UHGV virus genome: UHGV-1961940
DNA: 20,717 nucleotides
Reading direction: 5' to 3' (one strand)
Origin: a virus
In this document: piece by piece, positions 1 to 20,717 of the stretch
Numbering within the stretch: position 1 is the stretch's first letter
How the letters are laid out: each line of letters opens with the position of its first letter
The notes under the pieces: generated by a model
Database searches by the model: none
Told to the model about the DNA's origin: nothing
Seen by the model: only the letters and a program-made list of their open reading frames with translations
Made by a program: the position numbers and the translations under genes

Positions 1-285
1 CAGGAAGAAACTGGCAATCTGAGTTTTCGCGCTGGCAATCTGGGATTTTCCATCTTCTAATTTTTTCTTTGCATCTGCAAGTTGTGTTTTCCCGTCTTCC
101 AGTTTCTTCCTGGCATCTTCTAATTGTTTCTTACCATCTTTATATTGTTTCTTTCCGTCCTTAAGTTTCTTTTCACCGTCATCCAGTTCTTTCTTCGCAT
201 CTGCAAGTTTCTCATTGGCTTCTTTTTTGCCGTCTTCCAGTTCTTTCTTTGCATCTGCAAGCTTTTCATTGGCTTCATCCACTAC
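1..285 (-). repeat. Degenerate in-frame tandem repeats encoding a K/E/D/L/G-rich coiled coil
   Basis: The DNA unit gcatctgcaag(t/c)tt..tcattggcttc recurs at about 197-222 and 251-275. tttctttgcatctgcaag recurs at 64-81 and 244-261. ccgtcttccagtt recurs at 92-104 and 230-242. At protein level, EANEKLADAKKEL(E/D)DG occurs twice, followed by KKLxDGK-type heptads. Confidence 0.6.
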
Positions 286-684
286 TTCATCATAACGGAT
301 CTGACAACGTTCTTCCTCGATTCCCTTTACGCGTTCCTGCACTCTTTCTATCAGGCTTTCATAAGCATCCGTATAACTGATCAGATTTTGTGCCCCATGA
401 ACCTGCACATAAATCTGTGTAAATACTTCCTGATCAAAATTCTCCGGGAGTACATAAGCAAACCCGTTAACTTCACCTGAACCAAGAGTTGTATTTCCAC
501 GATTATAAGATATATAAAGAGGGCTCTCACCAATACCTACAACTGTATAATCTACATTCTGCAAAAGCTTGCTGTCCCCGTCCTGCTTCAGTGTAATCTG
601 ATCTCCGACTTCGTAACTGTTATTCTCGGCAAATATATAATCCAGAAATATCTCGCCACTCTTCTCGGGAATTCTTCCTTCCAT
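1..684 (-). CDS. FtsX/MacB-type ABC transporter permease, internal fragment (extracellular domain plus coiled-coil repeats); 5'-truncated and runs off the left edge
   Basis: My own minus-strand translation is open from 795 to 1, with the first ATG at 684. It reads MEGRIPEKSGEIFLDYIFAENNSYEVGDQITL...YTVVGIGESPLYISYNRGNTTLGSGEVNGFAYV...EANEKLADAKKELEDGKKEANEKLADAKKELDDGEKKLKDGKKQ... The G-R-x-P-E-x-x-x-E, VGD-x-I-T and VVG...P pattern is typical of the large extracellular domain of Firmicutes FtsX-like permeases, and LxxG-type heptads follow it. There is no N-terminal TM helix, no start context and no stop in the window. The ORF track omits it because it is incomplete. Confidence 0.7.
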   Translation of the reverse strand, partial: MEGRIPEKSGEIFLDYIFAENNSYEVGDQITLKQDGDSKLLQNVDYTVVGIGESPLYISYNRGNTTLGSGEVNGFAYVLPENFDQEVFTQIYVQVHGAQNLISYTDAYESLIERVQERVKGIEEERCQIRYDEVVDEANEKLADAKKELEDGKKEANEKLADAKKELDDGEKKLKDGKKQYKDGKKQLEDARKKLEDGKTQLADAKKKLEDGKSQIASAKTQIASFFL

Positions 685-710
685 AACAGTGATCTGGTTT
701 ACTGTTTCAT

Positions 711-1196
711 TCACTGATTCCACGGAGCACTTATCGCAAACCTCAACGACATTGATAGTACCATAGTATTTATAAAGAATATAGCCAACGTATCAAACAG
801 GTTAACCTGGTGGTCGTTGATAGTCCCCATGCATTTAGGATCACGGAACATATCAAAATGAATACCGGATAATCTTTCCATTAGCATAAAGTCATAACTG
901 TAGCAGTTATGGCAGTTCAAAGCTGTTGGTGACCAGTCAGAATTGCCTGTAAGCCAACCTTCCAACTCCGAAAAATCTGCTATGCGAACTTCAAAATCTT
1001 TATAAAGAGTTTTCTTTGCCAGAATGAAGTTCTTAGCCTTTTCTATATCCTCCTCGGAGTAGTGTGTGCGGTCATTTAGAGGAAGGAACAGCATAAAACG
1101 GTTCTTATTCAGCTCTTTAAACAGACCGCAGTGATAATAAAGATCTGGGTCTTCCAGCAAACCGGATGACTCAAAATCGAAAGACCACATACTCAT
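711..1196 (-). CDS. Family A (T7 gp5-like) DNA polymerase, N-terminal 3'-5' exonuclease fragment only (truncated; tail of the ORF is probably junction read-through)
   Basis: SFDFESSGLL resembles the Exo I DxE motif (T7 VSDIEANALL). A conserved HCG follows. CHNCYSYDFMLMERL resembles Exo II (T7 FHNGHKYDVPALTKL). NLFDTLAI resembles T7 NCIDTLVL. The ORF stops about 20 codons later, with no Exo III and no polymerase domain. SD is AAGGAG upstream of ATG 1196. It sits directly downstream of the gp4-like gene, as in T7. Confidence 0.6.
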   Translation of the reverse strand: MSMWSFDFESSGLLEDPDLYYHCGLFKELNKNRFMLFLPLNDRTHYSEEDIEKAKNFILAKKTLYKDFEVRIADFSELEGWLTGNSDWSPTALNCHNCYSYDFMLMERLSGIHFDMFRDPKCMGTINDHQVNLFDTLAIFFINTMVLSMSLRFAISAPWNQ

Positions 1197-1215
1197 ATAC
1201 AGTTCTCCTTAAAGG

Positions 1216-1240
1216 GGAGGCGGTTGTATTACCCCTCCCA
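1216..1240 (-). promoter_or_regulatory. Intercistronic hairpin (GGGAGG / CCTCCC, 6-bp stem, 13-nt loop) just upstream of the polymerase SD
   Basis: 1216-1221 GGGAGG pairs with 1235-1240 CCTCCC. On the minus-strand mRNA the hairpin is followed by TTTAAGGAG and then ATG. There is no real U-tract, so I do not call it a terminator. Confidence 0.3.
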
Positions 1241-1254
1241 CTCTTTGTTAAACA

Positions 1255-3333
1255 TTAAAAAGGCGTTTCATCATCCTCAAAACCAGGGACCGGGTCAGAG
1301 GATGGATCATCGTACTGGAGGTCTTCCTGCGTGTCAACAGGCTTAACAGTAGGAGTTACAACCTTATCAGCCACAACCTTGCCCATAGGTGTTTCTACAA
1401 CTGCATGCTCCTGATCCTCAAACATAGCCTGAGGTCTCCAAACAACCTCCCCACCTTCTCCGTCTGTAAACATTTGCATTTCTTTGTCCCAGTACCAATT
1501 ACTGGCATCATGGAACTTACCTGTGTGCGGGTCCATAACCAAAGTGTCAGCAATACCTAGAGTTTTTGCTGGACGGTTTTTAAGACCTACCAGACGGACA
1601 CGTCCACGAGAACGATCCACCATTTCTTCGGCCTCGACACCTATGACTACCCAACTCAACTGTTCAAGCCCAGCCGATCCTCGCAAATTCTCTTTTCGCA
1701 CAGGATACCAGAAAGGTAATGGGTTACCATCCTTGTCCTTAGGGGGCACAATCTCTGTACGTTTGAGGTGAGCGATCACCAAGATAAACACGTTAAACTG
1801 CTTACAAAACGCAGCCAGTTGGGTCATAGCCATGTCCAGTTCTTTTCGCTCATCCTTAACATTAAGCCCTGAAATTACCATGGACAGGTGATCCAGCACA
1901 ATATAACGACAATGGTACAGGCAAACCATTTGCTTAAGCTTGGTAATCAACTCGTCCACTGGAATAGACCCGAAATGTTTGAACACTTTGATTTTTCCAG
2001 CTTTTGCCCATGATTGGTGAATCTCTGCGTGTTCTTGATCAGTTAAAAACTGGCTAGGATCTTCAACAAACTCTTTAACATCAAACCCTAACTGGTTTGC
2101 ATACAAGGAGTTAATTGCTTCCTCTGGGTCCTCCTCAAGATGAATCATGCATAGACGATCATCCTCTTCGTAATCATCAGCCTTTGGACATGTCGGGTCC
2201 ATTAGGTATCTTGCAATACAGTGTTCCAGTTTTTTAGCTACAGTTGTTTTACCGCCTCCTGATGGACCTGTAAGCATTACGAGTGTCCCTTTGTGCAAGC
2301 CTTTTAGCATTTTTTGCAGTTTTGGGAACTCTGCGCTGATATCTACCCCGTTGGAAGTCTTTTTCCGCAAAGATTCGATAGAGAAGTCTTCTAAATCCGA
2401 TACAGCATCCGGTACATACTTAACAGGATGCCGGAACATGTTTACAATATCTTCCAGCTTTTTAGCCTTCAGCATGTCACGGATATCTTTTACACCGTCA
2501 GGATCGTTTACTTCACCAGGGTACTCTACGTGGTAAACGTTATCAGCCATCAAAAATGCTGCGATATTGTGCGTAGCCTCAACACCTTTAATGACGTGTT
2601 TTTGCTTCTCTACCTCGTTAGCTGCATCGTTATCCATTGCCAGCACAACTGTTCCATAGCTACGGATAAACTTCTCATTGTTTGCAAAAGTATCTACTGC
2701 GTTTGCACATCCGCAGTTAATTCCAACAAAAGGTAGGCAGGGTTTTCCTGCCAGATCACCACCGTTGATAACTGCATCGATCCCGTCCTGTACCTCTTTA
2801 GCCCACTGCTTCACCTTTGCCGGGGCTTTAGCGTTGGTGAGAATCCCTTTTACTTGTATCTGATATGCAGCCTGCCATGCTGCAATAACATCACCTTCTC
2901 CCTCGCAAACGTTAATCTGCTTACGGTTGTTGGAAGATGCACACAGCTTTTGACCAAACATCTGGGAGTTAGCCTTTACGATGCCAACAACGGAGAAATG
3001 GCCCCTTTGCTCTTTAGGAATCGTCCAGTCGCGCTTTTTGAAACCGGACAGATTTCCGTAGCGGTCGTAATATGGGAAATATGTTGCAGTGACTGTCACA
3101 CCGTCTTCTTGGGACAATGCTGATCGCACACCAAAATATTGTGCAGCCATCAGACCGATATTTTGTTGTGGGACAGGGACAATTTTAGTATTTTCTAAAA
3201 CAGTCTCTACAGTTTCAACTTCTTTTTCATCACGATAGTCTCGTTTCACACTTCCCCCACTTTTATACTTAGTTGCTTTCGGGTTTGGCTCACCGAAACG
3301 GTTGTATGCAGATGCCATAAATTTACTTCCCAT
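1255..3333 (-). CDS. T7 gp4-like bifunctional primase-helicase (TOPRIM primase core plus DnaB/RecA-type hexameric helicase), lacking the N-terminal zinc-ribbon
   Basis: TOPRIM motifs are VCEGEGDVIAAW and LAMDNDAANE. Walker A is GPSGGGKTT and Walker B is YIVLDHLSMV. AHLKR and LRGSAGLEQLS match T7 CHLKN and LRGSGALRQLS. The acidic C-terminal tail ends in Phe (FEDDETPF), like T7 gp4 (SNDTDF). SD is AAGGAG. Confidence 0.9.
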   Translation of the reverse strand: MGSKFMASAYNRFGEPNPKATKYKSGGSVKRDYRDEKEVETVETVLENTKIVPVPQQNIGLMAAQYFGVRSALSQEDGVTVTATYFPYYDRYGNLSGFKKRDWTIPKEQRGHFSVVGIVKANSQMFGQKLCASSNNRKQINVCEGEGDVIAAWQAAYQIQVKGILTNAKAPAKVKQWAKEVQDGIDAVINGGDLAGKPCLPFVGINCGCANAVDTFANNEKFIRSYGTVVLAMDNDAANEVEKQKHVIKGVEATHNIAAFLMADNVYHVEYPGEVNDPDGVKDIRDMLKAKKLEDIVNMFRHPVKYVPDAVSDLEDFSIESLRKKTSNGVDISAEFPKLQKMLKGLHKGTLVMLTGPSGGGKTTVAKKLEHCIARYLMDPTCPKADDYEEDDRLCMIHLEEDPEEAINSLYANQLGFDVKEFVEDPSQFLTDQEHAEIHQSWAKAGKIKVFKHFGSIPVDELITKLKQMVCLYHCRYIVLDHLSMVISGLNVKDERKELDMAMTQLAAFCKQFNVFILVIAHLKRTEIVPPKDKDGNPLPFWYPVRKENLRGSAGLEQLSWVVIGVEAEEMVDRSRGRVRLVGLKNRPAKTLGIADTLVMDPHTGKFHDASNWYWDKEMQMFTDGEGGEVVWRPQAMFEDQEHAVVETPMGKVVADKVVTPTVKPVDTQEDLQYDDPSSDPVPGFEDDETPF

Positions 3334-3466
3334 TAATTCTGCTCCTTACTACAGGCTCGTTTGCTAAGAATACAGCTTTTGCCCAGCCAATAACTGCACC
3401 ACCAGACCCGTCAAATAGACTCCACACAACACCTTTGTGGTAGTGTTCTTTGTAGATGAATTTCAA
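3323..3466 (-). CDS. Possible 47-aa small protein (TTG start), overlapping the primase-helicase start
   Basis: TAGGAGAC SD sits 7 nt before TTG at 3466. Translation is MKFIYKEHYHKGVVWSLFDGSGGAVIGWAKAVFLANEPVVRSRINGK. The stop overlaps the ATG region of the next gene. It fills an otherwise empty 184-nt gap. It is below the ORF-track length cutoff, and there is no homology evidence. Confidence 0.25.
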   Translation of the reverse strand: MKFIYKEHYHKGVVWSLFDGSGGAVIGWAKAVFLANEPVVRSRINGK

Positions 3467-3484
3467 TTTGCTGTCTCCTAATGC

Positions 3485-3512
3485 AAAAAGCCCCACCCTT
3501 TCGGGCAGGGCC
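3485..3512 (-). terminator. Rho-independent terminator (minus strand)
   Basis: The minus-strand RNA reads GCCCUGCCC-GAAA-GGGUGGGGC followed by UUUUUG. This gives a 9-bp stem including two G-U pairs and a GNRA tetraloop. On the plus-strand transcript those two positions would be A-C mismatches, so the element is strand-specific. It lies right after the stop of the 68-aa gene. Confidence 0.7.
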
Positions 3513-3517
3513 TAGTG

Positions 3518-3724
3518 TTAAACCCGGATACCTATTGTATACTCGGTGGATACCAATGTCAAATCTAAATTTAAAATTTCTTGCATCTCATAATATGCGT
3601 CCAGGGTTAGATACATTTCCCCATCCTTTTCTACATACTTGTCCAAGTGCTTGAGGCATTTCGGATAACTATCAAGTGCAGCTTTCAGGCACTCAAACTC
3701 TGTGCTGTTGATGAATCCTTCCAT
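3518..3724 (-). CDS. Hypothetical protein (68 aa)
   Basis: ORF in the operon orientation, 5 nt after the upstream stop, followed by the terminator. I recognise no motif. Confidence 0.6.
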   Translation of the reverse strand: MEGFINSTEFECLKAALDSYPKCLKHLDKYVEKDGEMYLTLDAYYEMQEILNLDLTLVSTEYTIGIRV

Positions 3725-3729
3725 CTTGG

Positions 3730-3996
3730 CTACCCGTTCTTAATGATAGCACTGTAGTGAGATTTAGCTTCCTGAATGCAATGGGTCCAAGCATCAACCT
3801 TCTCTTCGAAAAGTCCAAAGAACTTCTTTTTGGTGAGCTTCAGATTCTTTAAGTGCTTAAGCACTCGGTTGCCGATTACAGCCACATCACGAAACTTAAG
3901 AATCACTTTGTCGATATCCTCGCGACCTATTTTCACAAAACAGGCCTTACACATTTCAGGGGAGGAATAACCAACTTTCCACATAAAATCTGACAT
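3730..3996 (-). CDS. Hypothetical protein (88 aa)
   Basis: Strong SD (AAGGAGAAGGTGG) before the ATG. Contains CKAC and HC pairs, but no assignable domain. Confidence 0.7.
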   Translation of the reverse strand: MSDFMWKVGYSSPEMCKACFVKIGREDIDKVILKFRDVAVIGNRVLKHLKNLKLTKKKFFGLFEEKVDAWTHCIQEAKSHYSAIIKNG

Positions 3997-4008
3997 ACCA
4001 CCTTCTCC

Positions 4009-4311
4009 TTATTCCTTAAAAGCTATGATATCATAGGAACTTGCAGATGATTCTGGTGAAGAATGACTCCAGTCCAGGTCATCAGAATAGTCAGCGTACT
4101 GTGCGCCACTACGCAGTTTGTATTTTACCCACTTACCTGGTGCAGGGTTTTCACCACCTTCCCATACTTCCCAGCCTTCTGGCAGGCCGTCCTGAGCGTA
4201 GTCATCCACCTCACTAATGATCTTAGGGTTTGGCACCAAGATCCCCGCAGGCTCTTCCTTCCGGATAAGTGTCCACACAGCGTATGTGTCTGAGCAGGCG
4301 CATGATAGCAA
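4009..4311 (-). CDS. Hypothetical protein (about 100 aa; start uncertain, TTG)
   Basis: Long ORF in the operon orientation with a W-rich motif (GWEVWEGGENPAPGKWV...LDWSH...DIIAFK). There is no internal Met. The only in-frame start is TTG at 4311, with a weak SD. Confidence 0.55.
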   Translation of the reverse strand: MLSCACSDTYAVWTLIRKEEPAGILVPNPKIISEVDDYAQDGLPEGWEVWEGGENPAPGKWVKYKLRSGAQYADYSDDLDWSHSSPESSASSYDIIAFKE

Positions 4312-4402
4312 AGTATATCCACTATTCAGAACTTCTGCAAGCTCTTTTCAGCATCTTCCAATTTGGCTAAGTGGTATTGGATAATCTTCACACCTGTAAT
4401 CA

Positions 4403-4708
4403 TCAGAAACCTCCCACTTCTTCAGCAAATGCAGCTGCTGTCGTCGCTGCATCCAGATAGGACTCTAGTTCACGGGCTGCACGTTTGTAAATTGAGTGGC
4501 GCATATCGTTTGGCAGTTGGTGGGAGTCCACCTCTTCACCGTTGTGGTAAACATGCACATCGGTGATTTGTCTAAATCCGTAACAGTCAACATCAGAATC
4601 CCGGCACTCCGGATCTGGCAACTGAACAACTGCCTGAGCTTCCACAGTAAACATATCGTCAAGTTCGAAATCGATTTCAAAAGTGTATGGTTTATAACGT
4701 TTCATCAT
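4403..4708 (-). CDS. Hypothetical protein (101 aa)
   Basis: ORF in the operon orientation starting 13 nt after the methyltransferase stop. No motif recognised. Confidence 0.65.
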   Translation of the reverse strand: MMKRYKPYTFEIDFELDDMFTVEAQAVVQLPDPECRDSDVDCYGFRQITDVHVYHNGEEVDSHQLPNDMRHSIYKRAARELESYLDAATTAAAFAEEVGGF

Positions 4709-4721
4709 TTGATTGTACTCT

Positions 4722-6047
4722 TTATTGATCAGAATTATCTTTCGTAATTAAGGTCTGGGTAAGTTTGTAATAGCGGAAGCCACCGCCACCTTGCCAGCTT
4801 GCAGACTTAGAAATACCACCTTGATCTTCACCATCAATCACTTTTTGCAAGCGAGGGATAATATGGGTATGACAATGATCACCCAGTTCGATCAAGATCC
4901 AACGTCTTTTCATCTTGTGGGCTACAGCAGCAGTAGTTCCCGAACCGCCGAATGAATCCAATACCAAATCACCTTCTCGCGTACACATTTCGAGAATCCG
5001 CTTCAAAAGCGCTTCTGGTTTTTTTCCATTTTTGAAACTAACGCCGCCTTCATTTGCTATTCCATTCCAACTAATGTCTGTCCAAACATCAGTTATTAGT
5101 TCCGCAGGTTGCATCTCACCGTCAATTTCCAAAAGCCTGTTGGAGTAAAAGACCATTTGCCTACCATTTGCGATATAAAATCCTTCAACATCCTCATTCG
5201 GATGTACATAAACCTTATCCCTATCTTTCTTTGACTTCTCGATAGTTTCTTTTCTCTTTATTTTAGCGCCACCACCAATTGCAACAGATTGAAATACACG
5301 TTCTGCATTATCAATTGCGAATTGTGCTAATTCATCATCGAATGTATCAGGCAGTTTTTTCTTGGCTTCTTTTGCATCTTTATAGCCATTGGCCTTTGCA
5401 AACGCATCGGCAATACCGCACCACGTCCAATTTTTATAATGGTCATCCGGGTTTAATAGGTATTTGTTATATCCTGTATCATACCCTTTAGGTATATAGA
5501 TTTTGTTAAGCGGTTTCTGGGTGCGATCTTTTGCATATACAAGCAAAAAGTTTGCTGTGGAGAAAACTGTGGCTCCTGTTGCCTTAAATCCCGAAGGGGA
5601 ATTTGTGGTCATCGATATGGTATTTAACTGATTTGCACGACCAAAAATCTCGTCCATCAAAACTTTTAAATACGCCATTTCGCAATCATCTAAGTGAACG
5701 AATATTACCCCATCATCACTTAGAAGATTACGAATTATTTCTAACCTATCCCTCATTAAGCCCAGCCAAATGGAATGCTCCAGGCTATCATCGTAATGCT
5801 CAAAAGCCCTCCCGGTATTGAATGGTGGGTCTATGTAAACACACTTCACTTTGCCTGCATACTCTTGCTCTAGCGCCTTCAATGCTAATAAGTTATCTCC
5901 AAAAATCAGTTTATTATCAAAAATATCGTTTTCGGTCACTTTCTGGCTGTGGTAAGATTTGCTAGAATCTTCTAACAAAATGTGTGGCTCTAACTTTTTG
6001 CGCTCGTTTTTACCTATCCAGGTAAGTTCTAATTTGGTTTTGCTCAT
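4722..6047 (-). CDS. Orphan DNA methyltransferase, beta-class N6-adenine/N4-cytosine family, type III Mod-like
   Basis: Motif IV VYIDPPFNTG comes first, followed by the Mod-like block HSIWLGLMRDRLEIIRNLLSDDGVIFVHLDDCEMAYLKVLMDEIFG. Motif I LDSFGGSGTTAAVA is near the C-terminus, so the order is IV then I (beta class). SD is AAGGAGAG. There is no Res/endonuclease partner in the window. Confidence 0.9.
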   Translation of the reverse strand: MSKTKLELTWIGKNERKKLEPHILLEDSSKSYHSQKVTENDIFDNKLIFGDNLLALKALEQEYAGKVKCVYIDPPFNTGRAFEHYDDSLEHSIWLGLMRDRLEIIRNLLSDDGVIFVHLDDCEMAYLKVLMDEIFGRANQLNTISMTTNSPSGFKATGATVFSTANFLLVYAKDRTQKPLNKIYIPKGYDTGYNKYLLNPDDHYKNWTWCGIADAFAKANGYKDAKEAKKKLPDTFDDELAQFAIDNAERVFQSVAIGGGAKIKRKETIEKSKKDRDKVYVHPNEDVEGFYIANGRQMVFYSNRLLEIDGEMQPAELITDVWTDISWNGIANEGGVSFKNGKKPEALLKRILEMCTREGDLVLDSFGGSGTTAAVAHKMKRRWILIELGDHCHTHIIPRLQKVIDGEDQGGISKSASWQGGGGFRYYKLTQTLITKDNSDQ

Positions 6048-6074
6048 CGTTTGGTGCTCTCCTTAGTTTTTTGT

Positions 6075-6091
6075 GGGGAGGAGGCCTCCCC
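6075..6091 (-). promoter_or_regulatory. Intercistronic GC hairpin (GGGGAGG-AGG-CCTCCCC) upstream of the methyltransferase SD
   Basis: 7-bp perfect stem with a 3-nt loop, lying between the stop of the 113-aa gene and the AAGGAGAG SD. On the minus strand it is followed by ACAAAAAAC, so there is no U-tract. On the plus strand it is followed by TTTAT. Confidence 0.35.
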
Positions 6092-6108
6092 TTTATACTC
6101 ACATCTTA

Positions 6109-6450
6109 CTACTCAAGGTCTTCAGAGTCAAGCTCAAAAAGAATCAAACTGTGCATGCCTGCAGATAGATTAACACACCCTGCAACAATAAGGGTCTGAT
6201 AGTAAGGTTCAGCACCCTCAATGTCTTCGTTAAAATCCACAACAAGGTAGTCACCTTTGTTAAAGGTGTATTTGTCCGATGTAAACGCAAAACCTGCCCA
6301 GTCCCCTACTGCAGGGTCTTTATCAGTCACCTTTGTTAACAGTAGATCTTTTTCACGGGATCTTTTAGTAAAATCGTGAATCACAACATCCTTCTCTTCA
6401 GGAGTTGGATTGCCACACACGTAGTTAACTATATTTCTCCACAAACTCAT
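6109..6450 (-). CDS. Hypothetical protein (113 aa from ATG 6450; the track ORF extends to a TTG at 6492)
   Basis: ATG 6450 is preceded by GAGGGGA. It would overlap the helicase 3' end by 26 nt. The longer TTG start has no SD. No motif recognised. Confidence 0.6.
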   Translation of the reverse strand: MSLWRNIVNYVCGNPTPEEKDVVIHDFTKRSREKDLLLTKVTDKDPAVGDWAGFAFTSDKYTFNKGDYLVVDFNEDIEGAEPYYQTLIVAGCVNLSAGMHSLILFELDSEDLE

Positions 6451-7816
6451 ACGTCCCCTCTTCGGCTCTGGTTTCAAAATCTTTCCTGACAATTTTGTCT
6501 AAGTCAGGGAATGTTGTATTGTAAAACTCTACGACTCGCGGGTCAACAATAATGTCAACTTCTCTTAGTGGACGCAACAAGTTTATTCCTTGTATTGTCT
6601 TAACCCGACTCAAAGCAACATACGTCATCCCAGGAGAGAAAGCTCCGTTCTTTCCAAGGTCCAGGTTGTAACAATCTAGCGTAAGTCCTTGACTTTTATG
6701 AGATGTTACGGCATACCCAGATTTCAGAGGAAGTTGCCTGTATGACCCAATCACTACCCTCTCTATAAACTTCTCCATCTTCCTTTCTGCAATGTTGTAT
6801 CTCTGAGATGGCTTATACTCGTTATTTTCCCACAACCTCTGCTCTATGTCAACCTGTGTTCCATCTTCAAGCTCTACCACCACCGCCTTGTTCTTAAATT
6901 TAACAATTGTGGCACGTGTTCCGTTAACATAATAAGGTACTTTGTGCGTCGGGTCAACATCGTTGGCGGTTATCATAACTTTCATGCCAATTTTCAACTT
7001 CATCTCCTGCTCAACTGGCAGGGTGGAGGGAAACTTACCCTTCATTTCACCAGTGTATACCTTCTCTGGGGCGTTGATGGCATCATAGAACCTTCTGTTC
7101 ACTTCCTCTGCTTGTTTGTTGGTGGCGCAAATTGTGAGAGCGTCTGTTGGTACACCGCCTTTGTAACAGCGAGCATTAAGTTCTGCTACAACCTCTTTTA
7201 TGCGACGACCCTCACGAACACAGTTGAGCATTGTGGCAAATCGAATAGACTCCTGTCGGAACTGGTCTATTAGGGCTATGTTGTGAAGGTCCAGCTCTTT
7301 CCAAGATTCGGTATAGCAACATAGGTCTGTGTGGTAGAAGTTGAAGTAGGCCTCCTTCTCCATAGAAGAGACAACAGGAGGTGCCTGGTAAAAATCGCCA
7401 AACAATATGACCTGTATGCCTCCGAAAGGTTTGTCATTTTTTCGAAGGAAGCGGAGTTTTCTATCCATCTCTATAAACTTATCAGCACGGATCATAGAGA
7501 TTTCATCGATAATTAGGATGGTAAATGCCTTGCTTTTCAAAGGCTTTGCTGTTTTTGCCCTTATTGCAGTCCAGTCAGACTCCATGCTCACACCTGCTGC
7601 AAGATCGAAGGTTCGGTGTGCTGTTGCTCCATTAACGTTTAAAGCGGCTACCCCTGTCGGGGCAACCGTTATGCAAGAGTCTCCATACATTGACTGGATC
7701 ATGTTGATGAGGTACGTCTTCCCACAACCTGCGGGTCCTGAAACGAAGACATTCTCCCCACTCATGATTGCAACAAGGGCAGCATCTGTGCCTACATCAT
7801 ACTGCCCTTTTTCCAT
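6425..7816 (-). CDS. PIF1/RecD-like SF1B DNA helicase
   Basis: Walker A is GPAGCGKTY and Walker B is LIIDEISMI. The PIF1-type motif III is FGDFYQAPPV. YAVTSHKSQGLTLD and YVALSRV are the C-terminal SF1B motifs. The start is coupled to the rIIB-like stop (TAATG) with a GAGGAGG SD. Confidence 0.9.
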   Translation of the reverse strand: MEKGQYDVGTDAALVAIMSGENVFVSGPAGCGKTYLINMIQSMYGDSCITVAPTGVAALNVNGATAHRTFDLAAGVSMESDWTAIRAKTAKPLKSKAFTILIIDEISMIRADKFIEMDRKLRFLRKNDKPFGGIQVILFGDFYQAPPVVSSMEKEAYFNFYHTDLCCYTESWKELDLHNIALIDQFRQESIRFATMLNCVREGRRIKEVVAELNARCYKGGVPTDALTICATNKQAEEVNRRFYDAINAPEKVYTGEMKGKFPSTLPVEQEMKLKIGMKVMITANDVDPTHKVPYYVNGTRATIVKFKNKAVVVELEDGTQVDIEQRLWENNEYKPSQRYNIAERKMEKFIERVVIGSYRQLPLKSGYAVTSHKSQGLTLDCYNLDLGKNGAFSPGMTYVALSRVKTIQGINLLRPLREVDIIVDPRVVEFYNTTFPDLDKIVRKDFETRAEEGTYEFVEKYS

Positions 7817-9021
7817 TACGCCTCCTCGTAGATAATGTCGATGATGTTACCATCACGGTCAACTACGTATTCAATCGGATCGCCATCTTTGCGTGATTCC
7901 GGTGCTGCTACGATTTCGTAGCGGCATGCACGGCACTTAGCACTGTTGTGTTGGTATGGCACACTAACCACATCCGCAGGGTCAACCATAACCATCATTA
8001 CAGTGCCATAGCCCGCTGCATACTCTTTGCTGGCGCAGTGCAGGCCATAAGAACACGCAGCTTCCGGATCATCTTCTACAAAGTTACGAGGCATGGACAC
8101 AAAAGCACCCTGGTATTGTGGAACTTTACCGCTGTGCCAATCCACCCACCTGCTCCCGTTAAACTGAACCCCCTTATAGCAAATGATTCGACCATCTTCT
8201 GCAACCTGGATGTCATTAGCCTGCATGAAATCGTAGAGCATGTTCACAGATTTTGCAGACGGGTTGCGTAGCAGACGGACAAGGAATTTAACATATCGGT
8301 CGTCCAGTGTTCCATCTACATAATCTTCCTCAATTTTCTTTGCAATGGTGGATCGCATCTCTACACCGTAGTAGTAGAGCTTACCATCTTTCATGATCAG
8401 GTTGTCTGCAAGTGTGGTGAACTCATTCTTGCGTTCCAGCCAGACAAGGATTTCACCAATTGCCTCATCATATTCCTGAACAGAAATATGGTCGAAGACT
8501 TTCTGGTAAACTTCCTCACTTTCGCTGCGGCGAATTTCAAAAATGCCTTCGTTGCAGGTGATCTGGAGGAGTTCCCCGCAAATAACTACCAAAGGCTCGA
8601 TGCTTCGAGACTGTTGCTGAGACACACTGCTCACTACTTCCAGCACCGGATCTTTGACTTCTACTAAAGGTTCTTCTGACTTGATTGCTACCCCAGTGAA
8701 CCCCACACCGTGAACAACACACAGTGGGTATACCACGCCCCAACGTTTAACGGAACCTTCACCTGAATCTAAGATCATGGCGTACTTACCGTTGTCTTCC
8801 AGTCCGTAGCGGAATAAACGGGCCTCTTCGCGGGTTTCAAAATCCTCACGGGTATAGCAGACACTGTCTCGGTCAGGATCAAACAGCTCTGGGGCACCTA
8901 CTGCCAGTGTCCATGTTGTAGTACCTTTCTCAATAGCACATGTGAAACCCTTCTTCTCAAGTTCTGCACGGCGGTCGCGTGCTTCTTTACGAGTTTTGAA
9001 ATGTTCGTAGATGAAAATCAT
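7816..9021 (-). CDS. rIIB: rIIB-like protein with an N-terminal extension
   Basis: The C-terminal 200 aa align by eye with T4 rIIB. FLVRLLRNPSAKSVNMLYDFMQANDIQVAEDGRIICYKGV matches FLENLLENPSQKAVSRLFDFLVANDIEITEDGYFYAWKVV. SYGLHCASKEY...VDPADVVSVP...AKCRACRYEIV matches SRGLHVCSKSY...VHPRDVVSIP...AKMRTCQYEVV. It lies immediately downstream of the rIIA-like gene. Confidence 0.8.
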   Translation of the reverse strand: MIFIYEHFKTRKEARDRRAELEKKGFTCAIEKGTTTWTLAVGAPELFDPDRDSVCYTREDFETREEARLFRYGLEDNGKYAMILDSGEGSVKRWGVVYPLCVVHGVGFTGVAIKSEEPLVEVKDPVLEVVSSVSQQQSRSIEPLVVICGELLQITCNEGIFEIRRSESEEVYQKVFDHISVQEYDEAIGEILVWLERKNEFTTLADNLIMKDGKLYYYGVEMRSTIAKKIEEDYVDGTLDDRYVKFLVRLLRNPSAKSVNMLYDFMQANDIQVAEDGRIICYKGVQFNGSRWVDWHSGKVPQYQGAFVSMPRNFVEDDPEAACSYGLHCASKEYAAGYGTVMMVMVDPADVVSVPYQHNSAKCRACRYEIVAAPESRKDGDPIEYVVDRDGNIIDIIYEEA

Positions 9022-9031
9022 AGCTGTCTCC

Positions 9032-11014
9032 TTATTTGGTGTTATTCTTTGCGTCGATCAGTTCACGGTATTCAATCATAGCAGGAGTGTCCCAATATTT
9101 CAAGCCCACATGCTTCAAAAGTGGATATTTCTTTTCCAATCTTGCAATATAGGCCTTCCCGCACTTGACTCGGTTGGCGATTAAGATTTTGGCACGATGA
9201 TTTAGCTCACTGTGCTTCCACGCGGTGTTACCTTCCCACTTGTGGAAATGTGGCCGATAATTTCCAAAATCTTGCATGGGGATAATTTTCCCTAATTGTC
9301 TATACAGGCTGTCATATGAAGTTTCATTTGCTGCGCGAGTCAGTAAGAATTTCCAAGCATCCTCTTTCAACAAATGTTCCACATTCTTCTCTGTAACATA
9401 CTGGCAATCAGGATCAGTCCAAAGCAGACGAGATTCTGATACCAAGTACAGATCTTCACCTTCAGGAATCTGGAGTGCAGCACGCACACGGTCATAATTT
9501 TGCTGGTAGATGTTACTCAGCTGTCCCAGCCAACAACTTCCACGTTGGATATCACCCTCATAAGGAATGCAGTGCTTAATCTTCTTGAACTCTGCCTTAG
9601 TAATACGTTCACGACGGAAGTAACCATCCTTCTCAAGCTTTTTAACCCAATAACCTGGCTCGTAATGAGTTTTTGTTTCACCTTTCTTCGCAGGTCGGCG
9701 AGGGAGCTCTGATAACAATTTGACAGTATCTGCAAAGAACGGATGGTGTGCCGCCTCTTTAAACTCTTTCACCAGATCCGTGTTCCGGCAATAGAAAACG
9801 TTGCGTCCGGTGATTTCGCTTAAGTAGTTACACTTATTTCGGTTATATTTACCATCTCCGTCGTTAAATACAAGGTATACACCTCGTAAGAACTCCGACT
9901 TTCCGTAACGAGCATAGCCTATGCGGCCTTTATTTAAGCCGCCAGCGAAAATTTCACAATCGCCTAAGTCGCCAAGCCCTGTTTCTTCCCAACGGTTCCA
10001 CATAAAGTTTTTGCCGAAGATGTGTCCGAACACTCCACTATTCTTCATCATTTCACGTGCTTCTGCGGAGGTTTTTGCCGTCTCCAGTTCTGCAATAACT
10101 TCTGCCCCGCGAAGACGTATACCTTCTTTGACAAAGGCCTCCAGGCGATCCTGGAATCCACCGTCGTCATGGCCCTCTATGGTCCATTCACGCCCAGGGT
10201 TAATATTGCAATCCCCAATAGGAATTTCCACGCAGATTGCAGGGTAATCGGTCAATGTCTCCAGGAACTTGGAGCGGTAAGGTTGGTGACCCATCACAAC
10301 ACGGCTCTCATCAGAACTGGTATAACCTTTCAGGATGGTCATTTTCCAGCCATCCTTCTCGTAATGATACTGTGCCTCAACCTTGTCACCTTCTAACATC
10401 TTACTGGTCATAGGATCGGTGACGATGAACGGAAACTTCGCATAGCGTAAGCACGATGCAATAGCAGTGCAATATTTCAGGACATGCTCTTTCTTAACAT
10501 GGAACTGAACTTTTACCCCGTTGTGCTCTTCAGTCTTCCGCTCACGGATCTTGGTAACGTTTGGGATACCCTGATCCAAGAACAATAGATATGTGCTTTC
10601 AACACCATTGTGCACACTGATCACATCGAAAGTGTCCACCATACTGAACGGAGCCTTTGAACCAACACCTTTATTACCTACCAGAGCGTTGCTGTTGCGC
10701 TTGGTTGACTCCCCGAGATTCATGAAAGTGTTGCGGACCATCTCTTCTGACATGCCCAATCCAACGTCCTGCACAAAGAAGTATGGTTCAAGGTCTGTAG
10801 GAGAGTGAATGATGATCGGTACATCACCCCGTCCAGACTCAACATGGGAGTCCACAGCATTGAAGATTGGTTCACGGCAGCTTGCCAGCACCTTATCTTC
10901 GTAAATCCCTTTAATGATTAGCCCAAAAGTCTCTTTGTTCAGAGAAATTGAGCCCCTGGTGACCTCCATATTTCCGGTCAGCACTGCTTTAGTTTCATTA
11001 CTGTTTACAATCAT
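9032..11014 (-). CDS. rIIA: rIIA-like protein (N-terminal GHKL/HATPase-like fold)
   Basis: The N-terminus parallels T4 rIIA. MIVNSNETKAVLTGN matches MIITTEKETILGNG. REPIFNAVDSH matches RELITNMIDAH. FVQDVGLGMS matches VCRDFGPGMS. VGNKGVGSKAPFSMVDTFDVISVHNG matches [26 protein letters not shown]. Its size (660 aa) and its position upstream of the rIIB-like gene also fit. Confidence 0.85.
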   Translation of the reverse strand: MIVNSNETKAVLTGNMEVTRGSISLNKETFGLIIKGIYEDKVLASCREPIFNAVDSHVESGRGDVPIIIHSPTDLEPYFFVQDVGLGMSEEMVRNTFMNLGESTKRNSNALVGNKGVGSKAPFSMVDTFDVISVHNGVESTYLLFLDQGIPNVTKIRERKTEEHNGVKVQFHVKKEHVLKYCTAIASCLRYAKFPFIVTDPMTSKMLEGDKVEAQYHYEKDGWKMTILKGYTSSDESRVVMGHQPYRSKFLETLTDYPAICVEIPIGDCNINPGREWTIEGHDDGGFQDRLEAFVKEGIRLRGAEVIAELETAKTSAEAREMMKNSGVFGHIFGKNFMWNRWEETGLGDLGDCEIFAGGLNKGRIGYARYGKSEFLRGVYLVFNDGDGKYNRNKCNYLSEITGRNVFYCRNTDLVKEFKEAAHHPFFADTVKLLSELPRRPAKKGETKTHYEPGYWVKKLEKDGYFRRERITKAEFKKIKHCIPYEGDIQRGSCWLGQLSNIYQQNYDRVRAALQIPEGEDLYLVSESRLLWTDPDCQYVTEKNVEHLLKEDAWKFLLTRAANETSYDSLYRQLGKIIPMQDFGNYRPHFHKWEGNTAWKHSELNHRAKILIANRVKCGKAYIARLEKKYPLLKHVGLKYWDTPAMIEYRELIDAKNNTK

Positions 11015-11511
11015 TTATTGCGCTCCTTGTAGTAGATATGGCTCCCGAATTGAGTTGTCCTCTGCATCTTTTTTGCCCATTTCGGTCGTACTTTGGTTGT
11101 ATGGTAGTGTGTTGCTCCACCTGTTATGTCCATAGCCATGTATGCAACATGGTTGTTATTATAGACCTTTATAAGCATCTTTGCAAGACTTTTAGCGTGA
11201 TCCCATGAATCTTTTTCTGTCACCTTAAAAGTTTTGCCGTGGTTTGTCCACGAAAACTGGTTAGGTTGGTAGACAATCTTTCTTATAGTGTCTGGGTATT
11301 TAGGGTGGGATTTCCTGTTTAGTGTGGCAAACCCAGATGCCAGCATACCCATCGTGCCATCTCCTCTAGCTTCCCTGTAGATATTGCATGCCAGAATGTT
11401 TTCCTTAGTATCTGATGGCTTGCAAGTATGATATACTTTTTGTTTTGGTGCTGCAACAACAGGCAGCGATAAAAGTGCGCTCAAAATAATAGCAAAGATC
11501 TTAATTTTCAC
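11011..11511 (-). CDS. SleB/CwlJ-family cell-wall hydrolase with N-terminal signal peptide
   Basis: GTG start. The N-terminus MKIKIFAIILSALLSLPVVAAP looks like a signal peptide. The hydrolase_2-like core is ACNIYREARGD...GMLASGFATLNR...YQPNQFSW...GGATHYHT...FGSHIYY. Its stop overlaps the rIIA-like ATG (ATGA). Confidence 0.8.
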   Translation of the reverse strand: MKIKIFAIILSALLSLPVVAAPKQKVYHTCKPSDTKENILACNIYREARGDGTMGMLASGFATLNRKSHPKYPDTIRKIVYQPNQFSWTNHGKTFKVTEKDSWDHAKSLAKMLIKVYNNNHVAYMAMDITGGATHYHTTKVRPKWAKKMQRTTQFGSHIYYKERNK

Positions 11512-11520
11512 AATGACTCC

Positions 11521-11547
11521 AAATAGAAAATCCCCGCCGAAGCGGGG
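11521..11547 (-). terminator. Rho-independent terminator (minus strand)
   Basis: The minus-strand RNA reads CCCCGC-UUCG-GCGGGG followed by AUUUUCUAUUU. This is a 6-bp GC stem with a UUCG tetraloop and a U-rich tail, 14 nt after the stop of the 126-aa gene. Confidence 0.75.
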
Positions 11548-11560
11548 GAGGTCTTAGAAA

Positions 11561-11941
11561 TTAATCGTAGTGTGCCAAAATCTCTCCATCGTTGCAAGTT
11601 CCCTCTACAAAGTTATGAAGATTCATGCACTCATCTTGATAGAAGAATTTACCGCTTTTCAGCCGTAGGCCAAACAACTCCGCATCTCCACGATGGCAAG
11701 CCTCTACAAGTTCATAGATTTCATACGGCAACTCTCCGTCGTCATGGAAGAATCCAGCCTTATCGTTGACATAAATGAAGAAATAATCACTGCTATCGCA
11801 AGCGTCCAATATTTTAAACCAGACTTCATCTACATCTTTTTCTCGGATATCGATCACGCAAGTGGAACTGCATTCGTACTCCTTCTCCGGCTCCTCGGTC
11901 AATACCACCAGGTAGTTTCCCCGCTTACCTACTTTAGCCAT
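11561..11941 (-). CDS. Hypothetical protein (126 aa from ATG 11941)
   Basis: ATG 11941 is preceded by AAGGGGGG, directly after the AAA+ gene stop. The longer track ORF (start 11989) would overlap the AAA+ gene. No motif recognised. Confidence 0.65.
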   Translation of the reverse strand: MAKVGKRGNYLVVLTEEPEKEYECSSTCVIDIREKDVDEVWFKILDACDSSDYFFIYVNDKAGFFHDDGELPYEIYELVEACHRGDAELFGLRLKSGKFFYQDECMNLHNFVEGTCNDGEILAHYD

Positions 11942-11951
11942 ACAACCCCCC

Positions 11952-13136
11952 TTAAGCTTTAGCCAAAATGGCGCTAAACTCTTCACCAAACTCTTTTACA
12001 ATCTTCATCAGGTTTGGGTATGCTTTGATCAGCTGAGCAACAATCTTGTCACGCCCTTTACCGATAAGCAAGGCATTTCCTAAGGCATTAGGTTTCATCA
12101 TCGCCATAAAGACTGAGAATACAAAATCTCGGTTCTCGTCCTTGAAGTTTTCCCAAAGGAAATCGAGGAAGTTTGCCACGCAGCTGACAAGATCTTCGTC
12201 TGAGATACTTGCATTTTCCATCATATTGCGAATAGCGATACAACCTTCAGATCCAAGAATCCACAAAATGTCTGGCTGCTTAGGACCTACGTATTCTTTG
12301 CAGCCACCTGCCATAATCCGACCGATTTCCGGTAAATTACGTTTCTTGGTGTGGTAAGTCCAGATCTCTACCGCTGCAGTGTGACCAATAGCACCTTGTA
12401 GAAGAACACGGGCCATAGCGTCAGAAATAATACCGCTGTCAAAATCGTGCAAGATGTCAGATGCAGCAACCCAAGATCGTGGTGTGGCAAAAGATGGACA
12501 ATTAATCTCAGCCATAGCCTCATAATTATCAATAGCTGATGGAACTCTTTTCAGATACCCAATTACAGAGGAGTGAACCCCGTTGAGGAATGCGTAGTCC
12601 TCAATAAACACCTCTGCATTGCTTGTAACCTCTACAATGATAAAACGGTTAGCCAGAGGGGCTTCGAGCGCCGAAAGAACCGCACCATCTGTAGAACGGT
12701 TACCCGCAGCCACAAAAACAGAACCCTTAGGGAATGCATAGGTGCCGCACTTGTGGTCAAGCATAATTTGCATTGCAACCTTTTGCAGGTAGTTATCTGC
12801 ATGAGTGAGCTCATCCAGAAAGATAATTCCGCTCCAGTCAGGATCCGCAGGCCAAAATTCTGGAATTGCAAACACTGTACGTGTAGTTCCATCCGCTTCT
12901 ACAGGGATAGGTAGCCCAGATAAGTCGGCAGGATCTTTATCTGACAGTCGCACGTCAACAAGGTTGTCATCTCGCTCACCGAACATATTATCAGCGATCT
13001 GCTTCATCACCTGGCTTTTACCCACACCCATTGGTCCCAAAATTAGGACAGATCGGCTATGACGTTGGGCAAACTGAATAATAGCTGGCAACTCACGGAC
13101 AGTGATTTGACCACTTTCGAATACGTTTCTTGACAT
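11952..13136 (-). CDS. MoxR/CobS-type AAA+ ATPase (AAA_5-like)
   Basis: Walker A is ILGPMGVGKSQ and Walker B is IIFLDELTHA. The sensor-1 region is VFVAAGNRSTDG, followed by LANRF. This is a single AAA module with a helical C-terminal half. The start is coupled to the upstream stop (TAATG). Confidence 0.85.
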   Translation of the reverse strand: MSRNVFESGQITVRELPAIIQFAQRHSRSVLILGPMGVGKSQVMKQIADNMFGERDDNLVDVRLSDKDPADLSGLPIPVEADGTTRTVFAIPEFWPADPDWSGIIFLDELTHADNYLQKVAMQIMLDHKCGTYAFPKGSVFVAAGNRSTDGAVLSALEAPLANRFIIVEVTSNAEVFIEDYAFLNGVHSSVIGYLKRVPSAIDNYEAMAEINCPSFATPRSWVAASDILHDFDSGIISDAMARVLLQGAIGHTAAVEIWTYHTKKRNLPEIGRIMAGGCKEYVGPKQPDILWILGSEGCIAIRNMMENASISDEDLVSCVANFLDFLWENFKDENRDFVFSVFMAMMKPNALGNALLIGKGRDKIVAQLIKAYPNLMKIVKEFGEEFSAILAKA

Positions 13137-13405
13137 TAGTAAAAGTCCTCTACTTGTGTGTAAGTGTTTTCAAAGTTTTCCAAAACAGATATCACATCGA
13201 ATCTGTCAATATCATACGTGACTCTCCAGTTGTACGCAACCCTTTCTGCTGTTGCCTCTTCTGGCGCTAGTCGTCTGCTGGCATAAAAGAGTGTTGGAGT
13301 ACACTTTCTTGCTTGCCCTCTAACTTTCCCATAATAATATCTGTGAATATCTTTGTCAAAATTTAACTCTTTTTCTGCACGAAGTTCATATTGCTGGTAT
13401 AACAT
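13136..13405 (-). CDS. Hypothetical protein (89 aa)
   Basis: SD is AAGGAG. The stop overlaps the AAA+ start. Confidence 0.65.
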   Translation of the reverse strand: MLYQQYELRAEKELNFDKDIHRYYYGKVRGQARKCTPTLFYASRRLAPEEATAERVAYNWRVTYDIDRFDVISVLENFENTYTQVEDFY

Positions 13406-13449
13406 CTCTACTACTCCTTAAGCAGCATCCTTGCCGCCATTCCTGCCCA

Positions 13450-13830
13450 CTAAAATGCAGTCCGAATCCAGACAAGGTTCTTATCTGCCCAATCATAGAG
13501 GCAAGTCATTGCACTATTGAATTGCTCACACGGAGGATAATCTTCTTCCATCTGGCGCATAGCAGAGCCTTGTGGGTAAAGCTCCCGTGCTGCAAACCAC
13601 GCATCGTAGTCATCAACGGTGTCGAAGTAGTATACAACATCCTCTAACTCAGGATCGAACTTTGAACTATCAGGATCCAGTTGTTCAGGGAACTTGGAGC
13701 GTAACTTGCCAGCCACAATACTTGCCAACTCGCTAACATGCTTATTGTCCCACTCCACTAGCTTCCCGTCTTCAGTGATGCGTCCTAACCACTGATCATG
13801 AAGGTCAACTGTTGTCTTCCACTGAGCCAT
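13450..13830 (-). CDS. Hypothetical acidic protein (126 aa)
   Basis: SD is GAGGTGG. It lies 2 nt downstream of the previous stop. No motif recognised. Confidence 0.7.
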   Translation of the reverse strand: MAQWKTTVDLHDQWLGRITEDGKLVEWDNKHVSELASIVAGKLRSKFPEQLDPDSSKFDPELEDVVYYFDTVDDYDAWFAARELYPQGSAMRQMEEDYPPCEQFNSAMTCLYDWADKNLVWIRTAF

Positions 13831-13832
13831 TA

Positions 13833-14090
13833 TCAGTCCACCTCTTCTTCTCGTTGTAGTTCAAGATACCCGTAGGTCTGGACATCTTGAAGGGTGTGGA
13901 ACTCCCCCTCTGCCGCTAAGGCACGAACAACTTGGCACAAAACCTTATGAGGAACTTCATCCAAACCTAGATTCAGTGCAGGAAACACCTTATCTAAGTC
14001 AACAAAATAAACGAACTGTAGCTCACCAGCTTCAAAAGGTGTATCTTCAATAAACATCTTCTCGGCATTAGTCAAGATCTGCACTTTCAT
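13833..14090 (-). CDS. Hypothetical strongly acidic protein (85 aa)
   Basis: SD is GAGGAGG. TAATG coupling to the upstream gene. Confidence 0.7.
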   Translation of the reverse strand: MKVQILTNAEKMFIEDTPFEAGELQFVYFVDLDKVFPALNLGLDEVPHKVLCQVVRALAAEGEFHTLQDVQTYGYLELQREEEVD

Positions 14091-14446
14091 TATTCTACCT
14101 CCTCTTCTTTTTCTTCGGCATTAGTTTCATGGCTACCCCACTCGGGAGTTTCCACCTCGATAGTAAACTCACGCACTACACGGTAATTGCCCATGAAGCG
14201 CTCTACTTCGTCAAGGCTTATGGAGAGGCCATTGGCAACCAGGTCTGCAGCACCCTCTTCTACCAGGTAGTCCAGATTGGCTTCCAGAGCCTCAGGTTCA
14301 AACCCTGTCAATGCAATCAGATAACCTTCCCCTTCATCAGGGAGGACAATACAGCCCAATTGATTTTCTTTAAAAAGGCAGTGACCATCATTATTGATTG
14401 GGTGTTCATTGCAGTAAATAGCTGCACGATAAGTAACTTTAGACAT
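14090..14446 (-). CDS. Hypothetical acidic protein (118 aa from ATG 14446); its first 8 codons lie in the left copy of the 29-bp inverted repeat
   Basis: TAAGGAGACCTTACCGATG combines the stop of the upstream gene, an AAGGAG SD and an ATG at 14446 (MSKVTYRAAIYCNE...). The track start at 14467 lies inside the upstream gene and has no SD. Confidence 0.7.
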   Translation of the reverse strand: MSKVTYRAAIYCNEHPINNDGHCLFKENQLGCIVLPDEGEGYLIALTGFEPEALEANLDYLVEEGAADLVANGLSISLDEVERFMGNYRVVREFTIEVETPEWGSHETNAEEKEEEVE

Positions 14447-14451
14447 CGGTA
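14423..14451 (-). repeat. Left copy of the perfect 29-bp inverted repeat
   Basis: The plus strand reads TGCACGATAAGTAACTTTAGACATCGGTA, the exact reverse complement of 16285-16313. Flanking bases differ on both sides. Confidence 0.9.
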
Positions 14452-14459
14452 AGGTCTCC

Positions 14460-14738
14460 TTAGGCAATTGTCATTTTACATTCTTGAAATTTTAACACAA
14501 GACGGTAATTGTGTCTAGTGTCTAAAAAGATTTTTTCAACCATCAGGCACACGGTATAACCGTCCATCTTGTTGACAACAAAATCTCCAGGATGAGGGAG
14601 GATGTCTCCCGGATTGGGGAAACATAGTCCACTCAGAAAGGCATCGTCAGTGGTGGACTTAATAGATTTCCACACACTGTCTGCCTGAACATGTTCACCG
14701 ACGTAATATACATTACCACATGCCTTCATCATAGTCAA
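14460..14738 (-). CDS. Hypothetical protein (92 aa)
   Basis: ATGA overlap with the 299-aa gene and a GAGGG SD. No motif recognised. Confidence 0.65.
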   Translation of the reverse strand: MTMMKACGNVYYVGEHVQADSVWKSIKSTTDDAFLSGLCFPNPGDILPHPGDFVVNKMDGYTVCLMVEKIFLDTRHNYRLVLKFQECKMTIA

Positions 14739-15634
14739 ACCCTCGCATAAATTAAACTTGTATCAGTATACTTCTTTAATGGGTAAATATCCTGTCCATA
14801 GATGCAATCATTAAACACCTCATCTACCCAAAGGCTACACTTATATCCCATCATTTCTAAAACACCCATCTCTTCTTCGGTAAACTTATCACCGCTCTTG
14901 CAAGATGTCAATACCTCATTCTGAACTCTTGCTACCTCGAAGCGGTTATTGGCAATATCGCTATTGGCGATCAAATACTCACCTAGAGGGTGTGCGGCAT
15001 TAAAGATGCACAGTGGACGGCTGACGTAATAGTCTCCAGGTGTATAAAAATTGTTGAGGTCTTTCACTAGAACATTCTTATCAGTCACTTCATTTATAAC
15101 ATCATGCATATCGCACATCTTTATATGTTTGAGGATTCCATCCCCCATCACAAAATAAAAACTTGCTGAGACACTTTCGGCATAGATCTTACTAGATCCG
15201 TTGTAGTTGTATTTTACTCGGATGCTAACGGGGGTTTTTCCTGTCGCGTTAGCCATCATCCAAAGAAATGGCAGCTCATACTTCTCCTCTGAGGAAACAA
15301 AAGGTGAGGTAGCCAGAGATCGAAAACCTCCAGAGAAGTTGAAAGTTACAGAACCGCTCCGGCGGTATGATACCGCGTATTCTACTTTTATATCGACATA
15401 CCCATTGGAATAGGTGTGTCCTTCATTATCTAAATATGTCCACTTATCAGACCCAGATACCAATCTACGCTCAATAACCTTCATCACTATAGGAATTAAT
15501 GGGTTGGTACAAACCGCTTTTGAAGTAGCTTTATCATCTAAAGCCTCGTAAATTGCAGAAAGGATGTCCCCAGCTGAAAGATTGGTTGTTATGTCCTGTT
15601 TCCACCGCGTACTAAAACTGTTAAGATTTGCCAT
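14735..15634 (-). CDS. Hypothetical protein (299 aa), first gene of the leftward operon, AT-rich
   Basis: AGGAG SD 9 nt before ATG 15634, downstream of the near-consensus promoter. Spot counts of single 60-nt lines give about 32-33% G+C, against about 47-52% in lines from neighbouring genes. No motif recognised. Confidence 0.7.
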   Translation of the reverse strand: MANLNSFSTRWKQDITTNLSAGDILSAIYEALDDKATSKAVCTNPLIPIVMKVIERRLVSGSDKWTYLDNEGHTYSNGYVDIKVEYAVSYRRSGSVTFNFSGGFRSLATSPFVSSEEKYELPFLWMMANATGKTPVSIRVKYNYNGSSKIYAESVSASFYFVMGDGILKHIKMCDMHDVINEVTDKNVLVKDLNNFYTPGDYYVSRPLCIFNAAHPLGEYLIANSDIANNRFEVARVQNEVLTSCKSGDKFTEEEMGVLEMMGYKCSLWVDEVFNDCIYGQDIYPLKKYTDTSLIYARV

Positions 15635-15674
15635 AAGTAAGTGCTCCTATGTTAGTTTTCTTTCGAATGGGTGC

Positions 15675-15703
15675 ACTATATTGTGGAGTTAGAGTAAAGT
15701 CAA
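15675..15703 (-). promoter_or_regulatory. Leftward sigma-70/SigA-type promoter
   Basis: The minus strand reads TTGACT (15703-15698), a 17-nt spacer, then TATAGT (15680-15675). This places a start site about 35 nt upstream of ATG 15634, so the SD lies in the leader. Confidence 0.55.
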
Positions 15704-15716
15704 CACGTTTTTGATG

Positions 15717-15745
15717 TTGACATCTGTTGAGACAATTGATACGAT
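15717..15745 (+). promoter_or_regulatory. Rightward sigma-70/SigA-type promoter with extended -10
   Basis: TTGACA (15717-15722), a 17-nt spacer, then TGaTACGAT (TG at 15737-15738, -10 at 15740-15745). Its -35 lies 13 nt from the -35 of the leftward promoter. Confidence 0.45.
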
Positions 15746-15776
15746 TTCTTCACTTACAGAGCACGAGAGACGACTC

Positions 15777-16754
15777 ATGAATCTTGAAAAATATTATACA
15801 CCAGAAGAGTTAGAGCGCTTGCTCAAAAAATATAGACGCAAACAGAATAACGCACGGAAACGAGATATAGAGTTCGACCTGTCATGGGAAGAATACCTCC
15901 TATTTGGTAAAAAACTTTTAGGAGATGGAGTATGCGACTATACCCTTATACCTTTTGACATGCACACAGATGAAAACGGGCTGGGGAATCCTTTCTACCC
16001 ATCCCTGGAGCGGATAGATGATGAAGGTCCTTATGCGGTTGATAACTGTTGTGTGGTGGGATTGAGATGCAACTCTCTAAAGGACTGTCTGGTAGATAAA
16101 AAGACTGCAGTCTTGATTAAAGACGAAACTGATCGAAAAATTGTCCAGCAGATGATGCTCCACCTGAGCGAAGAGCGTATGGAGAAATTGAAAGGTGATT
16201 ATACTTTTGAAGATTTCATCTTGCAATATGGAACGGAAGAGGATAAACTAGCACTCTTTGACGAAGAAGAGGAGGAAGATATGCTACCGATGTCTAAAGT
16301 TACTTATCGTGCACCCAAGAAGCACATTTCCGACATTGTAAACGAGCCTATCACAGAAGAGATTGAAGAAATGACGCAACAGGTGCATGAAGAGGAAAAA
16401 GAGACTCAGGAGGTCGAAGAGGAGCTTACAGAAGAGGTTCCTGCACTACCTGATGATGTTGAGATTGCCAAAGCTTACACTTTCTATTGTCAAACGTTCT
16501 ACGATGTAGGTATGAAAGTTGATCTGTCGTTCAGCCAATTTAAGAGTTCGTATATTCGCAAATGCTGTGCTTTAACTGGTGAACGTCTTGGAGCTGGACT
16601 TAAACCCCTGTTGGTGACCGACTGGAATAAAGGTTTCACTAAAGGAAACTTTATGGTAGTATCTCCAATTATGAAGAAAGCTATGACAGATCTTATGAAG
16701 ACCACCCGCATGACAATGACCGAGTTGGCAGGTATTTTCAAACACGTTAAATAA
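15777..16754 (+). CDS. Hypothetical protein with an internally duplicated domain separated by an acidic linker (325 aa from ATG 15777; the track ORF starts at TTG 15711)
   Basis: Two copies of a module are present. The first is RDIEFDLSWEEY...CDYTLIPF...PSLERIDDEGPYAVDNCCVV. The second is GMKVDLSFSQF...CALTGERL...LLVTDWNKGFTKGNFMVV. It resembles small phage HNH-associated, nuclease-like domains, but that assignment is uncertain. The TTG/ATG starts at 15711/15714 lie upstream of the predicted promoter, so the first ATG in the predicted transcript is 15777. Confidence 0.65.
   Translation: MNLEKYYTPEELERLLKKYRRKQNNARKRDIEFDLSWEEYLLFGKKLLGDGVCDYTLIPFDMHTDENGLGNPFYPSLERIDDEGPYAVDNCCVVGLRCNSLKDCLVDKKTAVLIKDETDRKIVQQMMLHLSEERMEKLKGDYTFEDFILQYGTEEDKLALFDEEEEEDMLPMSKVTYRAPKKHISDIVNEPITEEIEEMTQQVHEEEKETQEVEEELTEEVPALPDDVEIAKAYTFYCQTFYDVGMKVDLSFSQFKSSYIRKCCALTGERLGAGLKPLLVTDWNKGFTKGNFMVVSPIMKKAMTDLMKTTRMTMTELAGIFKHVK
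16285..16313 (+). repeat. Right copy of the perfect 29-bp inverted repeat
   Basis: TACCGATGTCTAAAGTTACTTATCGTGCA encodes (LP)MSKVTYRA in frame inside the 347-aa ORF. It is preceded by GAGGAGG and ATG at 16269-16283. Confidence 0.9.
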
Positions 16755-16758
16755 TGAC

Positions 16759-16775
16759 AGGGGCCAATGGCCCCT
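16759..16775 (+). promoter_or_regulatory. GC hairpin between the 347-aa ORF and the VWA gene (possible leaky terminator or attenuator)
   Basis: AGGGGCC-AAT-GGCCCCT forms a 7-bp stem, followed by TCTGGAGTTTTAATG. The first in-frame ATG (16767) lies in the loop. The U-tract is interrupted. Confidence 0.5.
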
Positions 16776-16787
16776 TCTGGAGTTTTA

Positions 16788-18248
16788 ATGGATAGCAGAA
16801 GTTCAGAAATCATTGCCTCGCAGAAAGATGATGCCCTGAGAATGTTGCAGGCTGCACGTATGTATCTCCTTGAAAAGCTGCCGTTTTATGGCACACTACT
16901 GTCAGGGTTGCAGTTCGTAGAAAACCACACATGGTGCTCCACCATGGCAACCGACCATAAACGCATCTATTACAGTCCTGAGTTCATTATGGGATTGGCT
17001 GATGAACGCAAGGCTATTCTTAAGGCTTCTCTAACTGACGAGCAGTTTGAGATGGCTGAAGTTTTCTATTCTCCAAAATCTGTGAAAGAGGTGGCCTTCC
17101 TTCTGTCACATGAGGTGGGGCATATTATCTGTGATCACCTAGTCCGTGGTAAAAGCTTTGAGCCGGAACTGTTCAATATTGCTTGTGATCACGTTATCAA
17201 CACAGGCCTTGTGGTTGACTTTAGCAAACCTCCTTGTGTTTTCTTCCCGAAGGGGAAAAGCACTACGTTCATGAAAGGTAAGCCTTTTGGCTTCTTAGCC
17301 AGCTGCTACTGCGACATGAAGTTTCATGGATGGATTGCTGAGAACGTTTATGCAGTTCTTGATAAGCAAAGAGATCAGAATAACGGTAAAAGTAAGAACG
17401 GTAAAGGTGAGAACTCTCAAAGTGATAAGCGACAAACCGATGATCACATGAGTGGGAACGGTGGCACCAGTGATAATCTTGGAAAGGCTATGGGGTATGA
17501 TCAGCCACAACCTGTAATCAGCCAATCTGATAAAGATCAGGCCATGCAGGACTCTGGTGATATGCTGGAGGCAGCAATGCAAGCGTCCGGAGGCCGTTGC
17601 CCTGAGGCGGTGCGTGAGTTTGTCAAGAACAGAGGTAAGCCTGTAATCAACTATATAGACATCATTAAGCAACGTATGTTGTCTAAAAGAAAGGCCGAAC
17701 TGACCTACAGAAAACCTGGTCGCCGATCTGGGTCTTTGACCAGCACAATGCGAAAAGTTGGGGCTATAAACAAGAACCAGCACGTTATTGTTCCTGGTCG
17801 TAATCCGGAAAACACTATAGATATTGTGGTGGCTTTAGACGTTTCTGGCTCGATCTCTCAAAGAACTTTAAAGAAAATGTTCAATGAAATCACCGGATTG
17901 TGCAATCTGTATAAAGAGTTTAAGGTTACAATGTTCTGTTGGTCAACTGAGGTTGGAGAGGTTAAAGTATACACTCGCGGCAACATAGACGAGATGGTCA
18001 ACTATGAGGTCCACTCAACATGGGGCACAACAGCTGCTTGCGTGTTCGAGTATCTGGATGCCAACATACCTAATGCAAAAGATGTCATCGTCCTGACCGA
18101 CCTATACTTTGAGCATAACTTTGAACAAAAGGTTGTTGACAACAAGTGGAAAAAGTACGATACTCTATGGGTCCTCACTGAGGGGTATAATAAAAATTAT
18201 ATCCCGAGCTTTGGGAAAACTGTGGAATTAATCGAGTACGCTAAGTAA
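16788..18248 (+). CDS. Putative metallopeptidase-VWA fusion protein (DUF2201-like), the typical partner of MoxR AAA+ ATPases
   Basis: The HExxH zinc motif is SHEVGHIICDH in the N-terminal half. A long Q/N/S/D/G-rich linker follows. The C-terminal VWA has the MIDAS motif VALDVSGS. ATG 16788 has a GGAG SD 5 nt upstream. The alternative ATG 16767 sits in the hairpin loop. Confidence 0.85.
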   Translation: MDSRSSEIIASQKDDALRMLQAARMYLLEKLPFYGTLLSGLQFVENHTWCSTMATDHKRIYYSPEFIMGLADERKAILKASLTDEQFEMAEVFYSPKSVKEVAFLLSHEVGHIICDHLVRGKSFEPELFNIACDHVINTGLVVDFSKPPCVFFPKGKSTTFMKGKPFGFLASCYCDMKFHGWIAENVYAVLDKQRDQNNGKSKNGKGENSQSDKRQTDDHMSGNGGTSDNLGKAMGYDQPQPVISQSDKDQAMQDSGDMLEAAMQASGGRCPEAVREFVKNRGKPVINYIDIIKQRMLSKRKAELTYRKPGRRSGSLTSTMRKVGAINKNQHVIVPGRNPENTIDIVVALDVSGSISQRTLKKMFNEITGLCNLYKEFKVTMFCWSTEVGEVKVYTRGNIDEMVNYEVHSTWGTTAACVFEYLDANIPNAKDVIVLTDLYFEHNFEQKVVDNKWKKYDTLWVLTEGYNKNYIPSFGKTVELIEYAK

Positions 18249-18263
18249 GAGAGGAGGTTATTT

Positions 18264-18527
18264 ATGGCAACAGAGTTAAAATTTGCATCAAACCGTAAAA
18301 CTAAGAAGTATCTGTCCTCAGTAGCTCCAGGCACTGTGGTGATGTTTGTTGATGAACTTGGGGATGTGAATACAGCACTTGTTGTAAAATCACATCCTGC
18401 AAACATATATGTTGGGGTATTTGACCTGTTCAGAAAGGTGTTTGTAGAACTGCCTCACAGTTTGGTTGTTACAGAAATGGATGCCTGCATAGAAATTCTT
18501 GGCGAAGTTATGGTGGAGGAACAATAA
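18264..18527 (+). CDS. Small protein, paralog 1 of a four-gene tandem family (87 aa)
   Basis: SD is GAGGAGG. It shares the pattern K..f..G.VV....d......mvV.......fDl......L.....Vte.D..I.IlGE with the next gene. Confidence 0.7.
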   Translation: MATELKFASNRKTKKYLSSVAPGTVVMFVDELGDVNTALVVKSHPANIYVGVFDLFRKVFVELPHSLVVTEMDACIEILGEVMVEEQ

Positions 18528-18790
18528 TGGCTACCAGCATTGTATTCAATTCTAAGGTGAAGAACAAAAAGCGTGCAGACAGTTTTCCGTGTGGGACCGT
18601 GGTAAGTTGCGACGGAGACGGCATTCAAAACATAGTTATGATTGTCAAAACAGGAGAACATTGTGTGTGGGGGTTCGATTTAGAAAATAATGAGTTGTAC
18701 GATCTGCCGCCAAACATGAAAGTTACAGAGCTTGACACCAAAATTACCATCCTTGGAGAGACAAGCTATTCAAAAGAAGGAGGAGAATAA
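18527..18790 (+). CDS. Small protein, paralog 2 (87 aa)
   Basis: TAATG coupling to the previous gene. Same length and pattern as paralog 1 (MAT..., GTVV, FDL, VTE(M/L)D, ILGE). Confidence 0.7.
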   Translation: MATSIVFNSKVKNKKRADSFPCGTVVSCDGDGIQNIVMIVKTGEHCVWGFDLENNELYDLPPNMKVTELDTKITILGETSYSKEGGE

Positions 18791-19053
18791 TGACCACAAA
18801 AATCACTATCGCAGAACCGAAAGCTAACACTCAGCCTATCGAAAAGTTTAAGTACGGTGAGGTGGTAACATTCACACCAGATAATGAAGATGCTAAGATT
18901 TTCGCAATGGTCACAGCTGAGTGGATGTGTGACAACACCACACAGGTTCTGCGTTTTGACACCTATCTTACCGATGAAATCAGGAACGACAAGATTGTGA
19001 CTGGTGTGGATACTGAGATTGTTTTCTACAAGAGCTTTTTAGAGGGTTTCTGA
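18790..19053 (+). CDS. Small protein, paralog 3 (87 aa, more divergent)
   Basis: TAATG coupling and the same length. Retains K(F/Y)..GEVVTF...FAMV...RFD...VTGVDTEI. Confidence 0.65.
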   Translation: MTTKITIAEPKANTQPIEKFKYGEVVTFTPDNEDAKIFAMVTAEWMCDNTTQVLRFDTYLTDEIRNDKIVTGVDTEIVFYKSFLEGF

Positions 19054-19054
19054 T

Positions 19055-19288
19055 ATGGCAAAAATTAGAAAATTATCTAGCAATCAGGTTGTGAAAGACT
19101 TCGAATCTGGAGAGATTCTTTATGTTCGTGATGCAGATGACGAAGGTGAAGATCTCGTTATGTTGGTGGGGCACGCTGAGGACGGATGCATCCAAGCTGT
19201 TTTTCTTGAAACAGCTATGGTGCACTGGATAGAGCTGGACCTGAAAGCACGAAAACCTAAAGCAGAAATCCTGATTTACGAAGATTAA
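19055..19288 (+). CDS. Small protein, paralog 4 (77 aa, most divergent)
   Basis: Starts 1 nt after the previous stop. Retains F.SGEILYV...LVMLV...AVFLE...ELD...ILIYE in the same order. Confidence 0.6.
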   Translation: MAKIRKLSSNQVVKDFESGEILYVRDADDEGEDLVMLVGHAEDGCIQAVFLETAMVHWIELDLKARKPKAEILIYED

Positions 19289-19304
19289 CAAAAAGGAGAT
19301 AGCC

Positions 19305-19754
19305 GTGTTGAGCAAACGTGAATGCGACAGCATTAGCCTGAATTCTTATAAGAAACAATGGTTTGGGGTGGAAGTTTGCCGACTGCGGCTAGGCTCCTAC
19401 CTGAACTTCGTTTATTATGAGAGTGACAGTCGTATCGTTTCTTATGAAGTGTTCTACACTAAGAACACATTCGAACTGCGCCGTAAAGTAGATGGCGGGA
19501 GAACTACCACCCAGAATAATTGGGAAACTATTCTGCCTCCAGATGTTATAGGAAGTCCCCTGAATGTATCTGAAGATGAAAATCTTATGGTTCATGCTAT
19601 GATGGGACTTGACAGCTTAGAGCTGGCAATCTATGATATGTCCATCGAAGCAGTTAAGCTGGACTACATCGAAAACACTTTAGAGGAAGGTATCAAGAAG
19701 TTTCTCAGTGAGAAATTAAAAGACCACTTTCATAAGGAGCTATATCTGTTATGA
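19305..19754 (+). CDS. Hypothetical protein (149 aa, GTG start)
   Basis: AAGGAG SD 6 nt before GTG 19305. No motif recognised. Confidence 0.65.
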   Translation: MLSKRECDSISLNSYKKQWFGVEVCRLRLGSYLNFVYYESDSRIVSYEVFYTKNTFELRRKVDGGRTTTQNNWETILPPDVIGSPLNVSEDENLMVHAMMGLDSLELAIYDMSIEAVKLDYIENTLEEGIKKFLSEKLKDHFHKELYLL

Positions 19755-19996
19755 AGACCCGTAAAGAACGTAACAAAATTTTACCTGGAGCTCTCGAACA
19801 CCTGATGAAGTGCAGATCTATTTGGCACTCTGCCAAGGAAGGGCAGAAGGTGGTTGTGGTTAGTGACAATACCAACCCGTTTGGAGATTATACCACCATG
19901 ATGGCCCCATATGTCCGTGATGGCGTTGTAGAAGTGGTCCCTTACAACGGTTTGCATGAACGGCACTTTGAAAGCACTTTGCTAGTGGAGCTATAG
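19751..19996 (+). CDS. Hypothetical protein (81 aa)
   Basis: ATGA overlap with the upstream gene. It may be a remote relative of the small-paralog family (GQKVVVVSD...VVEVVPY), but this is not established. Confidence 0.6.
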   Translation: MKTRKERNKILPGALEHLMKCRSIWHSAKEGQKVVVVSDNTNPFGDYTTMMAPYVRDGVVEVVPYNGLHERHFESTLLVEL

Positions 19997-19998
19997 TC

Positions 19999-20565
19999 AT
20001 GGCGGTCAATGTGGCTTACAACACAGGAAAGCTTGACAGAGACATTGGGTGTCTTGTCCTTTCAGATACAGAAGAGTATTGGGGTTATGGGTTGCTGTCA
20101 GACCCACACCCGAGCAACCTTGTATCAACAGTGCTATACCGCTACGACCCTGTGCCAACGGTACACGACAAAGACATTCACGACCTTCGGATCAAGTGTC
20201 TGGAAGATCTGCTGAACAATGGTTGCAACGATCTGCGGGTAGCCAAGGAGAAGCTTACAAACATTCACAAAGAGGAAGTGATGAGTACCCTCAGTAAAAG
20301 ATCAGTGCACAAAAAGATGATGCTGAACTTTGCAATGGGTATCTACATGGATGGGTATAAGGGAGGGGATCCGATCCTCAAGCTTCGCTGCCCGACACTG
20401 TGGGAAAGAGTGGTTGACAGTAAGGACGGTACTGCCCTGCTCGAACTCCACACTGCAGGTTGGATTTGGCGGTATGTAGACGGATACCCTCTGTGGGCAT
20501 GTGGACCTGGGGAATTTGTTGACAGACCTAGCGCGGTGGTGGACTTACTATTGCAGTTTGAATAA
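19999..20565 (+). CDS. Hypothetical protein (188 aa)
   Basis: GGAG SD. Starts 2 nt after the upstream stop. No motif recognised. Confidence 0.7.
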   Translation: MAVNVAYNTGKLDRDIGCLVLSDTEEYWGYGLLSDPHPSNLVSTVLYRYDPVPTVHDKDIHDLRIKCLEDLLNNGCNDLRVAKEKLTNIHKEEVMSTLSKRSVHKKMMLNFAMGIYMDGYKGGDPILKLRCPTLWERVVDSKDGTALLELHTAGWIWRYVDGYPLWACGPGEFVDRPSAVVDLLLQFE

Positions 20566-20622
20566 AAAGGTGAGTTATAAGGTATTCATACACCTACCAA
20601 CAATACAACAGGAGAGACTAAG

Positions 20623-20717
20623 ATGACGAAAGAAGAGGCCGACGTATTAGATTTTGCACTAGAGGCTACGCAGGAGGCTTTGGTGTTAGCTTGGAAAATG
20701 AACCAGCGTGCAGTGTG
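20623..20717 (+). CDS. Hypothetical protein, 5' part only (runs off the right edge)
   Basis: GGAGAG SD 6 nt before ATG 20623. Translation is MTKEEADVLDFALEATQEALVLAWKMNQRAV..., open to the window end. Confidence 0.5.
   Translation, partial: MTKEEADVLDFALEATQEALVLAWKMNQRAV

Follow-up and report, generated by a model that had tools for sequence, protein, structure and literature searches.

A coliphage polymerase gene broken off against foreign bacterial DNA in a gut virus contig: a probable technical chimera

At the left end of the viral sequence UHGV-1961940, a DNA polymerase gene that breaks off after its first exonuclease motifs lies next to a bacterial ABC permease gene that is itself incomplete, and the question raised by this locus is whether the junction records a biological event or was made outside any organism. 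The window, by which we mean the whole stretch of 20,717 nucleotides that was analysed, carries all its large genes near the left end on the minus strand. A sequence-only reading had offered three explanations, namely deletion in a decaying prophage, an assembly or binning chimera of phage and host, and a real rearrangement. It had also proposed separate homology searches on each side to find intact versions of the two genes; these searches did find an intact polymerase and an intact permease, and they placed the breakpoints exactly. Base composition fails to tell the parts apart, the GC content being about 0.40-0.41 on either side of the junction.

Three apparent sources of DNA in the window

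Window 10-723 (minus strand) is a fragment of the gene for an FtsX-like ABC permease of an uncultured Blautia sp. (WP_294650899.1, 1258 aa). Blautia is a Gram-positive anaerobe. The fragment differs by one base in 714 from positions 5001-5714 of L002, a contig of an uncultured Blautia sp. MAG from a Hadza gut metagenome, which was identified at 99% protein identity by a scan of species-representative genomes. The intact gene occupies L002 4689-8465, is annotated as 'FtsX-like permease family protein', contains MacB_PCD and FtsX domains and lies downstream of an ABC ATPase gene. In its cluster at 90% identity, 88 members have the intact length of 1258 aa, and those listed are on contigs that reach 414 kb. 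The suggestion that the left-hand product might instead belong to a phage protein family is thus contradicted by this intact reference, which is a genuine bacterial permease. In describing an FtsX/MacB-type permease that is 5'-truncated, with neither a start nor the N-terminal TM region, the sequence-only reading was accurate: only codons 105-342 are in the window, which take in some of the MacB-like extracellular domain and run into the first part of the coiled coil, and the start codon, N-terminal TM helix and FtsX domain are absent from the fragment. On searching the translated fragment against gut-metagenome proteins, MacB_PCD-containing matches of at most 81% identity were obtained, and DNA searches with window 1-800 gave no match among phage records, among plasmids or among 5,426 complete E. 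coli genomes. It may be noted that, in a minus-strand frame adjacent to that of the polymerase ORF, a stop at 793-795 is followed by open sequence from 792 through to base 1, which encodes a MacB_PCD-like domain and a K/E-rich coiled coil. The earlier account of a permease frame running from 795 is correct in that the frame stays open to the left edge, but it is permease-derived only from 723; within it, 724-792 is made up of antisense Bacteroidales DNA and phage DNA.

As the Blautia homology ends at 723 and the phage homology begins at 781, 57 bases are left over in between. These bases (724-780, plus strand) were traced by a 40-mer scan, BLAST and alignment to a gene for a DUF4301 protein in an uncultured gut bacterium of the Bacteroidales; they represent approximately codons 269-287 of the 510 in that gene. 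For a 40-mer of the piece, exact matches are present in three contigs from human-gut metagenomes (L039-L041, of up to 209 kb), and viral contigs give none. Window 720-791 is identical to the gene at 71 of 72 positions (98.6%, BLAST), the lone mismatch, at position 785, carrying the phage base. The source gene encodes 510 aa with a PF14134 (DUF4301) match at E 6e-210 and adjoins TPR and PIG-L genes; named relatives of the protein belong to Bacteroidales and Muribaculaceae. Its coding sense is the plus strand of the window, opposite to the permease and polymerase on either side. Two other identities for 724-780, a divergent permease allele and an intron or intein of the polymerase, were dropped once the piece was found exactly in the Bacteroidales DUF4301 gene. 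The range of 712-795 previously given for the breakpoint is therefore correct, but it holds two breakpoints (720-723 and 781-784) around a third-organism piece that had been overlooked.

The remainder of the window, 781-20711 (19.9 kb), is an internal block of an rV5-like E. coli myovirus, as established by megablast and by colinearity with Escherichia phage ime (MN850576). In a megablast of the whole window against phage records, 133 records were matched, mostly Escherichia rV5-like myoviruses (Vequintavirus), with phage ime as the best match of 781-20711 at 99.0%; in 81 Vequintavirus records, one matched region alone spans at least 80% of the query. The 99% identity holds over the 19.9 kb in two colinear blocks, which correspond, in the same gene order, to positions 71950-92510 of phage ime and are thus internal to a 137-kb genome. 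Genes of the block include a primase/helicase, an N6 methylase, a Dda-like helicase, rIIB, rIIA, a SleB-like hydrolase, a MoxR-like ATPase and metallopeptidase/VWA genes. The hosts of the matched rV5-like phages are E. coli, and the phage group is virulent. The absence of an integrase, transposase or att-like feature, as remarked earlier, is borne out: none of the ten largest ORFs of the window has an integrase or transposase domain, none is annotated in the colinear phage ime, and only overlaps of 4 bases are found at the junctions.

Two side observations concern this phage group. The matches include sixteen records under the name 'Campylobacter phage' (host Campylobacter jejuni), which share about 98% identity with the E. 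coli rV5-like phages and are approximately 135 to 140 kb in length among the matches listed; their host labels may merit a check. The Dda-like helicase ORF of the window (minus strand; ORFs 6109-6492 and 6425-7816) has 463 aa as against 456 aa called in related genomes, and it overlaps the next ORF by 68 bases. The discrepancy in length is probably a matter of start-codon choice only.

Each segment thus matches its own unrelated reference almost exactly and up to a sharp breakpoint (Blautia 713 of 714 bases, Bacteroidales 71 of 72, phage 99%). Judged by these matches, the window is composed of DNA from three unrelated sources of the gut community: a virulent E. coli rV5-like phage, an uncultured Bacteroidales bacterium and an uncultured Blautia sp.

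The interrupted polymerase gene

The truncated polymerase ORF with its Exo I and Exo II-like motifs is present where the sequence-only reading had seen it. Alignment to phage genomes shows that window 781-1196 (minus strand) holds the first 138-139 codons of a Vequintavirus family-A DNA polymerase gene, that is, the Exo I and Exo II region, after which the gene stops without a polymerase domain. The ORF as such extends over 711-1196 (minus strand) and is chimeric: its 161 aa begin with MSMWSFDFESSGL, the first 138 residues are the N-terminus of Vequintavirus DNA polymerases, and the final residues, about 22 in number (IFFINTMVLSMSLRFAISAPWNQ), are read-through into the foreign Bacteroidales and Blautia DNA. 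With tblastn, residues 1-142 match the polymerases of about 300 phage records, and the identity is 97.9% in about 100 records annotated as DNA polymerase. Profile searches are weak on this ORF, with no match in Pfam and only a weak DNA-polymerase match in PHROGs, so that a direct comparison with phage genomes is required. A look-up of the exact 161-aa product found no record.

The missing part amounts to the remaining 670-1110 codons (about 85% of the gene, and more in the longer alleles), and no polymerase domain is found elsewhere in the window. In phage ime the polymerase ORF has 809 codons. Related genomes carry an uninterrupted ORF of 809-1248 aa that passes through the breakpoint reading ...FDTLAMSRILWPD... 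in 8 of the 8 examined. A protein identical to the primase/helicase of the window is listed in 210 collection blocks, 128 of which have contigs of 50-200 kb; downstream of this gene, the polymerase ORF is open straight through residue 138/139 at each of the 8 places examined.

The Vequintavirus polymerase gene is nevertheless naturally polymorphic (L001 797-4416; L042, L043 and L046 from 12138). Besides an uninterrupted form of 925 aa, there is a split form in which an HNH endonuclease cassette lies at residue 808/809 (809 + 118 aa), and a third form with an insert of 323 aa after residue 671 (671/672) that ends in CYSGDTQIL ... VAVCGN|C. Pfam fails to recognise this insert; from the end motifs only, it may be suggested to be intein-like. 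A naturally split polymerase with the same junction in independent genomes, which had been considered earlier, is not what we find, since the natural interruptions are at 671/672 and 808/809 and the junction of the window is absent from the collections. No genome with the same split and the remainder of the gene nearby was found, the gene being intact at 138/139 in all eight related genomes.

How the junctions may have arisen

The two internal junctions have the same form. At junction 1 (720-723), a three-way alignment shows a microhomology of 4 bases, CCAC, common to the Blautia and Bacteroidales sequences. At junction 2 (781-784), the 4 bases ATAG are common by alignment to the Bacteroidales piece and to the phage allele CATAGCCAACGT, which is the reading of several phage alleles; over the wider stretch ATAG-CAACGT the two agree at 10 of 11 positions. 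The chance of a 4-base overlap in a random join is about 1% (0.011), and such an overlap is seen at 2 of 2 junctions. Exact-match scans of the viral, genome and metagenome collections gave no match for a 41-mer across the Bacteroidales-phage junction.

Short tails that may be inverted joins are found at both termini, each the reverse complement of sequence lying 100-270 bases inside. The left tail (1-9) departs from Blautia colinearity, window 1-14 being the exact reverse complement of 99-112, and the right tail (20712-20717) departs from phage colinearity, window 20709-20717 being the reverse complement of 20449-20457. The overlap at the fold-back is 5 bases (ACTGG) on the left and 3 bases (TGC) on the right. 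As background, a fraction of 2.4e-4 of the 14-mers in the window have a reverse-complement copy at most 150 bases away, and for nearby inverted 9-mer matches the fraction is 5.5e-3. The tails look like fold-backs, and because the breakpoints lie only 6-9 bases from both ends, this suggests that the window is an entire contig or molecule.

We consider it very probable that window 1-20717 is a technical chimera in which the junction is genuine in the sequence and is an artefact rather than biology, and likewise that the three DNAs were in all likelihood joined outside any cell. A biological event is disfavoured because the three unrelated pieces are near-exact, the overlaps are of 4 bases, the middle piece is tiny and the tails are inverted. 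Template switching during amplification is the most likely mechanism; the enzymatic step is inferred, the candidates being MDA, PCR and the uptake of a chimeric read in assembly. The displaced 3' end of a nascent strand would re-anneal to another template through a few complementary bases and be extended on it to give a chimeric molecule, and this molecule or its reads would then be assembled into one contig; switching of the PCR type, or use of a chimeric read by the assembler, would give a similar picture. In chimeras made by phi29 MDA, displaced 3' ends re-prime at 2-21 complementary bases (Lasken & Stockwell 2007, PMC1855051), and CCAC and ATAG fall within this range. Weighed against amplification are the rarity, in MDA, of joins between molecules relative to intramolecular ones (PMC1855051) and the shortness of the terminal tails, just 9 and 6 bases.

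A further breakpoint inside the phage block is best described separately. At 3373-3389 (minus strand), comparison with reference phages shows the junction of an in-frame deletion of 621 bases in a Dcm-like C5 cytosine methyltransferase gene, flanked by imperfect 16-base direct repeats AGCTTTTGCCCAG(C/T)CA. The remnant, at about 3323-3496 on the minus strand, has a product of 57 aa for which the exact look-up found no record, and the full 254-aa gene is kept in all the listed reference phages and in 8 of the 8 metagenomic or isolate genomes examined. It could be a genuine deletion variant, or else another template switch, in direct orientation.

The earlier explanation of an assembly or binning chimera of phage and host is right in proposing a technical chimera, but the sources are three and not two, and binning is not at fault, all the parts being on one contig. 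We also give a slim chance to a purely computational misassembly, whereby shared k-mers or errors in the graph led the assembler to join three genuine contigs, with no chimeric molecule behind them. Three gut-associated sources could co-occur in one metagenome, and the sequence at the left end of the window encodes a coiled coil with internal repeats, a kind of region in which assembly graphs are prone to break. Yet only 4 bases are common at each junction, far under any usable k, and the 57-base piece of a third genome demands reads that physically span both junctions.

A still slimmer chance goes to ligation, that is, fragments of the three genomes joined end to end in library construction or cloning. 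Multi-fragment concatemers are a known library artefact, and shearing could have produced so short a middle fragment. Blunt joins predict zero overlap, however, while 4 bases are found at both junctions (chance about 0.011 squared), and the inverted tails at both ends would be left unaccounted for.

We regard a real illegitimate (microhomology-mediated) recombination in vivo, giving a defective phage genome or a bacterial chromosome with the three pieces, as highly improbable. Illegitimate recombination in cells, too, typically shows microhomology of 4 bases. But Blautia, Bacteroidales and coliphage DNA would all be needed within one cell, which is very unlikely and tells equally against the real rearrangement proposed earlier; the phage group is virulent on E. 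coli, the left 800 bases are in no E. coli genome or plasmid searched, the product lacks about 85% of its polymerase gene, and the junction was found nowhere else in the collections scanned. The particular version in which, within a gut E. coli cell, microhomology-mediated end joining added Blautia and Bacteroidales DNA of extracellular or co-resident origin to a defective rV5-like genome is no less improbable. The decaying prophage, in which a deletion removed the missing polymerase sequence together with the prophage end and a portion of the host's permease gene, has in its favour two truncated genes that adjoin with no mobile-element signature, but its probability is practically negligible given that the block is internal to a 137-kb virulent coliphage genome at 99% identity with no integrase found, that the presumed host gene comes from Blautia, not from the E. 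coli host, and has no match in 5,426 E. coli genomes, that a Bacteroidales fragment lies between the two parts, and that all three parts are near-identical to free-standing references, which leaves no time for decay.

On this favoured reading of a technical chimera, the truncated polymerase and the truncated permease are not genes of any organism, and as a laboratory or assembly chimera the junction says nothing on prophage decay. The contig is not usable as evidence for a prophage, and neither can it be cited to link a coliphage with Blautia, to argue that an ABC transporter was transferred horizontally or to propose an exonuclease gene that stands alone. The chief worth of the finding lies in quality control: a 57-base third-party insert, 4-base overlaps and inverted tails together form a compact fingerprint by which chimeras in gut metagenome and virome assemblies can be flagged.

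Comparison with known systems

Four known systems resemble this locus to different extents. One is the replication module of Vequintavirus coliphages, for example that of phage ime, from which the window is set apart by the polymerase gene cut after codon 138/139 and by the 621-base deletion in the Dcm-like methylase gene. The HNH-split and intein-like polymerase genes come from the same phage group and also have an interrupted polymerase gene. In them the downstream part is present and the site is conserved, whereas in the window the break is at 138/139, bacterial DNA follows and the remainder of the gene is gone. A prophage-host junction (attL/attR) likewise places phage DNA next to a bacterial chromosomal gene. 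In contrast to such a junction, the window has no integrase and no att repeat other than overlaps of 4 bases, its phage is of the virulent type, its bacterial gene comes from a phylum other than that of the phage host, and DNA of a third organism lies in between. The fourth system is the phi29 MDA chimera, of which 85% are inversions with segments mostly less than 10 kb apart (PMC1855051). The internal junctions of the window differ from this majority in linking different genomes, the rarer class, and an MDA step is hypothetical here. The likeness extends to several features at once, as the segments are otherwise exact, the overlaps lie within 2-21 bases and there would be several switches per molecule; the termini, with tails of just 9 and 6 bases, may likewise be inverted joins to sequence nearby (less than 10 kb away).

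Follow-up and report, generated by a model that had tools for sequence, protein, structure and literature searches.

The 20,717-nt stretch of DNA analysed here (the window) carries on its minus strand a run of genes for a SleB-like cell-wall hydrolase, rIIA, rIIB and a helicase, with a terminator-like hairpin directly upstream (Table 1). All four reading frames of a first-pass annotation were recovered with the same coordinates and strand, as were the three junctions that it had read between them. The hydrolase CDS starts at a GTG (11511-11509; SD sequence GGAG, 11520-11517) and its TGA (11013-11011) overlaps the rIIA ATG (11014-11012) as ATGA. Between the rIIA stop (9034-9032) and the rIIB ATG at 9021 lies the 10-nt spacer GGAGACAGCT, and the rIIB TAA (7818-7816) and the helicase ATG (7816-7814) have one base in common (TAATG). 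Each downstream gene has an SD sequence of its own, the 10-nt rIIA-rIIB spacer included; that of rIIA is AAGGAG, 8 nt upstream of the start. With its overlaps, very short spacers and genus-conserved layout, the run has the form of a translationally coupled operon, in which dependence on upstream translation is putative.

Table 1. Features of the window on the minus strand, in order of position.
Feature	Coordinates	Strand	Evidence
Non-phage segment, part of a Blautia (Lachnospiraceae) gene; coiled-coil region and weak MacB-like permease-domain match (MacB_PCD)	10..732	-	
Dda/PIF1-like SF1 helicase	6425..7816	-	Pfam PIF1 E=1e-32; PHROG 325 Dda-like helicase E=7e-112
rIIB homolog, 401 aa	7816..9021	-	PHROG 609 E=2.4e-60
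rIIA homolog, 660 aa, N-terminal GHKL-type ATPase-like domain	9032..11014	-	PHROG 612 E=2.6e-123, residues 1-656; Pfam HATPase_c_3 E=1.7e-8
SleB/CwlJ-fold (Hydrolase_2) cell-wall hydrolase precursor, 166 aa	11011..11511	-	Pfam, PHROG and PDB matches
Glu47 codon, aligned with the Glu of the Bacillus SleB motif YGESRGE	11371..11373	-	phmmer alignment to 4F55 and 4FET
Predicted Sec signal peptide, aa 1-20, MKIKIFAIILSALLSLPVVA; predicted cleavage between VVA and AP	11452..11511	-	Read from sequence
Intrinsic-terminator-like hairpin with T-rich tail	11521..11547	-	Scan and reading
MoxR-type AAA ATPase, upstream, same transcription direction (context)	11952..13136	-	PHROG 1297 E=2e-110

The hairpin (CCCCGC-TTCG-GCGGGG; stem 11547-11532 with a TTCG loop, local fold z = -2.3) lies 20 nt upstream of the hydrolase start codon. 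It is kept in phages ime and EmilHeitz and in two IMG/VR relatives and is an annotated terminator in EdH4, so that the earlier description of a post-terminator block stands. Relatives down to 89% nucleotide identity retain all three of hairpin, GTG start and ATGA overlap, which are therefore features, not chance. A promoter cannot fit between the terminator and the start codon; therefore, the genes downstream would be read via terminator read-through or internal promoters. With the terminator in front and a GTG start, hydrolase expression is probably low.

The window belongs to a Vequintavirus, an rV5-like E. coli myophage, and is 99.1% identical to phage ime over 5.6 kb. It matched 121 phage records, 83 of which combined at least 80% query cover with the same annotated genes, and the same annotated gene block is present in more than 100 GenBank genomes. 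Two phages of Vequintavirus murica, ime (MN850576, ime_151-154) and EdH4 (MK327930, EdH4_00061-64), and the BASEL phage Bas54/MaxBurger (bas54_0065-0068) have the same genes, order, overlaps and upstream terminator as the window, with the annotations cell wall hydrolase, rIIA, rIIB and helicase. At this locus only point differences were observed (DNA 96.9-99.1%, proteins 96.5-99.5% identical), and the helicase ORF of the window exceeds its annotated orthologs by 7 codons. The hydrolase-rIIA-rIIB-helicase run is a previously annotated, already known block of rV5-like E. coli phages, probably part of the transcription unit on the replication side of a virulent Vequintavirus.

The window differs from these three phages at its left end. 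The Blautia segment has 99.4% nucleotide identity to a Blautia MAG contig (CAKRWH010000004.1; 100% over 237 aa), and homology to Vequintavirus genomes begins only at base 781. The window contig is chimeric, with Blautia DNA artificially fused inside the phage DNA polymerase gene. What had been read as a Firmicutes-like permease fragment is this DNA, foreign to the phage, and the proposal that the SleB type, the strong SD usage and this fragment point to Firmicutes fails for an E. coli Vequintavirus; the host hint arose because the contig end is chimeric.

Profile search, AF2 model and fold search agree on the SleB-family assignment that the first-pass annotation had made. The hydrolase matched Pfam PF07486 Hydrolase_2 (E=2e-19, 70.5 bits vs a cut-off of 27, model positions 2-100 of 100), PHROG 938 'endolysin' (E=9e-28) and, by sequence, the SleB structure 4F55 in the PDB (E=2.5e-6). 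With the AF2 model (pLDDT 88.6, pTM 0.80), the only Foldseek PDB matches with E<0.001 were the SleB catalytic domains 4F55 and 4FET (probability 1.0). The window protein and Bacillus SleB (PF07486) thus have the catalytic-domain fold in common (target-normalised TM 0.70-0.77) at ~20% identity, together with the aligned Glu of a YxE(A/S)RG motif. Glu47 is invariant or nearly so in two homolog alignments, and the Glu of Bacillus SleB with which it aligns is the residue that we take to be catalytic. The intact catalytic Glu and fold argue for a real muralytic activity, predicted to be that of a lytic transglycosylase, of which toxicity of the Certrevirus homolog in E. coli is an indirect hint. 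The protein is not a spore cortex-lytic SleB proper: the NCBIfam TIGR02869 spore_SleB equivalog model gave 48.9 bits vs a cut-off of 236.5, and a Pfam search found no PG_binding domain, so that we regard it as a distant family member, not a SleB ortholog. Unlike Bacillus SleB, it lacks the N-terminal peptidoglycan-binding domain and is a phage protein with a Gram-negative host. Muramic-delta-lactam, which Bacillus SleB requires, is absent from E. coli peptidoglycan.

The hydrolase N-terminus had been described as signal-peptide-like, and a predicted n-h-c architecture is indeed present and conserved among divergent homologs. By hand and by hydropathy, the Sec (SPase I) rules were applied (positive n-region, 7-15-residue h-region, small residues at -3/-1, no lipobox). 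The segment MKIKIFAIILSALLSLPVVA, followed by APKQK, combines a positively charged n-region with an h-region of 12 residues (mean Kyte-Doolittle 2.79) and reads MK-IK, then IFAIILSALLSL, then PVVA, with the V-V-A site just before residue 21. Despite divergence, similar n-h-c segments with small residues at -3/-1 were observed in Certrevirus, Avunavirus, Seunavirus-like, phi92-like and T5 homologs, and a signal-like N-terminus in most of 86 further homologs. The signal-peptide call combines these hand-applied rules with the report of a signal peptide in the Certrevirus homolog CB7_83 (PMC7344957), a homolog of 46% identity; the CR8 homolog, also from Certrevirus, is 46% identical as well. The precursor would be exported by Sec and probably cleaved after Ala20, giving a basic periplasmic protein of 146 aa (pI about 10) with a SleB/CwlJ lytic-transglycosylase-type fold that could act on the sacculus independently of a holin. 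A SAR endolysin was considered and rejected for the window protein, whose N-terminus is 35% Gly/Ala/Ser/Thr, with a mean hydropathy of 2.79 across the h-region and a good V-x-A site; SAR-like N-termini do occur in some of its distant homologs.

The gene does not lie in a canonical holin-endolysin-spanin cassette. As noted before, no holin is visible nearby: the block contains no holin-like ORF, and no TMD-bearing ORF of at least 20 aa flanks the hydrolase gene on the coding strand. The search for a separate endolysin that had been proposed was made in close relatives, where a lambda-R-type lysin lies ~67-70 kb from the SleB-like gene and spanins lie beside the terminase; the lysins of ime and EmilHeitz are mutually 100% identical and match PDB 1AM7 (E=3e-56). 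Since these relatives are 97-99% identical, the window phage would be expected to have a separate endolysin as well. In the rV5 paper the lysin is Gp89, a protein other than the SleB-like hydrolase.

Insertion data are available for Bas54, whose SleB-like protein is 98.8% identical to that of the window. A preprint, whose tables as examined here cover laboratory E. coli K-12 and one clinical isolate as hosts, gives transposon insertions at 32 of 36 TA sites in the SleB-like gene, 90 of 101 in rIIA and 56 of 59 in rIIB, compared with 0 insertion reads over 24 sites in the lambda-R-type endolysin and 0 insertions in the spanins. Those tables indicate no depletion of SleB-like gene insertions on the clinical isolate, and the annotated 'putative holin' is likewise dispensable. 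That the SleB-like enzyme could be the real endolysin, of a signal-peptide or SAR type with no need of a canonical holin, was considered in view of the many smaller phage contigs in which the homolog has a SAR- or signal-like N-terminus and could be the only lysin, of Pharokka-style annotations that label the protein 'endolysin', and of CB7_82, a class II holin candidate that overlaps the Certrevirus gene CB7_83 (PMC7344957). We hold this to be extremely improbable, as it is contradicted by the Bas54 insertion data, where the SleB-like gene is freely disrupted and an intact SleB-like gene does not make the lambda-R-type endolysin tolerant of insertions; the same lambda-R-type lysin is also carried by the phages most closely related to the window. 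By analogy with Bas54, the hydrolase is, as the first-pass annotation had suggested, not the phage's lysis enzyme; we take it to be an accessory periplasmic muralytic enzyme, a dispensable extra. Lysis would instead be carried out by the cytoplasmic lambda-R-type transglycosylase with i- and o-spanins, essential in the near-identical Bas54. The holin-independent Sec route predicted for the hydrolase is that of the signal-peptide enzyme Lys44 (Oenococcus phage fOg44) and of the SAR enzymes P1 Lyz and phage 21 R. These are the working endolysins of their phages and have other folds, whereas the present hydrolase, going by Bas54, is dispensable and accompanied by an essential cytoplasmic endolysin of the canonical kind.

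The rIIA and rIIB assignments, which the first-pass annotation had left open to refutation by profile searches, are supported by the PHROG profiles in Table 1 and by matches to T4. rIIA was 28% identical to T4 rIIA over 198 aa (E=1e-21) and rIIB 36% identical to T4 rIIB over 204 aa (E=2e-38), the latter with a conserved C-terminal core (about aa 130-375) and a lineage-specific N-terminal extension. The homology to the T4 proteins, Rex counter-defence proteins described as 'membrane integrity protectors', is part-length and lies in the cores; the rIIB N-terminus is HTH-like in T4 and has a marginal SPOR-like match in the window. In EdH4, whose rIIA and rIIB are 99.5% and 97.8% identical to those of the window, knockdown by CRISPRi-ART lowered plating only on RexAB-expressing E. 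coli (PMC11879866), the same Rex-dependent phenotype as in T4. Both genes are dispensable in Bas54 on K-12. By analogy with the EdH4 experiment, the window proteins are taken to be counter-defence proteins against Rex-type abortive infection.

The first-pass annotation had joined the hydrolase and the rII proteins in a single envelope-directed module, made from co-translated genes in fixed proportion and acting together in wall remodelling, lysis timing or exclusion. The ATGA overlap favours such a module, as does the SleB-rIIA-rIIB-helicase order shared by Vequintavirus, Avunavirus and Seunavirus-like phages; all three products are also somehow envelope-related, rII acting against a defence that depolarises the membrane and rIIB being toxic when expressed in E. 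coli. However, the stop/start overlap is found only in Vequintavirus, with a 20-nt gap in Av-05 and an intervening gene in the Seunavirus-like phages, and rIIA has a strong SD sequence of its own. Across the loci examined, rII adjoins SleB in 7 of 87, only where SleB identity is at least 53% (closest genera). No rII adjoins the hydrolase in phi92-like phages or T5, nor in Certrevirus and Serratia phage Kashira, where the hydrolase itself occupies the same position; rII homologs are absent altogether from CB7 (PMC7344957), and T4 rIIA and rIIB have no muralytic neighbour. Adjacency to the helicase is the wider one, the helicase being the conserved downstream neighbour of the hydrolase across Vequintavirinae. 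Insertions in both SleB and rII were neutral in Bas54 on K-12 and the one clinical isolate. The case for a functional SleB-rII module is therefore weak, and we consider joint action quite unlikely. The ATGA, 10-nt and TAATG junctions are genus-typical compact operon packing and should not be read as a sign of cooperation between hydrolase and rII. Our probable overall reading is a standard Vequintavirus segment in which an accessory exported hydrolase and Rex-countering rII proteins are encoded side by side and the overlaps are mere packing.

Homologous loci suggest where the hydrolase may come from. A small ORF with two TMDs lies 3' of SleB in Certrevirus-like phages, Kashira, Seunavirus-like phages and a Klebsiella-phage-like locus, and is absent from that position in Vequintavirus and Av-05. 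Certrevirus CB7_83 occupies the position orthologous to the window hydrolase, upstream of the helicase; in Certrevirus the gene after the hydrolase encodes a two-TMD protein of 62-65 aa and rIIA/rIIB are missing, whereas in the window no membrane protein is present and rIIA follows via ATGA. CB7_83 is toxic in E. coli, and homologs are present in all Vequintavirinae genera (Buttimer et al. 2020, PMC7344957). Most likely, the hydrolase is what remains of an ancestral pair made up of an exported lysin and a small two-TMD holin-like protein, a pair that would still occupy the hydrolase position in most sister genera and would have lost its membrane partner in Vequintavirus and Avunavirus. This loss, the GTG start behind a terminator and the non-essential status of the gene are what one would expect if a secondary lysis cassette had been lost and the gene were its decaying remnant, with no present function. 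Yet the gene is full length in 116 of 116 records (95-99% protein identity), start codon, SD sequence and catalytic residue are conserved, and the comparison with L013, the most distant congener, gave 37 synonymous vs 11 non-synonymous codon changes. Judged from these codon changes, the gene is under purifying selection, and we regard the remnant explanation as very improbable.

Vequintavirinae, Stephanstirmvirinae and T5-like phages have all kept the hydrolase, and in none of them does it lie within the structural region. T5 belongs to another family (Demerecviridae), and its 'sleb' (AAX12015), 41% identical to the window hydrolase over the aligned 78% of the protein and with a signal-like N-terminus, is set among putative early promoters, a long way from the holin and the M15-peptidase endolysin and with no rII nearby; T5-like Salmonella phages have comparable SleB-domain 'second endolysins'. 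Purifying selection and retention in three phage subfamilies therefore suggest a function beyond what a spare lysin fully explains. A non-lytic or conditional periplasmic role (a block to superinfection or lysis from without, local opening of peptidoglycan to serve a phage or host process, or a use in hosts or growth states with altered peptidoglycan) would fit a hydrolase that is dispensable in the laboratory and yet selected, as well as the annotated putative early promoters that flank the T5 homolog. Against such a role, the intact catalytic Glu and fold point to predicted muralytic activity, and the clinical-isolate result in the tables examined offers no depletion in its favour; we judge it unlikely. 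A variant in which the exported protein may stay membrane-tethered and uncleaved is opposed by the Gly/Ala/Ser/Thr content and V-x-A site, which resemble a cleavable signal over a SAR anchor.

It is likewise distinctly unlikely, in our estimate, that the Sec-exported enzyme is a conditionally important periplasmic effector, co-expressed in Vequintavirus with rIIA and rIIB in an envelope-protecting or counter-defence programme, for example by counteracting abortive infection that senses the envelope, by keeping out superinfecting phages or by making cells with altered peptidoglycan open to lysis. If true, this would account for the retention, in three subfamilies of large virulent coliphages, of a laboratory-dispensable hydrolase away from the structural and lysis genes. 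The accessory-gene surroundings would suit a conditional role of the hydrolase, and they include the MoxR-type ATPase with an anti-defence phenotype: its ortholog bas54_0063 is conditionally essential on a clinical isolate and is assigned to counter defence system DS-28.

Over 5.6 kb the window shares 99.1% identity with Escherichia phage ime (Vequintavirus murica) and 96–98% with some hundred further rV5-like coliphages, in which the genes have been annotated as 'cell wall hydrolase', rIIA, rIIB and helicase. The feature itself is not new, and the original interpretation was right at the annotation level. Given this near-identity, the host is E. coli and not, as the first-pass annotation had inferred, a Firmicute. 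A tblastn search with the hydrolase matched 1329 phage records; every one of the ten commonest host names listed is a Gram-negative genus, Escherichia, Salmonella, Pseudomonas, Klebsiella and Vibrio being the most frequent. The 'Firmicutes-like permease fragment' that had accompanied this inference is real Blautia DNA but foreign to the phage: bases 10-732 share 99.4% identity with a gene from an uncultured Blautia MAG, and this gene has a coiled-coil region and weakly matches a MacB-like permease domain. Vequintavirus homology starts only at base 781, within the phage DNA polymerase gene, which the junction cuts down to a 161-codon ORF (711-1196), and the approximately 48 bases between (about 733-780) match neither source. 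The window is a chimeric contig, which explains the apparent Firmicutes link; the junction is most likely a metagenome assembly artefact. Sixteen unannotated GenBank 'Campylobacter phage' records (e.g. MG065635, MG065659, MG065662; C. jejuni is the stated host of 15) also match the block, at 96.5–97.3% identity in the four listed, which suggests that this submission contains mislabelled or contaminant genomes.

The ORFs and junctions of the block as originally read were confirmed. The hydrolase stop and the rIIA start overlap as ATGA, a 10-nt spacer (GGAGACAGCT) separates rIIA from rIIB, and rIIB and the helicase have one base in common in TAATG. The upstream hairpin, GTG start, SD and ATGA overlap persist even in relatives with only 89% nucleotide identity. 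A sigma-70 promoter scan returned 22 sites versus 23.7 expected from shuffles; since this count is no higher than in the shuffles, promoter-like matches, including one inside the SleB-like gene (11186-11158), were not used as evidence. According to the rV5 paper, the block genes belong to a long unit (genes 10-1-238-164) whose starting point is a bidirectional promoter region adjoining an anti-sigma-like gene; the window counterpart of that region is 15640-15710. No Vequintavirus infection time course, which would bear on the putative early timing of the block, was found in the papers searched. The helicase ORF is 463 aa in the window versus 456 aa in the relatives Bas54 and EdH4; its 3' end (6425-6445) extends another 7 codons into the next gene, through minor variation or a sequencing error.

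Features of the window and small membrane-protein genes in retrieved comparison loci (L-numbers)
Feature	Coordinates	Strand	Remarks
SleB-like hydrolase	11011-11511	-	166 aa, GTG start
rIIA	9032-11014	-	660 aa
rIIB	7816-9021	-	401 aa
Dda/PIF1-type helicase	6425-7816	-	463 aa; Pfam and PHROG matches
Hairpin CCCCGC-TTCG-GCGGGG with T-rich tail	11547-11521	-	20 bases upstream of hydrolase start; terminator-like
MoxR-type ATPase	11952-13136
DUF2201 metallopeptidase/VWA protein	16767-18248	+
87-aa ORF, first of three back-to-back	18264-18527	+	similar N-termini in all three
87-aa ORF, second	18527-18790	+
87-aa ORF, third	18790-19053	+
Small TMD gene	L004:6429-6617
Small TMD gene	L009:6429-6671
Small TMD gene	L008:6452-6625
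Small TMD gene	L014:7506-7661
Small TMD gene	L015:7511-7744
Small TMD gene	L019:7510-7707
Small TMD gene	L037:7516-7713

Profile, structure and N-terminus comparisons all bore out the proposal of a SleB-type enzyme with a signal-peptide-like N-terminus. The hydrolase matched Pfam Hydrolase_2 (E=2e-19) and PHROG 938 ('endolysin'), and a PDB sequence search returned SleB catalytic domains only, with Glu47 aligned to the Glu of their YGESRGE motif. The AlphaFold model, built from 11 sequences, was confident (pLDDT 88.6), and 4F55 and 4FET were its sole significant structural neighbours. The hydrolase scored 48.9 bits against the NCBIfam spore-SleB equivalog, whose cut-off is 236.5, and no peptidoglycan-binding domain was found in it by domain profile search. 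Falling far below the cut-off and lacking this domain, it is classed from its sequence as a distant member of the SleB fold family and not as a SleB ortholog. Its N-terminus (MKIKIFAIILSALLSLPVVA, followed by AP) has the n-h-c layout typical of a cleavable Sec signal, and the same layout is present, with other residues, in Certrevirus, Avunavirus, Seunavirus-like, phi92-like and T5 homologs. By a simple hydropathy criterion a signal-like N-terminus was present in 59 of 86 further homologs, and many of the remainder also had a hydrophobic N-terminal segment, in some cases SAR-like. A periplasmic disulfide may link two conserved cysteines, C30 and C42, the first of which is absent in the T5 homolog. 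Codon differences from the most distant congener compared were mostly synonymous, 37 versus 11 non-synonymous. A large protein search for SleB homologs gave only 10 clusters, which served the structure model; the family was surveyed instead in IMG/VR loci and, by tblastn, in phage records.

The view that this enzyme is not the canonical endolysin also stood, and the decisive genetics are already published. The closest relatives encode a separate lysin of 156 aa about 67–70 kb off, adjoining the DNA ligase gene. This lysin has the same sequence in ime and EmilHeitz and is closely homologous to lambda R lysozyme (PDB 1AM7, E=3e-56); i- and o-spanins adjoin terminase. The rV5 paper likewise names another protein as lysin and describes dispersed lysis genes. 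In Bas54 (MaxBurger), whose SleB-like protein is 98.8% identical to that of the window, transposon insertions were mapped in the HIDEN-SEQ preprint: the SleB-like gene (bas54_0065) was hit at 32 of 36 TA sites, rIIA at 90 of 101, rIIB at 56 of 59 and the helicase at 66 of 73, and all four were called non-essential. In contrast, no insertions were recorded in either spanin or at any of the 24 sites of the lambda-R-type endolysin. On these data the hydrolase was rejected as main endolysin; since its gene is disrupted freely while endolysin and spanins are not, it is an accessory enzyme, unable to replace the endolysin. The neighbouring MoxR ATPase and the helicase, but not hydrolase, rIIA or rIIB, became essential when a clinical isolate was the host. 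Three phage subfamilies conserve the hydrolase under purifying selection although it can be dispensed with in the laboratory, which makes a conditional role plausible: it might matter on certain hosts, in certain growth states, during superinfection or in the face of envelope-sensing defences.

No small membrane or holin ORF was found inside or beside the SleB-like gene (coding strand, at least 20 aa). The annotated 'putative holin' of Vequintaviruses, bas54_0115 (123 aa, two N-terminal TMDs; ortholog EmilHeitz bas49_0116, L011:38483-38854), is non-essential in the HIDEN-SEQ data, whereas endolysin and spanins are essential; it is therefore probably not the actual holin of these phages. Directly downstream of the lambda-R-like lysin of ime (ime_22) lies ime_23 (L094:15530-15736), 68 aa with a signal- or lipoprotein-like N-terminus (MKDFLLAILFMVACLSCG), whose Bas54 counterpart, bas54_0201, tolerates insertions.

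The rIIA and rIIB assignments were upheld by PHROG profiles (E=2.6e-123 and 2.4e-60) and by matches to T4 rIIA (1e-21) and rIIB (2e-38). EdH4, of the same species as ime, encodes rIIA 99.5% and rIIB 97.8% identical to those of the window. Knockdown of these EdH4 genes reduced plating on lambda RexAB-expressing cells and had no effect on E. coli without Rex (PMC11879866), in agreement with the classical T4 rII phenotype. Defences of other kinds can also detect rIIB (BASEL and gasdermin papers). The window rIIB carries no export signal. Its N-terminal extension, scanned alone, gave a marginal half-length Pfam SPOR match (22.5 bits versus a cut-off of 21) at residues 1-50 (8872-9021), with a similar stretch at about 55-97; T4 rIIB has an HTH-like N-terminus instead. 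A single-sequence AF2 model of the N-terminal 130 aa, made to test this match, was too poor for fold search (pLDDT 44.7), showing a beta-alpha-beta-beta unit at residues 3-42 with moderate confidence and nothing past that.

Hydrolase and rII had been proposed to form one envelope module. We sampled 7 GenBank and 80 IMG/VR loci encoding SleB homologs. Adjacency is real in the closest relatives, but rIIA/rIIB lay within 7 kb of the SleB homolog in only 7 of 87 loci, all with SleB at least 53% identical to that of the window and all from Vequintavirus, Avunavirus or Seunavirus-like/Klebsiella-phage relatives. In Certrevirus CR8 and Serratia phage Kashira the hydrolase immediately precedes the same helicase and has no rII beside it, and for Certrevirus CB7 the authors report that rII homologs are absent altogether (PMC7344957); phi92-like phages and T5 have the hydrolase with no rII nearby, whereas T4 has rII without a hydrolase neighbour. 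The ATGA overlap is confined to Vequintavirus, being replaced by a 20-nt gap in the Avunavirus phage Av-05 and by an extra gene between hydrolase and rII in Seunavirus-like phages. The module idea is thus weakly supported, and we consider a genuine functional link between hydrolase and rII quite improbable.

A different partner is seen in most Vequintavirinae genera, where a gene of 51–80 aa with one or two predicted TMDs follows or overlaps the SleB-like gene. It occurs in Seunavirus-like (between hydrolase and rII), Certrevirus-like, Kashira and Klebsiella-phage-like loci, and its product was proposed as a class II holin (Buttimer et al., 2020; PMC7344957). The window lacks it, as do Vequintavirus and Avunavirus. 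This synteny points to an ancestral pairing, at this position, of an exported lysin with a small holin-like membrane protein; the simplest reading would be that rII is present in one branch and that the membrane partner was lost in Vequintavirus and Avunavirus.

Taken together, the hydrolase precursor would be made at a low level, given its GTG start and an upstream terminator that leaves no room for a promoter of its own. It would then be exported by Sec and cleaved after Ala20, as its sequence predicts; a signal peptide was reported for the Certrevirus homolog (PMC7344957). The putative activity of the SleB-type fold is cleavage of glycan strands, with Glu47 as catalytic acid, and the enzyme could act on the sacculus without need of a holin. 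Terminal lysis would proceed through the lambda-R-type endolysin and spanins, as shown in Bas54, while rIIA/rIIB would guard against Rex-type abortive infection, as shown in EdH4. The value of the analysis is mostly corrective: an annotated block, an anti-Rex rII pair, a dispensable hydrolase, and a Firmicutes link traced to the chimeric nature of a metagenomic contig. A SleB-fold hydrolase, predicted to be secreted, is retained besides a conventional endolysin in Vequintavirinae, phi92-like and T5-like phages; why they do so would bear on cell wall handling before lysis by large virulent phages and on lysin choice for enzybiotic work.

The MoxR ATPase and the VWA/metallopeptidase protein flank the divergent promoter region on opposite sides. 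The Bas54 MoxR ortholog was reported as needed to overcome DS-28, a predicted defence system of a clinical E. coli isolate; the rIIB-coupled helicase is conditionally essential on that isolate. The similar N-termini of the three 87-aa ORFs suggest that a small gene was triplicated in tandem.

Follow-up and report, generated by a model that had tools for sequence, protein, structure and literature searches.

The question that this locus raises is whether an AAA+ ATPase and a metallopeptidase containing a von Willebrand factor (VWA) domain, encoded on opposite arms of a divergent promoter region, still make up one machine, and whether their separation has brought the two halves under different control. 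The window, i.e. the whole stretch of DNA that was analysed (20,717 nucleotides of the UHGV virus genome UHGV-1961940), shows 99.9% identity to Escherichia phage Murica (Vequintavirus), with a Murica coordinate plus 9031 giving the window coordinate. Both ORFs match deposited Murica CDSs: the ATPase gene at 11952..13136 on the minus strand, labelled “ATPase” or “MoxR ATPase” in GenBank, and the partner gene at 16788..18248 on the plus strand, labelled “metallopeptidase, contains von Willebrand factor domain”. The pair is not newly recognised, as is evident from these GenBank names, from Iyer et al. 2021 and from Chan et al. 2014, and the rV5-type arrangement is a lineage-specific rearrangement of an already known pair. 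We consider it likely that the two genes together specify a single conserved machine, of the type of phage N4 gp24/gp25, the ATPase gene having been relocated in the rV5-like lineage to which this E. coli phage belongs.

The 394-aa product of 11952..13136, a MoxR-class AAA+ ATPase and homologue of N4 gp24, matches phrog_1297 at an E value of 2e-110. Its translation carries a Walker A motif (G34-PMGVGKS41), a Walker B motif (IIFLD108-E109), the sensor-1 residue N146 (VAAGNRS) and the arginine finger R164 (LANRF), with G37, G39, K40, S41, D108, E109, N146 and R164 being invariant across 39 homologues, so that the Walker A, Walker B and sensor-1 motifs listed in an earlier note on this DNA are all borne out. 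The window protein itself misses the Pfam gathering threshold, with AAA_5 (PF07728) reaching 16.7 bits where 22 are required, and AAA_3 (PF07726) not being reported. Homologues carrying AAA_3, AAA_5 and bpMoxR were found at E values of about 1e-44, and among the 39 that were aligned, 16 (30-33% identical to the window protein) match both AAA_3 and AAA_5, while five match bpMoxR. The profile of the ATPase has the AAA modules of midasin as its top PDB match (4e-11), and in a Foldseek comparison of its AF2 model (pLDDT 84.6) ranks 1-16 are occupied by NorQ and CbbQ2, described as “MoxR AAA+” (E 9e-8 to 8e-6). DSSP assigns to this model a hairpin at residues 75-90 and short strands at 138-145, immediately before beta4, which we read as the putative helix-2 insert and pre-sensor-1 beta-hairpin, and the C-terminus forms a helical extension of roughly 120 aa. 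The assignment to the MoxR class, which the earlier note had also made, thus holds by indirect evidence from homologue domains and from the fold; it is transitive and not direct, because it is the homologues and not the window ATPase that pass AAA_3 and AAA_5.

The partner, a 486-aa homologue of N4 gp25 that matches phrog_1314 at 7e-123, consists of a zincin-like metallopeptidase domain (HEVGH) and a C-terminal VWA domain, joined by a disordered linker (residues 200-228). Both Pfam domains pass the gathering cut-off and follow each other from N- to C-terminus, DUF2201_N at residues 96-321 (99.1 bits, cut-off 23.2; 4.4e-28) and DUF2201 at residues 353-488 (44.0 bits, cut-off 26.4; 2.9e-11) of a 493-aa ORF, which confirms the protein as the DUF2201-type fusion of HExxH and VWA that it had been taken for. 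The annotated ATG at 16788 has GGAG 6 nt upstream, and the longer ORF start at 16767 falls within a hairpin. Next to H108-EVGH112, the protein contains D351-VSGS355, with T414 and D438 completing the MIDAS; D351, S353, S355, T414 and D438 are invariant both in an alignment of 12 diverse homologues and in one of 27 sequences. Of the zinc-motif residues, H108 and H112 are invariant in the former, E109 being nearly so, and in the latter each of the three is nearly invariant (>=90%); one distant homologue has HAVCH. Structure comparison of the AF2 model (pLDDT 81) shows that the C-terminal domain resembles VWA folds, the NorD VWA among them. The family comprises 20,009 representative clusters at E<=1e-10. 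Under strict profiles, no ORF with both ATPase and VWA domains was found; an “overlap” class was rejected as fusions, being explained by ORFs that overlap by about 23 nt and by jackhmmer drift, and two long homologues (P0179 and P0232) were likewise rejected as ATPase fusions, being explained by an intein (Hint + LAGLIDADG) or other insertion.

That the two families belong together is suggested by their genomic neighbourhoods. The locus search used the closer alignment, as the 12-sequence alignment of distant homologues offered no usable conserved stretch, and outside the rV5 clade it yielded 72 viral and 37 MAG contigs, leaving 101 informative loci after removal of eight lacking upstream DNA. 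The synteny survey proposed earlier thus shows that the families do co-occur: the ATPase gene precedes the VWA gene on one strand in 98 of the 101 loci and is on the opposite strand in none, and three loci (L054, L114 and L121) have a VWA gene with no ATPase gene nearby. The gap between the two has a median of 115 nt over the 79 loci with a measured gap, and in about 20 further MAG loci the ORFs overlap by more than 10 nt, typically by about 23 nt. Same-strand separations range over 0-4.9 kb of intervening genes, with the order being kept in N4 (gp24 before gp25), in the Vequintavirinae relatives phiTE and LTH01 and, across four genes, in the jumbo phage Callisto; tight linkage is hence not strictly required, which slightly weakens the argument from synteny. 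The scan of genome contigs returned only phage-like MAG contigs and no independent “cellular” context. It is strongly supported by these gene orders that in phages the ATPase and VWA families co-occur almost obligatorily, as an ATPase-then-VWA gene pair.

In the window, the distance from the ATPase start (13136) to the VWA start (16788) measures 3.65 kb, close to the 3.6 kb estimated before, and the genes lie on opposite strands with the divergent junction (15635-15776) between them. Where the earlier note had counted six small unknown genes in this interval there are actually seven, six on the minus strand, encoding 89, 126, 85, 118, 90 and 299 aa, and one on the plus strand. The latter (15777..16754), a 325-aa Srd-like/HNH-like “anti-sigma factor” gene, matches phrog_3118 at 1.5e-112 and, more weakly, Srd and sigma70-decoy families; it sits between the promoter hub and the VWA gene, directly 5' of the VWA gene, and a same-strand Srd-like gene is found 5' of the VWA gene in all seven split-clade loci that were compared. 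On the other side, the stop of the 89-aa gene (13136..13405, minus strand; phrog_13164) overlaps the ATPase start by 1 nt, which makes translational coupling possible; this gene adjoins the ATPase gene only in close relatives, one of which (L003) has the identical 1-nt overlap.

The placement of the two genes on opposite arms, as first described, is real and conserved in 10 of 10 loci sampled from the split clade (rV5/Av-05/BIS47-type phages and relatives, Vequintavirinae), in which the VWA proteins are 43-100% identical to that of the window and 3.5-5.2 kb separate the VWA gene from an ATPase gene on the other strand. The orthologous pairs of phiTE (Pectobacterium, Certrevirus; genes 058 and 060) and of Escherichia phage LTH01, at 35-37% identity, share with the window the divergent hub and a minus arm that is colinear in its replication and SleB genes, but both of their genes are on the plus arm, adjacent in LTH01 and in the order 058-HNH-060, i.e. 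with an HNH homing endonuclease in between, in phiTE. As the phiTE minus arm is colinear with that of the window (DNA polymerase, primase/helicase, helicase, SleB) and contains no ATPase gene, the ATPase gene is the one that moved. Since an ATPase gene on the opposite strand was found only in the rV5-type clade, the Vequintavirinae relatives being unsplit, the arrangement is derived and stably inherited. The comparison indicates a move of the ATPase gene onto the minus arm, within the same early divergent promoter region, with the VWA gene remaining on the plus side. A perfect 29-bp inverted repeat, noted earlier between the two genes, does exist, with its arms (14423-14451 and 16285-16313) on either side of the hub. 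It was considered as the origin of the split and rejected: because both genes lie outside the arms, an arm-to-arm inversion leaves their relative orientation unchanged, and the repeat has no visible part in the split.

As to regulation, a scan for the sigma70-like consensus places candidate sites of a divergent promoter hub at 15675..15745, namely a minus-strand site TTGACT-17-TATAGT (15703-15675) and a plus-strand site TTGACA-17-(TG)TACGAT (15717-15745), both of whose -35 boxes sit in the arms of an inverted repeat, GTCAACAcgtttttgATGTTGAC (15699-15721). The VWA gene is 1.0 kb and the ATPase gene 2.5 kb from this back-to-back hub. Because both genes are at one hub, with two -35 boxes in one inverted repeat, co-regulation appears at least as likely as separate control, and joint expression of the genes probably persists, driven by the shared hub and by local sigma70-type promoters. 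A different model, which takes up the idea of the earlier note, holds that the split is adaptive and that separate promoters permit independent dosing (e.g. 6:1 ATPase to partner) or staggered timing. It would draw on a strong promoter-like site, TTGACA-17-TATTAT (11 of 12), at 13331..13359 on the minus strand, which lies within the 89-aa gene 223 nt 5' of the ATPase ATG and has a counterpart, TTGACA-17-TATCAT, at the same position in L003 (62-73% identity). It would also draw on a G+C-rich hairpin, AGGGGCCAATGGCCCCT (16759..16775, plus strand), situated between the Srd-like stop (16754) and the ATG of the VWA gene, directly before its RBS, which is annotated as a terminator in Murica and is possibly an attenuator or RNA-stability element, and on a promoter-like site 57-69 nt 5' of the VWA gene in more distant split-clade members. 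However, a single 11/12 match arises by chance in 18% of region shuffles, and the 13331..13359 site is only suggestive as an ATPase promoter; promoter-like sites are not clearly enriched in the region (20 found against 14.4 +/- 3.9 expected), and both genes depend on the same hub. Neutral rearrangement suffices as an explanation, since the pair tolerates the intervening genes found elsewhere. We saw no evidence of new regulation created by the split, and consider an adaptive origin to be quite improbable.

If the machine works like NorQ-NorD, CbbQ-CbbO, RavA-ViaA and midasin, a hexameric ring of the ATPase would bind one partner via its VWA domain, the MIDAS of which would capture an acidic residue of the target protein, and ATP-driven remodelling through the linker would expose the target to the N-terminal zincin domain, or activate that domain. 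In the cryo-EM structure of NorQD, the VWA finger is located in the ATPase pore, the MIDAS binds the target and the linker is remodelled. The context suggests that the pair is active in the early to middle phase of infection and forms no part of the virion, a timing based on consensus promoter matches and on the N4 literature, according to which gp24 and gp25 are middle transcripts and are among the 14 N4-like core genes (Chan et al. 2014). N4 gp26 is a dCTP deaminase, and in metagenomic contigs the pair is accompanied by genes for thymidylate synthase, DHFR and a 5'-3' exonuclease. It is tentatively proposed that the machine could be an early/middle core module that remodels a replication, nucleotide-metabolism or host complex by proteolysis, and is not a virion chaperone; such a module may be near-universal in several large lytic groups (N4-like, rV5-like and several jumbo lineages). 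Were this so, the rV5 split, with its putative ATPase promoter and its partner-gene hairpin, would be a natural experiment in independent subunit dosing.

The role in virion assembly proposed by Iyer et al. for group 2.2 jumbo phages (PMC7824862), with the precedent of Acidianus two-tailed virus discussed below, would make the pair a chaperone and maturation protease, folding or assembling structural proteins (e.g. of the tail or fibres) that the zincin domain would then trim. Core-gene status in N4-like phages would fit such a basic morphogenetic role, and the window protein shares its family with homologues from jumbo phages (RaK2, Muenster, SE_PL). We nevertheless find this role rather unlikely, as the pair is beside structural genes in none of the examined loci, accompanies nucleotide-metabolism and replication genes, is transcribed as middle genes in N4 and, in the window, is near the early sigma70-type promoter hub, the Srd-like gene and rII; evidence from virion proteomes was not found. 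The early location beside the Srd-like anti-sigma gene and the rII genes, together with the presence of N4 rIIA and rIIB 3 kb downstream of gp25, could point to a host-takeover or counter-defence protease, which would recognise a host protein complex early and then cleave or dismantle it. Counter-defence genes are usually patchy and host-specific, whereas this pair is a conserved core pair in phages whose hosts differ widely (enterobacteria, Pseudomonas, Vibrio and roseobacters, besides metagenomes from freshwater and the sea), the partner family extends over the 20,009 clusters, and PADLOC gave no meaningful matches, all of which makes this role unlikely; a relationship to defence systems was rejected on the same PADLOC result.

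A further model holds that the two proteins have been functionally uncoupled in the rV5 clade, the ATPase working alone or with another partner and the VWA-peptidase without an ATPase. The opposite strands, the 3.5-5.2 kb gap and the different local promoter-like sites would agree with it, as would the three VWA genes elsewhere that lack a nearby ATPase gene. It is very improbable given that all 10 split-clade loci keep both genes down to 43% identity, that all catalytic and MIDAS residues are intact, that the window region showed no further gene for a VWA domain, and that the C-terminal extension of the ATPase is common to the unsplit phiTE and LTH01, whose ATPases measure 403-413 aa; because these relatives have it, the extension is not an adaptation to a new partner. 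The preferred reading is thus a single gp24/gp25-type machine, the diffusible products of both genes meeting in trans, which would render linkage dispensable and allow the split to be stably inherited.

Literature searches on DUF2201, COG3864, rV5 MoxR and N4 gp24/gp25 gave no experiments on the phage pair, in agreement with the earlier statement that its function is essentially uncharacterised; in the CRISPRi-ART paper, the rV5-like phage EdH4 was used only for the major capsid protein and the rII genes and not genome-wide. The interest of the pair lies in its conservation in the N4-like core, in Vequintavirinae and in several jumbo phages, with a partner family of some 20,000 clusters. The rV5-type split adds little mechanistically, yet it shows that co-transcription is dispensable, and with rV5, EdH4 and BASEL Bas48-59 there are tractable phages of E. 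coli in which either half can be disturbed while the other is spared polar effects.

Among known systems, N4 gp24/gp25 (Schitoviridae) are related to the window proteins at 27% and 21% identity (tblastn, E 2e-25 and 6e-17), and the DUF2201_N + DUF2201 architecture recurs in gp25-type proteins. In both phages the pair is apparently non-structural and lies in the early/middle region, the ATPase gene being followed after a few kb by rIIA/rIIB in the same orientation; the N4 genes, however, are adjacent on one strand (167-nt gap), whereas those of the window are on opposite strands 3.65 kb apart, and at its C-terminus the window ATPase exceeds gp24 by about 40 aa. In the group 2.2 jumbo phages, Iyer, Anantharaman, Krishnan, Burroughs and Aravind (2021) described a MoxR AAA+/vWA-metallopeptidase pair as an adjacent chaperone/co-chaperone pair with a proposed role in virion assembly, on the model of the MoxR/VWA proteins that Acidianus two-tailed virus requires to develop its tails (PMC7824862). 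The window VWA protein is matched by jumbo phages of the RaK2, Muenster and SE_PL types (27-29% identity, E 1e-36 to 5e-41), and their pair is adjacent, whereas that of the window is split and in an early-gene context. The bacterial couples NorQ-NorD, CbbQ-CbbO, RavA-ViaA and CobS-CobT share no sequence-level family membership with the window pair; their VWA partners have no zincin HExxH domain and act in metal insertion or in the activation of enzymes, and compared with the bacterial MoxR couples the window ATPase carries an additional helical domain at its C-terminus. NorQ and CbbQ2 are nonetheless the closest structures to the window ATPase model, and the window partner is built like NorD, with an N-terminal domain, a disordered linker and a C-terminal VWA domain that carries the MIDAS.

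The synteny survey suggested by an earlier note on this DNA bears out the pairing of the AAA+ ATPase with the VWA-domain metallopeptidase. Loci were fetched around relatives of the VWA protein (80 on viral contigs and 37 in MAGs), and homologues of the ATPase were located in them by profile searches. At 98 of the 101 informative loci outside the rV5-like clade, i.e. those with enough upstream DNA to judge, the ATPase gene precedes the VWA gene on the same strand; it was found on the opposite strand at none of the 101, and at the other three no ATPase was found near the VWA gene. The gap between the two genes, measured at 79 loci, has a median of 115 nt, being at most 150 nt in 46 and exceeding 1 kb in 11 (maximum 4.9 kb), and at about 20 further MAG loci the two ORFs overlap by more than 10 nt, typically by ~23 nt. 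The same order is found in N4 (gp24 followed by gp25), in the Vequintavirinae relative LTH01, where the genes are adjacent, and in Callisto, a jumbo Pseudomonas phage in which four genes intervene. In phiTE, also a Vequintavirinae relative, an HNH homing endonuclease gene (059, at 6472-6984 of the phiTE locus L083) is inserted exactly between the ATPase (058) and VWA (060) genes, and the junction therefore tolerates insertions. By tblastn, the VWA protein was detected in 667 phage records and relatives of the ATPase in 821. This comparative evidence argues strongly that the two proteins are a functional couple, physical contact between them being a separate matter.

In the window the two genes are on opposite strands, as they are at all 10 rV5-like loci (3.5-5.2 kb apart), which confirms the split across the divergent promoter hub that the earlier note had described. 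Two of these loci are from Murica and rV5_ev146, close relatives of the window, and eight from more distant contigs, with VWA proteins 43-100% identical to that of the window. A gene-by-gene comparison of seven of them places the Srd-like gene upstream of the VWA gene, in the same orientation, in every case. The minus arm of phiTE is colinear with that of the window, with DNA polymerase, primase/helicase, helicase, and SleB in matching order, and carries no ATPase. Judged by gene order, adjacency is the ancestral state, since N4-like and metagenomic phages serve as outgroups, and the ATPase gene was evidently moved to the other side of the hub in one lineage of the Vequintavirinae. Every catalytic residue of both genes is kept in the split lineage, and therefore neither gene has decayed. 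An order of ATPase and then rIIA-rIIB on one strand is common to the window (9032-13136) and the N4 locus L122 (3939-14001), the VWA gene being absent between them in the window, unlike in N4; this shared order could be fortuitous or could survive from an old early/middle module.

For positions 11000-19000 of the window, 122 phage records reach an identity of at least 90%, the top match being Escherichia phage Murica (Vequintavirus, Vequintavirinae) at 99.9%, whose coordinates become those of the window on addition of 9031. Sixteen records (MG0656xx) titled “Campylobacter phage” (host C. jejuni) likewise share ~99% identity with this region of an E. coli Vequintavirus, which suggests a mis-assigned host or contamination. 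From the hub outward, the minus arm carries genes of 299, 90, 118, 85, 126, and 89 aa, then the ATPase gene (11952-13136), a 126-aa gene and a terminator-like hairpin, beyond which lie the SleB hydrolase, rIIA, and rIIB genes and, farther on, genes that include homologues of the phiTE helicase, primase/helicase, and DNA polymerase. The plus arm starts with a gap (15635-15776), followed by the Srd-like/HNH-like “anti-sigma” gene (15777-16754), a G+C-rich hairpin (16759-16775) preceding the ribosome-binding site of the VWA gene, the VWA gene itself (16788-18248), and small genes. The coordinates, motifs and 3.6-kb spacing reported earlier for the pair are correct; the “six small unknown genes” placed between them are in fact seven, two of which encode about 300 aa or more. 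Directly 3′ of the VWA gene, at 18264-19053, stand three ORFs in tandem, every one exactly 87 aa long, of which the first two are clear paralogues (identical at 33 of 90 aligned positions) and the third is only weakly similar.

Two σ70-like promoters are predicted back to back in the hub, TTGACT-17-TATAGT on the minus strand (15703-15675) and TTGACA-17-TG-TACGAT on the plus strand (15717-15745), and one inverted repeat (15699-15721, GTCAACAcgtttttgATGTTGAC) has their −35 hexamers as its two halves; it could be a single point from which the minus and plus arms are both controlled. A promoter-like site that matches at 11 of 12 positions is found 223 nt 5′ of the ATPase ATG; taken alone, a site of this kind turns up by chance in 18% of shuffles, and a relative of 62-73% identity has an equivalent site at the matching position. 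The hub promoters, the ATPase site and the hairpin are all pattern matches, and would be compatible either with co-regulation from the shared hub or with independent dosing of the two genes. The hub is also flanked by a 29-bp perfect inverted repeat (14423-14451 and 16285-16313), which Murica and rV5_ev146 share and the 62%-identity relatives lack. The repeat codes for LPMSKVTYRA in two places: at the very beginning of the 118-aa gene on the minus strand (ATG at 14446), and, once more in frame, midway through the Srd-like gene on the plus strand, right after an acidic run. If its arms recombined, the hub segment of 1.8 kb would be inverted and the N-terminal half of the Srd-like ORF would be swapped over to the 118-aa ORF.

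The ATPase itself gives only generic, below-threshold matches in Pfam and NCBIfam, and a PDB search with the single sequence returns only P-loop-level similarity to Clp/p97 proteins. It is a member of phrog_1297 (E = 2e-110), and its distant homologues (E ~1e-44; identity 31-38% in local and 30-33% in multiple alignment) contain the Pfam domains AAA_3, AAA_5, and in some cases bpMoxR. The best match of a 39-sequence profile is to the AAA modules of midasin (4e-11), and the 16 best Foldseek matches of its AF2 model (pLDDT 84.6) are all NorQ and CbbQ2, MoxR-family ATPases that work with VWA partners. The Walker A, Walker B, sensor 1, and arginine-finger residues are invariant among homologues. 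The designation “MoxR-class” is thus accepted because of the predicted fold and transitive homology, though the protein itself falls under the Pfam cut-offs.

Its partner is above threshold for both DUF2201_N (4.4e-28) and DUF2201 (2.9e-11), and a search with its profile across 1.84 billion representative proteins yielded 20,009 relatives at E ≤ 1e-10. Among homologues down to 19-28% identity the HExxH motif is nearly invariant and the complete MIDAS (DxSxS...T...D) invariant. In the AF2 model (pLDDT 81) the N-terminal domain is helical, and a disordered linker (residues 200-228) joins it to a C-terminal domain whose matches are VWA folds, that of NorD among them. The label “HNH endonuclease” borne by this zincin-VWA family in PHROGs (phrog_1314) and RefSeq (N4 gp25 and phiTE_060) appears to be a propagated error, and the label “ATPase” on phrog_13164, the family of the 89-aa gene, likewise looks like a propagated mis-annotation. 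A metagenomic homologue of 794 aa (P0179) contains an intein, with Hint and LAGLIDADG domains, inside its metallopeptidase domain; inteins are usually located at conserved sites of important proteins.

As for function, N4 transcribes gp24 and gp25 as middle genes, and both are among the 14 genes that make up the core of N4-like phages (Chan et al. 2014). The neighboring N4 gp26 is a dCTP deaminase, with rIIA/rIIB a few kb downstream; thymidylate synthase, DHFR, and a 5′-3′ exonuclease recur beside the pair on metagenomic contigs; and in the window the pair flanks the early promoter hub, with the Srd-like and rII genes nearby. This context points away from the structural module, and a role as virion-assembly chaperone with peptidolytic processing, proposed for the jumbo-phage pair by analogy with Acidianus two-tailed virus (Iyer et al. 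2021, PMC7824862), is ranked second. In the reading preferred here, by analogy with NorQ-NorD, the ATPase would form a hexameric ring gripping one partner through its VWA domain, the MIDAS would engage an acidic residue of a target protein, and force from ATP, passed via the linker, would present that target to the zincin domain.

Both genes were already annotated in deposited records, in Murica as “ATPase, contains ATPase domain” and “metallopeptidase, contains von Willebrand factor domain”, with “MoxR ATPase” as the ATPase label in rV5_ev146, LL12, and V5. What sequence comparison adds is a quantified synteny rule for the ATPase-VWA order and the reading of the opposite-strand split as a derived trait of one Vequintavirinae lineage. 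The result is modest and useful mainly because a genetically tractable E. coli phage would let each half be perturbed separately, without polar effects on the other. The pair is otherwise of a known kind, that of N4 gp24/gp25, and the same kind as the MoxR-vWA(metallopeptidase) pair of jumbo phages (Iyer et al. 2021, PMC7824862).

Follow-up and report, generated by a model that had tools for sequence, protein, structure and literature searches.

Related systems

In T4-like phages the internal-protein (IPI/II/III) locus and other hyperplastic regions are polymorphic slots for accessory genes, and one of their products, IPI*, is a proven anti-restriction protein. The array of four small genes described here (g1 to g4) resembles these slots: at one position of an otherwise near-identical genome, small genes that have diverged greatly replace one another, their number varies, and the exchange ends sharply at gene boundaries. 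The array products, however, have no sequence relationship to the T4 internal proteins and carry no recognisable packaging signal.

In terms of structure the models of the array proteins resemble SH3/Tudor/KOW-type barrels. The small beta-barrel is among the commonest small folds, and barrels of the SH3/Tudor class commonly act by stoichiometric binding. The resembling structures are the capped Tudor domain of Sds3 (7sxi), the Tudor domain of SMN (1g5v, 4qq6), the RNA polymerase-binding C-terminal Tudor domain of UvrD/PcrA (7egs, 5dma), the RNAP-interacting domain of CarD (4l5g) and the SH3-like domain of uL2. These known barrels are domains of larger proteins, whereas the array proteins are free-standing and acidic; the identities are 3-24% (mostly below 20%), without any Pfam profile match. 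Tudor domains read methylated lysine or arginine through an aromatic cage, and the g2 and g4 models are like them at the level of the barrel. As to the KOW and other SH3-like translation proteins, g2 shows a fold-level likeness but no KOW or uL2 Pfam match at E<=1. Sm/Hfq proteins have an N-terminal helix, a five-stranded bent sheet with the Sm1/Sm2 motifs and a ring form; the array proteins do not qualify as such, the g2 and g4 models being without the helix. As far as the predicted models can be relied on, the likeness to SH3/Tudor/KOW barrels is one of fold, not of family membership or function.

The g2 model also has relatives in BFVD: N4 Gp21, PaP3 ORF.65 and proteins of phages SU7, 172-1, NJ01 and ECBP2. 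These are uncharacterised stand-alone barrels of 70-90 aa from lytic phages, matched over nearly the full length of g2 with Foldseek TM-scores of 0.5-0.7 (E 2e-3 to 4e-2, 11-24% identity), and they illustrate the breadth of the fold without indicating a mechanism. BFVD entries for g3 and g4 are absent from the best 50 matches of the g2 model, which has no bearing either way.

Genes and genomic context

The window, i.e. the whole stretch of 20,717 nucleotides that was analysed (UHGV-1961940), is 99.9% identical to Escherichia phage Murica and comes from a Vequintavirus (rV5-like) phage. The four genes correspond to Murica gp013-016, all annotated as "hypothetical", and lie within the sigma-70-driven 'gene 11-26' unit described for rV5-like phage (PMC3606486). 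The rV5 genome paper makes no mention of paralogs (PMC3606486), and a literature search by accession number found no papers on the g1-g4 proteins. The genes and their Shine-Dalgarno sites are as follows.

18264..18527, plus strand: g1, 87 aa, family A type 1, Murica gp013; open reading frame, phrog_10698 at E 7.6e-43
18527..18790, plus strand: g2, 87 aa, family A type 2, Murica gp014; its start and the g1 stop share a TAATG
18790..19053, plus strand: g3, 87 aa, Murica gp015 = rV5 gp015 = bas54_0053; remote, strongly conserved member, phrog_12861
19055..19288, plus strand: g4, 77 aa, Murica gp016 = rV5 gp016 = bas54_0052; most remote member, strongly conserved
18252..18258, plus strand: Shine-Dalgarno of g1, GAGGAGG, by sequence; Murica has an annotated ribosome-binding site at the corresponding position
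18515..18519, plus strand: Shine-Dalgarno of g2, GGAGG, within the final codons of g1
18778..18783, plus strand: Shine-Dalgarno of g3, AGGAGG, within the final codons of g2
19044..19047, plus strand: Shine-Dalgarno of g4, within GAGGG, in the final codons of g3

The open reading frames agree exactly with the original prediction as to coordinates, lengths (87, 87, 87 and 77 codons), the TAATG joins, the start of g4 one nucleotide after g3 and the 263-nt distance between the first three starts. The three junctions read TAATG, TAATG and TGAtATG, the last with one spacer base (19054), and GGAGG-type sites lie 6-10 nt upstream of the starts, where the gene before is about to end; for g2, g3 and g4, too, the sites agree with ribosome-binding sites annotated in Murica. 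The Gly/Glu-rich C-terminal tails of the proteins are explained by this placement, since the Shine-Dalgarno sequence sits in the final codons (the g3 site, for example, inside g2). By sequence this is the architecture of translationally coupled genes, and coupling itself is predicted. Such tight junctions are found all along the operon and are not special to g1-g4. The strict periodicity of length and coupling that had been proposed does not hold among relatives, where the codon counts are 88/85/87/77 (L005) or 85/87/77 (rV5); the exact 263-nt spacing is specific to, and an accident of, the Murica-like lineage.

Upstream, the array adjoins the following genes.

15777..18248, plus strand: upstream context directly 5' of the array, same transcription unit as g1-g4
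15777-16754, plus strand: Srd-like putative anti-sigma factor, upstream of the array
16767-18248, plus strand: DUF2201 metallopeptidase/VWA protein (Pfam DUF2201_N, E 4e-28, and DUF2201 VWA)

According to a transposon study of phage Bas54, a MoxR ATPase encoded near the array is an anti-defence gene, and both this ATPase and the adjoining metallopeptidase become conditionally required when the host is a clinical isolate (10.1101/2025.11.20.689424).

Homolog searches and predicted fold

Searches of Pfam, NCBIfam and PDB sequences with g1-g4 gave nothing above noise, and word-indexed searches returned relatives of more than 80% identity and no distant ones. A g1+g2 profile, run exhaustively with HMMER against 1.84 billion representatives, gave three real clusters; g3 and g4 were not recovered at E<=0.001. 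Four further matches (P0028 and P0030-32) are long repeat proteins and were judged spurious because their scores add up many weak stretches. There is no homolog of known function, binding partner or phenotype for any of the four.

The proteins of the family have 77-88 aa and are acidic (pI 4.4-5.7). The net charge of g1-g4 is -4 to -8 overall, g4 being the most acidic (-8), and the barrels by themselves carry -7 to -9. The N-terminal arm is short, basic in g1 and g2 (net charge +4 in the first 20 residues) and weakly basic in g3 and g4. AlphaFold models of g2 and g4, built separately from shallow alignments (pLDDT 68-70), are both SH3/Tudor-like small beta-barrels, and their structure matches are Tudor, SH3, KOW and Sm-type barrels; 7de9_A, 6kco_A, 6wau_A, 4qq6_A and 7egs_B are among the matches common to both. 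We therefore predict, with moderate confidence, that each of the g1-g4 proteins consists of a short N-terminal arm followed by an SH3/Tudor-like small beta-barrel. Such a common fold, taken alone, is neither proof of common descent nor a pointer to function.

Paralogy of the four genes

The g1 and g2 proteins are clear paralogs (39% identity, BLASTP E 1e-11). Both match the entire 87-position profile of phrog_10698 (g1 at the E-value given above, g2 at 4.8e-41), while g3 and g4 have no match to it at E<=1 and are assigned to phrog_12861 and phrog_12046, respectively; the PHROG matches of all four are full-length, with E about 1e-41 to 1e-60. All three are Vequintavirus-only families of 'unknown function' that PHROGs keeps apart and that are linked here by profiles. 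The motif order described earlier (an N-terminal basic stretch, G-x-VV, a hydrophobic strand, FDL, V-T-E-x-D, I-x-I-L-G-E) is complete in g1 and g2, but FDL is missing from g3 and g4 and V-T-E-x-D from g4. At the DNA level the copies are 47-54% identical in global alignment, as low as had been noted, and no repeat of period 263 was found across the array. A recent duplication or gene conversion is ruled out, since there is no DNA repeat and synonymous sites are saturated between the paralogs.

It is the attachment of g3 and g4 that needs to be weighed. One could suppose that g1 and g2 are the only paralogs, and that g3 and g4 are small beta-rich ORFans of other origin whose resemblance is compositional or convergent. 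It would fit this view that BLASTP finds no significant match when g3 or g4 is compared with g1 or g2, that the g1+g2 HMMER profile misses them, that PHROGs divides the four genes into three families, that the SH3-like barrel often arises, and that shared constraints on small acidic early proteins could add to the resemblance. Profile comparisons argue otherwise. The family A profile scores g3 at 18.2 bits, a value that none of 5000 composition-preserving shuffles reached, and hhalign gives P 1.6e-5 for this pair with a probability of 56-74%. The same profile alone gives g4 8.0 bits (6/5000 shuffles as high), but once g3 is added the score rises to 17.4 bits (0/5000) and hhalign gives P 1.3e-5 to 3.5e-5 with a probability of 45-80%, i.e. 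the signal becomes stronger as the profile becomes more diverse. The probabilities of 45-80%, not above 95%, are moderate and not decisive. Nevertheless, the similarity goes beyond composition and the proteins align colinearly from end to end; the neighbouring genes that served as controls get chance-level scores against the family profiles, and among 263 natural ORF segments the two best non-member matches are g3 and g4. Moreover, the four core strands of the separately built g2 and g4 models coincide in the sequence-derived alignment (69% agreement, as against 49% in shifted controls). An artefact of the termini, i.e. of the N-terminal initiation codons and the tails encoded by Shine-Dalgarno sites, was considered and rejected, as the signal stays after both ends are trimmed.

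We consider the restriction of paralogy to g1 and g2 very unlikely. The four genes form one very diverged paralogous family, which PHROGs splits into three, and most likely they derive from one ancestral gene by ancient duplications, on the strength of the profile-profile statistics, the colinear full-length alignments, the matching predicted folds and the adjacency of the genes. The ancient triplication or quadruplication of the original prediction is thus retained as the most likely origin, clear for g1-g2 and resting on profiles where g3 and g4 are concerned. The small gene at 19751-19996, which had been suggested as a fifth remote member, does not belong here: the A and A+g3 profiles give it chance-level scores (-0.8 to -1.2 bits, equalled by 43-64% of shuffles) and it is assigned to another PHROG, phrog_4868. 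Its signal against the g4 profile is weak (15/2000 shuffles as high).

Distribution and exchange of the first slot

A tblastn search of 50,697 phage records found the array genes in 118 records. Of these, none whose name or taxonomy line was inspected lies outside Vequintavirus; 16 bear Campylobacter-phage labels. Copy number varies among these relatives: 44/118 genomes have two type-A genes, g1 and g2, and 74/118 have a single gene of a third type (the gp014 type). The g1, g2 and gp014-type proteins are about 40% identical to one another. The variable segment is as follows.

18276..18788, plus strand: variable cassette, codon 5 of g1 through to the TAATG where g3 starts

In genomes of the rV5 type a single 85-aa gene of the gp014 type stands in place of this cassette, and the identity to rV5 drops from about 98% to about 45% exactly within it. 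Pr121LW belongs to the same species as phage Murica (Vequintavirus murica), yet it has the one-gene version. The first slot is thus polymorphic, by exchange of cassettes that are bounded by the gene start on one side and the TAATG junction on the other. A family A gene also occurs alone in another, non-Vequintavirus phage context (L008/L009).

Selection

The two remaining genes behave differently. The g3 and g4 proteins are 95-100% identical across Vequintavirus, are among the most conserved of the region and are conserved jointly as a single block. In a comparison of the window with L005, whose flanks are 55-70% identical to the window, and thus over few sequences, dN/dS is 0.03 for g3, 0.04 for g4 and about 0.2 for g1. 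The dN of g1 and g2 (0.29-0.30) is inside the range of neighbouring early genes (0.13-0.38). Where dN/dS can be measured it is far below 1, and there is no excess of change in comparison to the neighbouring genes, so the diversifying pressure formerly proposed for the array genes is not supported. Purifying selection on g3 and g4 is strong, and the variation in the array is in the content of the first slot, by cassette replacement and not by point-wise positive selection. The low dN/dS (0.03-0.2), the Shine-Dalgarno sites and the conservation in 118 genomes also establish that g1-g4 are real, expressed-looking coding genes.

Dispensability

The Bas54 genes bas54_0052, bas54_0053 and bas54_0054 are the orthologs of g4, g3 and the gp014 type (the correspondence was checked). 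In Extended Data Table 8 of the Bas54 study their TA sites are hit by transposons at 12/12, 13/15 and 17/17 positions and all three are classed as 'Non-essential', single insertions in each being without fitness effect (10.1101/2025.11.20.689424). In the clinical-isolate comparison reported there, their log2FC values are -1.32 (q 0.68), +0.33 and +0.46, none of them a significant depletion (10.1101/2025.11.20.689424). These screens cover few hosts and, for the first slot, the gp014 type, as Bas54 is without the g1 and g2 types. Phage growth on E. coli K-12 does not require the orthologs of g3, g4 and the gp014 type, and the data support an accessory role of the array genes.

Functional interpretation

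Our best guess is that the array proteins are early accessory binders of host or defence components. As an overall explanation we tentatively favour, at somewhat less than even confidence, a set of diverged paralogous small barrels that serve as early accessory proteins and bind a host macromolecule. They would act stoichiometrically early in infection, and the bound macromolecule would most likely be one of the host's proteins for transcription, translation or defence. Invariant host targets are envisaged for the conserved g3 and g4 and a host-variable one for the swappable first slot, and the tight stop/start junctions would give roughly equal co-expression, as in the rest of the operon.

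Several other functions have to be set against this explanation. If each paralog inhibited a different immune system and the first slot were swapped to match the defences of local hosts, one would expect accessory, early, small and acidic proteins, a polymorphic slot with cassette borders and the occurrence of a family A gene in a different phage background, all of which are found; the MoxR ATPase and metallopeptidase mentioned above (10.1101/2025.11.20.689424) point in the same direction. On the other hand, g3 and g4 are under extreme purifying selection with no arms-race variation, and such strong conservation is a poor fit to a classical arms-race protein; g1 has a dN/dS of about 0.2, and in the clinical-isolate comparison the three Bas54 orthologs are not significantly depleted. 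We regard counter-defence as unlikely. Of the earlier suggestion of host-takeover or counter-defence factors, the accessory character stands through the non-essential Bas54 orthologs, while a host-takeover or counter-defence role is a guess, the one conditional screen having shown no significant requirement.

Tandem paralogs often form hetero-oligomers, and the four proteins could assemble into, for example, a ring of barrels whose subunit stoichiometry is fixed by coupling. The stop/start overlaps and internal Shine-Dalgarno sites would favour equimolar synthesis, the g4 model resembles ring-forming Sm/Hfq barrels, and g3 and g4 are kept together as one block. However, a fixed and co-evolving four-member complex is hard to square with one or two type-A genes, about 40% identical between types, beside g3 and g4 that stay 98-100% identical; also, family A occurs as a solitary gene elsewhere, tight junctions are general in the operon, and in Bas54 insertions in single genes have no fitness effect, so we find such a complex rather improbable. 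The basic N-terminal arm of g1 and g2, with its charge of +4, would suit nucleic-acid binders, i.e. Sm/Hfq-, KOW- or uL2-like barrels that tune early translation or RNA stability, but the proteins as a whole and their barrels in particular are acidic, there are no Pfam KOW, LSM or Hfq matches even at E<=1, and the g2 and g4 models are without the N-terminal helix typical of Sm/Hfq. This function, too, is quite unlikely in our judgement.

With regard to the preferred reading, i.e. early accessory binders, the finding is tidy and fairly ordinary: dispensable accessory genes that encode predicted barrels. Large lytic phages commonly carry diverged small accessory genes in tandem, and nothing points to an unusual mechanism. 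Nevertheless, three families of 'unknown function', present in every sequenced Vequintavirus, become one family with a predicted fold, which makes it simpler to annotate phages that are widely put forward for E. coli O157 biocontrol and therapy. Near-identical genomes that differ in a one- or two-gene cassette beside two highly conserved paralogs provide a natural experiment and, since a transposon-mutagenesis system exists for Bas54, the partners and host-range effects of the array proteins are directly testable.

A more speculative reading, which we hold to be distinctly doubtful, is that the first slot is a dedicated exchange site, at which diverged family A alleles (the g1, g2 and gp014 types and the copy from the non-Vequintavirus context) are swapped or stacked between phages via the conserved 'ATGGCAACAGAG' start and the TAATG, each neutralising another variant of a host factor, while the invariant g3 and g4 barrels serve as constant partners or target host machinery that does not vary. 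If true, the array would be a compact specificity module, able to evolve and with a single barrel fold as its building block. The polymorphic host factor could be, for instance, a defence protein.

Gene layout and genomic context

The four small genes, g1 to g4, are arranged as follows:

18264-18527, plus strand, g1, ORF of 87 codons
18527-18790, plus strand, g2, ORF of 87 codons
18790-19053, plus strand, g3, ORF of 87 codons
19055-19288, plus strand, g4, ORF of 77 codons

The coordinates, lengths, junctions and low DNA identity given in the original prediction are accurate: the g1/g2 and g2/g3 junctions are TAATG, the g3/g4 junction is TGA-T-ATG, and the DNA identity among the four genes is 47-54% by global alignment. 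No period-263 repeat was found in the DNA. A GGAGG-type Shine-Dalgarno sequence precedes every start and is sited within the final codons of the preceding gene, which accounts for the Gly/Glu-rich C-terminal tails. The tight junctions are not peculiar to g1-g4: beyond the array the operon continues with an overlap of 4 nt and then a spacer of 2 nt. Towards the 3' end of g4 lies a short imperfect 14-nt tandem repeat (2.4 copies, 19239-19274); the stretch of the g4 model that it encodes is C-terminal and of low confidence.

At its 3' end the window shares 99.9% identity with Escherichia phage Murica, and 90-99% identity with 117 further records, nearly all of them named rV5-like Vequintavirus phages. 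In Murica the genes are gp013-016, each carrying the annotation 'hypothetical protein'. They belong to a plus-strand operon that begins in the divergent promoter region separating rV5 genes 10 and 11, and its first genes encode an Srd-like putative anti-sigma factor and then a DUF2201 metallopeptidase/VWA protein. The rV5 genome paper proposed genes 11-26 as a single transcription unit with sigma-70-type promoters and makes no mention of paralogs (PMC3606486).

We note that several annotations in this region look wrong or unsupported. These are the name 'HNH endonuclease' (RefSeq/PHROG) for both the Srd-like (15777-16754) and the DUF2201 (16767-18248) proteins, and 'tail protein' for the 149-aa protein at 19305-19754, which lies in an early operon and, as bas54_0051, is non-essential in the Vequintavirus phage Bas54. 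The DUF2201 gene is one gene of 487-497 aa in the window, Murica and FV3; the rV5 reference record (NC_011041, 767-2228) splits it into two overlapping ORFs, gp012 and gp013, for which a frameshift or sequencing error in rV5 is the probable cause. Sixteen GenBank records (MG0656xx) named 'Campylobacter phage' match this E. coli Vequintavirus region, 15 of them with Campylobacter jejuni as host, and g3 and g4 occur at 96-100% identity in 'Campylobacter phage' records among those listed. The host labels look doubtful.

Relatedness of the four proteins

The proposal that g1-g4 are diverged paralogs held up. The g1 and g2 proteins are 39% identical over 82 residues (BLASTP, E 1e-11) and both match phrog_10698. 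The g3 and g4 proteins belong to phrog_12861 and phrog_12046, respectively, and neither gave a significant pairwise BLASTP match to g1 or g2, as would be the case if they were unrelated look-alikes. A profile was built for family A, which comprises g1, g2 and the rV5 gp014 type, together with more diverged orthologs from metagenome and genome contigs. This profile scored 18.2 bits against g3, a value reached by none of 5000 composition-preserving shuffles (best shuffle 13.1; hhalign P 1.6e-5, probability 56-74%), and 8.0 bits against g4 (6 of 5000 shuffles; hhalign P 1.3e-3). With g3 added, the score against g4 rose to 17.4 bits (0/5000, best shuffle 9.9; hhalign P 1.3e-5 to 3.5e-5, probability 45-80%). 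In other words, the signal grows with profile diversity and g3 acts as an intermediate, as expected for true remote homology.

The signal persisted when both ends were trimmed (four N-terminal residues and the C-terminal tail): g3 scored 10.9 bits (0/5000 shuffles) and g4 6.8 bits (9/5000). When the family A profile was run against 263 natural stop-to-stop segments of the window and related loci, the g3 orthologs were the top non-members, followed by the g4 orthologs. The neighbouring 149-, 81- and 188-aa proteins stayed at chance level in every test, so the 81-aa gene at 19751-19996 is not retained as a fifth member. These results show that the four neighbouring genes g1-g4 make up a single diverged family, and we regard it as quite improbable that g3 and g4 are unrelated look-alikes.

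The two predicted structures, of g2 and g4, point in the same direction, short of proof and at moderate model confidence. The g2 model, computed from the g1/g2 alignment, has six strands (pLDDT 68), and the g4 model, from its own separate alignment, is all-beta (pLDDT 69.7). Their structural match lists have many entries in common, and the four core strands coincide via the sequence-derived alignment. The strand/non-strand agreement is 69%, whereas circular shifts average 49%, and 1 of 68 shifts reaches 69%.

Variability among related phages

Of all the results, the differences between phages tell the most, and they alter the reading of the array. The first slot (18276-18788) is polymorphic: g1 (at least 90% identical) and g2 are present in 44 of 118 records, and a single gene of 84-89 aa in the other 74, including rV5, FV3 and Pr121LW. 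The product of the single gene is a third type, with 38-41% identity to g1 and g2 alike. The g3 and g4 proteins of the same genomes are 98-100% and 91-100% identical to those of the window. In the alignment with rV5, identity falls from ~98% to ~45% at codon 5 of g1 and is regained at the TAATG that starts g3; such sharp borders indicate cassette replacement. Exchange occurs even within a species, as Pr121LW is assigned to Vequintavirus murica like Murica, yet has the one-gene version.

A more distant lineage (L005-L007) keeps four genes, with flanks 55-70% nucleotide-identical to the window. The gene lengths there are 88/85/87/77 codons, so the strict 263-nt periodicity is an accident of lineage. 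Compared with the window, the orthologs of g1 and g2 show 58% and 70% identity, and those of g3 and g4 96.5% and 95%. The diversifying pressure that had been suggested is not supported: dN/dS (Nei-Gojobori) is 0.03 for g3 and 0.04 for g4 (dS ~0.6) and ~0.2 for g1, and neighbouring genes have dN values of 0.13-0.38, a span that takes in those of g1 and g2 (0.29-0.30). Judged from these substitution rates, g3 and g4 are under strong purifying, not diversifying, selection; it is the first slot that holds most of the variability, which comes about through whole-gene exchange.

It is conspicuous that 18790-19400 and L005 4258-4870 form an island of ~90% nucleotide identity amid diverged surroundings. 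It spans g3 and g4 and extends 100 nt into the gene that follows, and dS is ~0.6 inside it and saturated in the flanks, which points to either a recently exchanged mosaic block or nucleotide-level constraint.

Distribution of the family

Word-indexed searches returned close relatives only. When 1.84 billion cluster representatives were searched exhaustively with a profile, just three clusters proved genuine, the g1, g2 and gp014 types; the remaining matches were repeat proteins and were judged spurious. By tblastn of the phage record collection the genes are in the same 118 records and nowhere else in that collection, and no sequence relatives were found in Pfam, NCBIfam or PDB. A gene of the gp014 type, with 61% identity to rV5 gp014, occurs by itself in two metagenome contigs of independent origin (L008, 1355-1606, and L009), among different, unrelated neighbours; a contig with the lone gene carries 240 bp that are 85% identical to Krischvirus (RB49-like) phages. 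Since the gene is found in two independent assemblies, it seems to move between phage groups.

Possible function

The products of g1-g4 are predicted to be small acidic SH3/Tudor-like barrels. All family proteins have a pI of 4.4-5.7, and the net charge of the first 20 residues is +4 in g1 and g2 and +1 in g3 and g4. In the BFVD search, significant matches were family A members only, followed by many uncharacterised phage proteins of 70-90 aa (TM 0.5-0.7), e.g. N4 Gp21 and PaP3 ORF.65. Folds of this class are familiar, and large lytic phages commonly carry small, diverged accessory genes in tandem arrays. The first slot recalls the polymorphic slots with sharp exchange borders known from T4-like phages. 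What is new is the linking of three PHROG families, the predicted fold, and a cassette polymorphism beside a hyper-conserved pair.

We tentatively suggest, as a possible general model, that these are early accessory proteins that would bind host macromolecules stoichiometrically, g3 and g4 being directed at invariant targets and the first-slot proteins at something that differs between hosts. Three narrower versions carry lower weight: a counter-defence role seems unlikely, and nucleic-acid binding and a hetero-oligomer, which we rank equally, slightly more so.

The published transposon-insertion study of Bas54 (MaxBurger, MZ501093) bears on these readings. By record comparison bas54_0052 is g4 (77/77 identical), bas54_0053 is g3 (85/87) and bas54_0054 is the gp014 type, i.e. 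the first-slot data concern this type and not g1 or g2. All three are listed as 'Non-essential' on E. coli K-12, with 12/12, 13/15 and 17/17 TA sites hit, respectively (10.1101/2025.11.20.689424, Extended Data Table 8), which shows that the orthologs are dispensable on the laboratory host. In the clinical-isolate comparison none was significantly depleted (log2FC -1.32 with q 0.68, +0.33 and +0.46), the isolate behind the values being ambiguous in that the command line of the sheet 'resampling_K-12_vs_CFE303' names '311' files and the values in the next sheet are the same for the genes compared. Depletion was seen in the same comparison (HIDEN-SEQ) for the adjacent metallopeptidase, with a log2FC of -2.20 (q 0.009), and for the MoxR ATPase, at -7.23. 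The paper lists the ATPase, with one other gene, as necessary for overcoming a predicted defence system, DS-28 (10.1101/2025.11.20.689424). In the window the MoxR-type ATPase (11952-13136, minus strand; bas54_0063) and the DUF2201 metallopeptidase/VWA protein (16767-18248, plus strand; bas54_0055), both matched by gene order and identical length, lie in two divergent operons, and they may act as a MoxR-VWA pair.
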